Part shown: one piece after another, positions 1 through 64,000 of the stretch | Layout of the letters: every line of letters starts with the position of its first letter | Numbering within the stretch: position 1 is the first letter of the stretch | DNA from: an uncultured Candidatus Saccharibacteria bacterium | Lineage (GTDB): Bacteria > Patescibacteriota > Saccharimonadia > Saccharimonadales > JAGQNJ01 | Assembly (NCBI GenBank): GCA_964590205.1 | Contig: CAZPVO010000003.1 | Location: forward strand, 67,643 to 131,642 | DNA length: 64,000 nucleotides | Direction of reading: 5' to 3' | Program-made: the position numbers and the translations under genes | Notes under the pieces: generated by a model | Databases searched by the model: none | Seen by the model: only the letters and a program-made list of their open reading frames with translations | Told to the model about the DNA's origin: nothing

Positions 1-879
1 ACTAATTGCGACTGGGTCCTGTTTGCCACCTTTGCTATTCAATAGTGATAGATTAATACTATAGAAACTAATCGTTCCCTGCTCCGCACGATTACCGATA
101 ACAATGGCGACTTTAATATATTCTTTTCCTGGTGCAGCTTGTGTTTCGTAATCTAGCGGTCGCACGTAGTTATGTTCAACGCCTGTGACCATGAAGCTAA
201 AACCATCGGCCATATTAACTTGCTCGTTAAGCCCGGCATTAATATCTTGGTCATGTGGGCTTTTCTCGTTATCAAAGAGTTTACTCAGGTTTAGCTTACC
301 ATCGGTACGTTTTTCGGTTTCCGGCTTACTGGCTTCAACTGCCTTTTTTATTTGCTCTTTCCGTGCTTTATCCTGATTAGCTGCAAAACCGTATTTTGCT
401 TTCCTAACTTGAAAGACATGAAACGCACCGTAGCTGCAGACCAAAATCGCGATTACCGTTAAAACAATTGTCGCAATTTTGAGACCTTTACTTCGCGGGT
501 GCTGCCCATACGCTGGCGCAGCAGCAGGACCACCCACTGGTGCTGGTGGGACTGGCTGTCCTGGCATTGGTGACTGAGGTGCCATCGGTTGCTGGGGCAT
601 CACCTGAGCTGGAGCCATTGGTTGTGCCATCGGCATTTGTTGAGCAACAGGCTGCTGGGGCATTGCCATGGCTGGCTGCATAGGTTGTGGTTGCTGGGGG
701 GCAGCCGTCTGTGGCTGAGCCATCGGTTGCTGTGCAACTGGTTGAACTGGCTGCATTGGCGCCTGACTAGCTGCAGGTTGCATTTGTGGTGGGACGACCG
801 TTGGCTGCGTGGTAACTGCTGGCTGAACTGGCTGATTAGGCACCGGCGCAGGATTATTTTGAGGTGTATTTGGGTCCAT
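1..879 (-). CDS. Pro/Gln-rich single-pass membrane protein, C-terminus truncated by the window edge
   Basis: Found by my own translation of the minus strand; it is absent from the ORF track because its stop lies beyond position 1. ATG at 879..877 gives MDPNTPQNNPAPVPNQ. About 140 aa are Pro/Gln/Met-rich, followed by a TM helix (IATIVLTVIAILVCSYGAF) and a beta-rich extracytoplasmic domain. The architecture matches ORF 936..1817. Confidence 0.5.
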   Translation of the reverse strand, partial: MDPNTPQNNPAPVPNQPVQPAVTTQPTVVPPQMQPAASQAPMQPVQPVAQQPMAQPQTAAPQQPQPMQPAMAMPQQPVAQQMPMAQPMAPAQVMPQQPMAPQSPMPGQPVPPAPVGGPAAAPAYGQHPRSKGLKIATIVLTVIAILVCSYGAFHVFQVRKAKYGFAANQDKARKEQIKKAVEASKPETEKRTDGKLNLSKLFDNEKSPHDQDINAGLNEQVNMADGFSFMVTGVEHNYVRPLDYETQAAPGKEYIKVAIVIGNRAEQGTISFYSINLSLLNSKGGKQDPVAIS

Positions 880-935
880 TGTTTATTAACTCTTAGGCTT
901 AAGTGTAATAAAGAAGCTTCTCAAGCACAAGCGTT

Positions 936-1817
936 TTAGTTGTTGAGCTGTACCTCAAAATTATTGGTCATAGCATCCCAAGCTGGCGTATTTTCATCCC
1001 AAACTTTATCGATTGCGTATATCCCTAGCGACTCCAAAGCTTTTTTATTAATATAAGATATTCGGCGTCCTTTTATCGTGATACCGTCTTTGTTCTTATA
1101 TTGAAAATCAAAAACTAATTTGCCACCTTGATCTTTGCTGCTTAGGTCTTCTCGGGTTTGGGTCTGTACATCTGTTGCGTTGTCTTTTTCGAGGGCTTTC
1201 TTATTTATTTGCCCAAAATAGTCAGTTATATCTTTGTTGCTATCTGAGGCAAGAAAAGAGTAACAATCGCATGTACTGGCCGTAAAAGTCACGCTGCTCT
1301 CCCAGCCGTCTTTAGTTTTTAAGGCCTGCCCTGGTTTTGCATTTTGCCGGAATATAACTGTATCAGGGTCATTTTGCACTTGTACCATATTGACCGGATA
1401 CTTAAAGCTAAAGTTGCCTGCCGCCGGTGGTTTGTCTGGTTTGTAGGTTCCAAAACGAGTGTAGTTACCGGAGTATTGTTTAGGTTTTTTGCCAACAACT
1501 GCGACAGTCGCAATGATAACTATCAGTAAGACGAATCCTACGACACCAAGTGTAATCCAAAGCCAGGTTTTCTTTTTAGCAGGAGAAGCAATTGGTGGCT
1601 GTAATGGTGGGATCGGCTGTCCTGGTGGCATTACTGGTTGAGGTGGCACAGGCGGTTGCGGAACCGGCCCTGAACCTGGGACGGGTTGAGGTGCAACTGG
1701 TGGTGGAACTGGCTGGGGTGCCGGCGCGGGTGGTACCGGGTTTTGAGGTACTGCTGATGATGGCGGAGATGGTATTGGATTTGGTGCCGGAACCGGTGGT
1801 TGAGTATTCGGAGGCAT
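936..1817 (-). CDS. Pro-rich single-pass membrane protein (hypothetical)
   Basis: 293 aa. N-terminal about 85 aa is almost pure Pro/Val/Gln (MPPNTQPPVPAPNPIP...), followed by a TM helix (WLWITLGVVGFVLLIVIIATVAVV) and a C-terminal soluble domain. Confidence 0.55.
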   Translation of the reverse strand: MPPNTQPPVPAPNPIPSPPSSAVPQNPVPPAPAPQPVPPPVAPQPVPGSGPVPQPPVPPQPVMPPGQPIPPLQPPIASPAKKKTWLWITLGVVGFVLLIVIIATVAVVGKKPKQYSGNYTRFGTYKPDKPPAAGNFSFKYPVNMVQVQNDPDTVIFRQNAKPGQALKTKDGWESSVTFTASTCDCYSFLASDSNKDITDYFGQINKKALEKDNATDVQTQTREDLSSKDQGGKLVFDFQYKNKDGITIKGRRISYINKKALESLGIYAIDKVWDENTPAWDAMTNNFEVQLNN

Positions 1818-1840
1818 GCCCCTACTTTACCATAAGCGTT

Positions 1841-2929
1841 TTATTCTTGTCCGATTGTATGCTCTAAATACGCCTTTATAAAACCGTCTAAATCGCCGTC
1901 GAGTACTTTATCCGGATCTTTTGATTCATGTTTTGTACGCAAATCTTTTACTTGCTTATACGGATGAAGCACATATGAGCGAATTTGATTTCCCCACTCC
2001 GCCGATTGGTTTGGGCCTTTAATTTCAGCAAGTTTTTCTTTATGTTGCTCCAACTGCAGCTGCGCCAATCGAGAACGTAAAATAGTCATGGCTGTTTCTT
2101 TATTCTGCAGTTGCGATCTCTCGTTCTGAATTGTCACTGTAATATTTGTTGGCAAATGTGTAATGCGCACTGCTGAATCCGTTGTATTAACTGATTGCCC
2201 GCCGTGACCGCCGCTGCGGAATACATCAACTTTTAGATCCTTGTCATCTAGCTCCAACTCATCCGGTTTATCAATAACTGGCAAAACTTCAACCTTGGCA
2301 AAACTGGTTTGGCGCAAATTATCAGCATTAAACGGACTGAGTCGAACGAGCCTGTGAACACCATGCTCACCTTTCAACTTGCCGTACACAAATGGACCTT
2401 CAAGCTCTAACGTGGCACTTTTAATACCAGCTTCTTCACCGCTCGATTGCTCGATAACTTGGCTATTCACATTGTGCGCTTCAGCCCAACGCACATACAT
2501 GCGCATGAGCATCTGTGTCCAGTCCTGTGCGTCAGTGCCACCAGCCCCGGCATGTATCTGTAAAATGACATTGTGGTCATCGTACTGACCACTGAACTGC
2601 AATTCAGTTTTCAAGTTGTCAAAATCCTTCTCAAGCTGAGTAAGTTGTTTGTTCAAATCCTCATGCAGTTCCAGGTCACCAAGTTCTGTGAGTTCCTGCA
2701 GATCAGCGATGCTTTTTTGCAGCTCATGCCATGGCTTAATGCGTGCTTGCAAGTCGGCCAGCTGTTTAGTGGTCTTGGCGGCCGTCTGATTATCATTCCA
2801 AAAGTCCGGTGCGTTCATTGAGGCGCCGAGTTTGTCGGCTTCAGCCTGCAATTTAGCAATGCCAATTTGCTTACAAGCAGCATCGACTGCTTCTACGAGT
2901 AGATTCACCTTTTTATCAAGCTCAACCAT
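1841..2929 (-). CDS. prfB: peptide chain release factor 2
   Basis: GGQ motif ([23 protein letters not shown]) and RF2-type SPF motif (RLSPFNADN). A continuous 362-aa ORF with no programmed frameshift. Confidence 0.9.
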   Translation of the reverse strand: MVELDKKVNLLVEAVDAACKQIGIAKLQAEADKLGASMNAPDFWNDNQTAAKTTKQLADLQARIKPWHELQKSIADLQELTELGDLELHEDLNKQLTQLEKDFDNLKTELQFSGQYDDHNVILQIHAGAGGTDAQDWTQMLMRMYVRWAEAHNVNSQVIEQSSGEEAGIKSATLELEGPFVYGKLKGEHGVHRLVRLSPFNADNLRQTSFAKVEVLPVIDKPDELELDDKDLKVDVFRSGGHGGQSVNTTDSAVRITHLPTNITVTIQNERSQLQNKETAMTILRSRLAQLQLEQHKEKLAEIKGPNQSAEWGNQIRSYVLHPYKQVKDLRTKHESKDPDKVLDGDLDGFIKAYLEHTIGQE

Positions 2930-2958
2930 GTCTTTAGATTATACACGCAGTAAGTGAA

Positions 2959-3483
2959 CTACTTAGCAAGTGCTTTGATGACGATTACAATGATCGCAAG
3001 CAGAGCTAACACACCGAAGGCAACAAAAATTATGCCAATCAGTTTTTTATGACCGCCACCTCCGCCAGAATGCTGTGAAGCATCAGGAATATTAGCAAGT
3101 GATGGTGTTTCTAGGGGATTTGCCCCAGTAGCTGGCGTTGGTGACATGCCAGAATTAGGTGGTAATGGCTGCGATTGAGTATCCATATTTGGCATAGGCG
3201 CAGGTGGTTGCTGGTCTGGAAATGCAGAAGCTGGCGGCATTTGCGGCATTGGTTGCTGTGGCATTGGCGGTTGCTGAGCCCCTGCCAACATTGGATCACC
3301 ACCAAGCGTGTCTACTGGCGGACTTTGAGCTGGAAAAGCTGGATTGGGTGGTAGCGGTGATGGTGCAGGTTGTGATGGCAATGGATCAGGCATTGGTGGA
3401 ATTGCTGGTGGCATTGGATTCGACGGCAACGGCTCTGGCGCTGGTGGCACAGGCGGTTGATTTTGTGGCTGCATTGGGTCCAT
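2959..3483 (-). CDS. Pro-rich tail-anchored membrane protein (hypothetical)
   Basis: 174 aa starting MDPMQPQNQPPVPPAPEP. About 140 aa are Pro/Gln/Met-rich and low-complexity, followed by a single C-terminal TM helix (LIGIIFVAFGVLALLAIIVIVI). Confidence 0.5.
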   Translation of the reverse strand: MDPMQPQNQPPVPPAPEPLPSNPMPPAIPPMPDPLPSQPAPSPLPPNPAFPAQSPPVDTLGGDPMLAGAQQPPMPQQPMPQMPPASAFPDQQPPAPMPNMDTQSQPLPPNSGMSPTPATGANPLETPSLANIPDASQHSGGGGGHKKLIGIIFVAFGVLALLAIIVIVIKALAK

Positions 3484-3560
3484 TAAATGATTATCCCTCC
3501 TGAAATTCTTTCACTTAAGTGTACTACCCCTCTTATGCTTTTGGCAACTCCCCAGGAAAG

Positions 3561-4850
3561 TTATTCCTGCCAGAGCTGTGAGAGCTGTTTATCGGCTTCA
3601 CGCGTAAATTCTTCACCACAACTACCAAGCACACCAAAACCGCCCAAGTTTTCATCAAACATTTCATTGGTGATATCGATCACCTCTTGCTTGCTGACAG
3701 TTTCGATACGCTCCGGAACTTTATAATAATCTTCGATTACTTCGTCAAAGAAAAAGCGTCCGGCATAGCCCCCAGCTGTTCCGCCGACTGTTTGAGCACT
3801 GCGTTGATAACGGCCCAGCGCATACTGCTTGGCGGCCTCAAAATCACCCGTGCCCAGTCCGCCTTGGCTCAAGGTTTTAATTTCTTTAATCATAATGTCA
3901 AGTAGTGGTCGAACATTTTTTGGCATAACTTGAGCGCCGAACCACCAGTTACTACTGGCAGCTGCCTGCCCATAATTTGAGCTCATTCCATAAACCAGTC
4001 CCTTCTCACGCGCTGTGCCAAAAATTTTGGAATGCATTGTTTCTGTGAGTAAAATATTGGCCAAGCTCAAGGCATCAACCTCTGTATCACGCATACGGCG
4101 ATTCATAAATGTGTCGGCATAAAAATACAAATTCTCAATGGTGTCGTTCTGAATGTACAATGGTTTTTTCAAGCTTTTGAGTTTTTCATCTGGCAAAGGT
4201 CGGCGACCGCCTGCCTTCGGCAAGTTTAAATTCTCGAGCAATTTTTTTATTGCATTTCGTCGAGCAGCGTTCAAATTGCCGCCGATCACAAAGCGCAAAT
4301 TATCACTGGTGTGCGTTGATTTATAATGCGTCTGGACGTCTTCAACTGTAACATTCTCCATTTTTTGGAGTCGTTCTTGGTCGGTCATAACTTTGAAGCC
4401 ATATCTTTCACGCAAATTGAGACTCAGTGTTCGGAAATGATTATTTGATCGTGCCGTCAGTTCTTCACGCACATTACCGAACTCGGCCTTGAATTCTTCT
4501 GGTAAGAATAGTGGTTGCGTAATGGCAACAAACAACAATCCTAAAATCCGATCCCATTCAAAATCAGCACATTCAGCTTCATAAGTAATGTCGTAAGTTC
4601 CGGTTGAAGCATTGGCATAAGCACCATTTTTTTCAACTTCGGCAATAAAATCTCGTGCCTTTGGATAGAGCTCATTGGCACCAAGCAAAATATGCTCCAT
4701 CAGATGCGGTGTCTCCCATTTGTCGCGCTTAACTAAGTACTCGCCAGCACGAAAATTAAGATCAAAAGTCATAACACTGGCACCAGGTATGTGAATCAGT
4801 AGGCCTTTGGCACCATTTTTTAGATCCAATTCAAATACTGTGTGTCGCAT
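3561..4850 (-). CDS. M16-family (pitrilysin/insulinase-like) zinc peptidase
   Basis: Inverted zinc-binding motif HxxEH (HLMEH) near the N-terminus. 429 aa, the size of an M16 domain pair. Confidence 0.75.
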   Translation of the reverse strand: MRHTVFELDLKNGAKGLLIHIPGASVMTFDLNFRAGEYLVKRDKWETPHLMEHILLGANELYPKARDFIAEVEKNGAYANASTGTYDITYEAECADFEWDRILGLLFVAITQPLFLPEEFKAEFGNVREELTARSNNHFRTLSLNLRERYGFKVMTDQERLQKMENVTVEDVQTHYKSTHTSDNLRFVIGGNLNAARRNAIKKLLENLNLPKAGGRRPLPDEKLKSLKKPLYIQNDTIENLYFYADTFMNRRMRDTEVDALSLANILLTETMHSKIFGTAREKGLVYGMSSNYGQAAASSNWWFGAQVMPKNVRPLLDIMIKEIKTLSQGGLGTGDFEAAKQYALGRYQRSAQTVGGTAGGYAGRFFFDEVIEDYYKVPERIETVSKQEVIDITNEMFDENLGGFGVLGSCGEEFTREADKQLSQLWQE

Positions 4851-4862
4851 ATTTTAGTTGAC

Positions 4863-7496
4863 CTATTTACGTCCTTTTGCGCGCCGTTTACGCTCGGCTT
4901 TTCGAGCTTTCTTGCGCTGCTGCGTTGAAGTCACCTTCTTAGTTGCTGACGGAGTATTTAAAATGTTCTGGCCAGCGCTGTTTTGTGTCGCTGGCGTAAA
5001 GTCAGTTTCTTCGAATTCGTCAGCTTCGATAATACGATCTGCGTTATCAACTGAACCGCGGGCTGCTCGAGTTAATTCAGTTTCAGCGGGCTGATCCAGC
5101 TCGCTCTCACTTACTGGACGAGCATTGAACAAAGCTTTAACTACTTCGTGTCGCAGAGTCGCTTGCATGTCATCGAACAAAATCTGGCTTTGACGACGAT
5201 ACTCCACTAACGGATCACGCTGACCAACGCTAATCCAGTGAATTCCTTCACGCAAATGATCCATATTTTCAAGGTGTTGCATCCACAAATTATCGAGTGC
5301 CTGCAGGTAAACATCCCGCTCAATTTTGCGCATAATGTCGGTTCCGAAAGCTTGTTCTTGCTTGGCGTATAATTTGCCAGCATCTTTTTTAAGACGAGCA
5401 CCGAACTTATCTGCATCGGCATCGAACAGTTTGTCGAGCTCTTTATCACTAAATGGAAAAACATGTGTCACCATATTTTCGAAGTCATCAGAGTGAATTT
5501 TTGGAGAATGGGCGAGCACATTTGCTTCTTCATCAACCAATGCTTTGATACGAGATTGAATATCTGCTTCTGTTAAAATCTTGCGTCGAACAGCATAAAT
5601 GGCTTTGCGATGGCGGTTCATGACATCGTCATACTGCACAACGTTCTTTCGTTGATCGAAGTTAAAGCCTTCAACCTTCTTCTGGGCTGCCTCAAGACTG
5701 CGCGAAATAATACGATTTTCGATTGGCGTTTCATCGTCCACTTTCATGCGATCCATCATTGATGAAATTCGATCACCACCAAAAATACGCATCAAATCAT
5801 CTTCACAAGATACAAAGAACTGACTAACGCCTGGATCACCTTGTCGGCCAGCACGACCTCGTAGCTGGTTGTCAATTCGGCGTGACTCGTGTCGTTCACT
5901 TCCTAAAATAAACAAGCCGCCAAGTTTTTTGGCTTCTTTATCGAGTACAATGTCAGTTCCACGACCAGCAATGTTGGTAGCCAACGTCACGGCACCTTTT
6001 TGGCCGGCCTTGGCCACAATACTTGCTTCTTTTTCATTGTTTTTTGCGTTCAAAACCTGGTGCGGCACGCCAGCTTTTTTGAGCATGTTGCTCAACAGCT
6101 CGTTCTTTTCAATCGAAACGGTACCAATCAAAACCGGCTGACCCTTGCGGTGTAACATCTTTAATTCTTTAACGATCGCTTTGAATTTGCCGGCTTCGGT
6201 CTTGTAAATACGATCAGCTCGGTCGTCACGAACAACCTTTTTGTTCGATGGAATTTGTAAAACGTCCAATTTATAAATTTGGTGAAACTCTTCGCTCTCG
6301 GTTTCGGCCGTACCGGTCATACCCGCCAGTTTTTCGTACAAACGGAAGTAGTTCTGGAAAGAAATCGTGGCAAGTGTCATTGATTCTTCTTGTACTGGCA
6401 CACCTTCTTTAGCCTCGATTGCCTGGTGCAGACCTTCGTTATAGCGTCGGCCGCGGAGCAAACGTCCAGTAAACTCATCGACAATCACCACTTCGCCGTC
6501 TTTAGTAACCACATAATCTTTATCGCGCTTAAATAATGCCTCAGCTTTTAGAGATTGCTCTAAGTGATAAATGTTTCGGATGTTTTCAGTGGCATACAAA
6601 CTCTCAATACCAAGGGCTTTTTCGACCGCCTCCACGCCTTCATCAGTCAGCACAACGGCTCGACGTTTTTCATCAATCTCATAGTGTTTCTCGCCATTGA
6701 GTCGCCTTGCAACTTTGGAAAATTGTTCATAGGCAGTCGCACTGGCTGCGGCTGGTGCCGAAATAATCAGCGGTGTGCGAGCTTCGTCAATGAGAATCGA
6801 GTCAACTTCGTCGACAATGGCATAATGCAGCTCTCTCTGACGCAGCTGGTCTTCTTCGCGGACCATGTTATCACGCAGATAATCAAAACCGAATTCATTA
6901 TTTGTACCGTAAGTAATATCTGCGTTGTAAGCTTCCTGACGAGTTGCCGGTCTGAGGTGTTTAAGCCGTGGATCGTCATGTTTTTTGTTCTCAAACTTCG
7001 TGTCATAAATAAATGATTCATCTGGAATAATCACACCGACACTTAAACCTAAGAAGTCATAGACTGGTGCCATCCAGCCAGCATCACGCTGTGCCAGGTA
7101 GTCATTAACAGTGACCAAATGAGCGCCTTTGCCAGTTAATGCATTTAAAGACAGTGGTAGTGTAGCAACCAAAGTTTTACCTTCACCGGTTTTCATCTCA
7201 CTCACGTTACCTTCATGCAGCGCCATTCCACCAACAAGCTGCACATCAAAATGTCGCATTTTGATTGTTCGATCGGCTGCTTCACGCACCAGCGCAAAGG
7301 CATCAGGCAAAATTTTATCGAGCGACTCCCCTTTTTCAAGCCGTTTTTTTAGCTCACCGGTCTGCTCCTTGAGCTTCTTATCGGACATTTTTTTATACTT
7401 ATCAGACAGCGCGTTAATATCTTTAACTCGCTTCTGCATACTTTTAACTGTTCGGGCTTGGGGATCTCCCAATAACTTCTTAAATACTTTTTTCAT
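4863..7496 (-). CDS. secA: preprotein translocase ATPase SecA
   Basis: 877 aa with the DEAD-like motor and a typical SecA N-terminus (MKKVFKKLLGDP...). The C-terminus is a Lys/Arg-rich tail rather than a Cys zinc finger. Confidence 0.95.
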   Translation of the reverse strand: MKKVFKKLLGDPQARTVKSMQKRVKDINALSDKYKKMSDKKLKEQTGELKKRLEKGESLDKILPDAFALVREAADRTIKMRHFDVQLVGGMALHEGNVSEMKTGEGKTLVATLPLSLNALTGKGAHLVTVNDYLAQRDAGWMAPVYDFLGLSVGVIIPDESFIYDTKFENKKHDDPRLKHLRPATRQEAYNADITYGTNNEFGFDYLRDNMVREEDQLRQRELHYAIVDEVDSILIDEARTPLIISAPAAASATAYEQFSKVARRLNGEKHYEIDEKRRAVVLTDEGVEAVEKALGIESLYATENIRNIYHLEQSLKAEALFKRDKDYVVTKDGEVVIVDEFTGRLLRGRRYNEGLHQAIEAKEGVPVQEESMTLATISFQNYFRLYEKLAGMTGTAETESEEFHQIYKLDVLQIPSNKKVVRDDRADRIYKTEAGKFKAIVKELKMLHRKGQPVLIGTVSIEKNELLSNMLKKAGVPHQVLNAKNNEKEASIVAKAGQKGAVTLATNIAGRGTDIVLDKEAKKLGGLFILGSERHESRRIDNQLRGRAGRQGDPGVSQFFVSCEDDLMRIFGGDRISSMMDRMKVDDETPIENRIISRSLEAAQKKVEGFNFDQRKNVVQYDDVMNRHRKAIYAVRRKILTEADIQSRIKALVDEEANVLAHSPKIHSDDFENMVTHVFPFSDKELDKLFDADADKFGARLKKDAGKLYAKQEQAFGTDIMRKIERDVYLQALDNLWMQHLENMDHLREGIHWISVGQRDPLVEYRRQSQILFDDMQATLRHEVVKALFNARPVSESELDQPAETELTRAARGSVDNADRIIEADEFEETDFTPATQNSAGQNILNTPSATKKVTSTQQRKKARKAERKRRAKGRK

Positions 7497-7558
7497 AATT
7501 CAAATAGTTAGTCGTAAACTCCAAACATTAATCACAGGTCGCGTTCTATTGTAACCTG

Positions 7559-7924
7559 TTAAACTACTTTGCGCGAGCGTATTTTAAGCAACAAACGCCT
7601 TGGCACACGTGACATGCCATTTTTATCTTTATAACGCCTGATTTGATTCTTTAGCTTAGTCTCAACAATGTCGACAGCGGCGAACATATTCAGTGTCGTT
7701 TCTTTGACCATTAAATTTTCGTGCGGTAAGTGCAGAATAACTTCGCAGGTACATTCTTTCTTATTTTTTATTTTGGATTCTTTGAGCTGTACCTCGACAT
7801 GTGCCGAAGCTCGTGCCTTTTTTGGCAAATAACGGTCCATGTGGCCAATTTTTTTAGTGACATATTTTTTGAGTTCATCACTGACAGTGGTATGAACACC
7901 ACTGATTTCCATTTTTGCGATCAT
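7559..7924 (-). CDS. hpf: ribosome hibernation promoting factor / RaiA (short form)
   Basis: 121 aa with a YfiA/HPF-like sequence (MEISGVHTTVSDELKKYVTKKIGHMDRY). Overlaps serS by 4 nt. Confidence 0.8.
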   Translation of the reverse strand: MIAKMEISGVHTTVSDELKKYVTKKIGHMDRYLPKKARASAHVEVQLKESKIKNKKECTCEVILHLPHENLMVKETTLNMFAAVDIVETKLKNQIRRYKDKNGMSRVPRRLLLKIRSRKVV

Positions 7925-9216
7925 ATCTCTTCCCTCCCACCCATATATTTTTGAAGTACTTTTGGAATTTTTACATTACCGTCTTTATCCTGGAAGTTCT
8001 CAATAATCGCAATCAGCGGACGCTCCGAAAAAACTGTGGCATCATTGGTGTGTGCCGGCTCGCTTTTACCGTTCTCGAGCCGAACTTTTGTATGCATACT
8101 GCGAGCTTGATAATCGGTGATGTAATCAGCAGTGTGCGTTTCACGGTATTTATTTTGGCCAGGCAGCCAAACCTCGATATCTACACCTTTGGCATTTGGA
8201 AAACCAATATCAGCTGTACACTTTTCAAGCACTTGGTATGGCAGTTCTAGCTGCTGCATCAAATATTCTTGAATAGCAACCTGGAATAAATGCTCATCTA
8301 GCGACGTTTCAGGAGTGGTGAAACTTTCCATTTCAAGTTTATTAAACTGATGGAGCCGCAAAATGCCCTCCATGTCTTTACCGTACGTCCCAGCTTCACG
8401 GCGAAAGGCTGTGGTGTAACCAGCAAACCTTAGCGGAAGGTCTTTGGCGTCCAAGGTTTCATTCAAATACATTGGCGCCATCGTATGTTCAGCACTCGCA
8501 TTCAACCATAAATCTTCATCCTCAATTTTGTAGGTTTGCTCTTCTTTATTAAGTCGACCTGTTGCTTCAAAAACAGACTTTTTAGCGACAGCTGGTGGAA
8601 TAACGGGAATAAAGGGCTTTGCACTAACTTTCAAATGGTTCTCATCGATAATTTTTTGCAACGTTTTCTCATCGCTCACTACATTCATGCCAAACTGCCA
8701 GAGTGCCATCTCAAACAACACAATGTCACCTTTCAAATACACAAATCGTGCACCGGCAACTTTGGCTGCACGTTCCTTATCAATCCAGCCCTTCGCCTGG
8801 GCAATTTCCCAGTGATTTTTAGGTTTAAAATCAAACTTCGTCTTTTCACCCACTGTTTTGGCCACGACATTTTCATCTTCTGATTTACCGACTGGCACTG
8901 TTTCAAGCGGCATATTTGGAACTTGTTTAAGCTCAGTGTGAAATTTTTCCTCAAGTGGTTCGAGCTTTTTTTCAAGCTCCGCAATATCAGTTTTTAATTT
9001 TTTGCCTTCCGCTAGTTGCGCTTCACTTGGCTTACCCTGCTTTAAGCCGGCGGCGTGCTCGTTGCGTTTTTGGCGCAAATTCTCGAGCTTAGCCAACACA
9101 TCCCGGCGCTGTTCATCAACTTCTAAAAGCCCTTTGGTGTCGACTGTGTAGCCTTTTTGTTTGGACTTTTTCTCAACTAACTCAGCATTATCACGAATAA
9201 ACTGAATATCTAACAT
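7921..9216 (-). CDS. serS: seryl-tRNA synthetase
   Basis: N-terminal coiled-coil arm and class II motifs (FRREAGTYGKDMEGILRLHQFNKLEM). Confidence 0.95.
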   Translation of the reverse strand: MLDIQFIRDNAELVEKKSKQKGYTVDTKGLLEVDEQRRDVLAKLENLRQKRNEHAAGLKQGKPSEAQLAEGKKLKTDIAELEKKLEPLEEKFHTELKQVPNMPLETVPVGKSEDENVVAKTVGEKTKFDFKPKNHWEIAQAKGWIDKERAAKVAGARFVYLKGDIVLFEMALWQFGMNVVSDEKTLQKIIDENHLKVSAKPFIPVIPPAVAKKSVFEATGRLNKEEQTYKIEDEDLWLNASAEHTMAPMYLNETLDAKDLPLRFAGYTTAFRREAGTYGKDMEGILRLHQFNKLEMESFTTPETSLDEHLFQVAIQEYLMQQLELPYQVLEKCTADIGFPNAKGVDIEVWLPGQNKYRETHTADYITDYQARSMHTKVRLENGKSEPAHTNDATVFSERPLIAIIENFQDKDGNVKIPKVLQKYMGGREEI

Positions 9217-9234
9217 GGTAACTATTATAGCAGT

Positions 9235-10224
9235 CTATCGGCTGGCTTGGCTGCCGAATATTACAAATACGATGAATAGGGCTAATAATGCCCAAACAAT
9301 GATTGTAAGGATACGCGTCCTGCGCTTTATAACATTGTTAAAATATGCATTCGTCGTTTGAGTCATGTCAATCGCTGCAGGCTTGGCGACGTACTGCAAA
9401 CTTGTAGCTCGATGATCAAGCTCATCGGACAATGCTTCGACTGATTCAAAGAGTTTTGATAGTGCGTTAGCCGAGCGTTCATCGTGACTGGTCATAAAAT
9501 AAATGTAAGGACCGGCGATCTCAATGTCCTGCGCCAAATTTGAATTAATCAGCGTTTGCATAACGTCTGGTGTAATAATGCTCAGCGCATCAATGTTTTC
9601 ACCCTTTTCACAATACAGGGAGAAGTACTTATTAAAGTTGCCTTCCAGTTTGATTTTTTCTTGAGGTATGTTGGCCCTAAAACTAATGTTATAACCATAA
9701 ATTGCCGCGCTTTGCTTACTGTCTAGAATCATATGAGGAAAAGCTTTACTCAGCTCAACTCGGGCAATCGTGTAGTTATGTTCCTGCTGCGAGCGTCCAC
9801 TGCCAGTCGTGAAGTGATACATATATACATCGCATTTATGCCCAGCGATGTCAGCATGGACAACTGTCCCAAGTTTTTGGTTACTACCAATATCAAAAAT
9901 CGCTGGGGGGATTTGAGCAATTGTTGCACTTGAGCCTTCTGTAGACTGCCAGCCATTAGCCGTCGCAAAATCGGCCCAAATTTTATCTCGATAGGCACTA
10001 ACTTTCCGTCGCAAATAAATAAGGACAATAATAAACAGGGTGAAGCCAAAAGGTAGGAGCGCAAAAGGGTCCCTTTCTGCCACGGACACCTCAAGAATTA
10101 TAATAATGATGGCCGCAAAAAGTATAGCAGCCGGACTTTTCAGCTGCTGCTTAAACACTGCTGGCCAAGCATTATTAGCTTTCTCGGCACTCAGCGCGTC
10201 ATATTTTATATCTTGCAGTTTCAT
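9235..10224 (-). CDS. hypothetical membrane protein (2 N-terminal TM helices, central soluble domain, C-terminal TM helix)
   Basis: 329 aa, with hydrophobic segments AAILFAAIIIIILEV / FGFTLFIIVLIYL and a C-terminal ILTIIVWALLALFIVFVIF. Overlaps the downstream Cas4-like gene by 4 nt. Confidence 0.45.
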   Translation of the reverse strand: MKLQDIKYDALSAEKANNAWPAVFKQQLKSPAAILFAAIIIIILEVSVAERDPFALLPFGFTLFIIVLIYLRRKVSAYRDKIWADFATANGWQSTEGSSATIAQIPPAIFDIGSNQKLGTVVHADIAGHKCDVYMYHFTTGSGRSQQEHNYTIARVELSKAFPHMILDSKQSAAIYGYNISFRANIPQEKIKLEGNFNKYFSLYCEKGENIDALSIITPDVMQTLINSNLAQDIEIAGPYIYFMTSHDERSANALSKLFESVEALSDELDHRATSLQYVAKPAAIDMTQTTNAYFNNVIKRRTRILTIIVWALLALFIVFVIFGSQASR

Positions 10225-10997
10225 GTTCGTTTTTTAGACTGTATTGCTTTAAGTGTAAGCTCTGTTCGTTTTTTTGCATAGCCACAGAAGTCGCATTCAC
10301 CACCCATGACCGCTTTGCCGACTGGTGGCATGTCGCCCTCAAGGCATTTTTTAATTTTTGTGAGCGTTGGCTCAATCCAGCTGTCATCACCGGTATATGG
10401 AATAATCTTGGTATGGAATTCGACTTTGTCAAAGAAGCCCTCTAAATCCATGCGTCCGTTGGCATACACAAAGTAACCTGTATCACTTACTGTGAAGCCG
10501 TTTTGACGCAGTAACCATTGATAAACTTCCATCTGACGTTTGTACATAATTTGCCAGTCAGAATCGATGCTCACCTCGGCATCTTTAGCAGTTGCTTTGT
10601 AGTCAACAACGATGATTTCCCCATCAGGCTTAACCCATATATCGTCGACTGCACCAAAAATGAGTAAATTTGTTGGTTCGTGGAGCGCCTGAACGCCAAT
10701 AAAGTTTTGGCGCCATTTATCTAAATCATCGTGCGAAAACGGCGTAGCATCGAGCCCAAATTCAATCATCATTGGATGCGCTTCTTTTTTGACTCGGTAG
10801 GTGTCAAATTCTTTTTTGAGTAGTTCATCAATTGCCGAGTTTATTCGAAACGGCGGTGAGCTTGGTCGTTTAATTTTAAGCCGTTCTTCCAGCCAAAAAC
10901 AGCGCTGACACCACATAAAATTATCAATACGCGTTCGACTCAGTTTGTAGGGACTCAGTTGCCCTGGCTGGTAGGGTTCACTTCTCCGATATGCCAT
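10221..10997 (-). CDS. Cas4/RecB-like PD-(D/E)xK nuclease family protein (orphan)
   Basis: N-terminal S..Y..C.R.F.L signature (SPYKLSRTRIDNFMWCQRCFWLEERL). Catalytic D ... (V)DYK (AVDDIWVKPDGEIIVVDYKATAK), a QxxxY motif (QIMY) and a C-terminal CDFCGY. Four Cys in total. Confidence 0.6.
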   Translation of the reverse strand: MAYRRSEPYQPGQLSPYKLSRTRIDNFMWCQRCFWLEERLKIKRPSSPPFRINSAIDELLKKEFDTYRVKKEAHPMMIEFGLDATPFSHDDLDKWRQNFIGVQALHEPTNLLIFGAVDDIWVKPDGEIIVVDYKATAKDAEVSIDSDWQIMYKRQMEVYQWLLRQNGFTVSDTGYFVYANGRMDLEGFFDKVEFHTKIIPYTGDDSWIEPTLTKIKKCLEGDMPPVGKAVMGGECDFCGYAKKRTELTLKAIQSKKRT

Positions 10998-11008
10998 GGT
11001 GCTCAGTA

Positions 11009-11698
11009 TTATAACAGCTTGCTGATGGCCGCGACTGACGCCGTTTCGGCGCGATGAGTAAAGTCGCCAATATTAACCTGAGCTACATTTTTATCTTTAA
11101 AAAGTTGCAGCTCATCGTCGGACCAGCCACCTTCTGGCCCAACCATAACTACGAGCCTGTCAGCTAGATTTGTGTCAATTTTTTGGCCTTCTTGTTCACA
11201 GACTAACAGCTGTACTTTGCCACTAAATTCATCGATTAACGTTTCCAGAGTAATAGGCTCGCGGATTTTAGGAATATTACCTCGCCCGCATTGTTCAGCT
11301 GCTTCGATGGCAATCTTGTTTGCACGTTCTTCATTAAACCCGGTTTTCTCGGACCTATCAGCCATAATTGGAATAAAGTGATTTACGCCCAACTCTGTAC
11401 ATTTTTGAACCACCCACTCGTTTTTGTCTTTTTTGAGCAACGCCCAGGCTAAATAAATGTCTTTGCTCGGCAGTTTTCGAGTCATTTCGGTCACCAGTTC
11501 AAGATCGACTGCCTCAGGCTCAAACTTGGTAATTTTATAAAGCCGTTCGTGCTGTTCGCCGTCGAATAAAACCACTTTCTGGCCAACTTTGTAGCGCAAC
11601 ACTCGTTGCCATTGGCTTACAATATCTCTATCTTGCAGCCAGAATTTATTTTTTAGCCTATGGATTTTGGGATCAATATAAAATCTATGTAATCGCAT
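11009..11698 (-). CDS. rsmE: 16S rRNA (uracil1498-N3)-methyltransferase
   Basis: RsmE-like N-terminus (MRLHRFYIDP...) and a SPOUT C-terminal domain (GPEGGWSDDE). Confidence 0.8.
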   Translation of the reverse strand: MRLHRFYIDPKIHRLKNKFWLQDRDIVSQWQRVLRYKVGQKVVLFDGEQHERLYKITKFEPEAVDLELVTEMTRKLPSKDIYLAWALLKKDKNEWVVQKCTELGVNHFIPIMADRSEKTGFNEERANKIAIEAAEQCGRGNIPKIREPITLETLIDEFSGKVQLLVCEQEGQKIDTNLADRLVVMVGPEGGWSDDELQLFKDKNVAQVNIGDFTHRAETASVAAISKLL

Positions 11699-12347
11699 AA
11701 TAACTTGTAATTTTCAATAAATCTTCGGGCTTTTCAATCAAAAAATCAGGCCGATATGTACTGAGGATTTTTTTGTTGTTGTAGCCCCATGTAACAGATG
11801 CAACTTTTAAGCCAACCTTGTGGGCGGCTTCGACATCACGGGTTTCATCGCCAACATATATTGAGTCAGTCTTGGCTATTCGCTCTTTTTTTAGAATTTT
11901 TCGCAGACTCTTGGTTTTACCAAATACCGAAACATTGCCATAGATTGCTTTAAAATACTGGTTAAGCTGATATGTCTTAAGGAATTTTTTAATGTTCTGA
12001 TCACTGTTGCTACTCATGACATATAAATTATTGCTGCGCGAGAGTTGTTCAATTACATCGATGATGCCGTCAAATGGCTTGGCGTCAACTAACCTACCAA
12101 TAAGTTCCTTGCGGCCCCGTGTGACAAGTGTTGGTACACGTCGTAATGGGATTCCAACTCGCTTAAGTGCTTGCTGAGCTGGTAAGCCACGTAGTTCCTC
12201 AACGAGTTCAACGGTTAACTTCATATTTGTCACAGACCACTGTTCAGCAACCTCAATCAAGATTGGTAATGTATTGGCAATGGTACCGTCAAAATCAAAG
12301 ATAATATTTAAAGATTTGTCTTGTTTGGGGCTATCAAGCTCCGCCAT
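11685..12347 (-). CDS. HAD-superfamily hydrolase (phosphatase)
   Basis: Motif I DxDGT (IIFDFDGTIANT) and a C-terminal GD..D motif (YVGDETRDVEAA). Confidence 0.75.
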   Translation of the reverse strand: MAELDSPKQDKSLNIIFDFDGTIANTLPILIEVAEQWSVTNMKLTVELVEELRGLPAQQALKRVGIPLRRVPTLVTRGRKELIGRLVDAKPFDGIIDVIEQLSRSNNLYVMSSNSDQNIKKFLKTYQLNQYFKAIYGNVSVFGKTKSLRKILKKERIAKTDSIYVGDETRDVEAAHKVGLKVASVTWGYNNKKILSTYRPDFLIEKPEDLLKITSYYAIT

Positions 12348-12353
12348 TTTTGC

Positions 12354-13148
12354 TTAGCCTCGTAGTCCAGCCAATAAGATACCCACCAACGCCACTTTTA
12401 TTCCAATGTCGATAACCAGGTAATTTCGTTCAACAAAATTATAACTTTTCCAGTTTTTAACTTTTCTAATTCCCTGCAACTGGTTCAAGCCAATCAAACA
12501 AAAACCAACCAGAACTGCGAACACTAAAGCATAGCTATACCATGGCAAGCGAATCATGCCGTAGATCGCCGTAAAGAGCAATGACCCTAAAATTGCCAAC
12601 CATGGCAAAATACCACTGACAACACCAATACCAAATGCACTGTAATCCGGAGTTTTTGCTTGAGTATTTTGTTTATCAGCCAGCCAACTTAGTGCACACG
12701 TCAGGACAATCGCACCCGCACACAACTTGACTGTTACCGGATCACTGATTCCAGCTAACAGCGCCACGATTTCAATTGTGATTGCCGAACTGATACCTAA
12801 ATCAATCCAACGCAGTGGGCTCTGAGCTTTTTTAAGTTCTTGATGGTAGGCCAGCTCGCCTCTGGTAATACGGTAAATAGCAATCCCGCCTGAAATGAGC
12901 AATGCAATCGCAGCCATGTATGCAATTGGCGCATCAAACCAGTTTCTCATTCCCGGTACAAAAACCGTTTGGGCTTGGCTGGTAAGTGCTTCTTTGGTAA
13001 TAAACAAGATGTTAATCGGCACAGTGTTGCTGCGAATCATGGCAATGAGTGCAACCGCGCCGACACCACACAATATTGCGCGAACAATTTGCAGCGTACG
13101 TATATCTTTTAAGTACGTCTTTTTAGCGTTTGCCATCTTAAGAGACAT
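12354..13148 (-). CDS. hypothetical polytopic membrane protein
   Basis: 264 aa with at least 6 hydrophobic helices and no recognisable motif. Confidence 0.45.
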   Translation of the reverse strand: MSLKMANAKKTYLKDIRTLQIVRAILCGVGAVALIAMIRSNTVPINILFITKEALTSQAQTVFVPGMRNWFDAPIAYMAAIALLISGGIAIYRITRGELAYHQELKKAQSPLRWIDLGISSAITIEIVALLAGISDPVTVKLCAGAIVLTCALSWLADKQNTQAKTPDYSAFGIGVVSGILPWLAILGSLLFTAIYGMIRLPWYSYALVFAVLVGFCLIGLNQLQGIRKVKNWKSYNFVERNYLVIDIGIKVALVGILLAGLRG

Positions 13149-13177
13149 TCTAGCACATCGGATACCATAACGGGGAG

Positions 13178-13699
13178 TTATTTCAAGCGCTCAGCGAATT
13201 TCGTTCGCAATTTATCAAGTTTTGGATTGATGATCACTTGGCAGTAGGCTTGCTCTGGGTGATTTTTAAAGAAATTGTGATGCTCTGCTTCCGCTTCATA
13301 GAACTTTGCAAGAGGCTGTAGCTCAGTTACGATAGGATTACCCCATAGTTTCTGCGTTTGCGCGATCGAAGCTTCGGCCTCAGTTTTTTGTTTGTCATTT
13401 TCGTATAAAATAATTGATCGATATTCTGGCCCTTCATCATTCCCTTGTCGATCCTTGGTTGTAGGATCGTGAATTGCCCAAAAAATATCCAAAATATCAG
13501 TATAGCTAATAATCTCAGGGTCAAAAGTAATCTTCACAACTTCCGCATGGCCACTATCAGAGTAGTGTAAGTCTTCGTAATGTGGATCTTTAAGGTGCCC
13601 CCCTGCGTAGCCAGGCACGACTTTACTGACGCCACGAATTAACTGATAGCTTGCTTCCAGGCACCAAAAACATCCTCCACCTAATACGGCTGTTTCCAT
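13178..13699 (-). CDS. msrA: peptide methionine sulfoxide reductase MsrA
   Basis: Active-site GCFWC (LGGGCFWCLEA). Confidence 0.9.
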   Translation of the reverse strand: METAVLGGGCFWCLEASYQLIRGVSKVVPGYAGGHLKDPHYEDLHYSDSGHAEVVKITFDPEIISYTDILDIFWAIHDPTTKDRQGNDEGPEYRSIILYENDKQKTEAEASIAQTQKLWGNPIVTELQPLAKFYEAEAEHHNFFKNHPEQAYCQVIINPKLDKLRTKFAERLK

Positions 13700-13708
13700 A
13701 CTTTTATT

Positions 13709-14077
13709 TTACTCCCTCTCATGAATCTGGCGATGATTGAGGCCAAAATAATGTGCCATTTCGTGCCACAGAGTGTGTCGCACGTTTTCCAGTAATTCTT
13801 CTTCGTTTCTACTTGAAGCAAAAAGCGGAATTTTAAAGATGGTGATTTTATCGGGCAAGATTGGTTGCGTGCCACCGCGCGCAGGCAGTGGTATACCCTC
13901 GTATAAACCATATAAGGACTGATTATCAGCCAGTTGTAGTTTTTGCCGCTGTTCCAAGCTCGGTACATCGGCGTAAATGATGGCGATGTTATTCAACCGC
14001 GACGTATATTTTTTAGGCAAGCTATCGAGTGCCTTACTAATAATTTTGTCGAATTCGTCGTCGGTTGGAACTTGCAT
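13709..14077 (-). CDS. small zincin-like metallopeptidase-family protein (DUF1025/Zincin_1-like)
   Basis: 122 aa with a C-terminal HExxH (LWHEMAHYFGLN), typical of the ~120-aa metallopeptidase-family proteins. Confidence 0.55.
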   Translation of the reverse strand: MQVPTDDEFDKIISKALDSLPKKYTSRLNNIAIIYADVPSLEQRQKLQLADNQSLYGLYEGIPLPARGGTQPILPDKITIFKIPLFASSRNEEELLENVRHTLWHEMAHYFGLNHRQIHERE

Positions 14078-14079
14078 AT

Positions 14080-14520
14080 TTAGAGTTTAATTTTGCTCAC
14101 ATCACCATCTAAGATTGTGCAACCCATCCCATATACTTCCTCAAATACAAGATTGTCTTTTTTAACTGCGTTTAGCACATAGATTAGTTTTTTTAGGTAA
14201 TATGCCAAGGCCATTTCCATGAGCCCATTTGGACCAATGTAATCTGGTTTGCCTGGTTTGTCATCATTAATGACAAGTATTGCATCGGCCTTTTCAACTT
14301 CTTTAAAATGCATATCCATAAATTGCTGTTTGCTGGTGAAATCTTCTGGATTGTCATACCAGGTTTTGAGCGGCTTAACGTCGTAGTTTTTAGTCTTACG
14401 CATAATTGCTGCATTGTGCGGCACGATAGTCTTGTAACCCTGTTCCTCGAGCTTATCGGCGATCTCGTTTACATGTTTATAAAAAGCTGAACTGGCACAA
14501 ATTGTAATTATTTTAGCCAT
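14080..14520 (-). CDS. hypothetical protein (Rossmann-like; possibly nucleoside 2-deoxyribosyltransferase-like)
   Basis: 146 aa (MAKIITICASSAFYKHV...ADAILVINDDKPG...). Fold guess only. Confidence 0.3.
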   Translation of the reverse strand: MAKIITICASSAFYKHVNEIADKLEEQGYKTIVPHNAAIMRKTKNYDVKPLKTWYDNPEDFTSKQQFMDMHFKEVEKADAILVINDDKPGKPDYIGPNGLMEMALAYYLKKLIYVLNAVKKDNLVFEEVYGMGCTILDGDVSKIKL

Positions 14521-16053
14521 TTATGATTCCAACCTTAGTCTTTTGATCAACCAGTCACGTGGCAATAAGCTTAAAAACCAACCAGCACGTGGGCCGGCAC
14601 TCTTATTAATAATGGCTTGATACAGTGTGCTAAATAATTCTTTTGGCTCAACACCAAGCTCATCTTTAAATTCATAAATAGCTTTATGGAACCACTCGCC
14701 ATCAGCATCTTCAGGTGCGTTTTCAATTTTATCCGCCAGTTTGCTCATGAAGTCTTTTTGCTTATCATCGAACTTACTAGCGTCAACTTGTTCGCTCAGC
14801 TCAAATTTAACGTCTTCTGGCGCAGCTTTGGCGAGCCATTCATTAATAAATGCTAATTCTGCCTTAATAATCTCTTCTTGTGACTCAGCCGTCTTTTTGT
14901 ACTCACTACGTTTAATAATATCGAGTGTTTTAACCGGATCTTTGAGTGCCGCCTGGTAGCTCGCAACTAGTAACGTAAATGGAATGTGGCTGATTGTTTT
15001 TTCTTCCAGTCCATCGGTACAAATATCAATTAATTGCTGCTGTTCATCTGTTTTATTCTCCATGGCAAGCAGCTCACTAAACTCATCAATCAAACGCATG
15101 AGTGTTGGCCCTTGATCAAAAAAAAGCAATTTGTCCGGGCTATAGCGGATAACAAAATACCACACGACTTCAGCTGGCAACATGCGAAGTAATTCTGTGG
15201 CGGTAATTGTATCGCCAGCGCTTTTACTCATCTTCTTAGTGTCACCAGTACGATTGATAAAATTATAGGGAATTGGGAAAGGTGCCTCAACACCGTAGAC
15301 TTTTTTGACAATGTGCGTACCTGTTTCATAACTGCCGCCTTTGGTGGCGTGATCCCGCCCAAATGGTTCAGCTTCTACTTTAAGTAGCCACCAACGCGCA
15401 GCCCAATCGATACGCCAGGCTAGTTTTACCTCGCCCTTATCGTAAGAAACTACCTGCTCTTTATTATCTTTATCAATATATGCCACCTGATTCTTGTCAG
15501 TATCAATTTTTACAAACTGTCGATTTTTGAGTCGGCCATCTTCGAGCACCTGAATTGGTGTCCAGGAATCTTCGAGTTTACGTCCGGACACATCTTCAAG
15601 TACTTTCTTGATGTCGTCAGTGTGCGTGAGGGCTTTTTCAATTGCTGGTACAAAGAATCCGCTGCGATACTTTTCGTGCGAACGCATGACATCCAGCTGC
15701 AGCTTGAGAGCATCAGCAGCTTCAAGCATGTCTGCGAAGTAAAAATCTGCATATGAACGCTCTGACCCATCTGGGGCTGGTACATCACAAAGCGGCATGC
15801 CCAAATATTGCTCCCATTTTTCATCAATACCGGCTGGAACTTTGCGAAAAATATCCAAATCATCAACCACATGGATATGATGAGCTGTTCGACCTCGACG
15901 TCGAACTTCTCGGGCAATCGCTTCGGCGGTTAGCACTTCTCGCAGCGTACCTAAATGATAGGTGCCGGATGGTGAAACACCTGAACTGACTATTATCTCA
16001 CCCTCTGGATGACGTTTTTCCAACTCATCAACAACTTTATTTAGCCAGAACAT
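14521..16053 (-). CDS. lysK: lysyl-tRNA synthetase, class I (archaeal-type)
   Basis: HIGH-like HLGT and KMSKS motifs. Blockwise similarity to archaeal class I LysRS (HHIHVVDDLDIFRKVP..EKWEQYLGMPL..VPAPDG; LAWRIDWAARW..EPFGRDH; KMSKSAGD). Confidence 0.8.
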   Translation of the reverse strand: MFWLNKVVDELEKRHPEGEIIVSSGVSPSGTYHLGTLREVLTAEAIAREVRRRGRTAHHIHVVDDLDIFRKVPAGIDEKWEQYLGMPLCDVPAPDGSERSYADFYFADMLEAADALKLQLDVMRSHEKYRSGFFVPAIEKALTHTDDIKKVLEDVSGRKLEDSWTPIQVLEDGRLKNRQFVKIDTDKNQVAYIDKDNKEQVVSYDKGEVKLAWRIDWAARWWLLKVEAEPFGRDHATKGGSYETGTHIVKKVYGVEAPFPIPYNFINRTGDTKKMSKSAGDTITATELLRMLPAEVVWYFVIRYSPDKLLFFDQGPTLMRLIDEFSELLAMENKTDEQQQLIDICTDGLEEKTISHIPFTLLVASYQAALKDPVKTLDIIKRSEYKKTAESQEEIIKAELAFINEWLAKAAPEDVKFELSEQVDASKFDDKQKDFMSKLADKIENAPEDADGEWFHKAIYEFKDELGVEPKELFSTLYQAIINKSAGPRAGWFLSLLPRDWLIKRLRLES

Positions 16054-16087
16054 ATCTACAAATTATACAAGACGAGCCGGAACGAGC

Positions 16088-16549
16088 CTAAGCTATTACT
16101 ACAACTTTGTAACTGGCAGTCTCGGCAGGTGTTTTAATTTCAACGGAGTCGCCAACTTTTTTGTTGAGCAACGCTTTACCAATTGGGGATTCGTCTGAGA
16201 TTTTGCCATTCATTGGATCAGCTTCAACTGTTCCAACAACTTGGAACTCTTTTTGTTTGCCGCTGTCGCCTTTAAGCGTAACTTTGGAGCCAAGCTGAAC
16301 TTTACTATCACCACGTGGCTTTTTAATAACTTCTACGTTTAGAAGAATGTGCTCGATTTCTGCGATACGACCTTCTACACGCTCTTGTTCCTGGCGGGCA
16401 GAAGTATACTCAGCATTTTCAGCTAGATCACCAAATTCGCGGGCAGTCTTGATTCTTTCAGCAATAACGGGTCGCTGGGAAATGAGTTCTTCGCACTCTT
16501 GTTTTAATTCGTCCACACCCTCTTTGGTCAGATGAAACTGCTTTTTCAT
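16088..16549 (-). CDS. greA: transcription elongation factor GreA
   Basis: 153 aa, with an N-terminal coiled coil containing the acidic tip and a C-terminal FKBP-like domain. Confidence 0.9.
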   Translation of the reverse strand: MKKQFHLTKEGVDELKQECEELISQRPVIAERIKTAREFGDLAENAEYTSARQEQERVEGRIAEIEHILLNVEVIKKPRGDSKVQLGSKVTLKGDSGKQKEFQVVGTVEADPMNGKISDESPIGKALLNKKVGDSVEIKTPAETASYKVVVIA

Positions 16550-16611
16550 GGCAGTACTCCTTATATTGCTTATGTTAGTTTAGGGAGTTACCGTAGTATA
16601 GCAAGTGAGGT

Positions 16612-17862
16612 CTATGCTGCCAACACTTTTTTTAATTGTTCGTTATCGAGCAATTCGCTATCTGTTTTTGTCCGTTTTTTGTATTCAAATTTTTTAGCCT
16701 TTAGCGTTTTTTCGCTTACTACAATACGATGCGGAATTCCAAGTAAATCGGCATCCGCAAACTTCTCGCCAGCTCGCACCTCACGATCATCATATAACAC
16801 TTCGATGCCAGATTTCTGTAAATCTTCATACAAATCATCTGTGGCTTTTATTACATCTTTATCTTCGCCGAGTCGAACTAAGTAGACCCTGAACGGCGCA
16901 ATATTCTCTGGCCACACCAAGCCCTTGTCATCGGAAAAGTGTTCTGCGATTACGCCCATCAGACGTGTTACACCTATTCCATATGAGCCCAAGTAAACTG
17001 ATGCCTTATTTCCCTTTTCGTCAGTTACATATAAGCCCATGTCATCACACTTCTGTGTTCCAAAGTTAAAGATATTACCAACCTCAGCCGCTTTTACTTC
17101 TTCTAAATCTTCACGTTTAAGACCTAGTTTTTTGAGTGACTCTTCGTCTAGAACCTCTTCGTTGATAGCTACGTTCTTCTTACGATCAAGATAGATAACA
17201 TCTTCGCCGGCCTCAGTAATCGTCTGGAATTCATGGCTGTACTTTGTAAATGCTCCACCGGCCGCGAAAGTAATATAGGTAATATCGCCAAGTCCTACTC
17301 GATCATAAACTTTCATGTAAGCTTCTTTTGCTCTCTCGTAAAAATCAAGGTGGGCTTTTTCATCAATGTGATAGTCATACATGTCATTCATGACAAATTC
17401 GCGGCCACGCATAATGCCACTCTTTGAACGCAATTCGTTGCGAAGCTTGGTCTGGAATTGGTGAACCACTACTGGAAAATCGCGGTAACTTGCAACGTAG
17501 TTTTTCATCATTTCCGTGATTGGCTCTTCGTGAGACCAGCCAAAACCAACCTCGGTGCCGTTTTTGAGCTGTGATTTAAACCAAACATCGACAACTTCAT
17601 CATCCCACCTGCTCGTTCGCTCCCAGAGTTCTTTGCTCTGTAAACTTGTCATGATGATTTCTTGTCCACCAATGGCGTTCATTTCCTCTCGGACAATTTG
17701 CTTAATATTTTCAAGCACCCGTAATCCTAGCGGCAAGTATGCATACACGCCAGCCATCTCTTTATGAATATAGCCAGCTTGAATTAAAAGCTTCGCGTTA
17801 TGCGACGTTTCGTCAGCTGGTACTTCTTTTCGAGTTTTTGTAAATAGTTGTGATGATCTCAT
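16612..17862 (-). CDS. proS: prolyl-tRNA synthetase (short form without INS editing domain)
   Basis: N-terminus MRSSQLFTKTRKEVPADETSHNAKLLIQAGYI..LPLGLRVLENI is typical of ProRS. Class II core of 416 aa. Confidence 0.9.
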   Translation of the reverse strand: MRSSQLFTKTRKEVPADETSHNAKLLIQAGYIHKEMAGVYAYLPLGLRVLENIKQIVREEMNAIGGQEIIMTSLQSKELWERTSRWDDEVVDVWFKSQLKNGTEVGFGWSHEEPITEMMKNYVASYRDFPVVVHQFQTKLRNELRSKSGIMRGREFVMNDMYDYHIDEKAHLDFYERAKEAYMKVYDRVGLGDITYITFAAGGAFTKYSHEFQTITEAGEDVIYLDRKKNVAINEEVLDEESLKKLGLKREDLEEVKAAEVGNIFNFGTQKCDDMGLYVTDEKGNKASVYLGSYGIGVTRLMGVIAEHFSDDKGLVWPENIAPFRVYLVRLGEDKDVIKATDDLYEDLQKSGIEVLYDDREVRAGEKFADADLLGIPHRIVVSEKTLKAKKFEYKKRTKTDSELLDNEQLKKVLAA

Positions 17863-17997
17863 GTTTATCCTTGTTCATCTTAAAAAGTAAAAATTATAAA
17901 GCAAAATTATAGACGGCCTGTGGCCGGAAGCTTTGGATTTTGACTTTTTAGATCACACATAATCAAGGGTTATTGTACCCTAGAACTTACGTTATGA

Positions 17998-18804
17998 CTA
18001 CATGCCAGCCTTAAAGACAAAGAGCAGCATAAAAGCCATACCATTTTTGAGCATGTGCAAGATAATAGACGCTGTCAGTGAATTTCGTGTTTCGCGCAAG
18101 TAAACAAGCACCATCGATAATGTAAAGGTATCTATGGCAGCAGCCCACAAAAGTGGTGCACCACTACCAAATTGCAGATGAGCCATCGCAAACAAAATAC
18201 TGGTAATAATGGCGGCTGGGATAAACTTTAGCTTTGTCCTGAGGCCAGTGTATAGAAAACCACGAACTAGGATTTCCTCAGCAATTGGCGGTAATATAAC
18301 CAGGCTCAAAAAGACAAAAATCATATCTTTTGTCGACTTGGCAGTTTCAAAGCCAATTTCCTGCTTTTGATCTAAGTTAATCTGTGGAACCAGTTTTTGG
18401 ACTACGAAAAATATGGCTATATAGGCCAAAAAATAGATACCGAAGCCAATCAGTGCATAGAGAGCTTCTTTGGCGTGCGGCTTAACCAGACCAATGGCTT
18501 TCATGCTCAGTCGGCGGAGTTTCAAAACCCCGTAAACCGCCAAAACAACAAGTGCTTCGATTAAAAATATCATGAAGAATTGTGCCAAAACTGAGCTTGT
18601 GAGCCATGCCTGGGCGGTGCTTGTGCTCCAGCCTTTTGAATTTGTGTAGAGCAGTATTATGACTTCGGTGACAATTTGTGTTGCCAAGTAAATAAAAATT
18701 GTCAGAACTACTGCGCTAACAGGTCCCCACATTTTTTTGACAGGTTTAGCTTTTGGCTCTGGTCCCCCCGCCACAATTGAATCGGAGTGATCAGTAATTT
18801 CCAC
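17998..18804 (-). CDS. CPBP-family intramembrane metalloprotease (CAAX protease-like)
   Basis: EExxxR motif (AEEILVRGFLY) and FxxxH motif (FAMAH) in a polytopic membrane protein. Confidence 0.8.
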   Translation of the reverse strand: MEITDHSDSIVAGGPEPKAKPVKKMWGPVSAVVLTIFIYLATQIVTEVIILLYTNSKGWSTSTAQAWLTSSVLAQFFMIFLIEALVVLAVYGVLKLRRLSMKAIGLVKPHAKEALYALIGFGIYFLAYIAIFFVVQKLVPQINLDQKQEIGFETAKSTKDMIFVFLSLVILPPIAEEILVRGFLYTGLRTKLKFIPAAIITSILFAMAHLQFGSGAPLLWAAAIDTFTLSMVLVYLRETRNSLTASIILHMLKNGMAFMLLFVFKAGM

Positions 18805-19931
18805 TAGAAGAACCGCCTGATATCAACAACTGTAATCACAACAAACAAGATCATGAGCACTACAAAGCCAAGCCCGTGGATCAACTCTTCTTTTTTAGCT
18901 GTCAGTGGTTTTCGCCGAATCCGATATAGATAGGTTACGAACAAACGGCCGCCATCCAGTGCGGGAATTGGCAAGATGTTAATAATTGCCAACGTGAGTG
19001 ATATAACCCCAATAATCATCAGCATAAACTGCAAACCAAGGCTGCTACCGTCCTTAAGAATTACAAACACGCCAACTGGTCCGGAAACCTGTGAGCTGGC
19101 TGTTGTGGTGTCACCATGAAACAAACTTGCAACTGCCGTACCGATCCCCTTGTATGTCAAAATACTAAACTGCACAGCCACTCCCGCACCTGTTACTGGT
19201 GCAGACCAAGTCGAGCGGCGTAGTTCGTAGTCAGCCGGGCTTACACCCAAATAACCCTTTGGATTATCAGTGTTTTTGCTGGCATTAACTTCATCTGTAC
19301 TGCGCAGTGTTGTTTTTGCTGTTTTGACTGTGCCATCGTGTACATAGGTGATGGTAACTTCTTGATTGGCCAGCTGACTGGTAATTGGCGGCAAGGAATC
19401 TACGTCTTTTACTTCGTGAACCTGGTTATCTGAACCTGTAATGCTCAGTAACTGATCTTGTGACTGCAGATTAATCTTTTCAGCTGGCGATTTTGGTTCG
19501 ACGTAGCCAATCAAAACCTTCTGTGAGCTTATTTTTGTGTCACTCGGGATTGTAAATTGGTTATCGAATAGTTTTGGCATGCCGATAAGTGCTACCAAAG
19601 TAAAAAGCAGCCATGCAACCAGTAAATTCATAACTATTCCAGCCGAAATTATTTTAGTTTTGCCCCACAAACTGGCCGCACCATAACTACCGGGTTCAGT
19701 ATCTGCATCATGTTCGCCCTTGAGCTTTACAAAACCGCCCAATGGTAGAAGATTAATCGTAAAAAGCGTCTTACTTTTTAATTTTTTCTTAATAATTCTG
19801 GGTGGAAAGCCGATTCCAAATTCTTCTACTTCTACATTATTACGTCTCGCGGCAATGGCATGGCCAAGTTCGTGGACAACCACTAAGCCAACAAATAAAA
19901 TTAGCCCCAAAATTAGCAAAAATAATCCCAC
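18804..19931 (-). CDS. rseP: RIP metalloprotease RseP (site-2 protease, M50)
   Basis: HExxH in TM1 (HELGHAIAARR), a PDZ-like central region and a C-terminal LDGG motif (PALDGGRL). Confidence 0.85.
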   Translation of the reverse strand: MGLFLLILGLILFVGLVVVHELGHAIAARRNNVEVEEFGIGFPPRIIKKKLKSKTLFTINLLPLGGFVKLKGEHDADTEPGSYGAASLWGKTKIISAGIVMNLLVAWLLFTLVALIGMPKLFDNQFTIPSDTKISSQKVLIGYVEPKSPAEKINLQSQDQLLSITGSDNQVHEVKDVDSLPPITSQLANQEVTITYVHDGTVKTAKTTLRSTDEVNASKNTDNPKGYLGVSPADYELRRSTWSAPVTGAGVAVQFSILTYKGIGTAVASLFHGDTTTASSQVSGPVGVFVILKDGSSLGLQFMLMIIGVISLTLAIINILPIPALDGGRLFVTYLYRIRRKPLTAKKEELIHGLGFVVLMILFVVITVVDIRRFF

Positions 19932-19991
19932 TTATTTACCCTCTACCTCTGTTAGTTTTGAATACATATGTTGTTCGTTATTGATCATTCC

Positions 19992-20558
19992 CTAAATTGT
20001 CATTATCTCGGCTTCTTTGTCCTTAGCAAGCTTTTCGACATTGTTTTTGCAGGCTTGCATAGCATCATCGATCTGCTTTTCCAGTCGAGACCAATCGTCT
20101 TCACCAAGCTGTTTGTCTTTTTTAGCTTGATCGGCTTGTTTGATAGCGTCATGACGAGCGTTTCGGAGTTTAATCATACAATCTTCTACTTTTATACCTA
20201 GTTGTTTGGCGATTTCGGCACGTCTTTCAGTAGTTAGTGGTGGTACTGGCACACGAATTACACGCCCATCATCGGTTGGATTCAGTCCCAATGTTTGATT
20301 ATCACGGATCGCCTGCGCGATTGCTTGCAGATTATTAGGGTCAAATGGGCTTACTTGTAATAATGTTGCTTCCGGAGCCGTAATCGTCGCGACCTGAATC
20401 AGTGGCATTGGTGAACCGTAAGCCTCAACTGTAATGCCATCCAGCATTGCTGGTGTAGCCCGACCTGTTCGAACTTTCTTTAATTCGTCTTGAAAATGTT
20501 CGACAGCTTTATCGAATTTACCTTTTACTTCACTGAGTATTTGATTTGAATCCACCAA
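19992..20558 (-). CDS. frr: ribosome recycling factor
   Basis: 188 aa with RRF-typical sequence throughout. Confidence 0.95.
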   Translation of the reverse strand: MVDSNQILSEVKGKFDKAVEHFQDELKKVRTGRATPAMLDGITVEAYGSPMPLIQVATITAPEATLLQVSPFDPNNLQAIAQAIRDNQTLGLNPTDDGRVIRVPVPPLTTERRAEIAKQLGIKVEDCMIKLRNARHDAIKQADQAKKDKQLGEDDWSRLEKQIDDAMQACKNNVEKLAKDKEAEIMTI

Positions 20559-20774
20559 TTATTCTCCTGGTTGCACTTCAATAAATTCAACTTCACGCAG
20601 AGTACCACTAGCATCGACAACACCACCAGCGAGTGAAAGTCGTAGGCTGTTGGATCGCTCGGCAATACCTTCTCTTACATCTTCAGGCAGATCCTCATAT
20701 TTAGTGCATACTACGCGTCTGATCTGATCGTTAAGAAGCGCTCGTTCGTGTTCCGGCGTAAGTCCATCGGTCAT
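20559..20774 (-). CDS. small hypothetical protein (71 aa)
   Basis: Its stop abuts the frr start, so it is translationally coupled in the rpsB-tsf-frr operon. No recognisable motif. Confidence 0.4.
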   Translation of the reverse strand: MTDGLTPEHERALLNDQIRRVVCTKYEDLPEDVREGIAERSNSLRLSLAGGVVDASGTLREVEFIEVQPGE

Positions 20775-20817
20775 ATGTTTTCTCTCCTTAGAACTACTTT
20801 ATTGTAGCATAGAGCGC

Positions 20818-21291
20818 TTATAAAAATTCGCCTGGTTCGAGAGCTAAATCAAAGAAAGCCGTCGGACGTATTCTTGCACCATACCTTTTGTAAAATTTAT
20901 GAGCTCGCTCCCGAGAGTAATCAGATGTCCAATTAACTTGCTCAGCTTCCTGATCGCGACACCAATCGTTACCGATATCAAGTAACGTTTGCCCGATGCC
21001 TTGACCTTCCATTGACTTGCTGACCATGAAAAAGTCCAGGAAGCCTTTGATTTTCCATCCATGAATAATGATGTTCATTGTTGCCGAACCAACAAGTCGG
21101 CCTCCGAGTTGAGCAAGGAATACCTCGCGTTCAGGAGAATCAATAATTCTGCGCAGGAGTGCTTCGCGAGCTGGTTGATTATCATTATGCTCAAACGCTT
21201 CAGCCCGTAAATTTCCCATTTCGGCAGCAATTTCAGGGCTGTACTCTGTGAGTGTCCCGATTTCCACCCCAGTGGGTAAAACTAAAGCCAT
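20818..21291 (-). CDS. GNAT-family N-acetyltransferase
   Basis: Acetyl-CoA-binding Q/RxxGxG/A motif (MEGQGIGQTLL), 157 aa. It sits where pyrH is normally found. Confidence 0.8.
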   Translation of the reverse strand: MALVLPTGVEIGTLTEYSPEIAAEMGNLRAEAFEHNDNQPAREALLRRIIDSPEREVFLAQLGGRLVGSATMNIIIHGWKIKGFLDFFMVSKSMEGQGIGQTLLDIGNDWCRDQEAEQVNWTSDYSRERAHKFYKRYGARIRPTAFFDLALEPGEFL

Positions 21292-21293
21292 AG

Positions 21294-21893
21294 CTACTCG
21301 CTTACTTCACCGAGAGCCATGCGGCTGAATCGGCGCACCACAATGTTCTCACCAAGTTTTGCATTGTGTTCTTTAACGTATTCACCAACGGTGATGTCTG
21401 GATTCTTAACAAATGGTTGTTCGAGCAAGATTTGCTCAGCAAAGTGTTTGTGAACCATGCCACCAGCGATTTGATCGTGCATGTTTTCAGGCTTGCCCTC
21501 AGATTTTACTTTATCTTTGAATTCTTTCATTTTTTCGTCGTGAACGTCTTTTGGCACATCTTCTTTCGAGACATATTCAGGAGCTGCTGCCGCAATGTGC
21601 ATAGCAAGATCTTTAACAAGATCTGTAAAGATTTCATTGCGAGCTACAAAATCGGTTTCGCAGTTTACTTCTACTAAAACACCGATGCGGCCGTCGTGAT
21701 TGTAAGTGCCGACAAGTCCGGCACGCGCTTCGCGTTCACCACGCTTGTCAGCCTTGGTTAGACCTTTCTTGCGCATGGCTTCCAGTGCTTTATCAAAGTC
21801 ACCATTAACTTCCTCGAGTGCAGCTTTAGCGTCAGTTAAACCAACGCCTGTTAAATTCTTGAGTCGTTTTACATCTTCAATATTCACACCCAT
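21294..21893 (-). CDS. tsf: elongation factor Ts (short form)
   Basis: N-terminal UBA-like EF-Ts signature (VKRLKNLTGVGLTDAKAALEE). 199 aa. Confidence 0.9.
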   Translation of the reverse strand: MGVNIEDVKRLKNLTGVGLTDAKAALEEVNGDFDKALEAMRKKGLTKADKRGEREARAGLVGTYNHDGRIGVLVEVNCETDFVARNEIFTDLVKDLAMHIAAAAPEYVSKEDVPKDVHDEKMKEFKDKVKSEGKPENMHDQIAGGMVHKHFAEQILLEQPFVKNPDITVGEYVKEHNAKLGENIVVRRFSRMALGEVSE

Positions 21894-22645
21894 TATTTTT
21901 TCTCCTCAACTTTTTCGGCTTTTTCTTCATCTTTATCGGCAGATTTTGTTTGCTGCTTGGACTGTCCGGCTTCGATTGCCTTCTTTACATAGTCTGCAAT
22001 CAGCTGCAGCGCTTTAATTGCATCGTCGTTGCAAGGAATTGGATATTTTACTGTGCTTGGATCGGCGTTACTATCTGCCAAAGCCACTACTGGTACGCCA
22101 AGTTTGGTCGCTTCGCGAACAGCATTAACATCGTGAACCATGTCGAACACGAATACCACACCTGGTTTAGCGGCCATGTCTTTAATGCCACCGTACAAGT
22201 GATTCATGTGGTCAATTTCTTCCTGGAATCGCTGTACTTCGAGCTTGTTATATTTAGCCTCAAGTTGGCCAGATTCCATTTTGCTCTCTAGATCTTTCAG
22301 GTGTTTGATGCGACCAGAAATAGTCTTTTGGTTAGTCAGCATGCCCCCAACCCATCGCTCTGTTACGAACGGCATCTTGGTATCTGCCGCCAATTTTTGA
22401 GCAATCTCGCGAGCTTGGCGCTTGGTGCCAACAATCAGTACTTGTTTGCCCTCAGAAGCTGTTTTTTGGATAAATTCCAGAGCATTTTCGAGCTCAGCAA
22501 CGGTTTTGGTTAAATCAATAATGTGGCTGCCTTCACGCTTGCTGTGAATGTATTGCGCCATTTTTGGGTGCCAACGACTGGTCTTGTGACCAAAATGCGC
22601 GCCAGCTTCTAATAATTGCTTGATGTCTACATCAACTGTAGCCAT
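21893..22645 (-). CDS. rpsB: 30S ribosomal protein S2
   Basis: [29 protein letters not shown] is canonical S2. Confidence 0.95.
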
Positions 22646-22779
22646 AGGTTTTGTCCTTCCTCTTCATGTGAGTGCCGCATTGTCCCTACACAGGTTTCAA
22701 AACGGAGGATTGTGTCTCACACTGCTTAATTTGTTACCGACTTATCTTAACAGAGGTGTGAGAATTCCGCAACCCCTTA

Positions 22780-22808
22780 TTGACTCTTGGCTAACAGATG
22801 TGTATACT
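22780..22808 (+). promoter_or_regulatory. sigma70-like promoter of rpmE (TTGACT-17-TATACT), giving a near-leaderless transcript
   Basis: TTGACT at 22780..22785, a 17-nt spacer, TATACT at 22803..22808, and the ATG at 22818. The 5' UTR would be about 3-5 nt with no SD. Confidence 0.5.
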
Positions 22809-22817
22809 GATCTGGTT

Positions 22818-23183
22818 ATGAAAAAGGATTTGCACCCAGATAATTACCGAGTCGTAGTCTTCGAGGACCTCAATGATGGTACTCGTTTTTTGACACGCTC
22901 AACAGTTACTGCCGAGGAAACCACTAAGTGGGAAGATGGCAACGAATATCCTTTGGTTAAAGTGCACATTAGCAGTGCTTCTCACCCGTTTTTTACTGGT
23001 CAGGAAAAAATGATCGACATTGAAGGTCGCGTTGATAAGTTCAAGGCTCGAGCTGAAGCTGCCGAGAAAGCTCTCGAGGCTCGCAAGGCTGCTGCTAAGA
23101 AGAAAACGACGCACAAAGCGCACGTCGAAGCCAAGAAAGCCGAAAAGCAAGAAACTGAATCACCAGCGACAGCTGATAAATAA
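22818..23183 (+). CDS. rpmE: 50S ribosomal protein L31, type B (no Cys) with Lys/Ala-rich C-terminal extension
   Basis: [10 protein letters not shown]...[23 protein letters not shown]. The track ORF begins upstream at 22620, but homology starts at the ATG at 22818. Confidence 0.85.
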
Positions 23184-23199
23184 CTTTAGATAACACACG

Positions 23200-23231
23200 C
23201 CACCTCCCTGTTTATTTGGAGGTGGTTTTTA
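23200..23231 (+). terminator. rho-independent terminator after rpmE
   Basis: CCACCTCC-ctgtttattt-GGAGGTGG followed by TTTTTA. Confidence 0.75.
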
Positions 23232-23250
23232 TATACTAAAAAGGAACAGT

Positions 23251-24309
23251 ATGGACCAGAAAGAACAAGAATTACGGAAAGAGCTCGAAGATCTGCAAGC
23301 TAAATTGCAGGATCCGGCTATTTATAGTGATTCAAGTTACCCTAAACTGGCCAAACGACAAAGCGAGCTGGAGTCTGTTATCGCCCTGTTTGATGAAAAG
23401 AATCAGCTCGAAAAAGCTCACCGCGATGCCACCGAACTGGTTAATAGTGATGATGCCGATATGGCAGCGCTTGTTCAAGAAGAACTCCAAAGCACAGAGT
23501 CAGCTTTAGCTATTAACGAAGCGCGTCTTACTGAAGCTTTGGTACCGAAAGATCCAAACGATGAACGCGATGCAATTATCGAAATTCGTGCGGCCGCCGG
23601 TGGTGATGAAGCCAGTTTATTTGCTGGCGATTTATTCCGTATGTACACGCGCTGGGCTGAAGCGCACAATTTTAAAGTTGAGCTTATTGACCATAATGCC
23701 AATGAAGTAGGCGGCTATAAAGAAGTGATCTTTGCCGTTCGTGGAGCTGAAGCGTATAAGAATTTAAAGTTCGAAGCCGGTGTACACCGCGTGCAGCGTG
23801 TTCCGACGACCGAATCTCAAGGCCGCATTCACACCAGCACAGTCACTGTAGCCGTATTACCCGAAGCCGAGGAAAGTGATGTTGAAATCAACCAAGCTGA
23901 CCTTCGAATTGACGTGTATCGATCGAGTGGTCATGGCGGCCAAAGTGTGAACACAACTGACTCTGCTGTGCGAATAACTCATTTACCCACCGGCATTGTC
24001 GTGACCTGCCAGGACGAAAAATCGCAGATCAAAAATAAAGAGAAAGCGATGGGCGTTTTAAGATCTCGGTTACTGCAAAATAAGATAGAGCAGGAGCAAA
24101 AACAGCTTTCTGATGCACGTAAACAATTAATTGGTTCAGGCGACCGAAGCGAAAAAATTCGGACCTATAATTTCCCGCAAGATCGCATCACTGACCATCG
24201 AATTGGCTATTCTCGCAGTAACATTCCGGGGGCGTTGGACGGCAATATCGACGACTTAATTGAGCAATTACAGAACTATGAGCGCCAACTCATCAATGAA
24301 AATAAGTGA
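23251..24309 (+). CDS. prfA: peptide chain release factor 1
   Basis: GGQ motif ([24 protein letters not shown]) and an RF1-type tripeptide region ([14 protein letters not shown]). Confidence 0.95.
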
Positions 24310-25108
24310 TTGGCTGACCCAATCTAAGCACAAATTAGGTCACGCTGGGATTGAAACTGCTGAGCTTGACTGCCTCGTTTTACTGCAGGACGTTTTAGGT
24401 CAAGAAAAAGCTTTTATTTTAACTCACCTCGAAAATGTGTTGACTAAAAAACAACTCCTCATTTTGAATGAGCGTTTGGGTCGAAGAATCAAACACGAGC
24501 CACTCGCCTATATTCGCGGTTATGTAGAGTTTTACGGTCGAAATTTTATAGTCGATAAGAATGTTCTTGTTCCACGCCCTGAAACAGAGACAATGATCGA
24601 AGAATTGAAACTGCTCGCTTCAAAATCTGAACAGCTCGTTTTGACTGATGTTGGCTGTGGCTCAGGCGCAATTGGCATAACCGCTAAACTGGAAATTCCA
24701 GACTCAAAAGTCTATTTGACAGACATTGATAAAAATTGTTTGGGGATTTCTGAAAGAAATAGTCGGGTCTTAAAAACAACAGTTGTTTTTGAACATGGTG
24801 ATTTGCTGGCACCACTTGCTGACAAAAAGCTCGACATCGTACTGGCTAACTTGCCGTACGTGCCCAATGACTACACTATCAATGAAGCTGCACGCAAGGA
24901 ACCGCCTGTCGCACTATTTGGTGGCGATGATGGTCTCGACTTATACCGTCAATTATTTGAACAAATAAGTGCACTCCCGCGCAAACCAGGCCATGTGCTG
25001 ACCGAATCATTACCCATGCAGCACAAGGCCCTGAACAAAATCGCAAAACAAGCGAGCTACAAGCTGCTTAGAACCAACAATTTTATCTCTGTTTTCGTGC
25101 TTACCTAG
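24296..25108 (+). CDS. prmC: release factor glutamine N5-methyltransferase PrmC/HemK
   Basis: SAM-binding motif ([12 protein letters not shown]) and a catalytic tetrapeptide that reads NLPY here, where NPPY is usual. The ATG at 24296 overlaps the prfA stop in ATGAAAATAAGTGA; the ORF frame opens at 24260. Confidence 0.8.
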
Positions 25109-26337
25109 CTTTGGGGTGCTACACCAAGTGTTACTGGTATCGTGATAGTTTTGCCATCACGAATGACAGTCAGTGTAACTTTGTCGCCAGAGCTATATTG
25201 GCCGAGCACTGAAGTGAGATTATTAGTCTCATTAATATCTTTGTTATCTACCTTGGTGATGATGTCACCTGATTGCAAACCGGCTGTGGCTGCTGGTGAG
25301 TTAGGAAGCACCGGTGCTTGATCGCCATTACCTGGTGCTAGGTAAGCTCCGCGCTTCGTACTTAAATTTTGTTGTGCAGCGTAGTCATCGGTTAGGGAGA
25401 CGTAGCGTACGCCAAGATATGGTCGCTCGAGTTTTCCCTTTTCAAGCACACTCTTAATGAGCCCTTGAACATCATTGATTGGAATAGCAAAACCAATATT
25501 TGTAGCCCCATCACCGGCAACTGCTGTGTTGATGCCAATAACCTCACTATTTGAGTTCACAAGTGGACCACCCGAATTACCTTGGTTAATGGCAGCATCA
25601 GTCTGAAATAGATCGTTTAAATTCTCGGGTGTTTCGCCATTACCACCTCCAGCCTGTACACTTCGGCCAAAGCCCGAAATAATACCCGACGTAACAGTGT
25701 TTTGGAACTGACCAAGTGCATTACCGATGGCTACAACCATGTCACCAACCTGAACTTTACTTGAATCACCCAATTTTACTGGAGTTAGCTTTTTGCCTTT
25801 GCTGTCCTTGATACGCAAAAATGCAACGTCCAGCGGATCTGAGTCACTTGTGCGACCAATTACATCAACATTATCAAGTGTCGTCCCATCGGATAGCGTT
25901 ACGCTCACGGTCGTTGCACCGCTCGGCACCACATGTCGATTGGTCAAGATATCACCTTTATCACTGATAATAAAACCTGTACCTGCACTTTGTTCTTGGG
26001 TATTGCGTATGTTGCCAAAATAATCAGCTTGTGGTGCTTGGCTTGTTACATTTATTGAGACCACGCTCGGGTTCAGATCTTTGGCAATCGTGCTGATCAG
26101 CTGACTTTCACTGGCCACAACTTGTTTAGCCTGCGCATTACTAGCATTTGTATTGGTGTTGTTGTGACTGACTCGGCTGCCTATAAAGCCACCGAAGAAG
26201 CCAACAATTAAACTAGCGCCTAGAGTGACAAGCATGCCAGTACTTAAACTGGATGCCATCTTATTACTTTTAGCCTTTTTATTACTTTTCGGCGCTGAAA
26301 CTGGCGCTTCCTTGGTTGAAGCGGGTTCGTTATTCAT
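25105..26337 (-). CDS. htrA: HtrA/DegP-family serine protease with PDZ domain
   Basis: Catalytic His (ILTNRHVV), Asp (DVAFLRI) and Ser (GNSGGPLVN). N-terminal TM anchor and a C-terminal PDZ. Confidence 0.85.
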   Translation of the reverse strand: MNNEPASTKEAPVSAPKSNKKAKSNKMASSLSTGMLVTLGASLIVGFFGGFIGSRVSHNNTNTNASNAQAKQVVASESQLISTIAKDLNPSVVSINVTSQAPQADYFGNIRNTQEQSAGTGFIISDKGDILTNRHVVPSGATTVSVTLSDGTTLDNVDVIGRTSDSDPLDVAFLRIKDSKGKKLTPVKLGDSSKVQVGDMVVAIGNALGQFQNTVTSGIISGFGRSVQAGGGNGETPENLNDLFQTDAAINQGNSGGPLVNSNSEVIGINTAVAGDGATNIGFAIPINDVQGLIKSVLEKGKLERPYLGVRYVSLTDDYAAQQNLSTKRGAYLAPGNGDQAPVLPNSPAATAGLQSGDIITKVDNKDINETNNLTSVLGQYSSGDKVTLTVIRDGKTITIPVTLGVAPQS

Positions 26338-26367
26338 CTTCCCTCCTAAATCAAAAACTATTTAAAT

Positions 26368-27117
26368 CTAAATAGCCTTGTCGCCCCAGTCCGAAAAGAC
26401 TAATACTACTATTATAATCGCAATCATAATGAATATAAACTGGCGTCTCAGCAAAACTGAGAGTCTATCAGTTCTATCTAAGTAATAGATTGTCGCCAAG
26501 CCAAAACCAAGTACTGTCAGTAGCAATGTTGGCTGAGCTACAAAACCATAAAACAGCAACCAGTGCCCCAAGATCCACACTAGCGAGGCGCCAAAATAGG
26601 CCCACACATCTGTCAGAAACCGGGTGTACGGTTCATCAAAACTGGTAAAGAAGTGCCTTGCACAAGCGTAACAAACCACCCAAGTCGCAATAATTAACGA
26701 GTACAGCGGCGCATCTGGCCATGCCCAGAATATCGCCATCAGCCCAAAAATCTGGGCAACGAGTGCCTGAATTGATATGCCAAACAGCGTGGCGCTTGGC
26801 TTAATAAGCAGTAGCCACAATGCATAAACAGTAGCCCAAATCGCTTGCACAAGCTGACTATCGGTATGAACCATAAAGACGATAACTGCTAAGCCAACGA
26901 CAATATCAACACCGTTAGCCCGAATATTAGCCAACCAGTGGCGTGGCCGGACTGCAAACATTCGCCATTTACTCAAAAGTAGCACCGCAATCGCCAGTTC
27001 AGCAAAATTTATGCGTACCAAAATAAAGATCACCACCGGTAGCAAAATTGTTAGGGCGATATGAATGAAGTGAGAAAATCCGCTTGCTGGACGAATTCTA
27101 GTTTTCAGACGTTCCAT
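26368..27117 (-). CDS. hypothetical polytopic membrane protein
   Basis: 249 aa, about 7 hydrophobic helices, Trp-rich. Overlaps the LCP gene by 20 nt. Confidence 0.45.
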   Translation of the reverse strand: MERLKTRIRPASGFSHFIHIALTILLPVVIFILVRINFAELAIAVLLLSKWRMFAVRPRHWLANIRANGVDIVVGLAVIVFMVHTDSQLVQAIWATVYALWLLLIKPSATLFGISIQALVAQIFGLMAIFWAWPDAPLYSLIIATWVVCYACARHFFTSFDEPYTRFLTDVWAYFGASLVWILGHWLLFYGFVAQPTLLLTVLGFGLATIYYLDRTDRLSVLLRRQFIFIMIAIIIVVLVFSDWGDKAI

Positions 27118-28729
27118 TTTGTCCCACTATTATAACAAAGTCGGCGTCTTCTGGGTTAATCCCATCTGGCAGTTTAGAAGTTGCAGAGGTTTTAAAACGC
27201 AGTTCTAGATAGTGTTTGGTATATTTTTTGGCGCCGCCGCGCATATCAACCAACACATTATTAGTGTAATCCTTGATTGGAGCATCTTCTACTTTAGTGA
27301 CGTTGTAGCCATATGATTTCAGTTCATTAGCTCTAGCAGTCGCTAGCCCTGAGCGAGTTGTCCCATTTATCACAATAATCTTTGGGTCTTCTTTCTTTAT
27401 GAAACCGTCTTTGAGCGTATTCCGAACAAAGCTTTGGATGTCAGCATAGGCATACGTGCCGGCTTTTGGCACGACAACTGATTGACCACCAATATTTCCG
27501 GTCGTTACTAGCTCTTGTGGTGGATCTGCTAATCCAGCCGACTTAATCTGACTACTGTTAATCTGCTTACCAAGATTATAAAGCTGCATGATTTCATTAA
27601 TATTAAAGTTTGTGGCGATGTGATTACCAAAAGTGTCCATCAGCTGCGAAACTTTTATCGGGTTGCCGAAGGTTCCAAGCGTAAAGACCTTGTCTTTGAG
27701 AGCCACGGCTACTTCACGCTGCCGTTGGTTACGATCAAAGTCACCTCTTGGGCTGCCATATCTCGATTGAGCATAAAGCAAAGCCTGTTTACCGTTCATG
27801 TGTTGAGGGCCAACCTTGGCAATCAACGGATTACCATGATTTTCATTAGCCAGCACCGTGTCATACACCTGTTGTTGCACATTTATATCAACGCCGCCGA
27901 CTGTGTCGATTGCTTCACGAAAACCAACAAAATCAACAATCGCATAATAATTGATTGGCACACCAGCCACTTCGGTCACTTTTTTCTGAATGGCCGCAAA
28001 ACCGGCCTTTTCGGCATCGGCATTTGTTTTTCCTTTAGCCAGTGCACTATCTTTGGCATTAGCAAAGACGGCATTAATTTTTGAAGATCCTCCACCGTCG
28101 TTTTTAACCCATAAATCTCTTGGAATACTAACAAGTCCGGCTTCTTTATTAATTGGATCGATGCTGGCGATCAGGATTGTATCAGTTAAATCAGCACCAT
28201 CATGCCCAGCGCCACCTCGCGCTAAAAGTAGCACATTAATGCGGCCATCACCCTCACCTTTTAGTTTTGAAGGATCGATGTCATCGCTCAGCGCAGCGGC
28301 ACTTCCACCACCTGCGAACACCTGTCGAGCTTTTAGATATCCTTTGCCAAAGAAGTAACCGGCCAATAAGACACTTATTATAAGTAAGATGCTGAAGGTC
28401 TTTAAAACTACTTTGAGACCAAGGCGTTTTTTCTTTGGCTTTTCTTGAACGTCGTCAGATAAATCGATGTCTTCTCCTTTTTTATAAGATGGTTTTCGGC
28501 CAATGGCACTGCCGTCAGGCACAATGTTGCCCCCAGTCTTCCTGGGATGAAAGCCTTCTGGTTGGCTTTTAAAATCATCGAGGTTTTTTTGGCTGGTACT
28601 CAACGACCGACTGCGGCGCAAATTTGAACCATCTTGGTTAAGCGAATCGCTTGAACTCGATGGGTTAACAAAACCGTCAATAAATTTTGGTTTCTGCCTT
28701 GAGTGTTTTGGTCGACGATAATTATCCAT
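27098..28729 (-). CDS. LytR-CpsA-Psr (LCP) family cell-wall glycopolymer ligase
   Basis: LCP core (GHDGADLTDTILIASIDPINKEAGLVSIPRDLWV). N-terminal cytoplasmic low-complexity region plus TM, and a C-terminal LytR_C-like domain. Confidence 0.85.
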   Translation of the reverse strand: MDNYRRPKHSRQKPKFIDGFVNPSSSSDSLNQDGSNLRRSRSLSTSQKNLDDFKSQPEGFHPRKTGGNIVPDGSAIGRKPSYKKGEDIDLSDDVQEKPKKKRLGLKVVLKTFSILLIISVLLAGYFFGKGYLKARQVFAGGGSAAALSDDIDPSKLKGEGDGRINVLLLARGGAGHDGADLTDTILIASIDPINKEAGLVSIPRDLWVKNDGGGSSKINAVFANAKDSALAKGKTNADAEKAGFAAIQKKVTEVAGVPINYYAIVDFVGFREAIDTVGGVDINVQQQVYDTVLANENHGNPLIAKVGPQHMNGKQALLYAQSRYGSPRGDFDRNQRQREVAVALKDKVFTLGTFGNPIKVSQLMDTFGNHIATNFNINEIMQLYNLGKQINSSQIKSAGLADPPQELVTTGNIGGQSVVVPKAGTYAYADIQSFVRNTLKDGFIKKEDPKIIVINGTTRSGLATARANELKSYGYNVTKVEDAPIKDYTNNVLVDMRGGAKKYTKHYLELRFKTSATSKLPDGINPEDADFVIIVGQNGTSEN

Positions 28730-28810
28730 AAGTAATTAGACTCTTAGTATAGCGGTTTATAGCCCCATAAAAAAGGTTCTTTTGCTTAGAATTTCTCAGG
28801 AATTAGAGTT

Positions 28811-29500
28811 TTGAATCATCTCAAAAAAGAGTATAGTCAGAGTCTGAATATGAGCAGTGAGAACAGTAAAATCCCAGCGTCTCAACCGGTTGAGCAACCA
28901 GAACCACCCGTAAAGCATAATTACGAAGGTTTATGGAGTATTATAGGCACGATTGTTTTACTCGTGGCGGCACCAATTATTGCTGTTATTCTCACTTTGT
29001 TCGTCTTTCAATCTTATGAAGTGGACGGCCCAAGTATGCAAAACACTCTGTATAACCAGGATCGCTTAATTGTTTATAAGCTGCCGCGAACAGTTATGCG
29101 AGTCACTCATCATCCATTTATTCCCAAACGCGGCGAAATTGTCATATTTAATAAGTCGGATCTTGGTAGTGAGCCTGGTCAAAGTGGTTCAAAGCAACTT
29201 ATTAAAAGAGTAATTGGTCTGCCAGGCGAACGAGTCGTCGTGAAAGACGGTAAAGTTCTAGTGTATAACCAAGAGCATCCTAACGGATTTGATCCTGACG
29301 CTGGCCAAGCCTGGGCCAATACTGCCAATATTGCCATCACTAACGGAGAAGTTGATACTGTTGTACCTGAGGGCAATGTCTTTGTCATGGGCGACAACCG
29401 CACGAACTCTTTGGATTCACGCTTTTTTGGGCCTGTTCCATCAAACGATTTGGTTGGCGAATTAGTATTTCGACTTTGGCCGAATACCAAAGAATTCTAA
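28811..29500 (+). CDS. lepB: signal peptidase I
   Basis: Boxes B (GPSMQNTL, Ser), D (KRVIGLPGERV, Lys) and E (GDNRTNSLDSRFFG). Confidence 0.9.
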   Translation: MNHLKKEYSQSLNMSSENSKIPASQPVEQPEPPVKHNYEGLWSIIGTIVLLVAAPIIAVILTLFVFQSYEVDGPSMQNTLYNQDRLIVYKLPRTVMRVTHHPFIPKRGEIVIFNKSDLGSEPGQSGSKQLIKRVIGLPGERVVVKDGKVLVYNQEHPNGFDPDAGQAWANTANIAITNGEVDTVVPEGNVFVMGDNRTNSLDSRFFGPVPSNDLVGELVFRLWPNTKEF

Positions 29501-30366
29501 CTTAGTAGCTGATCGATTATTTTGGCGAGTTCTTTATCGCTGACAAAGTGAATTTCGAGGCGACCGCCTTTGGCAGTACGCTTAATGGTGACTGGCGCCT
29601 TGATCTTATCGCTTAAACTTTGGGTTTGCGGCGTGGTTTTGGCCATTTTAGAACGGACGGCTTTAGTGGTTGTGGCTCCCTGTTTGGTTGACACCACAAA
29701 CTGTTCGGCCTGGCGTACCGACCAACCATATTTTTCTATAGAGTCCAAAAGCTCGGTTTGCTTTTCAGGTAAATCTTTCAGCGCTAAGATTGCTCGAGCA
29801 TGCCCCTCGCTAATCTTTTGTTCCCGTAAAGCTTGCTTAGCAGGTTCAGGCAGTTGCAGCAAACGAACGATATTATTAACAGTGGTCGTTGCTTTGCTTA
29901 AACGCTTAGCGATGTCACCGTAACTCATACTAAACTGATCATGCAAGCGCTCGATTGATTGAGCTTGCTCCAGCGGTGAAAGATCGACACGTTGGACGTT
30001 TTCAACCAAGGCGATCTCGAGTTGTTCCAGTTCCTCTGTCGAGCGCACAATGACTGGCACATGTTTATGCCCCGCCAGCTGTGCGGCACGCCACCGACGT
30101 TCACCTGCAATAATCTCGTAACTGCCGCCTCGTTTTGTGACTACTAATGGCTGAACAATGCCGTAATTTTTTATCGACTCCGATAATTCACTGAGCGCTT
30201 GCTCATCGAAGTGTTTTCGTGGCTGATCTGGATTCGGCCTAACTTGATCTACTGGCAGTTGTTGTACTCGTTCACCCTGCTCAGTTAAGAGTGAGGCATC
30301 TAAATCCTGCGGGATTAAGGCATCGAACCCTTTGCCCAACCCCTTATTGGCTGCTTTGGTAGCCAT
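29497..30366 (-). CDS. parB: chromosome partitioning protein ParB
   Basis: ParB box (EIIAGERRWRAAQLAG) and HTH region. Confidence 0.9.
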   Translation of the reverse strand: MATKAANKGLGKGFDALIPQDLDASLLTEQGERVQQLPVDQVRPNPDQPRKHFDEQALSELSESIKNYGIVQPLVVTKRGGSYEIIAGERRWRAAQLAGHKHVPVIVRSTEELEQLEIALVENVQRVDLSPLEQAQSIERLHDQFSMSYGDIAKRLSKATTTVNNIVRLLQLPEPAKQALREQKISEGHARAILALKDLPEKQTELLDSIEKYGWSVRQAEQFVVSTKQGATTTKAVRSKMAKTTPQTQSLSDKIKAPVTIKRTAKGGRLEIHFVSDKELAKIIDQLLS

Positions 30367-30369
30367 ATT

Positions 30370-31131
30370 TTATCCTTCTCCCACCCGTTTACTTACTTCT
30401 TTAGCTAGTTGCTTATAAGCACGTGCGCCTTTTGACCACTTGTCATGCTCGGCAATACTTTTGCCAAAACTGGGCGCTTCCGCCAAACGAATATTACGAG
30501 GTACTACTGTTTCAAACAGCTTATTGTCGAAGTGTTTCTTCAGTTCGTTATAAACATTATCAGACAACGTTGTGCGACTATCGAACATCGTGACCACAAC
30601 ACCCAGTAACTCTAGCCCAGGATTCAAACCACCTCTGACACGTTGCACTACATCAAGTAGTTGGCTAAGTCCTTCGAGTGCATAATATTCAGCCTGAACA
30701 GGAATCAGCACCCAGTTCGCCGCTGTTAAAGCATTAATACTCAGGAGCCCAAGAGATGGCGGACAATCAATGAGCACTATGTCATAAGAAAGCCCAGTTA
30801 ATACCTGTTTGAGTTTACTCTCACGGTGTTGAGCTGATACCAGTTCAACTTCGGCAGCCGCAAGTGTGGCGTTGGCTGGAATGATATGAAGATTTTCATC
30901 AATTTCTAACACCGCTTTGGGCCTCTCAACACCGTTAACTAATAAATCATACGTTGTAACTTCTTGCTGGGCTTTCGGAATGCCGAACCCGCTTGTGGCA
31001 TTACCTTGGGGATCAAGATCAACAACCAACACATTTTTGCCCTGCCTTTGTAGATAAGCCGCCAAATTAATAGCACTGGTAGTTTTCCCTACCCCACCTT
31101 TTTGATTTAGTATGGCAATTGTTTGTGTCAC
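30370..31131 (-). CDS. parA: chromosome partitioning ATPase ParA/Soj
   Basis: Deviant Walker A KGGVGKTT. Confidence 0.9.
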   Translation of the reverse strand: MTQTIAILNQKGGVGKTTSAINLAAYLQRQGKNVLVVDLDPQGNATSGFGIPKAQQEVTTYDLLVNGVERPKAVLEIDENLHIIPANATLAAAEVELVSAQHRESKLKQVLTGLSYDIVLIDCPPSLGLLSINALTAANWVLIPVQAEYYALEGLSQLLDVVQRVRGGLNPGLELLGVVVTMFDSRTTLSDNVYNELKKHFDNKLFETVVPRNIRLAEAPSFGKSIAEHDKWSKGARAYKQLAKEVSKRVGEG

Positions 31132-31176
31132 GCTTCCCTCTTCGCTTTTCTAAACATAAGCTTAGCACTTCCCTAC

Positions 31177-31194
31177 TTTCACGGCAACGTGAAA
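31177..31194. promoter_or_regulatory. split parS-like inverted repeat TTTCACG-gcaa-CGTGAAA in the parA promoter region
   Basis: Perfect 7-bp inverted repeat whose half-sites match the parS half-site (tGTTTCAC) but are separated by 4 extra bp. It lies 37-54 bp upstream of the parA start and downstream of a TATAAT-like -10. The 11-bp direct repeat ACTAGCATTAT occurs at 31208 and 31233. Confidence 0.45.
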
Positions 31195-31428
31195 TATACA
31201 TGTTCAACTAGCATTATATGGCTCCTAATCGTACTAGCATTATCCGGCTACCAAGTTTTCCCCTCTTGTATCCTTACTGCCCACATGTGAAGATTACTTT
31301 TTTGATTATTTTACGACACGAATAAAGTCCCTGTATTGGCCCATAGGTATGTCTGGATTTCTCGACTGAATAGATATAGTTGTTGTGAGAATAAGGCGAC
31401 CTTGGGTGCGAGGACTGATCGACGAGTA

Positions 31429-31452
31429 AAAGTTGCCAGTGGCAAGTTTTAC
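31429..31452 (-). terminator. weak hairpin (TTGCCAgTGGCAA flanked by A/T runs) downstream of the giant gene
   Basis: Palindrome at 31434..31446 about 100 nt past the giant-gene stop. The stem is short, so this is tentative. Confidence 0.25.
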
Positions 31453-31552
31453 AAGGAGTTCCGCAGCAAGCCTTATTACAACAGCAACTACCTCTAGGAA
31501 TGAGAGTATCCAGGAGCTTTGGTTACTTTGGCGGCCCAGAGTAACCTCTGTT

Positions 31553-34500
31553 CTATTGTTGAACTTGGTAGTTCATGATCACATCTGTTGAGGCTGGTGT
31601 TTCAAAGTAGATCGTGAAGTCTTTATCAGTGCTATCGACACGGTAGCGAGGCGCAAACGTATCCTTAGGCGTTAGTATGACAACTGGTTCACTACCCAGG
31701 TCGTATGGTTTCACGAAGGTAAACTTGAGCTGCGTCTGACCAGCTGGGATTGTCAGCGTTCCCCTAGTATCGGTATTGCCAAGCAAATGTCCCTGGATGG
31801 TAATGTTGCCGGCGAAGGTGGCGTTACCAGTAACTGTTAGTTGAGCTATTGTGGCCGCTCCAGTCACAGTCAGGTTGTGTACTGTCGCAGTACCTGAGAC
31901 ATTAAGGCTCGCGAAGTTGGTGTTGCCTTGGTTATTCTCAAGCGCACTCACACGTTGGCTCAAATCACTTATCTGTCCAGTAAGGTTACTAACACTGTTA
32001 TTTGAAGTTGTTTGCCCCTGCTGTAAGCCAGTTATTTGCAGGTCTTGCGTCTGAGCGGCACCAACCAGATAAGGGATGATTGCCTGGTAGTTGGCGACAT
32101 AGTAGCCGTTACTGTCTTGGGAAACAGCTTGAGGGAGTATTTGCATAAGCTCTTGGGCGATGAAGCCTTCTTGGTTCTTCTGTGTTGGATCATCATTCCA
32201 GGTAAAGTTCACACCTCGAAGCTGCTTAATAACATCGAGGCCATTGGCGATAGTTACTACATTACCCTTGAGCCGAGCGTCAGATGAACAGGCGAACTGA
32301 GTACCGGCGCCTGGGCTAATAGTACAAGTCTCGGCACCGGCGTTATTAAATTGCGCTACAGCACTACCACTGGTAGCTGCATTGGTAAAGGCAAAGACAT
32401 TTGAAGCATTAACACCCAAGGTAACATTGCCGTTATTAGCAGCATTTCGCCAGGCGATGTTGTTATTATTTTGAAGTCGCACTGCGCCTGCATCAGCACG
32501 ACTACTCCCTACCCCTAAGTATACCCCTGCGACCCACGCCCCGCCAGTTGAGGAAATGCCGCTAGCATTTGTCGTAATATTTCCGGCACTACTGATAGAA
32601 AAGTCAGTACCGACCGCAAAGGCATCATCGGTTTTAAGAGTATCAGCTGCACTGCGATATAGGTTGGTATCTCGTGATGAACCAAATGCCAGACCAGCAG
32701 CGGCACTTGTATTATCTGCGTCACTACCAACCCAAAGAGTTTGAGTCCGAGCCGTGCCAATTGCAATACCATAGTTTGTTCCGCTACCACTGTTAGACGC
32801 TCCAACCTTTATTCCATAATTAGTCGCGCCTGAGGTTAGGCCATCAATGTTAATGCCGTAGTTGTTGGTAACCACGGGTGCGCCATCAATAGTAGGGGCG
32901 TCGAGCTGAATACCATATATGTTAGACACTGTCAGACCCGAGCATAAGCCACTACATCCACCACTACCGCTGAGAGAAACTGTATTATGGAAGCCATACA
33001 TATTGGTTGTGGTGCTACCACTTATACCGAGGTTAGATACATTATTGCTAAATCCTGTATATGAAGCCATCGTGCCACTGCCCCCAATACTGCCTCCGAC
33101 ACCATAGCCATAGGCGTTGTCGGCAGTGGTAAGTGACATTGCAGCATAATAATTATAAGCGTTGCTTGTGCCCGCACCAGCATTGTCAGCTGAAACGTTC
33201 GAATAGACACCATACGTATTTGCGGTGCCACCAGTAGCACCTGTACGCGTAACATTTATCACTTGACCAAACGTTGTATCTGTACCGCTTGTCGTTACAC
33301 CAGTATTGTTTACAGTAGTCACTTGTCCTTGCAGCGATCCGGCAGTAGCACTTGCACTACTCTGAGTCACGTTCAACGGTGCTAAGCCAGACTTATTACC
33401 ATCACCTCCAAAAGATGAACTACCTTGCGCTGATAGACCTTGTCCAAACGATGCAGCACCCTGCACACTCAGATCACCGGCATCAGTAATGGTACCTTCG
33501 GTATAAAGTTGAGAGGCAGCAATACCACCGGCCGATAGCTGTTGGATATATGCTCCCCCCATATCGTAGATGCGCAAGTTACCATTTGCGTTCATATACG
33601 CATAGCGTCCAGCAACTTGTATGGTCTGAATAGCATTGCCGACGTTTGCGTTTGAAAGCACCGAAAAGGCATTGCTCGGTACGGTAACATCATAAACCGA
33701 GAAGCTTGTAGCAGCCGTGTTGCCGCCAAGATAGGCATAGTTACCTTGGACCCATATGGCCTGGTTTGTTGCACTACCGGTTGTGACGCTCTTAGTTAAG
33801 GTTGGCGCTGTCGGGTCACTAACATTTATAATTTCGAATTTACCACTGCTCTCACCAAGGTACGCATAGCTTCCTTTTACGAATATTGCATTCACGGCTG
33901 CGCCGATACCAGTGCCGGTTGTGCCATTGGTACCTGAAGAATTGATGAACCCGGTCGTAGTAACAGAGTAAGGATTAGAGATATCTGCGATGTATAGGTT
34001 AGTAGTTGTAGAGGTGTAATATATATATTTACCTTGGCCAAATATTTCACCATTACCGGATGCTACAGGTGTCCAGGTGCTCGTAACAGATGGAGATATT
34101 GGATTCGAAACATCCATTATTCTTACAACGCCACTACCCGTACTTATATAGGCATAGTGCCCTTGAACCCATATGCCGTTTGATGTTGCACCCCCATGAG
34201 CCGTTGTCGATACAATACTTGGCGACTTCGGATTACTAATATCAATGATCTGTAGGCTTGTAGAGGTGGCTACATAGGCATACTTACCTACCACTTGAAT
34301 CGATGTGGCAGTCCCAGTTAGCGCAGTAGAACCCAAATTAACCGGATTAGCTGGGTCAGAAATATCTTGTGGGACCAAAAAGGCACTCGTTATCGAATAG
34401 GCATAATTACCTTGAACCCATGTATCAATAGTACTCGCGAATGCAACCGAACCAATTTGCTGCGGGGCTGCCGCAAAGCTATTCTTAAATGTTGCGCCAG

Positions 34501-37500
34501 TACTGACATGCAGATCACCATCAATATTCACATTTCTATCGAAGTTTGCGCTACCTTGCACATCAAGTGACCCAACAATATGCGTGTTGCCGGCGGTAAG
34601 ACTGCCTCCAATACTGCCGGAAGGATCAGAACCCGAAGCATCCGACAAAGCTTGATTGCTCAGGCCAACCAGATCAAGCGAACCACCAACCAGTACACGG
34701 GCTGTGCTCGCGTAATAAATATTACTATATACAGTGCCCGATGATGCGTTAGCAGACGCACCGCCAAGACTATAGATATAGCCGTTGTCGGCTACACTTG
34801 CCTGACCAAGCAATGACTGAGGTAATGTATAGCTGGACGTCTGGAAAGTTCCCAGGGTTCCATCACCGTTAAGTTTGGCGTAGTAGATAGTGTTATTTGT
34901 GTTAGTTGAACCAGTGGTACTACCGCCAATAACATATACATACCCATTAACAAAGGCGCCCGAATGGTACTGACGGTTAGCAGGAAGTGTTGGTGTGCTT
35001 AGGGTTTGGACGTTACTGTTAGCACCAGTTAATGGATCAAGTGTCGTAGTAATAATGGTATTGTTTGCCCCACCACCAATAATGTAGGCCGTGTTATTGG
35101 CTACAACTACTGTGGCATTAGCGCGTCCGCCAACTGTCGTACCAGTATTCCACGCCGTAGCACTTGAACCATTGCCACCAAGACTACCGTCAGAGTTAAC
35201 CTTTGCGTAAAATAGGGCACCGGCACCTCCCGATGCAGAATAAATATAGCCATTAGCCGTAAAGACAACATGGCCAGACTTGGCAGTCAAACCACTAGTG
35301 TTGCCGCTTTGCCAGGCACCTGTCGAACCATCAGAGTTAATTTTTGCATAATAAACAGTCGTTTGGTTCGATCCGTTATTTGCAGCATGACCACTGACGA
35401 CATACATAAAACCGTTAACCACAACTGGATTGCCGAACTCTCCTCGCGCTGCTGGCAGTGACTGGGAAGCAGTTGTCCATGAGCCAGTTGAGCCATCAGC
35501 ATTAATTTTTGCATAGTACACAGCGGTTGTTGCGGCTGAGCCATTAGCAGTTGCAGTGAATCCGCCTACTGAATAGACATAGCCATTGTAGACAACTGAG
35601 CCATTACCATAAACGCTGGCTGGCAAGCTGTTGTTGTTCTTTTCCCATGGGCCAGTTTCACCGGTATTCTGGTTATTGAGTGTAATATGGTTCTGGAAAG
35701 CACCTACTTGTAGGTTTTGAGCGGGAGCTGTGTACGTAAGCCCTGTCGCTCCTGAGACAATCGTTACCCCATCAACAAAAATGTTTCGAGCAGTAGCGTC
35801 GCTTTGCTTAATATATGCACCTGCTACCGTCGTACCATTAGCGCCAGCAACAAGAGTAGAACATGTGAACAGCGTCCAGGTTGTGTTAAGGGTTTGGCCG
35901 GTAAGACAGTTAATGTCAGATCCATTGCTAGTGAGGCCTATCTGTGCCGTTGTCATGCTGCCGCTGTCGACACGAGCATAGAAGCTTACGCTGTAGGTGC
36001 CACCGGCTGGAAAGGCCAGGTTAAAGGTGGCTCCATCGTTGGCTGCTGCGGTGGTGGCAATCTTAAGAGATCGACTCCCGAAGTTGGATAAGCTGTCGTC
36101 ATCGGTAATGGTAGCGCTACCCTTGGCGGTAACAAGTGAAGTATTTTGTTCAAAGTTCGGGTTTCCAAACAGGTTCAGGCCACTCGTCAGCGTATTTATC
36201 TTCAAGATGTCTGCTCCAGAAGCATTATCTACCCTGAAAGCTGAAGTTGAATTTGCAGCGTTTTGGAACAAGGCCGAACCGTTATTGCCGCTGATGGTCA
36301 CTACCGTACTCTGGGCGTTCTGCGTACTACCAGTAGAGCCAGCCGCTGCAATCTTAATATTCACATCGCCACCATTACCGGTACCCGTGCCAACCCCGCC
36401 ATTTAGATTCAGTGCACCGCCAGTTGTATTAGAAAGACCACTGGCTGCATTGCCTCCTTGTACGCTAAGCGCTGCAGCTGTAACGCCTGCACTCGAACTG
36501 CCAGTTGCATTTAGCGTAAAGGCAGCTGGTGTTGCTGATGTAACACCGTTACCAAAGTAACCCGATGTTGCAGTACTGGAAGCAGCTTGTCCTAGCTGGA
36601 CAACTAACTGGTTAGCAGCTGTCGAGGCTGCTGATGCACCGAGTACTACGGTGTCGCTAAAGGCAGACGAAGCACTACCCCCCAAAATAACGTTTCTATT
36701 TACCGTACCACTGGCTGCCGCACTGGACCCGAGGATGACGCAGGTTGCACAGTTGCCACCACTAGCACTTGTGCCAATAATGACGTTACCCGCCGAAGAA
36801 CTGCCGGTTGCGCTAGTACCAATTACGACTGCGTTGCCACTTGGTGAAGTGGCACTATTTCCAATTACTACAGTGTTGTTACCGGCTGCTGTGGCGCCTG
36901 AACCAAAGCGTTCACTGCTACTACCTGCACCAGGACAGCTTAGGCTTCCATTAGTTCCACTAATCGTACAAGCTGTTGCCAAACTGTTTACCGAGGTGCC
37001 TGATGTACCTGCCGCAGAGTATTGAAAGATAATGTTACCACCCGCAACATTACCTGTACTCTGGCCACCGGCCAATATTAAGTCACCTCCTGCTGTGTTG
37101 CTTGTACCAGTTGTTGAGCTACCGGCTTGCAACTGAATAGCAGTACCTGCTCTACCGGCAGTGTTACTACCTTCGCCTGTAAGCGTAAACGAAGATGGAT
37201 TAAGTGCACCAGCTGTTGCCAGACCAAAGTACGCAGTATTACTGGTATCAAAAACCAGCCGGGTTATATTATTTGTTTTAATTGCCAGCGTATTGTTATC
37301 GAGCGTACCGAGTACTCCCGGCGTACTTGCCCCAAGCGTATTGCCACCTTGCGCCCAGTAAGTACCACTTGCCTGGTAGCCTGAGCAGACCGAACCAGTC
37401 GTACAAATTGTGCCGCTTTCATCTGGTAGCGTAAATGTTCTGCTTGCCGTAAAAGTATTGGCACCGAGTATCGATCCAATAAAGCCATTGCCAGCTGTAC

Positions 37501-40500
37501 TATCGTGAAAAGCCAAAATCCCTTTAATTGGTGTCGTATCGTTGCCAAGTGCTACACCAGGTACTATCCCGCTCGTAACAATAGTGAGAAGAGAAGCTCC
37601 ATCAGACCGTTTAACAGCAAACGCTGAAGCAGAGTCGACACTGTTTTGGAAAGTGGTCGCACCGCCAACTGCAATGGTTGCTTGGGTTACATTGTTAGTT
37701 TCAAACTTGAAGTTGTTGCTGTCGTTAGTACCAAGAATTACATCTGAACCGAAGCTATTACCGTTATTAAGAATGTCGCCTGTCCCACCAATTCCGGCAC
37801 AGTTACCACTGGTCAAACAAACCGTACCCGAAGCATTTGGCAAAGAAATAGCATACGTGCTTGAGCCTGGGTTAGATGCCGATAGACTAATCGAACCTGA
37901 GCCGCCTGAGTTATAGAATGTTAAGCTGCCGGTTGCACCTGAGGCTCGTCCAAAATAGAAGTTTCCACTTGCCGTAACACCAGAGACTGCATTGCCGCTA
38001 CTGTCTTGGAATTGCAACAAATCAGCCGTCTGGCTTGATTTAGCTTTTATAAGACCAGTGATGCTGCCAGTGGCAGAGCTTTGAACTGCAAAGTTTGCAT
38101 TGCTCTGAACAGTTGTCGAGTTATTAATGTAATTACCAGAGCCGCTCGACGATGCAAAACCACAATTGGTTGAGTTTTGTATACAAATTGTGCCGCTTTC
38201 GTCAGGCAGATTAATTGTTCGTGCACCGGTTGCAGCTACCACGCTTAGCGTTGTCGTATTAGAGTTTGAGCTATTATTGAAAACAAGCGTACCAGAGCTA
38301 GAAGATGCTTGGCCAAGTAAAACTGAGCCATTAGAGGTATTGGCAGTCAGAATGTTATCACCGAGCGACGTGAGGATCCTGAAGCCGGCCGATGAGTTAG
38401 TGCTATTCTGGAAGGTTGTAGCTCCCCCATTTGCGATGGTGACTTGTGTATTATTCCCTGTAATAAATTGTAGACTGTTTGCATCTGTTGTTCCGAGCTT
38501 GGCAGTTGCACTAAACGCATTTCCATTTTGAGTAAAGTAATTGCCGCTTGCTTGGTAGCCACTACAAACTGAACCAGTTGTACAAACAGTTCCATTTTCG
38601 GCAGGTAGTGTAATCGTATATGCAGTCGGCCCTGGATTTGCAGCATTGAGGGTTATTGAGCCAGCACCCGCGGCATTGTATAACAACAAACTACCCGATG
38701 TAGAACTTGCAGTACCTAATACTGCAGTGCCCGTTGGCACTGTCAACGTACTACCAACTATAAAGTTGCCATCTGTTTTTAGCGTGGCTGCTGCTGAACG
38801 ATATAAGTTTGTATCACGAGAAAGTCCGAATCCTATGCCAGCCGCAGCCGTCGTATTATCAGCATCACTCGAGAGCCAAAGGGTCTGAGTATCAGCAGTA
38901 CCGACTGCTATACCGTAGTCGACCGTTCCAGCCGTTTGCGGCTGTACATTAATACCAAAGTTAGTGCCAATGGTGCCGCCGCCACTATTAACTGCAGATA
39001 ATACGAGTTGACCAGCGGCATTGGTGATCGTACCTGATGAGGTATTACTAACAAGTGTGCCAAGACCTATTGCGCTTGTTACAGTACCACTAGCATTGTT
39101 ATCACTCAGAGCAAGCATTCCAAATTCAGAAGTAACAGAGCCAGCGCCGTTATTTCTTGCCCAACCTGACGTACCAATAACTGTACTGACCGCCCCCGTC
39201 GTGCTCACATTAGTTGTTCCAGCAGTTGAGGTATATACCCCTGAGTAGTTGATTCCTGATCCGGTCAAACCTAAACTACCATCCAAAGCTGTCGAAAAAA
39301 CCGTCGAATCAGAAGGAGGGCTTAGCGTAATCCAATCTTGGATACCTGTTACCGCACCACTAGTATTTGAATAGCTTTCCTTGGTTTGCACCAACACATT
39401 AGGACTAATAGAGGCATTGCCACCGACTGCAAGCTGACTGCCAACCGTAAGGTCATTATTAACATTTACATCACCCGATGAAGTCACAGTCAGTCTTGTG
39501 ATGTTATGAGTCTCGAAATTTAAATCATAGTTATCGTTTGTACCGATAGTAATAGCTGAGCCAAAAGCGTTACCACCATTGTTGATGTCACCGCTACCGC
39601 CACTACCATTACAGTTATTGGCGGTTGTGCAAATATCATACGTACCAGAACCTGCTGCCGTCGCAAATTTGTATGTTGTTGTTCCACCTGCCCCATCAGC
39701 TAACTTAAAGTAAATGTTTCCGTCTGTTCCAGTGAGACCACCTATTCCACTGCCCGCCGTACCAGCCTGGAACGTAATATTGCCCCCAGCACCATTGGTT
39801 GAGCCATTTGGTGCGTCACCGCCATTCCCGGCCTGCAAGCTGATAGACGAACCCGCACCACCGATTTGCCCGGTTCCTCCAACTGTATTGCCACCTTTAG
39901 CCCCCAGTACATTAAGAACTGGATCGGCATCTGTCCCGTCAGATCCCGAGTCATTTGGTGATGAACTATTAACTGTAAGCGTTGCTGAAGGAGTCCCCGC
40001 ACCAATAATTACCCTTTTATCAGTTGTATCGACAGTCAGAACATTAGACCCAGCAGTATTTTTAACCTGAAAGGCTGTACTACTATTGGTTGTTGGCGCC
40101 AATGTGAAGCGGTCAGTTATGATATCTCGAACATACTCGGTGCCGTAATAGGCTGTTGGCGAACCGATATTAGAACCAGTTACGGTGTCAGAAGCCGAAC
40201 CAAGGTTAGCAAAGCGTAGTCTTTGGTTGGATGCATCGTAGTAAGCCAACTGGGCGTAACCATCAGGGCCTATTGCAGCAGAAACATACTGACCAACATT
40301 CGCCGAACTGTCGACTGTTGAAATAGTTGGGTTGGCACAGGTTTTGTCATCACAAGAAGCAAATTTTAGAGTGTTAGGAGTAGTATCATAATATGCGATT
40401 TGTGGCACACCTTTGGCATTCAGCACAATACTTGTGGCTTGAGCATCGGAAGTGTTATCAACCGTTTGGGTCGTCTTGGATGAGCAAGCCGCATTAAGAC

Positions 40501-42430
40501 AGTTAATGTAGGTTAGGCGGCCTACGCCAGAACTCTGATAAGCAATGTGTGCCAAGTTGGCGTTATCAAGAACAATTGTGTTCCAGTCGCCAGACCCGCT
40601 CGCCGCATCAACCGTAGTTGTATTGCTTGTGGTACAGTTAGCATTCGTACATTGTACATACTGAAGCCCTCCTGGTTGCAAATGATAGGTTAGTCTTGCT
40701 GTATTATCAGAAGCTAAAGCTATCCCTGGTGCACCTGTATTATTACCACCGCTATTATTAATAACGGTAGAAACCGACGTGGAACAATCAGTTGCTGTAC
40801 ATCGAACAAACGTAAATGAAGTGTTTGCGCCGTTAAATAGAAACATCCGTGCCATTCCATCCGTGCCAACGGCAATTCTTGCCGAACGTTGAGTTAGATT
40901 ATTTGCCCCGCTCATAACTACTACTGGTGTAGTAGTAGTGCTACAGTCGGAATTACAACGTAAAAACTTAAACTGATCATTCAGCGAATCGTAGTAAACA
41001 ATGTGGATGTTATTGCTACTATCAAGTGCTGCTGAGGCATGCGAACCAATACTGCCTGTCGATTGAAGTGTCCGTTGTGTAATACTTGAACAAAGTGTGT
41101 CGTTACACTTGGTAAAGCCAAGATCTGCCGCTGTCGGTTTGAAGCTTATAATCCTGGCCAAGCCACTACTGTCAAGCAATATTGTGTCGTGCTGACCGTC
41201 ACGAACTGCAGATAGCGTAGTATTGTAAAAAGTGGTGGTAAGGTTCCCTGCTGTCAGAGGCACTAGCGAAGCTGTATTAACCGTACCCGTAGTTGTATTT
41301 ACGGTTAGTAAATTTACTCCTGCTGCATTTTGAACAGCAAATGCCTGGTTTGAGTTGGCTGCATTCTTAAAAGTTACTGCGCCACCAACTGCAAAAGTAG
41401 CCGCTGTTTGTCCATTGGTTCGAATCTGCAACGGATTACTGTCATTTGTTCCTAGAACTGCCGTTGCACCGTATTTGTTACCGCCTTGTAGAAAAGCCGT
41501 TGTCGAAATTTGAATGTTGACAGTATTACCACTTTGATTGGTGGTAAGAGTAATACCTGTTCCTTGTAGCAATTTAATAACTTGGGAGTTATCACCTGTA
41601 CCAAATGTCAGAGATACATCGCCTACTTGGCCGTTAATAGAACTAACGCTATCTTCTTGTGTTGTACTTGTAGCAACTTGGCTTTGGATCGGTACTGAGT
41701 TGCTTGATGCACAATTGTCTGAACTTAAACATATTTCGCCCGAGCTATTTGGCAAAGTATAGACTTGATCAGATGTTAACGCACTGGCGTCAAACTGTCC
41801 AAATACGGTGCCATTGGCTGTACCAATAAACAGCGAGCCCCGTGCAACAACGTCACCATTCACAATTAATTTATTTTTGCCGCCTTTAGACTGTAGAACT
41901 GATAAAACGTTCCCTGTATCTTCACCTAGAGTCAAACTTTGTTCATTCACCGAGCTAGATGGTGATTTAAGCTGACCGATGTTGCGGCGCGATATAAACC
42001 CTGTGACACCGACTAACGCAATTACAATCAGCATCGCCACACCGGTTATGATGTAAACAGCTTTATTGCGGCCAAGTCTTCGTGGGAATAACGGTGTTTT
42101 GGGTTCTGCAGCTGGAGTCTGAGCCGGCTGCGTAGCAGTAGATGCTCCCGAATTAGGGTCACCTAACGGAGGTGATGCTACCGGGTTGGATGTGACAACA
42201 GATTCACTTGGGGCTGATTCTAAAGAGTTAGCATCCGGAACAATTGGCGGTTCATAGCTGTTTGTTGCTGTTTGAGATGGAGGTGGTGTTACTGGTTGAG
42301 AAACTGATTGTGTACTAACGGATGCAGCAGCAGTTGGAGTTGAGGCACCTTGATACGAGGCCCCTTCCCCCTGCTGGGTAGGAGTAAAAACTGTGTTCGC
42401 AACTGGGGTATTTTTATCTTCGTTTTGCAT
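31553..42430 (-). CDS. giant (3625 aa) N-terminally membrane-anchored surface fibre/adhesin with Kelch and LVIVD propellers, a CBM4_9-like domain, tail-fibre-like repeats and a C-terminal Peptidase_S74 intramolecular chaperone domain
   Basis: Single uninterrupted ORF. aa 1-123 are S/T/P/A-rich, aa 124-146 form a TM helix, and the rest is G/S/T/N/A-rich with multiple internal repeat families (domain map in findings). All plus-strand ORFs inside are antisense artefacts. Confidence 0.9.
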   Translation of the reverse strand: MQNEDKNTPVANTVFTPTQQGEGASYQGASTPTAAASVSTQSVSQPVTPPPSQTATNSYEPPIVPDANSLESAPSESVVTSNPVASPPLGDPNSGASTATQPAQTPAAEPKTPLFPRRLGRNKAVYIITGVAMLIVIALVGVTGFISRRNIGQLKSPSSSVNEQSLTLGEDTGNVLSVLQSKGGKNKLIVNGDVVARGSLFIGTANGTVFGQFDASALTSDQVYTLPNSSGEICLSSDNCASSNSVPIQSQVATSTTQEDSVSSINGQVGDVSLTFGTGDNSQVIKLLQGTGITLTTNQSGNTVNIQISTTAFLQGGNKYGATAVLGTNDSNPLQIRTNGQTAATFAVGGAVTFKNAANSNQAFAVQNAAGVNLLTVNTTTGTVNTASLVPLTAGNLTTTFYNTTLSAVRDGQHDTILLDSSGLARIISFKPTAADLGFTKCNDTLCSSITQRTLQSTGSIGSHASAALDSSNNIHIVYYDSLNDQFKFLRCNSDCSTTTTPVVVMSGANNLTQRSARIAVGTDGMARMFLFNGANTSFTFVRCTATDCSTSVSTVINNSGGNNTGAPGIALASDNTARLTYHLQPGGLQYVQCTNANCTTSNTTTVDAASGSGDWNTIVLDNANLAHIAYQSSGVGRLTYINCLNAACSSKTTQTVDNTSDAQATSIVLNAKGVPQIAYYDTTPNTLKFASCDDKTCANPTISTVDSSANVGQYVSAAIGPDGYAQLAYYDASNQRLRFANLGSASDTVTGSNIGSPTAYYGTEYVRDIITDRFTLAPTTNSSTAFQVKNTAGSNVLTVDTTDKRVIIGAGTPSATLTVNSSSPNDSGSDGTDADPVLNVLGAKGGNTVGGTGQIGGAGSSISLQAGNGGDAPNGSTNGAGGNITFQAGTAGSGIGGLTGTDGNIYFKLADGAGGTTTYKFATAAGSGTYDICTTANNCNGSGGSGDINNGGNAFGSAITIGTNDNYDLNFETHNITRLTVTSSGDVNVNNDLTVGSQLAVGGNASISPNVLVQTKESYSNTSGAVTGIQDWITLSPPSDSTVFSTALDGSLGLTGSGINYSGVYTSTAGTTNVSTTGAVSTVIGTSGWARNNGAGSVTSEFGMLALSDNNASGTVTSAIGLGTLVSNTSSGTITNAAGQLVLSAVNSGGGTIGTNFGINVQPQTAGTVDYGIAVGTADTQTLWLSSDADNTTAAAGIGFGLSRDTNLYRSAAATLKTDGNFIVGSTLTVPTGTAVLGTASSTSGSLLLYNAAGAGSITLNAANPGPTAYTITLPAENGTVCTTGSVCSGYQASGNYFTQNGNAFSATAKLGTTDANSLQFITGNNTQVTIANGGATTFQNSTNSSAGFRILTSLGDNILTANTSNGSVLLGQASSSSGTLVFNNSSNSNTTTLSVVAATGARTINLPDESGTICIQNSTNCGFASSSGSGNYINNSTTVQSNANFAVQSSATGSITGLIKAKSSQTADLLQFQDSSGNAVSGVTASGNFYFGRASGATGSLTFYNSGGSGSISLSASNPGSSTYAISLPNASGTVCLTSGNCAGIGGTGDILNNGNSFGSDVILGTNDSNNFKFETNNVTQATIAVGGATTFQNSVDSASAFAVKRSDGASLLTIVTSGIVPGVALGNDTTPIKGILAFHDSTAGNGFIGSILGANTFTASRTFTLPDESGTICTTGSVCSGYQASGTYWAQGGNTLGASTPGVLGTLDNNTLAIKTNNITRLVFDTSNTAYFGLATAGALNPSSFTLTGEGSNTAGRAGTAIQLQAGSSTTGTSNTAGGDLILAGGQSTGNVAGGNIIFQYSAAGTSGTSVNSLATACTISGTNGSLSCPGAGSSSERFGSGATAAGNNTVVIGNSATSPSGNAVVIGTSATGSSSAGNVIIGTSASGGNCATCVILGSSAAASGTVNRNVILGGSASSAFSDTVVLGASAASTAANQLVVQLGQAASSTATSGYFGNGVTSATPAAFTLNATGSSSAGVTAAALSVQGGNAASGLSNTTGGALNLNGGVGTGTGNGGDVNIKIAAAGSTGSTQNAQSTVVTISGNNGSALFQNAANSTSAFRVDNASGADILKINTLTSGLNLFGNPNFEQNTSLVTAKGSATITDDDSLSNFGSRSLKIATTAAANDGATFNLAFPAGGTYSVSFYARVDSGSMTTAQIGLTSNGSDINCLTGQTLNTTWTLFTCSTLVAGANGTTVAGAYIKQSDATARNIFVDGVTIVSGATGLTYTAPAQNLQVGAFQNHITLNNQNTGETGPWEKNNNSLPASVYGNGSVVYNGYVYSVGGFTATANGSAATTAVYYAKINADGSTGSWTTASQSLPAARGEFGNPVVVNGFMYVVSGHAANNGSNQTTVYYAKINSDGSTGAWQSGNTSGLTAKSGHVVFTANGYIYSASGGAGALFYAKVNSDGSLGGNGSSATAWNTGTTVGGRANATVVVANNTAYIIGGGANNTIITTTLDPLTGANSNVQTLSTPTLPANRQYHSGAFVNGYVYVIGGSTTGSTNTNNTIYYAKLNGDGTLGTFQTSSYTLPQSLLGQASVADNGYIYSLGGASANASSGTVYSNIYYASTARVLVGGSLDLVGLSNQALSDASGSDPSGSIGGSLTAGNTHIVGSLDVQGSANFDRNVNIDGDLHVSTGATFKNSFAAAPQQIGSVAFASTIDTWVQGNYAYSITSAFLVPQDISDPANPVNLGSTALTGTATSIQVVGKYAYVATSTSLQIIDISNPKSPSIVSTTAHGGATSNGIWVQGHYAYISTGSGVVRIMDVSNPISPSVTSTWTPVASGNGEIFGQGKYIYYTSTTTNLYIADISNPYSVTTTGFINSSGTNGTTGTGIGAAVNAIFVKGSYAYLGESSGKFEIINVSDPTAPTLTKSVTTGSATNQAIWVQGNYAYLGGNTAATSFSVYDVTVPSNAFSVLSNANVGNAIQTIQVAGRYAYMNANGNLRIYDMGGAYIQQLSAGGIAASQLYTEGTITDAGDLSVQGAASFGQGLSAQGSSSFGGDGNKSGLAPLNVTQSSASATAGSLQGQVTTVNNTGVTTSGTDTTFGQVINVTRTGATGGTANTYGVYSNVSADNAGAGTSNAYNYYAAMSLTTADNAYGYGVGGSIGGSGTMASYTGFSNNVSNLGISGSTTTNMYGFHNTVSLSGSGGCSGLCSGLTVSNIYGIQLDAPTIDGAPVVTNNYGINIDGLTSGATNYGIKVGASNSGSGTNYGIAIGTARTQTLWVGSDADNTSAAAGLAFGSSRDTNLYRSAADTLKTDDAFAVGTDFSISSAGNITTNASGISSTGGAWVAGVYLGVGSSRADAGAVRLQNNNNIAWRNAANNGNVTLGVNASNVFAFTNAATSGSAVAQFNNAGAETCTISPGAGTQFACSSDARLKGNVVTIANGLDVIKQLRGVNFTWNDDPTQKNQEGFIAQELMQILPQAVSQDSNGYYVANYQAIIPYLVGAAQTQDLQITGLQQGQTTSNNSVSNLTGQISDLSQRVSALENNQGNTNFASLNVSGTATVHNLTVTGAATIAQLTVTGNATFAGNITIQGHLLGNTDTRGTLTIPAGQTQLKFTFVKPYDLGSEPVVILTPKDTFAPRYRVDSTDKDFTIYFETPASTDVIMNYQVQQ

Positions 42431-42506
42431 TTGTGTTTGAACCTAAGCTTTGAGCTTATGGTTACCCCATATAAATTGTACGGCATCAGGAGTTAAAACC
42501 AAAGGA

Positions 42507-42531
42507 TTTTGCACACAAAATGTGTGCAAAA
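42507..42531 (-). terminator. intrinsic terminator / perfect palindrome TTTTGCACACA-aaa-TGTGTGCAAAA between the 278-aa gene and the giant gene
   Basis: 11-bp perfect stem immediately after the stop of ORF 42536..43372, followed on the minus strand by the U-rich tract TCCTTTGGTTTT. Confidence 0.55.
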
Positions 42532-42535
42532 CTTC

Positions 42536-43372
42536 CTAAATCCACAAAATGATATAAATCGAACCTAGCCCAAAGAGTAAAACAATAAACGCCAGCCACG
42601 ATACTTGAAACAACTGCTTGAACAATGCTGTTCGAGCCAATGGATTACGTCCAACAGAGATAATCGAGCTATGAATAGCTCCATAAATAATCGATCCTTC
42701 CACAATAAGCAGCAAGAAAAAGATCACTAAAGCTACGATTACTTGAGCTTGGGTAACGGTTTTTCCGGTTATGGACTGCCCGAAAAGTACCAAATAAGGT
42801 TTTTGCTCGGCAGCGTCAAGACTTCGGTCGTGCGGATCGACATTGATCTTAACTTTGTTGATTAGAACTGTTCGTTCACTACCTTCTTTTGTGCTGACCT
42901 TCTGCGTAATCGCTTTATCTTTGTTAAAATCTTCTAATGCTGCCCCTACTACTTGGGTATCACTGTCAGCTGCCTTCATGCCTATTCCAGTCAGGGGTGA
43001 AACCACAATATAGTCACCCTGTTTGATGTCGCCATTCAGATCTGATACATACACGTCAGCATCACCCGAGGTCGTAACGTAAACTTGAGCATTAGAATTA
43101 CTCAAAGTTATCAAACTGGAATCAATCGTTGTGACAATTCCAACAACTTTACCCTTGTTACCATTGTTTGCTCGCTCAACAAGTTCGTTGCCATCTGAAC
43201 TATTTTTTGTTTGTGAAGCAATCATATTTATCTTCAGACTCGTATCTGTAGTGCTGTAGCCTTTTGAAATGCTAACAGCGAGCGCAGATGCAGCCGGTAG
43301 TAAAACCAATAAGCAAGCTACGGCTGCAGACAGTCGTAGATACCATTTAACAGATGACAAATTCTTGGCCAT
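42536..43372 (-). CDS. hypothetical secreted/membrane protein (signal peptide, beta-rich ectodomain, 2 C-terminal TM helices)
   Basis: 278 aa. N-terminal signal-like LRLSAAVACLLVLLPAASALA, and C-terminal VIVALVIFFLLLIVEGSIIYGAI / WLAFIVLLFGLGSIYIILWI. Lies directly upstream of the giant gene, co-directional. Confidence 0.5.
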   Translation of the reverse strand: MAKNLSSVKWYLRLSAAVACLLVLLPAASALAVSISKGYSTTDTSLKINMIASQTKNSSDGNELVERANNGNKGKVVGIVTTIDSSLITLSNSNAQVYVTTSGDADVYVSDLNGDIKQGDYIVVSPLTGIGMKAADSDTQVVGAALEDFNKDKAITQKVSTKEGSERTVLINKVKINVDPHDRSLDAAEQKPYLVLFGQSITGKTVTQAQVIVALVIFFLLLIVEGSIIYGAIHSSIISVGRNPLARTALFKQLFQVSWLAFIVLLFGLGSIYIILWI

Positions 43373-43451
43373 TCTTATTCGCCCTCAAGCGTTAGCATAA
43401 TGACTATTCTAGCGCATAGCGCGTCAGTTTACTATTGATTGAGAAGAAAGC

Positions 43452-43757
43452 TTAGGCGATTTTAGAAATTTTGATCGTAGTGTGACGCTGTCGATGACCG
43501 TGTACTTTTTTTACGCGTTTTTTAGCTTTGTAACGGATTGCGGTCACTTTATCGTCTTTTACTTCTTGTTCCAAGATATCAGCTGTAACTTTACCAGCGA
43601 GCTCAGGAGTACCAATCTCAACTTTATCACCATCAATGGTTAACAGAGGTTTAAAATCGACTTTTTTATCGGCAGTCTTCAGGAGCTCAATCTCAAGAGT
43701 CTCACCTTCAGATACGAGATATTGTTTGCCACCAGTAGTGATTACAGCTTTTTTCAT
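43452..43757 (-). CDS. rplU: 50S ribosomal protein L21
   Basis: MKKAVITTGGKQYLVSEGETLEIE is canonical L21. No rpmA (L27) follows it here. Confidence 0.9.
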   Translation of the reverse strand: MKKAVITTGGKQYLVSEGETLEIELLKTADKKVDFKPLLTIDGDKVEIGTPELAGKVTADILEQEVKDDKVTAIRYKAKKRVKKVHGHRQRHTTIKISKIA

Positions 43758-43794
43758 AATACCAATAGAGATTAACAGATAAGCATCTGTTTGT

Positions 43795-46704
43795 CTAGGC
43801 TTTTGCTAAAGCGATGGCTAGTTCAGCTCCCTCAACTTTTACCGAAGTTTCAAACTGTTTAGGCGGAGTTTTGACTAAACTTTTGGCCAAAACTTCTTGT
43901 TTTATGGTATCTTCGTGCTCTTCTATGGCCTTTGCCAACTCTTTGTCATCTGTTAGTAACGACACCGTTATGCGGTCATCGACATTCAAACCGGCTTGCT
44001 TGCGTGCACTCTGAATATTTCGGATAACTTCGCGCATTAACCCTTCTCGTTTTAGAACTGGAGTTAATCTTGTATCCAGTACAACAGATGGGTTAGGACC
44101 ACCTCCGACTTCACTAGCCGTTTTACTTGTAACTTTCTTAACATTTAGCTCTTCCTTGGCAATTTCAGCAAACTGATCATAGTATTCCTTCGCATCTACG
44201 GTATCAAATACGTTTACTAAAACTGCCTCAGTTAAAGGTTGGCGAACTTTGAGTTTAGCTTCGGCTCGCTTGGCGAGTCCATCAGTAATTGCGTCACGTA
44301 ACTTTTGCATTTCATCTATTAAAAGTTCGTTGATGTGGCCGACCTCTGGCCAGTCCAGCAAATGAACTGATTCCTCACCAGTGAGGTTACGGTATAGTTC
44401 TTCGCTCAAGAACGGTGTAAATGGCGCAAAAATTATTGCAACTTGAGTCAAGACATAGTGCAAAGTCTTGTATGCATCGTTCTTATCGGTGTCATTATCG
44501 CTCTTCCAGAAGCGTTTACGACTTCGGCGAACATACCAGTTACTGGCATCATCAACAAATTCTAGCATCGGTTTCATGGCATTTGGAATATCATAGCGCT
44601 GCATATGCCCGTCTACTTCTTTAGTCAACTGATGTACCCTGGAAACTACCCACTGATCAAGAGGGTTTTTAAGTTCTCCCGATGGATCTTCAAGCTTACC
44701 GTCCCATTCCCAACCATCAACATCGGCGTACATCGTAAAGAAGTCGTACATGTTCCAGATCATAGCCAATTTACGCTGCACATCCGCCACATCTTTGTCC
44801 TGCAGCGAGAAATCTTCACCGTTCAACAGAGTTGAACTGAGTAGTAAAAATCGCAAAGCATCAGCTGAATACATATCCATCAGCTCATTCGGATCGGTGT
44901 AGTTACCAAATTGCTTACTCATTTTGCGGCCATCATTACCTGCTAACGTCCCCGTTACGATGACATTGCTAAAAGCGTTTTTATCAAACAGACCTACGCC
45001 AACAGCGTGTAAGTAATAAAACCAGGCTCGCACCTGACCAACATACTCGGCGATAAAGTCAGCCGGGTAGCTTTGTTCAAACTTCTCAACATTTTCAAAT
45101 GGATAATGAAATTGTGCAAACGGCATGCTTCCAGATTCAAACCAGCAGTCCAAAACTTTGTCTATTCGAGTGTATTTGACGCCATCTATTGTAAATGTAA
45201 CATCATCTATCCACGGACGATGGTAGTCATCTAACTCAATACCGCTTAACTCCTTGAGTTCAGCGTAGCTGCCAACAACTTTGATGTGTTCTTTACCACT
45301 TTTATCTTTCCCTTTCCAAACAGGCATGGCTGTTGCCCAAAAACGGTCACGGCTTAAGTTCCAATCCGGTGCACTCTCAACTGTCTTAGCAAACCGCCCT
45401 TGCTTAACGTGCTCTGGAAACCAATGGATCGGGCTATTATCCTCAAGCATCTTCTCTTTCTGCCCCTGAATATCCAAGAACCAACTCGGGTGAGCCCGGT
45501 ATATCAACTTTGAATGACAGCGGTGACAGTGCGGATAGCTGTGGGTATAGTAGTAAATTCGGAGGGCTTTTCCCTGGCTCAAGAAGTTTTTAGCAATCTC
45601 TTTGTCAACATCCCAAACCTGTTTACCCTTCCAGTCACTCTCTGTTAGAAAGCCATTATCATCAATAACTGCTACCACTGGAAATTTCTTTTCTTGTGAC
45701 AGCTGATAATCTTCTTCACCATAAGCCGGCGCTTGAGAAACTATACCTGTGCCTTCCTCCATGCTGACAAACCAGGCATCGTAAATCTTATGGGCACCCT
45801 CACCCCAATCTTTGTAGTAAGGTTCGTAAGATCTGCCGACTAGCTCTTTACCCTTTAGTTCCCTCACTGTCTTGTACTCCAGGGGCTGATGTTTTTCATC
45901 TTGAAGGACTTCTGTGACTAAATCCTTTGCCAAGATGTACTTGTCTTTACCGACTTCAACTTCTGCGTAAGTAGCATCCTTATCGACAGCCAGACCAGTA
46001 TTAGCCAGTAGCGTCCATGGAACAGTTGTCCATACTAACAGATAAGTATCGCTGTCTTTCAATTTAAATTTGGCATATAGTGAAGGGTCGGTAACATCCT
46101 GGTATGAGTTATCCATGGCCACCTCAGCCTTGCTGATGGGTGTAGCATCGCGAATACAATACATAAGCACCTTTTCGCCCTCATAGATTTTGCCACGCTC
46201 ATACAGCTTCTTAAAAGCCCACCAGACGGATTCCATGTAATCTTTGTCCATGGTTTTGTAGGCACCCTTAAAATCAACCCAGCGGCCAATCCGATCAATA
46301 GTATCTTCCCAAAGAGATCCAGTCTGCACCATATTATCGCGACATGTGGTGATGTACTCTTCCAGGCTAACCTTTGTGCCGATGTCACGCTTATCAACAA
46401 TTCCGAGCTTTTTCTCTGTAAATACTTCAGCTGGAAGGCCGTGACAATCCCAACCCCAGACACGTTCAACACGCTTGCCTTTCATGGTCCAATAGCGTGG
46501 TACAGCATCTTTAACGATGGAGCTCAATAATGTTCCATGATGCGGCACCCCTGTTATAAACGGCGGGCCATCATAAAAAACATAACTATTAGATTGGGGT
46601 CGATTTTCGACAGACTTCTCAAAGGTCTTGTTGTCTTTCCAGTGAGTGACAAGATCTTTTTCGTATTCGATTGCTTTGCGACGACTTCCCTGTTTGAACT
46701 TCAC
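43795..46704 (-). CDS. ileS: isoleucyl-tRNA synthetase (eukaryote-like type 2)
   Basis: FYDGPPFITGVPHHGT (HIGH), WDCHGLP and KMSKQ. GTG start at 46704..46702, preceded by SD AAGAGG. 969 aa. Confidence 0.95.
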   Translation of the reverse strand: MKFKQGSRRKAIEYEKDLVTHWKDNKTFEKSVENRPQSNSYVFYDGPPFITGVPHHGTLLSSIVKDAVPRYWTMKGKRVERVWGWDCHGLPAEVFTEKKLGIVDKRDIGTKVSLEEYITTCRDNMVQTGSLWEDTIDRIGRWVDFKGAYKTMDKDYMESVWWAFKKLYERGKIYEGEKVLMYCIRDATPISKAEVAMDNSYQDVTDPSLYAKFKLKDSDTYLLVWTTVPWTLLANTGLAVDKDATYAEVEVGKDKYILAKDLVTEVLQDEKHQPLEYKTVRELKGKELVGRSYEPYYKDWGEGAHKIYDAWFVSMEEGTGIVSQAPAYGEEDYQLSQEKKFPVVAVIDDNGFLTESDWKGKQVWDVDKEIAKNFLSQGKALRIYYYTHSYPHCHRCHSKLIYRAHPSWFLDIQGQKEKMLEDNSPIHWFPEHVKQGRFAKTVESAPDWNLSRDRFWATAMPVWKGKDKSGKEHIKVVGSYAELKELSGIELDDYHRPWIDDVTFTIDGVKYTRIDKVLDCWFESGSMPFAQFHYPFENVEKFEQSYPADFIAEYVGQVRAWFYYLHAVGVGLFDKNAFSNVIVTGTLAGNDGRKMSKQFGNYTDPNELMDMYSADALRFLLLSSTLLNGEDFSLQDKDVADVQRKLAMIWNMYDFFTMYADVDGWEWDGKLEDPSGELKNPLDQWVVSRVHQLTKEVDGHMQRYDIPNAMKPMLEFVDDASNWYVRRSRKRFWKSDNDTDKNDAYKTLHYVLTQVAIIFAPFTPFLSEELYRNLTGEESVHLLDWPEVGHINELLIDEMQKLRDAITDGLAKRAEAKLKVRQPLTEAVLVNVFDTVDAKEYYDQFAEIAKEELNVKKVTSKTASEVGGGPNPSVVLDTRLTPVLKREGLMREVIRNIQSARKQAGLNVDDRITVSLLTDDKELAKAIEEHEDTIKQEVLAKSLVKTPPKQFETSVKVEGAELAIALAKA

Positions 46705-46924
46705 GTTTCTTACCTCTTAAAAAATAAAAAGCCCCTGATCTTGTAGGAGCCAGCAAGCTGACGGTACCATCCTACTTTGGGACTTAATTGCGGGACGATT
46801 ACGGGCCCTACCGGTTAGGTTCTACTGAGCTTTAATAAACTGTTCTTCCTACTCCTCGTGGTTGATAGCCACTGATAACGGATTTACAGCTAAATATACG
46901 CTAAAGCTAAGGATAGAGCAATAC
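46705..46924 (-). promoter_or_regulatory. putative T-box riboswitch leader of ileS (antiterminator/terminator)
   Basis: On the minus strand, AAUUAAG...GUAGGAUGGUACCGUCAG resembles the T-box core AGGGUGGNACCGCG. It can fold as helix GUAGGA/UCCUAC, a 7-nt bulge UGGUACC and helix GUCAG/CUGGC. An overlapping terminator GCUCCU-acaagauc-AGGGGC plus U9 follows, then the SD and GTG. A candidate AUC-A specifier sits in a GUGG/CCAC hairpin upstream. Confidence 0.5.
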
Positions 46925-47188
46925 TCAAGCGGCCAGAAAACCAACGACATCATTAACTACTGGTAGCGGCGTACCGATCCAGCTTCGAGCCAATTGCCCA
47001 TCATCACGAACCGCTAGAACTGTTGGATATTGCATCACGTCGTACAGCTTAGCCATCTCTGACCCCGCTGGTGAATCAACATCGATAAGTTCACATTCAT
47101 AAGAGCTGTGGCGCTCAAAATCATGGGCAAACTCTTCCACGGCTCGCGCAAACTCAGAATCTGGCCGGTAGAGAATAATTGCTTTCAT
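46925..47188 (-). CDS. small thioredoxin-fold-like protein lacking CxxC (hypothetical)
   Basis: 87 aa, with a YPTVLAVRDDGQ cis-Pro-like segment but no CxxC. Neighbour of nrdJ. Confidence 0.3.
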   Translation of the reverse strand: MKAIILYRPDSEFARAVEEFAHDFERHSSYECELIDVDSPAGSEMAKLYDVMQYPTVLAVRDDGQLARSWIGTPLPVVNDVVGFLAA

Positions 47189-47393
47189 TCTTCAAGTTTA
47201 ACATAAGCTTTGGTCAGTATGTATCCCTGAGAAATTTGCACTTGAGCATAATACAAGGAAGAAATGAGCATTGGAACGAAGCGTATCTGTAATACGCTGA
47301 GGTGAAACGCGCAGTTTCTGACACCGTAGTACGCCAAGAGCAGTAGCAAAGTTGCAGCTTTGCTGACAATTTAGCTACTGCGGTGCACTTTTC

Positions 47394-50165
47394 TCAGGAG
47401 CAGCCAGTTGTAGAGCCACATGAGGTACAGACATAGCAGCTGCCTGCTTTTTGGGTCTGATTACCACAGTTGTAGCACATCGGTGCGGCATCATCCTGAC
47501 GGCTTGTTTCTTTCTTAGCCGGCTTGCTTGTTTGTACTCTTGGAACTTCTACGAGCTTTGGCTGTTCTTCTTTCTCAACCTTAACCTCAGGAACTTCAAC
47601 TTTTTCTTCGAGTAAACTGGTTTGCACATCTGGCATGTCATCGATAGAGGCCAGGCCAAGCTCCAACTGATCATCGAACGACAGATAGGTTTTACCTAAT
47701 CGACGGAAGACATAGTCAACGAGTGAACTGGCAGTACGAATCTCTTTGTCATCTGTTACACCAGCTGGCGCAAAGGCCATGTTTGTTAAGCCATACACGT
47801 AACTCTTTAGAGGTACACCGTACTGCAAACCGTAGCTCACAGAGATAGCCAGCGAATCCATGATGCCAGCCAAGGTTGAACCCTGCTTGGCAATTTGCAT
47901 GAAGACTTCACCAGGGGTACCATCTTCGTACTCACCCACTGTTACGAAACCTTTGCTACCACCAACAGTGAAGGCAAATGTTTTGGCGTTACGTACTTTT
48001 GGTAGTGGACGGCGCATAGCACCCTTAACGATGATCTTGTCGTTAATAGATTCAGCACTAGCTGGCTCTTCTTTTTTGTCGCCTTCTTTCTTAGCCATTG
48101 ACAGTGGTTGCGCAACTTTACAGTTGTCCCGGTAAATTGCCACGGCTTTCAGACCAAGTTTCCAGGCTTCGATGTGTAATTGTTCAACATCTTCAACAGT
48201 AACTTCTTCCGGCATATTCACTGTTTTACTGATCGCACCAGAGATAAATGGCTGCACAGCACCCATCATCTTAACGTGACCCATATAGTGAATAGGGTTA
48301 TCGCCCATTGAGCAAGAAAATACCGCCTTGTGCTCTTCTTTAAGATGTGGCGCACCGGTGATAGTTTTCTCTACATCGATATAGTTGATGATGTCGTCAA
48401 TTTGGTCCTTACTGTAACCAAGTGTCTTCAGAGCCCGTGGCACCGTTTGGTTAACAATATGCATTGTTCCACCACCGACAAGTTTCTTCACCTTAACAAG
48501 ACCAAGATCTGGCTCAATACCAGTGGTATCACAATCCATCATCAGACCAATGGTTCCAGTTGGAGCCAGTACACTGGCCTGCGAGTTGCGAACACCGTGC
48601 ATTTCACCCAGTTCAACTGCATCATCCCAAGAGGCAGCTGCAGCACTCAAAAGTTCCTCTGATACTAAACTAGCATCAATCTTTGAGACTTCCCCTCTAT
48701 GCATTTTCAGTACGTTTAGCATTCCTTCGCGGTCCTTATGAAAACCAGCAAATGGTCCAACCCGCTCAGCAATACGCGCACTGGTAGCGTAGGCGTGACC
48801 TGTCATTAACGCTGTAACAGCGGCAGCAAGTGCACGACCTTCGTCTGAATCATACGGTAAGCCAAGAGCCATCAATAACGCGCCAAGGTTAGCGTAGCCA
48901 AGACCAAGCTCTCGATAAGCTCGAGCATTCTTAGCAATTCCCTCTGTCGGATATTCAGAATAGCCAACTAGAATTTCCTGCGCTGTAAACATAATCTTCA
49001 CTGTATGCTTGAAAGCTTCAATGTCGAATGTCTGATCATCTCGAAGGTACTTCAACAGGTTAATTGAAGCTAGGTTACAGGCTGAATTGTCCAAGTGCAT
49101 ATACTCGCTACAGGGGTTGCTGGCGTTAATGCGGCCAGCATTTGGCGCAGTATGCCACTTGTTGATGATAGTGTCGAATTGCATACCAGGATCAGCACAC
49201 TCCCAGGCAGCTTCAGCAATCTGGCGAAAGATGTTTCGAGCCTTAACTGTTTTAACTGGTTTGTTAGTCTTGACCGCCGTTAAGTCCCAGTCTTCATCGT
49301 TGATAACTGCATTCATAAAGTCATCGGTAACACGAACTGAGTTATTGGCGTTTTGATACTGAACAGAGAAGGAATCCTTACCATCGAGGTTCATGTCAAA
49401 GCCAGCTTCCTGAAGCACGCGCGCTTTGCGCTCTTCAATCGCCTTACACCAGATAAACTCTTCAACATCAGGGTGGGCAACATTCAAAATAACCATCTTG
49501 GCTGCTCGGCGAGTTTTACCACCGCTCTTGATAGCACCAGCAGAGCTGTCGGCGCCACGCATGAAGCTCAGTGGGCCAGATGCAGTGCCAGCGCTCTTAC
49601 CGAGTGTTTCATGAGACGAACGAAGCACACTTAGGTTGATTCCCGAACCAGAGCCACCCTTAAAGATCATTCCTTCTTCGCGGTACCAGTTAAGAATTGC
49701 TGGCATGGTATCCTCGATGCCAAGAATGAAACAAGCACTTGCCTGTTGAGAGCGAGCTGGTGCACCAATGTTAAACCACACTGGTGAGTTAAATGCAGCT
49801 CGTTGGGTTGCGAGGATGTATTTTAGTTCTTCTCTAAATGATTCTGCTTCGGTATCAGATTCAAAGTAACCTTCTTTTTGACCATGGCGAGTGATGGTAT
49901 CAGCTACTCGATCGATAAGTTTTTGGAGCGAATCCTCTCGCTCGTCGGTACCAGGTGTACCGGTGAAATATTTTTGGGCAACGATGTTAATTGCATTCAA
50001 CGACCAAAAATCCGGGAATTCAATATCATTTTGTTCGAAAACCGGCTTATTAGTCATTGGATTCATGATAAGTGAATCTCTTGAAACCCACGTCAGTTGA
50101 TCGTAGGCTTTGGTTTTGGGTTGGGTGAATAACCTCCCAACCGTTAATTTGGCTGTATGTCCCAT
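47394..50165 (-). CDS. nrdJ: adenosylcobalamin-dependent ribonucleotide reductase (class II, NrdJ)
   Basis: Active-site region PCSEYMHLDNSACNLASINL and a C-terminal Cys-rich zinc ribbon (CYNCGNQTQKAGSCYVCTSCG). 923 aa. Confidence 0.9.
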   Translation of the reverse strand: MGHTAKLTVGRLFTQPKTKAYDQLTWVSRDSLIMNPMTNKPVFEQNDIEFPDFWSLNAINIVAQKYFTGTPGTDEREDSLQKLIDRVADTITRHGQKEGYFESDTEAESFREELKYILATQRAAFNSPVWFNIGAPARSQQASACFILGIEDTMPAILNWYREEGMIFKGGSGSGINLSVLRSSHETLGKSAGTASGPLSFMRGADSSAGAIKSGGKTRRAAKMVILNVAHPDVEEFIWCKAIEERKARVLQEAGFDMNLDGKDSFSVQYQNANNSVRVTDDFMNAVINDEDWDLTAVKTNKPVKTVKARNIFRQIAEAAWECADPGMQFDTIINKWHTAPNAGRINASNPCSEYMHLDNSACNLASINLLKYLRDDQTFDIEAFKHTVKIMFTAQEILVGYSEYPTEGIAKNARAYRELGLGYANLGALLMALGLPYDSDEGRALAAAVTALMTGHAYATSARIAERVGPFAGFHKDREGMLNVLKMHRGEVSKIDASLVSEELLSAAAASWDDAVELGEMHGVRNSQASVLAPTGTIGLMMDCDTTGIEPDLGLVKVKKLVGGGTMHIVNQTVPRALKTLGYSKDQIDDIINYIDVEKTITGAPHLKEEHKAVFSCSMGDNPIHYMGHVKMMGAVQPFISGAISKTVNMPEEVTVEDVEQLHIEAWKLGLKAVAIYRDNCKVAQPLSMAKKEGDKKEEPASAESINDKIIVKGAMRRPLPKVRNAKTFAFTVGGSKGFVTVGEYEDGTPGEVFMQIAKQGSTLAGIMDSLAISVSYGLQYGVPLKSYVYGLTNMAFAPAGVTDDKEIRTASSLVDYVFRRLGKTYLSFDDQLELGLASIDDMPDVQTSLLEEKVEVPEVKVEKEEQPKLVEVPRVQTSKPAKKETSRQDDAAPMCYNCGNQTQKAGSCYVCTSCGSTTGCS

Positions 50166-50293
50166 AGTTACCCTCGCTTAAATTGGTTTTATTTTTTGTT
50201 TAGAGTTCGCGGTCGTCTCTCTTTACCGCTGAGCTCCCCAGGAACCTCAAGTAGGGTTTAAACCCCCTGGGTAGCGGCCAAATCTTTATAGTT

Positions 50294-50782
50294 TTATGAT
50301 TTGGCCTTTGTTTCTGTTGTTTTCATATGGCGAATTTGCGACAGTTCGCGTTCAAAGCTTGCGATGTCTTTGAAACGTCGATACACGCTAGCAAATCGTA
50401 CATATGCCACTTCATTTAGGGGTGCTAGCCCTTCCATTACCAGCTCGCCGATCTTTGCGGATGAAACTTCTGAGTCTCCGCAGGCGTAAAGCTGTTGCTC
50501 TATATCAGCTACTAAACGTTCTAATTGCAACCCCGTTAATGTCGTTTTCTCACAAGCATGGTACAGTCCGCCTAAAAGCTTTTCCCGGCTATATAACTCT
50601 CTTGTGCCATTATGCTTAATGACAATCAGCTGAGGCCGTTCTAAACGCTCATAGGTAGTAAAACGATATTTACAGGCAGTGCAGGCACGTCGGCGCCGTA
50701 TAGCTTCGCCGTCGTTTACATCACGTGACTCGATTACTTTCGTATCGTCATGATGGCATTGGCTACACTTCATTCTTAGCAC
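50294..50782 (-). CDS. nrdR: transcriptional repressor NrdR
   Basis: N-terminal zinc ribbon (CSQCHHDDTKVIESR...CTACKYRFTTYE) plus an ATP-cone. Confidence 0.9.
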   Translation of the reverse strand: MLRMKCSQCHHDDTKVIESRDVNDGEAIRRRRACTACKYRFTTYERLERPQLIVIKHNGTRELYSREKLLGGLYHACEKTTLTGLQLERLVADIEQQLYACGDSEVSSAKIGELVMEGLAPLNEVAYVRFASVYRRFKDIASFERELSQIRHMKTTETKAKS

Positions 50783-50971
50783 ACCTCCTTACTTAATGTT
50801 CTCCGTTTCCTACCTACATTTAATTGAGCAAGAAGCGAATGATACATTTTTGTACTCAATCTAAATGTGCGATCACTATATTTTATCCCTACATATAGCG
50901 CCTATGCATATGATCATAGCCCTACTCATAGCGCTTTGCAAGTAAAATTATGGTGTATTATTTAATACGTT

Positions 50972-52378
50972 TTAGTCTGCTTTTTCGTCTTTTTCTTGAG
51001 GTGATTCGTCTGATTCTGAGGACTCTTCATCCTTCTTATCTTTGCGACGACTCTTAAATCGACGTAAAAATGAAGGTTTTTCTAATTCATCTTCGTCGTG
51101 ATTACTAACAACTGTCTGACTGCTGTCTTGATCTTTAGGGTCACTATCAGAGGTGACTTCATCATTATTATCAAGCGTCCAGATATTAGGCATAGGGCTA
51201 TCGCTATGAAAGTCAGTAGCACCAGCAATATGGTCAGCACCATCATCAAGTTGCATATCAAGATCTTTAATATCTTTCGTATCAATCCCGGCTAAAGGAG
51301 ATTCTTCTTTAGTAGATTCTTTATCATCTTTCTTATCATCGTCATCGTCTGGTGCCTGAGTTGCAGTGGTTTGCTTCGTAAAGTAAGCCGCATCAAAACC
51401 AGTTGCAACAACTGTAATGATAATCTCGCCTTCTAGGTCTGTGTTAATAGATGCACCAAATATGATGTTAGCATCCGGGTCTGCAGCGTTTGTAATCGTT
51501 TCAGCAGCAGAATTTATCTCATGCATGGTCATATCATTGCCGCCGATGACATTAAATAGAATGCCTCGTGCGCCATCGATTGAGACTTCCAAAAGTGGTG
51601 ACTCAATAGCTTGTTGAGCAGCTTTAACAGCTCGATCTTCCCCACTTGCTCGGCCAATGCCCATAAGTGCAGAGCCAGCGTTGCTCATGACTGATTTAAC
51701 ATCAGCAAAGTCAAGATTAATAAGGCCATGAACGGTGATAAGGTCAGCAATGCCTTGGACTCCTTGGCGCAAAACATCATCAGCAACTTTAAATGCCTCT
51801 AAAAGTGGTGTCTGTCGATCAATTGTTTGCAGCAGGCGGTCGTTTGGAATAGTAATAAGTGTATCGACTGACTCTCGCAAATTAGCAATTGCTGTTTCAG
51901 CATTTTTACGACGCTTTTCACCTTCAAACGCAAATGGCTTGGTCGCAAAGCCAACCACAAGAGCATTCATATCCTTAGCTAACTTCGCAACAATATGACC
52001 AGCACCACTTCCAGTTCCACCTCCAGCACCAATCGTCACAAAGACCATATCGGAACCTTCTAATGACTTCTTAATATCATCCATGGACTCCTCAGCCGCT
52101 TTTTGACCCATAGTTGGGTCAGACCCAGAGCCAAGTCCCCTCGTGGCTTCTTTACCAATATGTATCTTTTGATCGGCTTTCGAGTGATGTAAGGCTTGAG
52201 CATCCGTATTAATGGCTATAAATTCAACATCACGAACACCGGCTTCAACCATCCGATTGATAGCTGCACCGCCGGCTCCCCCCACACCAACAACCTTAAT
52301 GGATGCAAATGTTTCAATAGCTGGAGCAACTTGTGGCATTTTATCTTTATCCTCTCCCTTTACACTGTACATGAACAA
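50972..52378 (-). CDS. ftsZ: cell division protein FtsZ
   Basis: Tubulin signature GGGTGSG and T7 loop. Long acidic/low-complexity C-terminal linker of 468 aa. Confidence 0.95.
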   Translation of the reverse strand: MFMYSVKGEDKDKMPQVAPAIETFASIKVVGVGGAGGAAINRMVEAGVRDVEFIAINTDAQALHHSKADQKIHIGKEATRGLGSGSDPTMGQKAAEESMDDIKKSLEGSDMVFVTIGAGGGTGSGAGHIVAKLAKDMNALVVGFATKPFAFEGEKRRKNAETAIANLRESVDTLITIPNDRLLQTIDRQTPLLEAFKVADDVLRQGVQGIADLITVHGLINLDFADVKSVMSNAGSALMGIGRASGEDRAVKAAQQAIESPLLEVSIDGARGILFNVIGGNDMTMHEINSAAETITNAADPDANIIFGASINTDLEGEIIITVVATGFDAAYFTKQTTATQAPDDDDDKKDDKESTKEESPLAGIDTKDIKDLDMQLDDGADHIAGATDFHSDSPMPNIWTLDNNDEVTSDSDPKDQDSSQTVVSNHDEDELEKPSFLRRFKSRRKDKKDEESSESDESPQEKDEKAD

Positions 52379-52452
52379 GTATACATGGGGCCGTGAACAA
52401 CATCAATGTATGCTTTTTAATTCTGCAAAATGAGAGAGTTCACAAATTGTGC

Positions 52453-53730
52453 TCAATGAGATTTTCGACGGAATTTTTTCCAGATTCCATCCACTGCATT
52501 AAAGAATTTATCACCGCTTCCGCCCATATCTCCGGCAGATTGAGGTGGGAGTAACAGCATATCAAGGAGCATTAGCCCTGTTGCCGTAGCATATGTCGGA
52601 TCGTTCACAGTATCAATCAGACCACCCACTGGCTGCAGCTTACCAAGTCGAGCTGCTAACTGTAGTTTCTCTCTTGTAAATTCTGTAATTCCCGGTAGCT
52701 TTGCGCCGCCTCCGACAATCACTACACCACCTGGTAATTTGCGCGACTTATGGATACGTTTTAGCTCTTTATCGACGTACTCCAACAGCTCTTCTACACG
52801 TGCCTCTGTTATCATAACAACTTCTTCACCGTCAAAACTAAACTGCTTTTTGCCAATTTTAACAGTCATGAGTTTTTTATTAGTAGTACCAGCTATAGCA
52901 GCGTGTTCAATTTTTACTTTTTCAGCGATATCTAGATCAGTTTTCAATCCAATTGCCAGATCATTTGTAATATGCACGCTACCGATTGGCAACACACCTA
53001 CGTATTGCACTTCACCATCTTCTATAATCGCCATATTTGTTGAGCCGGCACCAATATCAAGCAGTAGTGTCCCCGCCTCTTTTTGTTGACGTGTCAGTAC
53101 AGCCTCAGCAGCTGCGAGTCCAGATACAGTCTTATGAGCTGCATGCAGCTGCAGTTTTTCTAATACTTGTTCAATTGAGCGAACATTAGGTGTGGCGGCC
53201 GTAACAATGTGAGTATCGACTTCCAGACGGACTCCTTGCATGCCCACTGGATCTTTAATATTATCCTGACCATCTACTGAGTAGTTCTTGGCAAACACTT
53301 GGATAATTTCCCGATTTGGTGGCAGTTGCACAATAGTTGCGGCTTCCTCGGCACGCATACGATCATCTGGGCTTATCTCACGGTTTGCACTACTGATTGC
53401 AATCACACCTTTAGAATTGATGCCAGCCACATGTGCACCATTTACATTTACTGTCACCTGCCTGAATTGCATACCAGATACACGCTCTGCTTCGCCAAGA
53501 GCTTGGCCAACCGCTTCCACCACATCATCAAGATGAGCAATAACCCCTTTACGCATACCCTTATTAACTGATTGACCGTGGCCAATCACTGAAGCATGAG
53601 TGGGATCCTCGGGATCAAGACTACCGACTACACATCTTACTCGGCTTGTTCCTATGTCTAAGCCTACAAAATGAGGCATGGACGATTGTTGCATGAAAGC
53701 AGTATAACGCTTATTCTTTACCTCTGGCAA
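52453..53730 (-). CDS. ftsA: cell division protein FtsA
   Basis: Actin-like ATPase phosphate-1 motif FVGLDIGTSRVRCVVG. Confidence 0.9.
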   Translation of the reverse strand: MPEVKNKRYTAFMQQSSMPHFVGLDIGTSRVRCVVGSLDPEDPTHASVIGHGQSVNKGMRKGVIAHLDDVVEAVGQALGEAERVSGMQFRQVTVNVNGAHVAGINSKGVIAISSANREISPDDRMRAEEAATIVQLPPNREIIQVFAKNYSVDGQDNIKDPVGMQGVRLEVDTHIVTAATPNVRSIEQVLEKLQLHAAHKTVSGLAAAEAVLTRQQKEAGTLLLDIGAGSTNMAIIEDGEVQYVGVLPIGSVHITNDLAIGLKTDLDIAEKVKIEHAAIAGTTNKKLMTVKIGKKQFSFDGEEVVMITEARVEELLEYVDKELKRIHKSRKLPGGVVIVGGGAKLPGITEFTREKLQLAARLGKLQPVGGLIDTVNDPTYATATGLMLLDMLLLPPQSAGDMGGSGDKFFNAVDGIWKKFRRKSH

Positions 53731-53749
53731 GACTGTCTACAAAATTTGC

Positions 53750-54502
53750 TCAAAGCGTTGTAAGAATATCAGCACCGTTTGCTGTAACCACCACTGTATG
53801 TTCAAATTGTGCCGCCCAACTATGATCAGCAGTCACAAGCGTCCAGCCATCAGGCAATTCACGAATGATCGGGCTGCCAAGTGTCGTAATTGGTTCAATG
53901 GCAATCGTCATTCCTGCTTTAAGAACAGTTCCTTGCCCAGCTCGACCATAATTTGGTATTTCAGGCTCCTCATGAAGTTCATGCCCAACACCATGACCAA
54001 CAAGTTCGCGGACAATGCCAAGTTTGTATTTTCTAAGTACTTGTTCAATTGCCGCCGAAACATCTCCTGTATAAACACCGTGGCGAATCTTTTTTATGCC
54101 AGTCTCCAATGCCTTTTGCGTGCCAACAACCAGGCGTTTCGTTTCTTCGGTGTATTTATCGTCCACACAAACTGTTATGCCTGCATCTGTAATAAAACCT
54201 TTATAGCGAACACCGAAATCAAAGTTAACAATATCTCCCGCTTCGAATGGCCGGTCATTAGGAATCGAGTGTTGTACCTGTTCATTAACAGATATACAAA
54301 TAACATCTGGGTAGCCATGAAAACCAAGAAACGCCGGCTCACCACCGAGCCTTTGGAGCTCCTCTCGTGCCATTTTAGACATATCCTTAGGTGTTAAGCC
54401 TGCGCGGCATTTCTCTTTCATAAGCTGCAACACAGTTGCCAGCATGCGACCACCGTCGCGCATGGCCTCAATTTCAGAAGGCGACTTACTCGTTGTTAGC
54501 AT
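53750..54502 (-). CDS. map: methionine aminopeptidase type I
   Basis: Pita-bread fold metal ligands (FHGYPDVICISVNEQVQHSIP; GHGVGHELHEEP). Confidence 0.9.
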   Translation of the reverse strand: MLTTSKSPSEIEAMRDGGRMLATVLQLMKEKCRAGLTPKDMSKMAREELQRLGGEPAFLGFHGYPDVICISVNEQVQHSIPNDRPFEAGDIVNFDFGVRYKGFITDAGITVCVDDKYTEETKRLVVGTQKALETGIKKIRHGVYTGDVSAAIEQVLRKYKLGIVRELVGHGVGHELHEEPEIPNYGRAGQGTVLKAGMTIAIEPITTLGSPIIRELPDGWTLVTADHSWAAQFEHTVVVTANGADILTTL

Positions 54503-54511
54503 ACCAATCTA

Positions 54512-55051
54512 CTATAGACCTTTTTTGACGGCCTTTATTATCACTTTATGGACTTTATCAGGTGGTTGCTGGCCATCAATCTGGTAAACAGGGATACCCG
54601 CTTTTTTAAAATCATCGAGGATTGGAACAGTAGTTTGCTGGTACTCTAAAAACCGCTCTTGAATTGCCTTTGCCGTGTCATCAGGCCGGCCTCGCTTTAG
54701 AAGTCGCTTCAGCACTTCCTTTTCCGTTGCTTTAATGTGGATTACGGCTGTAACTTTTAGCTGCCCGTGTTTTACTTGTCCAAGTAACCAATCAGCTTGA
54801 GCTGGTGTTCGTGGAAAACCATCGAGTACAAACTCCTGGTTTGAATCGATAACACTAAAGATTTTTTGGACGAGTGAAATTATTTCCTTGTCGTTAAGGA
54901 GCTTTCCGGCGATCATTTCTTTACGGCGTTCACCCACAATGAGCATTCTCAAGAAATCACCTGTCGACAACCATGGTAACCCCAGCTCGTCAGCTAATCG
55001 GCGTCCTTGCACACTTTTTCCGGCGCCAGCCACTCCCATAAATATGATCAT
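54512..55051 (-). CDS. adk: adenylate kinase (short, lid-less)
   Basis: P-loop GVAGAGKSVQ in a 179-aa protein. Confidence 0.85.
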   Translation of the reverse strand: MIIFMGVAGAGKSVQGRRLADELGLPWLSTGDFLRMLIVGERRKEMIAGKLLNDKEIISLVQKIFSVIDSNQEFVLDGFPRTPAQADWLLGQVKHGQLKVTAVIHIKATEKEVLKRLLKRGRPDDTAKAIQERFLEYQQTTVPILDDFKKAGIPVYQIDGQQPPDKVHKVIIKAVKKGL

Positions 55052-55503
55052 GATAACCTCTGTTTTATGGCTGCTGCAATTCGTCCACCATCCGCTTGCC
55101 CATCAGCACGCCTTTTCACTTCACCAATAATAACACCCATTGTCTGCTGTGTTAACGGACCGTTTGATGCAATTGCCTTTTCTATGAGAGCATTTAACTC
55201 TTCGTCACTCATTTCTTCTGGCAAATATGTCTGAATAATACTTTTCTCTTTTAACTCCAGGTCGCGACGCTCGTTGTTGCCGCCTTTTTCATATAAATCC
55301 GCGCTATCTTGGCGTTTTTTGGCTTCCTTTTGAAATACAGATACAACTTCAGAATCTGCCAAGCCTTCTTCACGTTTATTCTTAGCAACCTCCTCATACA
55401 GGATGGCACTTTTTAAACCACGCAGAAGAGTGACAAGATCTTTATCGCCGGCTAGGAGTGCTTTTTTTAGATCTTCTTCTAAGCGTTGTTTAATTGTAGC
55501 CAT
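55048..55503 (-). CDS. GatB/YqeY domain protein
   Basis: N-terminus MATIKQRLEEDLKKALLAGDKDLVTLLRGLKSAI is typical of the YqeY family. Confidence 0.75.
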   Translation of the reverse strand: MATIKQRLEEDLKKALLAGDKDLVTLLRGLKSAILYEEVAKNKREEGLADSEVVSVFQKEAKKRQDSADLYEKGGNNERRDLELKEKSIIQTYLPEEMSDEELNALIEKAIASNGPLTQQTMGVIIGEVKRRADGQADGGRIAAAIKQRLS

Positions 55504-55506
55504 GTT

Positions 55507-55722
55507 TTAGCGAGATGAGAGTTTTACTTTTTTTATCTTTTGTATTTTACGATTTTTGCGCACAATGGCACGCTCACGACGCTCACGTTTACTGAGCGGT
55601 TTTTCAAAGTACTGGGATTGCTTTGATACAGCCATTACGCCTGACTGTTGTACTTTCCGGGTAAACCGACGAAGCATATTTTCGAGCGGTTCTTTGGAAT
55701 CTTTACGAGTAACTTGAATCAT
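55507..55722 (-). CDS. rpsU: 30S ribosomal protein S21
   Basis: 71 aa, basic and S21-like (LRRFTRKVQQSGVMAVSKQSQYFEKPLSKRERRERA). Confidence 0.8.
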   Translation of the reverse strand: MIQVTRKDSKEPLENMLRRFTRKVQQSGVMAVSKQSQYFEKPLSKRERRERAIVRKNRKIQKIKKVKLSSR

Positions 55723-55777
55723 AGGTTGTGATTATACATTAACAGAGGAGTTATGGCAAGAAATTAACGACTGGTTC

Positions 55778-56065
55778 CTAGTTCGTTTGCCTTTTTTGGG
55801 TCATTCGTTGTGACTTCAACACTATGCTTTGGAGTTCTTTGAATATTGGGAAGTGCTTGTTGGTGTAGTAAATTTTAGTATTTCCCTGACGCTCTGAGAT
55901 TAAAAAACCAACTTTCTCGAGTCGCTTAAGTTCGCGTTGGATATTACCAGCGTCTTCTTTGATAAGTTTAGCGAGTCCTCGGACGTGCGTTTTAAAGTCC
56001 GGGTACTTGGCGTACACGACAATAATTTTTCTCCGAACTCGTGAAGTTATAAATACATCTAACAT
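55778..56065 (-). CDS. putative winged-helix transcriptional regulator
   Basis: 95 aa basic protein with an HTH-like region (NIQRELKRLEKVGFLISERQGNTKIYY). It is divergent from priA. The start codon is uncertain. Confidence 0.4.
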   Translation of the reverse strand: MLDVFITSRVRRKIIVVYAKYPDFKTHVRGLAKLIKEDAGNIQRELKRLEKVGFLISERQGNTKIYYTNKHFPIFKELQSIVLKSQRMTQKRQTN

Positions 56066-56138
56066 AAGCTTTATTGTTATTAGAACAACGTACTACAGGT
56101 AGTATACCGTTCTCCAGATTTTTTTCAACAACTTTGAA

Positions 56139-58097
56139 ATGAAACCTTATAATACAGGTATGTACTTCTATGATATTTGGGTAGGGTCAGCCAAAGTTCA
56201 CGCCAGTGAACCTCTGACATATAGTTGTTCCGAACAGTTAAAAGTTGGCGAAGTTGTGCGTGTGCCTGTGAGGCAGAACTTCGCTATGGGATATGTTGTA
56301 GCAGAAGTCACTCCCCTTACTAATATAGTTGATCGTATTAAATCCATAGCCGGGCATAGCGATATTGTTGTACCTCACGCAACAATAGGTTTACACGACT
56401 GGCTACAAACTTATTATCCGGCAGCAAGTGGACTCATAAACAGTCTGTTCTTGCCACCAAGCCTACCACTAGAACGTACTAAGGAAGAAAAGGCTACCCC
56501 GGATAAAATTGCTCCGCTACCTTCACTAACAGATGACCAAAAGAAAGCTCTGATGGTAATAAAAGATTCAAGAGCTCGTTCTATATTGCTCCATGGTGCG
56601 ACAGGAACTGGCAAAACTAGAGTGTACATTGAGCTCGCACGGCAAGCCGTCGCTCAAAATAAATCTGTCGTTATTCTTACACCCGAAATCGGATTGACGC
56701 CCCAAATGGCTGATAATTTTTCGAAAGTCTTTCCTGAACAAGTAATTGTAATGCATTCAAATCTGAGCAGTTCTCGGCTGAGAGACAATTGGTATAAGAT
56801 TGCGAATGCCCCTAAGCCACTTATCGTTATTGGCCCTCGTTCTGCTTTATTTGCCCCACTAAAAGAAATTGGTCTTGTTGTTGTTGATGAAGCGCACGAA
56901 CCTGCCTATAAGCAGGAACAGGCGCCTTACTATCAAGCGACAAGAGTTGCCTCTCAACTAGCCCGCATTCACGGTGCCCTATGTATTTTTGGCACGGCAA
57001 CACCGTCAGTTGGCGATTATTTTGTATTTAGCGAGAAGAAACTGCCAATAATAAACCTTAACCAACCAGCTACTGGTAAAATTATTCCGCCAACAATTAC
57101 GATTTCCGACCTCAAAGATCCGTCCCAGCGTAATGAGTCATCGATCGTCTCGCGGGTGTTGCTTGAATCAATTAAAAACCATACACAGCAGGGCCAACAG
57201 GCACTGCTGTTTCTAAATCGTCGGGGCAGCGCTCGAGTGGTACTCTGTCAAAACTGTGGTTGGCAAGCCATTTGCCCTAATTGCGATATTCCAATGACAT
57301 ACCACGGTGATCAGTATCTACTGCGCTGTCACACCTGTGGTATTACTGAACCTATTAAAACTGCCTGCCCGGTTTGCGCCAGCAGCGATATTTTATACCA
57401 AACCCCTGGTACTAAATCGCTCGAAGCAGAAGCTCGAAGACTTTTCCCAGAATTAAAAGTTCAACGGTTTGATAGTGATAATGTAGCGAGCGAAAAATTG
57501 GAACGTCATTTTGACGCGCTTGTCAGTGGTGAAATTGATATTATTATTGGCACTCAACTAGTCACCAAAGGTTTGGACTTACCTAAGTTAGGGGTCGTCG
57601 GTATTATTAACGCTGATACTGGGCTAAACTTTCCCGACTTTACAAGCGAGGAACGTACTTATCAGCAGCTGAGTCAGGTTATCGGCCGGGTTGGCCGACA
57701 TCAGCTTGAGAGCAGCATTGTGATTCAAACTTACAATCCAGATAATCCTTTATTCAAGTTGGTCACAAGCCGTGATTGGCAAGCTTTTTACAAAAGTCAG
57801 CTGCAAACACGTCAGCAATTTGGTTTTCCACCTTACAGTTACCTATTGCAATTGACCATCGCACGCGCCACAGCTGTTTCTGCACGAACTGCTGGACAAA
57901 ATCTTACACAAGCAATTCTAAGCCGTCATAAAAGTGTAAAAATTCGTGGGCCAAGCCCAAGGATGCACGAAAAGATTAGGGGCAAATATCACTGGCAAAT
58001 TGTAGTCTCATCTAAACAGCGCAGCCAACTCCTGAATATTATTGAGGAGCTGCCGAGCGGGTGGCAGTACAACATCGATCCAGCCAATCTGATGTAG
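56139..58097 (+). CDS. priA: primosomal protein N' (replication restart helicase PriA)
   Basis: Walker A LLHGATGTGKT, DEAH box (VVVDEAHE) and a Cys-rich zinc-binding region (CQNCGW..CPNC..CHTCG..CPVC). Confidence 0.9.
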   Translation: MKPYNTGMYFYDIWVGSAKVHASEPLTYSCSEQLKVGEVVRVPVRQNFAMGYVVAEVTPLTNIVDRIKSIAGHSDIVVPHATIGLHDWLQTYYPAASGLINSLFLPPSLPLERTKEEKATPDKIAPLPSLTDDQKKALMVIKDSRARSILLHGATGTGKTRVYIELARQAVAQNKSVVILTPEIGLTPQMADNFSKVFPEQVIVMHSNLSSSRLRDNWYKIANAPKPLIVIGPRSALFAPLKEIGLVVVDEAHEPAYKQEQAPYYQATRVASQLARIHGALCIFGTATPSVGDYFVFSEKKLPIINLNQPATGKIIPPTITISDLKDPSQRNESSIVSRVLLESIKNHTQQGQQALLFLNRRGSARVVLCQNCGWQAICPNCDIPMTYHGDQYLLRCHTCGITEPIKTACPVCASSDILYQTPGTKSLEAEARRLFPELKVQRFDSDNVASEKLERHFDALVSGEIDIIIGTQLVTKGLDLPKLGVVGIINADTGLNFPDFTSEERTYQQLSQVIGRVGRHQLESSIVIQTYNPDNPLFKLVTSRDWQAFYKSQLQTRQQFGFPPYSYLLQLTIARATAVSARTAGQNLTQAILSRHKSVKIRGPSPRMHEKIRGKYHWQIVVSSKQRSQLLNIIEELPSGWQYNIDPANLM

Positions 58098-58132
58098 CAC
58101 TCACCTAACAGATAGGCTATACTGGAGCGTAA

Positions 58133-58711
58133 ATGTCCGCTACAAAGAAAGATATTGTTACCCTGCCGTACGCCCACTTACGCGAACCATCTCAAAAAGT
58201 TGGGCTTATTACTCCTGAAATTAAGCAAGTCATCAAAGATATGCAATCAGCCACCCTGGACTGGGAGGATAGCCGCGAACACGAAGTTGGGGTTGCTCTG
58301 GCGGCAATTCAGATTGATAAAAAACTGCGTATTGTCATTATCCGTGAGAATATCGACGACAAAGACAATCGCAACTTCATGGTGTTCATTAACCCTGAGG
58401 TCGTAAAACTTGAAGGTGAAATAGTTGAGGATTATGAAGGCTGTTTAAGTATCAAAGATATCTACGGCAAAGTGCCCCGCTACAATAAGGTCAAAGTTAA
58501 AGCGATTGGCCTCAACGGCAAAGAGTTTCGCATTACCGCTGAAGGCTTTTTAGCCCGCGTTTTTCAGCATGAGATTGATCATACCAAAGGAAAAGTTTTC
58601 ATTGATTACATCAAAGATGATCCCAAAGCATTTTATAGATTAAAATCAGATGGTAAGTTAGAGTCACTCGATTATGAAAAAGACATCCGAAACAGTCGTA
58701 TTCTTTGGTAG
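58133..58711 (+). CDS. def: peptide deformylase
   Basis: Motifs EGCLS and QHEIDH. Confidence 0.9.
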   Translation: MSATKKDIVTLPYAHLREPSQKVGLITPEIKQVIKDMQSATLDWEDSREHEVGVALAAIQIDKKLRIVIIRENIDDKDNRNFMVFINPEVVKLEGEIVEDYEGCLSIKDIYGKVPRYNKVKVKAIGLNGKEFRITAEGFLARVFQHEIDHTKGKVFIDYIKDDPKAFYRLKSDGKLESLDYEKDIRNSRILW

Positions 58712-59564
58712 CGGGCCGGTTGCTGCCGCCTCACTAAAATCGCTTAATGAGCATTTTATTGTGGAAGCAATCGTGACGAAGCCCATTACCGAGCAGGAGA
58801 TGAGCCAAGCTGCTCCTGGCGTGCCAATTCAGACCGTTTCATCAAAGGGTCAGCTCAGCGAACTTATCGCCAGCAATCCATTTAAAAGCCGCGTCGGTAT
58901 TATTGTTGATTTTGGCATAATCGTCGAGCAGTCCGTTATAGATTACTTTCCACTTGGCATTGTAAACTCACACTTTTCGCTGCTGCCTAAGTGGCGTGGC
59001 GCCGATCCAATTACTTTTTCAGTGCTCTCAGGACAGCAAGAAACTGGCGTTAGCCTCATGTTAATTGTCGAGAAGCTCGATGAAGGACCTCTGTTGGCTC
59101 AAAGTAAACTTAAACTTGAACCGGACGTCACAACTCCTGAGCTTACAGATCAGCTTGTAGACCTTAGCAACCACATGCTCGAAGCTGTTTTGCCAGTTTA
59201 CCTAGAAGGAAACTTGGTTCTTTGTGAACAGGACGAAACTGCTCAGCCGACCTATTCGCGCAAACTAACTAAAGAAGATGGTCAACTTGATTGGCAAAAG
59301 CCCGCCGAGCAGCTGGAACGAGAAGTCAGAGCATTCATTGGCTGGCCAAGTAGTAAAACTACGCTAGCCGGTAAAGAAGTTACAATTACTGAAGCACATG
59401 TTGAATCTGGTTCAGGGCAACCAGGTAAGGCGTCACTTGATAACAAACAACTGGCCGTATTTTGCGCTAGCGATAAGCTCATCATCGACAAACTCAAGCC
59501 TGCCGGCAAAAAAGAAATGACCGGCTGGGAATTCGTCGCCGGTCATAAAGATAAACTTATCTAA
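58674..59564 (+). CDS. fmt: methionyl-tRNA formyltransferase
   Basis: N-terminal VVFFGSGPVAA and the SLLP motif (NSHFSLLPKWRGADPI). Overlaps the 3' end of def. Confidence 0.9.
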   Translation: MKKTSETVVFFGSGPVAAASLKSLNEHFIVEAIVTKPITEQEMSQAAPGVPIQTVSSKGQLSELIASNPFKSRVGIIVDFGIIVEQSVIDYFPLGIVNSHFSLLPKWRGADPITFSVLSGQQETGVSLMLIVEKLDEGPLLAQSKLKLEPDVTTPELTDQLVDLSNHMLEAVLPVYLEGNLVLCEQDETAQPTYSRKLTKEDGQLDWQKPAEQLEREVRAFIGWPSSKTTLAGKEVTITEAHVESGSGQPGKASLDNKQLAVFCASDKLIIDKLKPAGKKEMTGWEFVAGHKDKLI

Positions 59565-59565
59565 T

Positions 59566-59919
59566 TTACTGTTGGGGTGGTTGTTGAACAGAGGCCAAAA
59601 TTTGTGAGGCGCTACCTTTAATTTCAGCTTTTAGCTTCTCAAGTTCGTCCGCAACAACTTGTTTGTAGTCTGGGAAATTACTCTCAAGCCATGTAAGCGC
59701 ATCTTTCTCTTTTTGAGCTCGTGCTTCTTCGGTGTCAGTCTCTGTTGGCATAAGTTTTTCGAAATCATCCAGCTGCTGATCTGACATTTGTGAAGCTAAT
59801 TGCATGCCTACGCGCATTTCTAATGTTTCGTAAATGTGCTGCAGCATTCGGTTCTTTTCTTGAGGTGGCAAAGAACCAAGTCCGAGTTCTTCCAGTAGAT
59901 TGTTGTCCAGCTTAAACAT
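59566..59919 (-). CDS. hypothetical acidic protein (117 aa)
   Basis: No recognisable motif. Predicted helical. Confidence 0.35.
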   Translation of the reverse strand: MFKLDNNLLEELGLGSLPPQEKNRMLQHIYETLEMRVGMQLASQMSDQQLDDFEKLMPTETDTEEARAQKEKDALTWLESNFPDYKQVVADELEKLKAEIKGSASQILASVQQPPQQ

Positions 59920-59968
59920 GTGTTTTCCTTTCTGTATGCCTCTATTCTATCATCTCGTGCTTATTTCG

Positions 59969-61618
59969 CTAGAGCAAAGCCCACAGGGCTATGCCAAGCA
60001 ATACAGCGGCAGCTCCAACAGCTCCCGTGTACATAGCACGCTTGTAAGTATGTGAAGTCTTGTCTTTCAATTCGGCTTCTTTGGTTAACTCAGCCGTTGT
60101 TTTTACATATTGTCCGTTGATAGCGTGTTGAGTGGTCGCATCCTTGGCAAATAAGTCTTGTGCAGAGATTGGCGCACTAAGACCACTGCTAAGACTTCCT
60201 GGCATCTGTAGATCGTTGTCTTTAATTTCATGTTGGAGCTCGTACTGCTTTTCTTGAGCAGCTTTATGCTCAGCGTTCCACTCTGTTTGATTCAGAAGTG
60301 GCTCAGTCTCGGGGGCTTTTTCACCAACTTGTGCTCTCATCATCTCCCGTGCATCCAAATACGAGGAGTTTGATCTCTCTGAAAGATTCGGAATGGTGGC
60401 AGCTTTGGCCTCTAATTCAACTTCACGGTTTGTTCTATTTTGAGCAGCAATAATGTCGCCGATCGATTCAACTTTTTCAGTTTGTTTAGTTGCCTGCTGC
60501 TCCGTATCGTTGCCCTGTTCTGCGGTTGCCATTTTTTTCTCTTCTTGTTCCGGCTTGATTGGCATTTGTTCGCCTGTTTCACGCTTAACTAGTTCTGTCT
60601 CAACAGGTTTTGCATTATCCTGGTTCGTTTCGGCTAATTTTTCACTCTGTAGCTTTTCTTTTTCTTGAGCAACTTTAGCTGCTTGTTCAGCACCTGCCGC
60701 GAAGGCAGCATCTTGGGCGCCTTTGATTTCAGCTAGCTGGCGGTTAAATTCAACTTGTTGTTGGGCTTGCTGCTCAGATAACTCTTTATCGGCTGCTTCA
60801 CGTGCGTTTTGCTCCGCTCCGACTTCACGGCGAGCTTGGCGGGCTTTATGAGCCCCGTACAAGCCGGCAACAGCCCCTACCACACCGAGAGCGTTACCAG
60901 TTCTGTTAGCGGCTGCTGCACCGGTTGCTGCTTCTACTGGTGGTACTACTACGGGTACTACTGGCGCCCCAGGTACGGTTCCCCTAGTTGACGCTGCTCG
61001 AGCTGGAACTTCTTCTTCGTCTTCTGGCTCAGGTTCAGCCTCAGCAGCTACTTCAGGAGCGGCTTCCTCTAATGGTGGAAGCTCCGACTCAAGTTCATCA
61101 GGTTCTTCTGCTGATATTGGCTCAGTCTCAACACCCGGTTCTTCTGCGGCTACCGGCGTTTCTACGGCTGCAACTGGCAATACTGGTAATGCCGGGACTG
61201 CTTCGGGCACCGGCTCTTCCGCTTCAGCCGATTCTTCCTCTGATACTGCCGCCACAGGAACTTCAGGTGTCACCAATTCCTCCTCTTCCTCGACTTCATC
61301 AAGTGCAGGTTCTTCAGTTTCAGCTGTTTCGGGTGATTCTTCGTCTTCTGGCTCAGCTTCTTCGTCTTCTGCTTCATCTGGCTCTGTTTCAAAGAGTGAG
61401 GCAAGGTTTTCGCCTAAATCTTTTGGTTCATCTTCTTCATCACTATCTTTAGATTCACCACCGGTATGTTTTTGGATAAGTTCAAAAAGGCTAAGGGGTT
61501 TGTCCTTTTCGTCGTCTTGATTGGCTTTAACTTCCTCAGGCGTATCATTAGATTCAGCCTTGAAGTCACTGCCATCGGGTTTCCCAAATTCTTTGTCCAT
61601 ATTAAACCTACTATACAA
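59969..61618 (-). CDS. highly acidic Glu/Pro/Ala/Val-rich low-complexity protein with C-terminal TM anchor (hypothetical)
   Basis: 549 aa. About 200 aa are E/P/A/V-rich repeats, followed by an A/Q/K-rich coiled-coil-like region and a C-terminal TM helix (MYTGAVGAAAVLLGIALWALL). The start codon is ambiguous. Confidence 0.5.
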   Translation of the reverse strand: MYSRFNMDKEFGKPDGSDFKAESNDTPEEVKANQDDEKDKPLSLFELIQKHTGGESKDSDEEDEPKDLGENLASLFETEPDEAEDEEAEPEDEESPETAETEEPALDEVEEEEELVTPEVPVAAVSEEESAEAEEPVPEAVPALPVLPVAAVETPVAAEEPGVETEPISAEEPDELESELPPLEEAAPEVAAEAEPEPEDEEEVPARAASTRGTVPGAPVVPVVVPPVEAATGAAAANRTGNALGVVGAVAGLYGAHKARQARREVGAEQNAREAADKELSEQQAQQQVEFNRQLAEIKGAQDAAFAAGAEQAAKVAQEKEKLQSEKLAETNQDNAKPVETELVKRETGEQMPIKPEQEEKKMATAEQGNDTEQQATKQTEKVESIGDIIAAQNRTNREVELEAKAATIPNLSERSNSSYLDAREMMRAQVGEKAPETEPLLNQTEWNAEHKAAQEKQYELQHEIKDNDLQMPGSLSSGLSAPISAQDLFAKDATTQHAINGQYVKTTAELTKEAELKDKTSHTYKRAMYTGAVGAAAVLLGIALWALL

Positions 61619-61621
61619 GAT

Positions 61622-63388
61622 TTAAAGAGTTCTCGCAACAACCTCTCTTGAGAAGAGATCTAATCGATCGCCTTCTTGCAGCTCTAATTTGCTCTCCGTC
61701 TTCAGCTGAACACCGCACATTTCACCCTCAACCACCTCTTTTGTCTCTTGTGGCCCACGCTTCAGTCCTTCTACCTCAAAGATACCTAACTCCTGATCAC
61801 CCCTGGTTACACGAGCGAGTGAAGGCACACTCAGTTTACCTTTGGTTACTTCGCCACCACAGATTACCTCTGTTTTCGTTGTTTTGAAAACACCTTTCAC
61901 AATCAGTCGGCCCAGATCAGTCTCGACCACCTCTGGACTTAACATAGTGCTTAGCTCTTGTTTAGCATCATCAATCAATTCATAAATAACTTTATAGAGA
62001 CGAACGGGCACTTTGTCTCTTGAGGCCAGTTGCTTAACGTTTTGAGGCATGCTGACATTAAAGCCATAAATAATTGCTTTACCGCTGTGCGCCATATGAA
62101 GATCGTTGGCATTCACATCGCCTACCCCTGTACCAATTACTCGAATAGCTACTTCTTCGTTATCAAGAGTTTTGAGGCTATCAATAACAGAGGTTAATGA
62201 GCCTTGGACATCGGCCTTTACGATAACTGGCAGTTCTTGGAGTTGCATGTTGCGGTTAATCATATGCATTAGCTGGCTAGAGGTGTTAATGTCCAGTTTG
62301 CCGGCTCCGCCTTGAGCTGATTTAGCTTTGCCCTCGGCTGCTGCACGTGCAGCTTTATCGGATACGGCAACAGAGAACGTATCACCAAATTCAGGGAGCT
62401 CCCGAAAGCCGCTAATAATAACCGGGGTGGACGGAGTAGCTTCTTTGATAGGATTTCCACCTGTTGCCTCCAGATTCTTTACCTTTCCATAGGTGCTACC
62501 AGCAACAATAAAATCACCTGCTCTCAACGTACCATTCTCAACAAGTGCGATAGCTACAGGACCACGGCCTGTCTCCATATGCGATTCAATAACCAATCCT
62601 GTCGCTGGAACATCAACTTCAGCCTTTAGTTCCTCGATGTCGGCCACGAGTAGCACCATGTCGAGCAGCTGAGGAATACCTTGCCCTGTCTTTGCAGATA
62701 CTGGCACTACCACTGTATCGCCACCCCAGTCTTCAGGCATCAAGTTATTCTCTGATAACTGCTGTTTTAGGCGGTTTTCGTCAGCACCTTCTTTATCGAT
62801 TTTGTTCATGGCGATAATCATCTTAACGCCAGCTTTTTGAGCAAAACGAATAGCTTCAAGTGTTTGTGGTTTTATACCGTCATCAGCGGCAATGACAATA
62901 ATAGCTACATCTGTTAGCTGGGCACCATGTTCGCGCAGAGCAGCAAACGCTTCATGCCCTGGAGTATCTAAAAATGTAATCTTTCGCTTATTGTGCTCTA
63001 CCTGATAGGCAGAGATGTGCTGAGTAATACCACCGGCTTCTTGCTTGGTGACCTCTGAGCTTCGTATAGCGTCCAGAAGCGACGTTTTGCCGTGATCGAC
63101 GTGTCCCATTACCGCGACAACAGGTGGCCGAGAGACATCCTTATCACTCGCCTCACGCTTTACTCGACGCGGAATAACTACTGGCTCTTCAGCTTTTTTG
63201 GTTAGCTCTACCTCGAGACCCAGTTCACCAACAATGATTTCAGCCGTATCGAAGTCAATACGCTCATTAACGGTGACCATCACACCATTCTTAAAGAGCT
63301 CGCTGATCAGCTTGCTAACAGGGATCATCAGTTTCTCGGCAAGCGCACCGACGGTAATCATGTCATCTATTTCTATTGTTTGTGCCAT
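61622..63388 (-). CDS. infB: translation initiation factor IF-2 (short form)
   Basis: G1 motif [17 protein letters not shown] and NKID. 588 aa. Confidence 0.95.
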
Positions 63389-63441
63389 TTCTTGCCTCCT
63401 TTCCCTGTTAACTCAAACTACATAGCTCGTCCGAAAAAGAG

Positions 63442-64000
63442 TTACTTCTTCTTGTCCTTTAGACTTAAGGCGATCTTGCGACCCTCAAGGTCAATATCGA
63501 GAACTGTAAATTTCTTCTTTTCGTTCAATTGGAAGATCTTCTCTGGATCGATGCTTTCATCGTCACCCATCTCTGATACATGAACTAAAGCTTCAACTGC
63601 GGGCGAAAGTTGCACGAACGCCCCAAACGGTGTAATTCGGGTAATTTTACCCTCAACAGTATCACCCTTCTTGAAGGCTTTCACTTCGTGTAGCCATGGG
63701 TCTTCACTCATCTGTTTAAGGCTGAGGCTCAAACGATCTTTATCGATAGCGATAATCTTGGCTTTAACAGTTTGGCCAACCTTCACGTAATCTTTAGGAT
63801 CTTCAACGCGTTCCCAAGAGATTTCAGAGATGTGGATCAAACCTTCAATGCTATCAACGTTTACAAAAGCACCGAAATCGATAACACCGGTGATAACACC
63901 TTCAACCTCGTCACCAACTTTTAGCTTGGCGAAGCGGTCTTGAAGCTCGTCTTTGAGAGCTTCCTTCTCTGATACGATCAGTTTATTGTCCTTCTTACTG
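63442..64000 (-). CDS. rpsA: ribosomal protein S1-like protein with multiple S1 domains, N-terminus beyond the window end
   Basis: Repeated S1 RNA-binding domains (GVITGVIDFGAFVNVD..GLIHISE; GKITRITPFGAFVQL...ALVHVSEM). The reading frame continues through 63841..64000, and the track ORF start at 63840 is an internal TTG. Confidence 0.7.
   Translation of the reverse strand, partial: SKKDNKLIVSEKEALKDELQDRFAKLKVGDEVEGVITGVIDFGAFVNVDSIEGLIHISEISWERVEDPKDYVKVGQTVKAKIIAIDKDRLSLSLKQMSEDPWLHEVKAFKKGDTVEGKITRITPFGAFVQLSPAVEALVHVSEMGDDESIDPEKIFQLNEKKKFTVLDIDLEGRKIALSLKDKKK

Follow-up and report, generated by a model that had tools for sequence, protein, structure and literature searches.

The literature assigns T-box riboswitches to Firmicutes, Actinobacteria, Chloroflexi and Deinococcus-Thermus (PMC2494555, TBDB preprint). 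In Chloroflexi and Deinococcus, where T-boxes are scarce, the target that remains is ileS (Wels et al. 2008, PMC2494555). Two described systems are relevant here. The canonical T-box (RF00230; B. subtilis tyrS and glyQS) has a Stem I of about 80–100 nt that carries an AG bulge and, as interdigitated T-loops, a distal loop for stacking on the tRNA elbow; it also has a 7-nt bulge between the helices A1 and A2, and a terminator with a U-run in front of an aminoacyl-tRNA synthetase gene; the 5' strand of its terminator is, as a rule, provided by the A1/A2 3' strands (PMC7583486). The actinobacterial class II ileS T-box (M. tuberculosis, PDB 6UFG; N. farcinica, PDB 6UFM), with which we compare our data on the basis of its published description, has a truncated Stem I, and its Stem II S-turn and Stem IIA/B pseudoknot compensate for the lost contact to the tRNA elbow (PMC7583486, PMC11297988). 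No paper that combines T-box terms with Saccharibacteria, Patescibacteria or the candidate phyla radiation emerged from a full-text literature search.

The 220-nt leader 5' of ileS in a Saccharibacterium (46705..46924, minus strand, of a 64-kb stretch of DNA, from here on the window) is almost certainly a T-box riboswitch, a genuine one by sequence comparison, though highly divergent and unusually compact. Judged by its sequence modules, it is an actinobacterial-like, "translational" ileS decoding domain that is joined to an intrinsic terminator. It is very likely that ileS is controlled by termination-based attenuation. The complete account, namely that the leader senses tRNA-Ile and controls ileS via transcription attenuation, with an OFF fold in which the terminator encloses the acceptor-binding hairpin, is the explanation that we favour as the best one, with more reserve.

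The leader shares with the actinobacterial class II the ileS target, an AUC followed by A, a truncated Stem I that lacks the distal platform, a Stem II with AGUA/GAA S-turn followed by a 21-nt IIA/B pseudoknot, and a UGGN-ACC bulge between A1 and A2. It differs in the host, in the absence of Stem III from the window and in its output, which is an intrinsic terminator with U-tract instead of a sequestrator of the Shine-Dalgarno (SD) sequence. With the canonical T-box it has in common the A1/7-nt bulge/A2 arrangement, the terminator with U-run, the synthetase gene downstream and, as proposed here, tRNA-dependent antitermination; the RRRxG–Stem III–AA motif is shared by its relatives only. The first-pass annotation of this DNA had expected a canonical architecture, and in this it was wrong: Stem I has 15 nt and no distal platform, and the window has no Stem III. 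The gene, its start signals and the 5' half of the leader are as follows:

43795..46704, minus strand: ileS, the regulated gene, encoding a 969-aa isoleucine-tRNA ligase (TIGR00392, E=9.4e-235, 781.7 bits, cutoff 621.4)
46702..46718, minus strand: SD sequence AAGAGG (46713..46718) and GTG start (46702..46704) of ileS, unpaired in all predicted folds
46893..46921, minus strand: putative promoter, read from the sequence, with TTGCTC (46916..46921), a 17-nt spacer and TATATT (46893..46898)
46873..46885, minus strand: 5' flank AAAUCCGUUAUCA, with AAAUCC conserved in many relatives
46858..46872, minus strand: Stem I, a 15-nt hairpin (GUGG/CCAC) with the 7-nt loop CUAUCAA, without distal platform
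46864..46866, minus strand: specifier AUC in the 7-nt loop of Stem I, followed by A46863
46816..46851, minus strand: Stem II, built of two helices (the lower UAGG/CCUA, the upper with variable loop) and, between them, an S-turn-type internal loop
46793..46813, minus strand: Stem IIA/B pseudoknot of 21 nt, with F-box-like CCGUAA
46811..46813 and 46802..46804, minus strand: IIA, CGG/CCG
46805..46808 and 46793..46796, minus strand: IIB, loop GGGC pairing with GUCC

Both the AAGAGG and the GTG were correctly named by the first-pass annotation and open the 969-aa IleRS. The terminator had been placed 10 nt before the SD sequence, which does not hold, as the U-tract directly abuts it. This leaves no space for a promoter between the two, and consequently ileS is transcribed only through the terminator. 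The putative promoter upstream of the element would start the transcript near 46885..46887; it was missed by a consensus scan because its -35 hexamer matches in just three of six positions, and in many relatives TATAAT or TATAGT lies equally far upstream of the element. Leader-peptide attenuation was rejected: the only ORF begins at the AUG within GGAUGG, has no SD sequence and contains no run of Ile codons.

The helices of the decoding domain are paired in most of the aligned relatives (percentages are from MAFFT alignments that were not fitted to structure). Stem I is 99.4% paired, with compensatory changes in all four of its pairs; the lower and upper helix of Stem II are 98.8% and 88.3% paired, respectively, every pair having compensatory changes, and IIA is 97.7% paired (slid controls for all of these helices: 27–41%). 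For IIB, only 55% pairing is seen in MAFFT columns; this is caused by gap placement, and in an alignment-free test the complementarity between loop and downstream strand covaries, with the observed score reached in 0 of 2000 permutations. The AUC in the GUGG/CCAC hairpin, which had been suggested as specifier together with the following A, has stood up well: across 43 aligned leaders the AUC is invariant and the next A is at least 90% conserved, while flanking loop positions are variable, and the AUC Stem I hairpin is also present in about 60 genome loci. A long Stem I, bearing an AG bulge and a distal loop, is seen neither in the window nor in any relative examined, and RF00230 aligns 9 nt at Stem I where the model has 80. 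In Stem II, AAGAAC stands opposite CAGUAGAA, which is the GAA/AGUA motif described for ileS T-boxes (PMC7583486); GAA and AGUAGAA are invariant or almost so in the 43 leaders. The 21-nt size of the IIA/B pseudoknot agrees with the same review (PMC7583486).

From its sequence, the 5' flank is a candidate for the bulged strand of a K-turn-like GA motif at the foot of Stem I. GA is found directly 5' and 3' of the 4-bp Stem I in relatives and the window has CA on the 5' side; in alignment A2, the A just 5' of Stem I is invariant and the A of the 3' GA is at least 90% conserved. Some relatives have possible C-stems, for example UCC/GGA or CAUUC/GAAUG.

The 7-nt loop of Stem I, with its Y-U-NNN-A-N pattern, is also shaped like an anticodon loop. 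Threonyl-tRNA synthetase of E. coli binds a tRNA-like mimic in its own leader, and the ileS leader could in principle be such a protein operator, bound for instance by IleRS; we regard this as extremely improbable, as the loop bears the codon AUC rather than the anticodon GAU and the remaining leader can be assigned to T-box modules, the UGGN bulge among them. A tRNA search with ARAGORN, verified on a control tRNA, found no tRNA in the window and none in 200 loci (1.28 Mb).

A covariance model built from the 5' half (R1) detects the element in 75 of 80 Saccharibacteria genomes, before ileS or a short ileS operon. By this model, five of the 80 loci are without it; in 11 loci that a motif search had missed, passenger genes separate ileS from a T-box that lies farther upstream. 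In 61 of the 80 loci, GAUGGNACC precedes ileS at a distance of up to about 240 nt, mostly 60–140. In the window, R1 has one genuine match at 46780..46894 (78 bits, E=1e-18); a second one at 17090..17191 (13 bits) lies inside the coding sequence of an aminoacyl-tRNA synthetase and was dismissed as chance. The class II aminoacyl-tRNA synthetase gene of the 64-kb window has no T-box in the R1 search, and the ileS leader is the only one there, by which Saccharibacteria fit the ileS pattern of Chloroflexi and Deinococcus. A pattern scan of metagenomes identified the element in more than 120 contigs; the AUC hairpin is present in 109 of 120 contigs and IleRS follows downstream in 95. Recent common descent is unlikely to have produced these alignments as an artefact, because IleRS identities are 65–73% and compensatory changes are found.

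Taken alone, the window leader does not stand out. RF00230 scores it with 12.2 bits (E=2) at a gathering score of 93, and at the gathering threshold neither the window nor 18 relatives have a match. The best relatives of a permissive search score 36.2 bits (E=2e-4) and 34 bits (E=7e-4), which gives a range of 12–36 bits for the group. The core motif AGKRTGGNACC occurs once in the window, at least one match is found in 23 of 100 shuffles, and the motif by itself is therefore not significant; the folding energy of the whole leader is no better than that of shuffles (z=0.10). These data fit the reading that there is no riboswitch and that the hairpin is an ordinary terminator of the upstream unit of nrdJ and an 87-aa ORF, with T-box words arising by chance (23% chance expectation for the core motif in the window). 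Against this, conservation and covariation of all modules extend over 75 of 80 genomes and more than 100 metagenome contigs, always in front of ileS or its operon, the element keeps company with ileS even where the upstream genes differ, and ileS is left without promoter space after the terminator. We consider an ordinary terminator very improbable: the leader is above chance because of conservation and covariation in relatives. The RF00230 alignment to the window leader spans the whole model and places the acceptor-binding hairpin on the T-box core; the gathering score is a practical cut-off adjusted to T-boxes with a long Stem I and no mechanistic criterion. A failed gathering match as proof of absence was rejected, being overruled by the permissive searches and the comparative data. 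The first-pass annotation had said that a failed Rfam match together with a lack of conserved architecture would speak against it; we find the Rfam failure and a conserved architecture. Its central claim of a T-box-type tRNA-Ile leader of ileS has gained comparative support, with covarying helices and the element in front of ileS in 75 of 80 related genomes.

The 3' half of the leader contains the parts that would bind the acceptor end of the tRNA, and the terminator:

46776..46790, minus strand: linker CAAUUAAGUCCCAAA, with no Stem III within
46743..46775, minus strand: acceptor-binding hairpin, consisting of A1, bulge and A2, with loop CUUG
46770..46775 and 46743..46748, minus strand: A1, GUAGGA/UCCUAC
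46763..46769, minus strand: 7-nt bulge UGGUACC
46758..46762 and 46749..46753, minus strand: A2, GUCAG/CUGGC
46779..46785, minus strand: 5' strand of the enclosing helix, AAGUCCC, overlapping the purine string; part of the minimum free energy (MFE) fold
46729..46736, minus strand: terminator 3' strand AGGGGCUU, with AAGUCCC (enclosing) or GCUCCU (canonical) as partner
46745..46750 and 46731..46736, minus strand: possible canonical terminator GCUCCU/AGGGGC, from a terminator scan
46719..46730, minus strand: U-tract UUUUUAUUUUUU of the intrinsic terminator, from terminator scan and sequence

The antiterminator pieces GUAGGA/UCCUAC, UGGUACC and GUCAG/CUGGC are all present on the minus strand as first annotated. 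A1 is 99.2% and A2 95.2% paired, with compensatory changes in four of six and four of five pairs, respectively. Within the bulge, UGG, A and C are invariant in relatives; the N is U in the window and C, A or G in some relatives. In T-boxes this N is complementary to base 73 of the tRNA, and the UGGU of the window could extend its pairing to A73 of tRNA-Ile. The A2 pair beside the bulge is G46762–C46749 in the window and not G·U as in the canonical T-box; in 42 relatives this pair is G·U (16), G-C (10), A-U (10) or U-A (6). A conserved G·U closing A2 beside the bulge is the steric sensor of the aminoacyl group.

In the linker, the RRR of the purine string 5'-RRRxG-Stem III-AA-3' as defined in PMC7583486 is represented by AAG (46783..46785), and its 3' AA by AAA. 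This string with Stem III is the discriminator module of T-boxes and stacks under A1. The window reads AAGUC-CC-AAA, without any hairpin; Stem III is absent in the window and in 10 genome loci. The full RRRxG–Stem III–AA motif is present in 42 to about 60 relatives; in 42 of them the flanking AAG.G and AA are invariant or almost so, and Stem III covaries (91% for the Stem III structure). In glyQS, Stem III is reported to be indispensable for binding the tRNA 3' end (PMC7583486). As a surrogate for Stem III, AAGUCCC could pair with the IIA loop GGGC in the window; this candidate was rejected, as the pairing is inconsistent across relatives.

For the terminator 3' strand there are two possible partners, and all folds compared here are thermodynamic predictions, not co-transcriptional ones. 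In the enclosing helix, GGGGCUU pairs with AAGUCCC around the intact acceptor-binding hairpin. In the canonical switch of the textbook (PMC7583486), GCUCCU would leave the antiterminator in the absence of uncharged tRNA and pair with AGGGGC, and the complementarity of AAGUCCC and GGGGCUU would be incidental or auxiliary. The canonical hairpin, which is the one named by the first-pass annotation, does exist and is found by the terminator scan, but it is not more stable than the antiterminator: in the window the canonical terminator has -9.4 kcal/mol, the antiterminator alone -11.4 kcal/mol and the enclosing fold, the MFE structure, -18.6 kcal/mol, whereas the terminators of functional T-boxes are much more stable than their antiterminators. 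As bare duplexes, the two partners are nearly equal (-10.7 kcal/mol canonical, -11.0 kcal/mol enclosing).

Conservation was counted by anchoring, as MAFFT alignment A3 mis-registered the 3' strand. Among 17 distinct window-type sequences, the enclosing AAGUCCC/GGGGCUU is fully paired (7/7) in 16; the changes within it are one-sided (G·U-mediated), with no double compensatory change. GCUCCU and AGGGGC are conserved in window-type leaders as well, but the pairing is broken in five of the 17, which is five of the six sequences that vary. An apparently compensatory change from G-C to A-U in locus L031 fits the canonical pairing and is equally explained by pairing within A2 (U·G to U-A). Two loci, L064 and L115, are clearly canonical, with a 10-bp terminator CCGGACUCUC/GAGAGUUCGG.

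Evidence from relatives with Stem III points to the enclosing helix. In 42 of these, all 12 core pairs of the outer helix have compensatory changes, the enclosing structure as a whole is 86.7% paired (slid controls: 33–52%), and the terminator 3' strand of each leader pairs far better with its own partner than with swapped ones. At all 49 Stem III loci, the MFE structure retains A1 and is enlarged by 10 or more enclosing pairs; with Stem III, the terminator 3' strand has -16.4 kcal/mol, with the A1/A2 3' strands -4.1 kcal/mol, and there is no canonical partner whatsoever, and hence no canonical terminator, in any of the 49. At locus L008 the enclosing helix is unrelated in sequence, and there is neither a Stem III nor a canonical alternative. 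Together, a canonical switch in the window appears unlikely to us, if clearly less so than the other alternatives, and the enclosing helix is probably the operative terminator. For Saccharibacteria in general, we see about even chances that their ileS T-boxes use an undescribed expression platform, with a terminator that closes around the acceptor-binding hairpin rather than unzipping A1/A2. The 5' strand of such a terminator is Stem III or the purine linker, which sets it apart from the canonical arrangement.

A short Stem I together with Stem II and IIA/B is the hallmark of the translational ileS class (PMC1262725, PMC11297988, PMC7583486), and the hairpin and the U-run could merely mask or expose the ribosome-binding site. 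Locus L046 would suit such a T-box: it has no U-run and shows complementarity between the 5' strand of Stem III and the region of the ileS start. In the window, AAGAGG and GTG lie outside of every predicted helix, and in the window and nearly all relatives a stable hairpin is followed by a U-run, which in the window is a 12-nt U-tract that the hairpin directly abuts. We therefore judge translational control to be highly unlikely here.

With termination as output, the switch would operate as follows. The decoding domain, whose structure is supported by covariation, would present AUC to the GAU anticodon of tRNA-Ile; as in the actinobacterial ileS T-boxes, there is no Stem I platform that would touch the tRNA elbow. 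The hairpin of A1, UGGUACC and A2 would pair its UGGU with the ACCA 3' end of the uncharged tRNA. In the OFF state, suggested by folding energy and conservation, GGGGCUU would pair with AAGUCCC to a long hairpin that retains A1, bulge and A2, and this enclosing hairpin would terminate transcription 12 nt before the SD sequence. In solved T-boxes, the AAG purine linker docks on the duplex of tRNA end and bulge. In the ON state, uncharged tRNA-Ile would lock A1 and keep the purine linker docked; on structural grounds, the tRNA-bound linker would block the enclosing helix. Both possible 5' partners of GGGGC would then be occupied and RNA polymerase would consequently read through. In relatives with Stem III, switching would be by strand exchange: the terminator 3' strand is nearly a copy of the Stem III 5' strand and would compete with it for the Stem III 3' strand. 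Thus the terminator would take the Stem III 3' strand in most genomes and the purine linker itself in the window, and in each case the switch would read the docking of Stem III or linker on the tRNA end. In a single-molecule study of the M. tuberculosis ileS T-box, charged tRNA undocks linker and Stem III, which marks this docking as the step that responds to aminoacylation (PMC12647780); the antisequestrator of M. tuberculosis is rearranged on a large scale (PMC12647780), whereas the OFF structure proposed here appears to retain A1/A2.

The element breaks the two-class scheme in which a long Stem I means transcriptional and a short Stem I translational control. If the enclosing platform is true, a decoding domain with a short Stem I is able to steer a decision made during transcription, a discriminator without Stem III can function and, with a span of about 154 nt from Stem I to U-tract, the window leader is among the smallest complete T-boxes. 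An enclosing terminator, once confirmed, would amount to a natural experiment that tells where in the discriminator the aminoacylation signal resides. Such a very compact tRNA-responsive switch could be engineered, and annotation would profit from the R1 covariance model. Since mupirocin targets IleRS, the way ileS is regulated in oral TM7 bacteria may matter in practice. An ileS T-box that is near-universal in Saccharibacteria widens the family to include the candidate phyla radiation and implies that these epibionts with their reduced genomes retain at least one RNA sensor of amino-acid supply.

The leader of ileS fills the gap between two open reading frames on the minus strand, and every string that the first-pass annotation had quoted from it in proposing a T-box (A1, A2, bulge, terminator hairpin, SD and AUC-A hairpin) is found there. 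The features of the window are:

46705..46924, minus: leader gap, 220 nt, between an 87-aa ORF and a 969-aa ORF
GTG start at 46704, minus: 969-aa ORF, isoleucine-tRNA ligase (TIGR00392, E=9e-235)
46925..47188, minus: 87-aa ORF, between nrdJ and the T-box
47394..50165: nrdJ, B12-dependent ribonucleotide reductase, upstream of the 87-aa ORF
46858..46872, minus: GUGG/CCAC hairpin with AUC-A in its loop
46793..46813, minus: IIA/B pseudoknot after Stem II, 21 nt, a size as in the review PMC7583486
46763..46769, minus: bulge UGGUACC, flanked by helices A1 (GUAGGA/UCCUAC) and A2 (GUCAG/CUGGC)
minus, from sequence and terminator scan: hairpin GCUCCU–ACAAGAUC–AGGGGC with a 12-nt U-tract
minus, upstream of the ileS GTG: SD AAGAGG
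16612..17862, minus: class II aminoacyl-tRNA synthetase gene (tRNA-synt_2b, HGTP_anticodon)

From Stem I through the U-tract the element measures about 154 nt, and the space between terminator and ileS is too short for a promoter. By themselves, these sequence features are within chance expectation: the T-box core pattern matches once in the window and also in 23 of 100 shuffles, and the folding energy of the leader equals that of shuffles (z=0.10). Rfam has 0 matches at gathering thresholds across the whole window; a permissive search aligned RF00230 to the leader end to end, but the score of 12.2 bits (E=2) is far below the gathering value of 93, with 9 nt in place of the ~80-nt distal Stem I. 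R1, a covariance model of the element's 5' half, has one site in the window (46780..46894, 78 bits, E=1e-18). A weak R1 match at 17090..17191 was rejected, as it lies within the coding sequence of the class II synthetase gene, upstream of which no T-box was found. ARAGORN detected a control tRNA and 0 tRNA genes in the 64-kb window or in the 1.28 Mb of ileS-centred loci L001–L200, a noteworthy complete absence, even if these neighbourhoods are redundant.

An IleRS protein query returned 80 loci with 64–73% identity, nearly all labelled Candidatus Saccharibacteria or Saccharimonadales, which places the window in a Saccharibacterium (TM7, candidate phyla radiation). GAUGGNACC precedes the ileS start by at most about 240 nt (mostly 60–140) in 61 of them, and another three have a bulge that differs by one base. 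With R1 the element is identified in 75 of the 80 loci, and is absent by this model only from L009, L010, L012, L016 and L022. Scanning metagenomes with a composite pattern yielded at least 120 contigs; among the 120 matches listed, the AUC hairpin is present in 109 and an IleRS gene follows in 95, with 13 too short to judge the latter. The same T-box precedes IleRS genes that are only 37–48% identical to that of the window and differ in their N-terminus (L171, L182 and ~20 other metagenome loci, e.g. L085, L092, L131), and L171 and L182, both with the divergent IleRS type, carry the Stem III-less subtype of the window. The leader seems to have outlasted replacement of the IleRS type or to have moved separately from the gene.

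Covariation was tested on MAFFT alignments, none fitted to a structure. Across the 43 leaders of the decoding-domain alignment (alignment A2), the AUC proposed as candidate specifier is invariant and the following A at least 90% conserved; since loop positions 1, 2 and 7 vary, AUC is the sole fixed triplet of the loop. Pairing reaches 99.4% in Stem I, 98.8% in lower and 88.3% in upper Stem II and 97.7% in IIA, with compensatory changes at 14 of 17 pairs; slid controls are 27–41% paired. In the internal loop of Stem II an invariant GAA faces AGUAGAA, which is the S-turn motif of ileS T-boxes (PMC7583486). The IIB pseudoknot covaries too (for example GGGC/GUCC, AGC/GCU, CGCU/AGCG and GUGA/UCAC), and 0 of 2000 permutations scored as high as observed. 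Kinship among leaders inflates shuffle-based controls; what speaks against an artefact are the slid-partner controls and the variety of independent pair types.

The discriminator alignment (alignment A1, 42 leaders, MAFFT) has helix A1 99.2% and helix A2 95.2% paired, and AAG.G–Stem III–AA varies little or not at all, corresponding to the 5'-RRRxG–Stem III–AA-3' purine string (PMC7583486). Most leaders have U as the fourth bulge base, the expected partner of tRNA base 73; some lineages have UGGC (L007, L017, L018, L033), UGGA (L003, L008, L077, L080) or UGGG (L027) instead. Two relatives match RF00230 at 34–36 bits (E=2e-4 and 7e-4). In the window the A2 pair beside the bulge is G-C rather than the G·U sensor, and Stem III, which is reported to be indispensable in glyQS (PMC7583486), is missing. 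Taken together, the covariation of decoding domain and discriminator, the purine string and the RF00230 matches of relatives identify the leader, by comparative sequence analysis, as a genuine T-box, as the first-pass annotation had proposed.

In nearly all leaders a helix and a U-run form the end, at a distance of 10–40 nt from the start codon, indicating that the output is transcription termination and not SD sequestration. In the ~60 relatives with Stem III, the partner of the strand before the U-run is Stem III (its loop and 3' strand) and not the 3' strands of A1/A2 (in L039, Stem III is AAAAGAA-UCAC-UUCUUUU and the terminator AAUCACUUCUUUU/AAAAGAAGUGAUU). Compensatory changes occur at each of the 12 core pairs of the outer helix in the 42-leader alignment; the terminator-state structure is 86.7% paired versus 33–52% when slid, and the Stem III state is equally well supported (91%). 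A 3' strand swapped in from another sequence pairs much more poorly than the leader's own. Mean duplex energies of the terminator strand are −16.4 kcal/mol with Stem III versus −4.1 with the A1/A2 3' strands. In 49 of 49 Stem III loci the MFE fold retains all of A1 plus 10–21 enclosing pairs into the U-tract. Folding and covariation describe the switch in these relatives as Stem III hairpin versus terminator, with A1, bulge and A2 nested in the predicted terminator. This differs from the textbook rule, in which the A1 and A2 3' strands form the terminator 5' strand (PMC7583486), and from M. tuberculosis, whose switch likewise rearranges the antisequestrator (PMC12647780).

L046:2265-2500, alone among the leaders in having no U-run, is possibly a translational variant: CUUUAUGAG, the 5' strand of its Stem III, shows complementarity to CUCAUGAAG around the ileS start, and the GCCGGA adjoining the SD could substitute for the A1 5' strand.

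The Stem III-less subtype comprises 17 distinct sequences (the window, 10 genome loci and 6 further metagenome sequences) and has the linker AAGUCCC, then AAA, then A1. Its 3' strand AGGGGCUU has two possible partners: GCUCCU, the A2/A1 3' strand, giving the mutually exclusive GCUCCU/AGGGGC terminator of the first-pass annotation, or the upstream AAGUCCC, closing AAGUCCC/GGGGCUU around an intact A1–bulge–A2 hairpin. Both pairings are possible in the window. The canonical hairpin has its partner available and a precedent in L064 and L115, whose terminators are clearly canonical, but its best fold (−9.4 kcal/mol) is weaker than the antiterminator alone (−11.4) and far weaker than the enclosing fold, which is the MFE (−18.6), and it is broken in 5 of 6 varying sequences. 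The enclosing helix is fully paired in 16 of the 17, changes passing through G·U, and part of the MFE in 11 of 11 genome-derived sequences; in L020 the MFE swaps A1 for another pairing, 0.1 kcal/mol below the enclosing fold. Predicted energies and conservation favour the enclosing helix as the terminator of the window, with the canonical hairpin as a less probable alternative.

In L008 the helix that encloses the hairpin is unrelated in sequence (AGCUUCUAC/GUAGAAGCU), and there is neither Stem III nor a canonical alternative. In AT-rich metagenome contigs without Stem III (L097, L122, L139, L107), the strand before the U-run (e.g. GUCGGU, CUCGG) pairs, by eye, with the A1 5' strand (ACCGA, CCGAG) and so rivals the A1 3' strand. 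Given these several arrangements, together with L064 and L115, the expression platform is evolutionarily plastic. L064, the one clearly canonical T-box among genome loci, has an RNase P RNA (RF00010, 220.9 bits) directly upstream at L064:1720-2212.

Lineage-specific extra hairpins occur at three positions and leave the conserved modules undisturbed: the Stem I–Stem II gap (L001, L003, L005, L015, L023, L024, L043, L061, L064, L065, L074), inside Stem III (L037, L045, L062) and the A2 loop (L036, L056). The 4-bp Stem I is flanked on both sides by GA in relatives (K-turn-like), with CA on the 5' side in the window. In many relatives (L007, L018, L031, L040, L047, others) ACAAUUUGG-N-AAAUCC is conserved right after a TATAAT/TATAGT box; the window retains AAAUCC alone (46880..46885), at the predicted RNA 5' end. 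The 87-aa ORF has no Pfam or NCBIfam match, yet is conserved (MK.l.LYRP.SE...), and a homologue adjoins ileS at ~40 nt in four of the five T-box-less loci (L009, L010, L012, L022). Shortly downstream of the ileS–rplU region is a 3625-aa ORF (31553..42430, minus).

Passenger genes, which would be co-regulated by tRNA-Ile, separate the element from ileS in 11 loci, at distances of 400–1700 nt upstream. Five have a GNAT acetyltransferase, Pfam-confirmed in L017:1059-1613 and L030:876-1406 and recognised from sequence in L019:1881-2504, L027:1950-2504 and L054:1498-2504; the rest encode a methyladenine glycosylase (Pfam), a cupin (weak Pfam match), a NUDIX-like protein (by eye) and other small proteins (further spans L077:1872-2432, L044:2151-2504, L078:1684-2504). 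As NCBIfam model NF040702 describes IleRS fused to a GNAT domain, the link may be functional.

The observations comprise the modules and how they pair, the invariance of AUC, a terminator, and a placement directly before ileS. By established T-box biology, the AAG purines would dock in the minor groove. In Stem III relatives docking would protect a closed Stem III from the invading terminator strand; in the window it would hold both the AAG linker and A1, leaving GGGGC without a free partner. If the tRNA is charged or absent, the linker or Stem III would be mobile, a behaviour that smFRET recorded in the M. tuberculosis element (PMC12647780); the helix at the U-tract would then close and transcription would stop. 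All folds are equilibrium predictions.

The element has a specifier matched to the regulated gene, a UGGN bulge between covarying helices, and Stem II with the IIA/B pseudoknot; it falls below the Rfam operational threshold and has no long Stem I, and the window also lacks Stem III and the G·U pair. By published description it resembles the actinobacterial ileS type (short Stem I, no tRNA-elbow platform, support from Stem II and IIA/B) but, unlike "translational-class" T-boxes, joins the decoding domain of that class to a terminator. T-boxes have been listed in Firmicutes, Actinobacteria, Chloroflexi, Deinococcus-Thermus and two deltaproteobacteria (PMC2494555), and the TBDB applied its short-Stem-I model to Actinobacteria only (TBDB preprint). 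Full-text searches for T-boxes in Saccharibacteria, Patescibacteria or the candidate phyla radiation found no report, with incomplete coverage, so that an earlier mention is possible. That the element is a T-box is in itself ordinary; what is unusual is the host phylum, the compactness (~154 nt) and the enclosing terminator.
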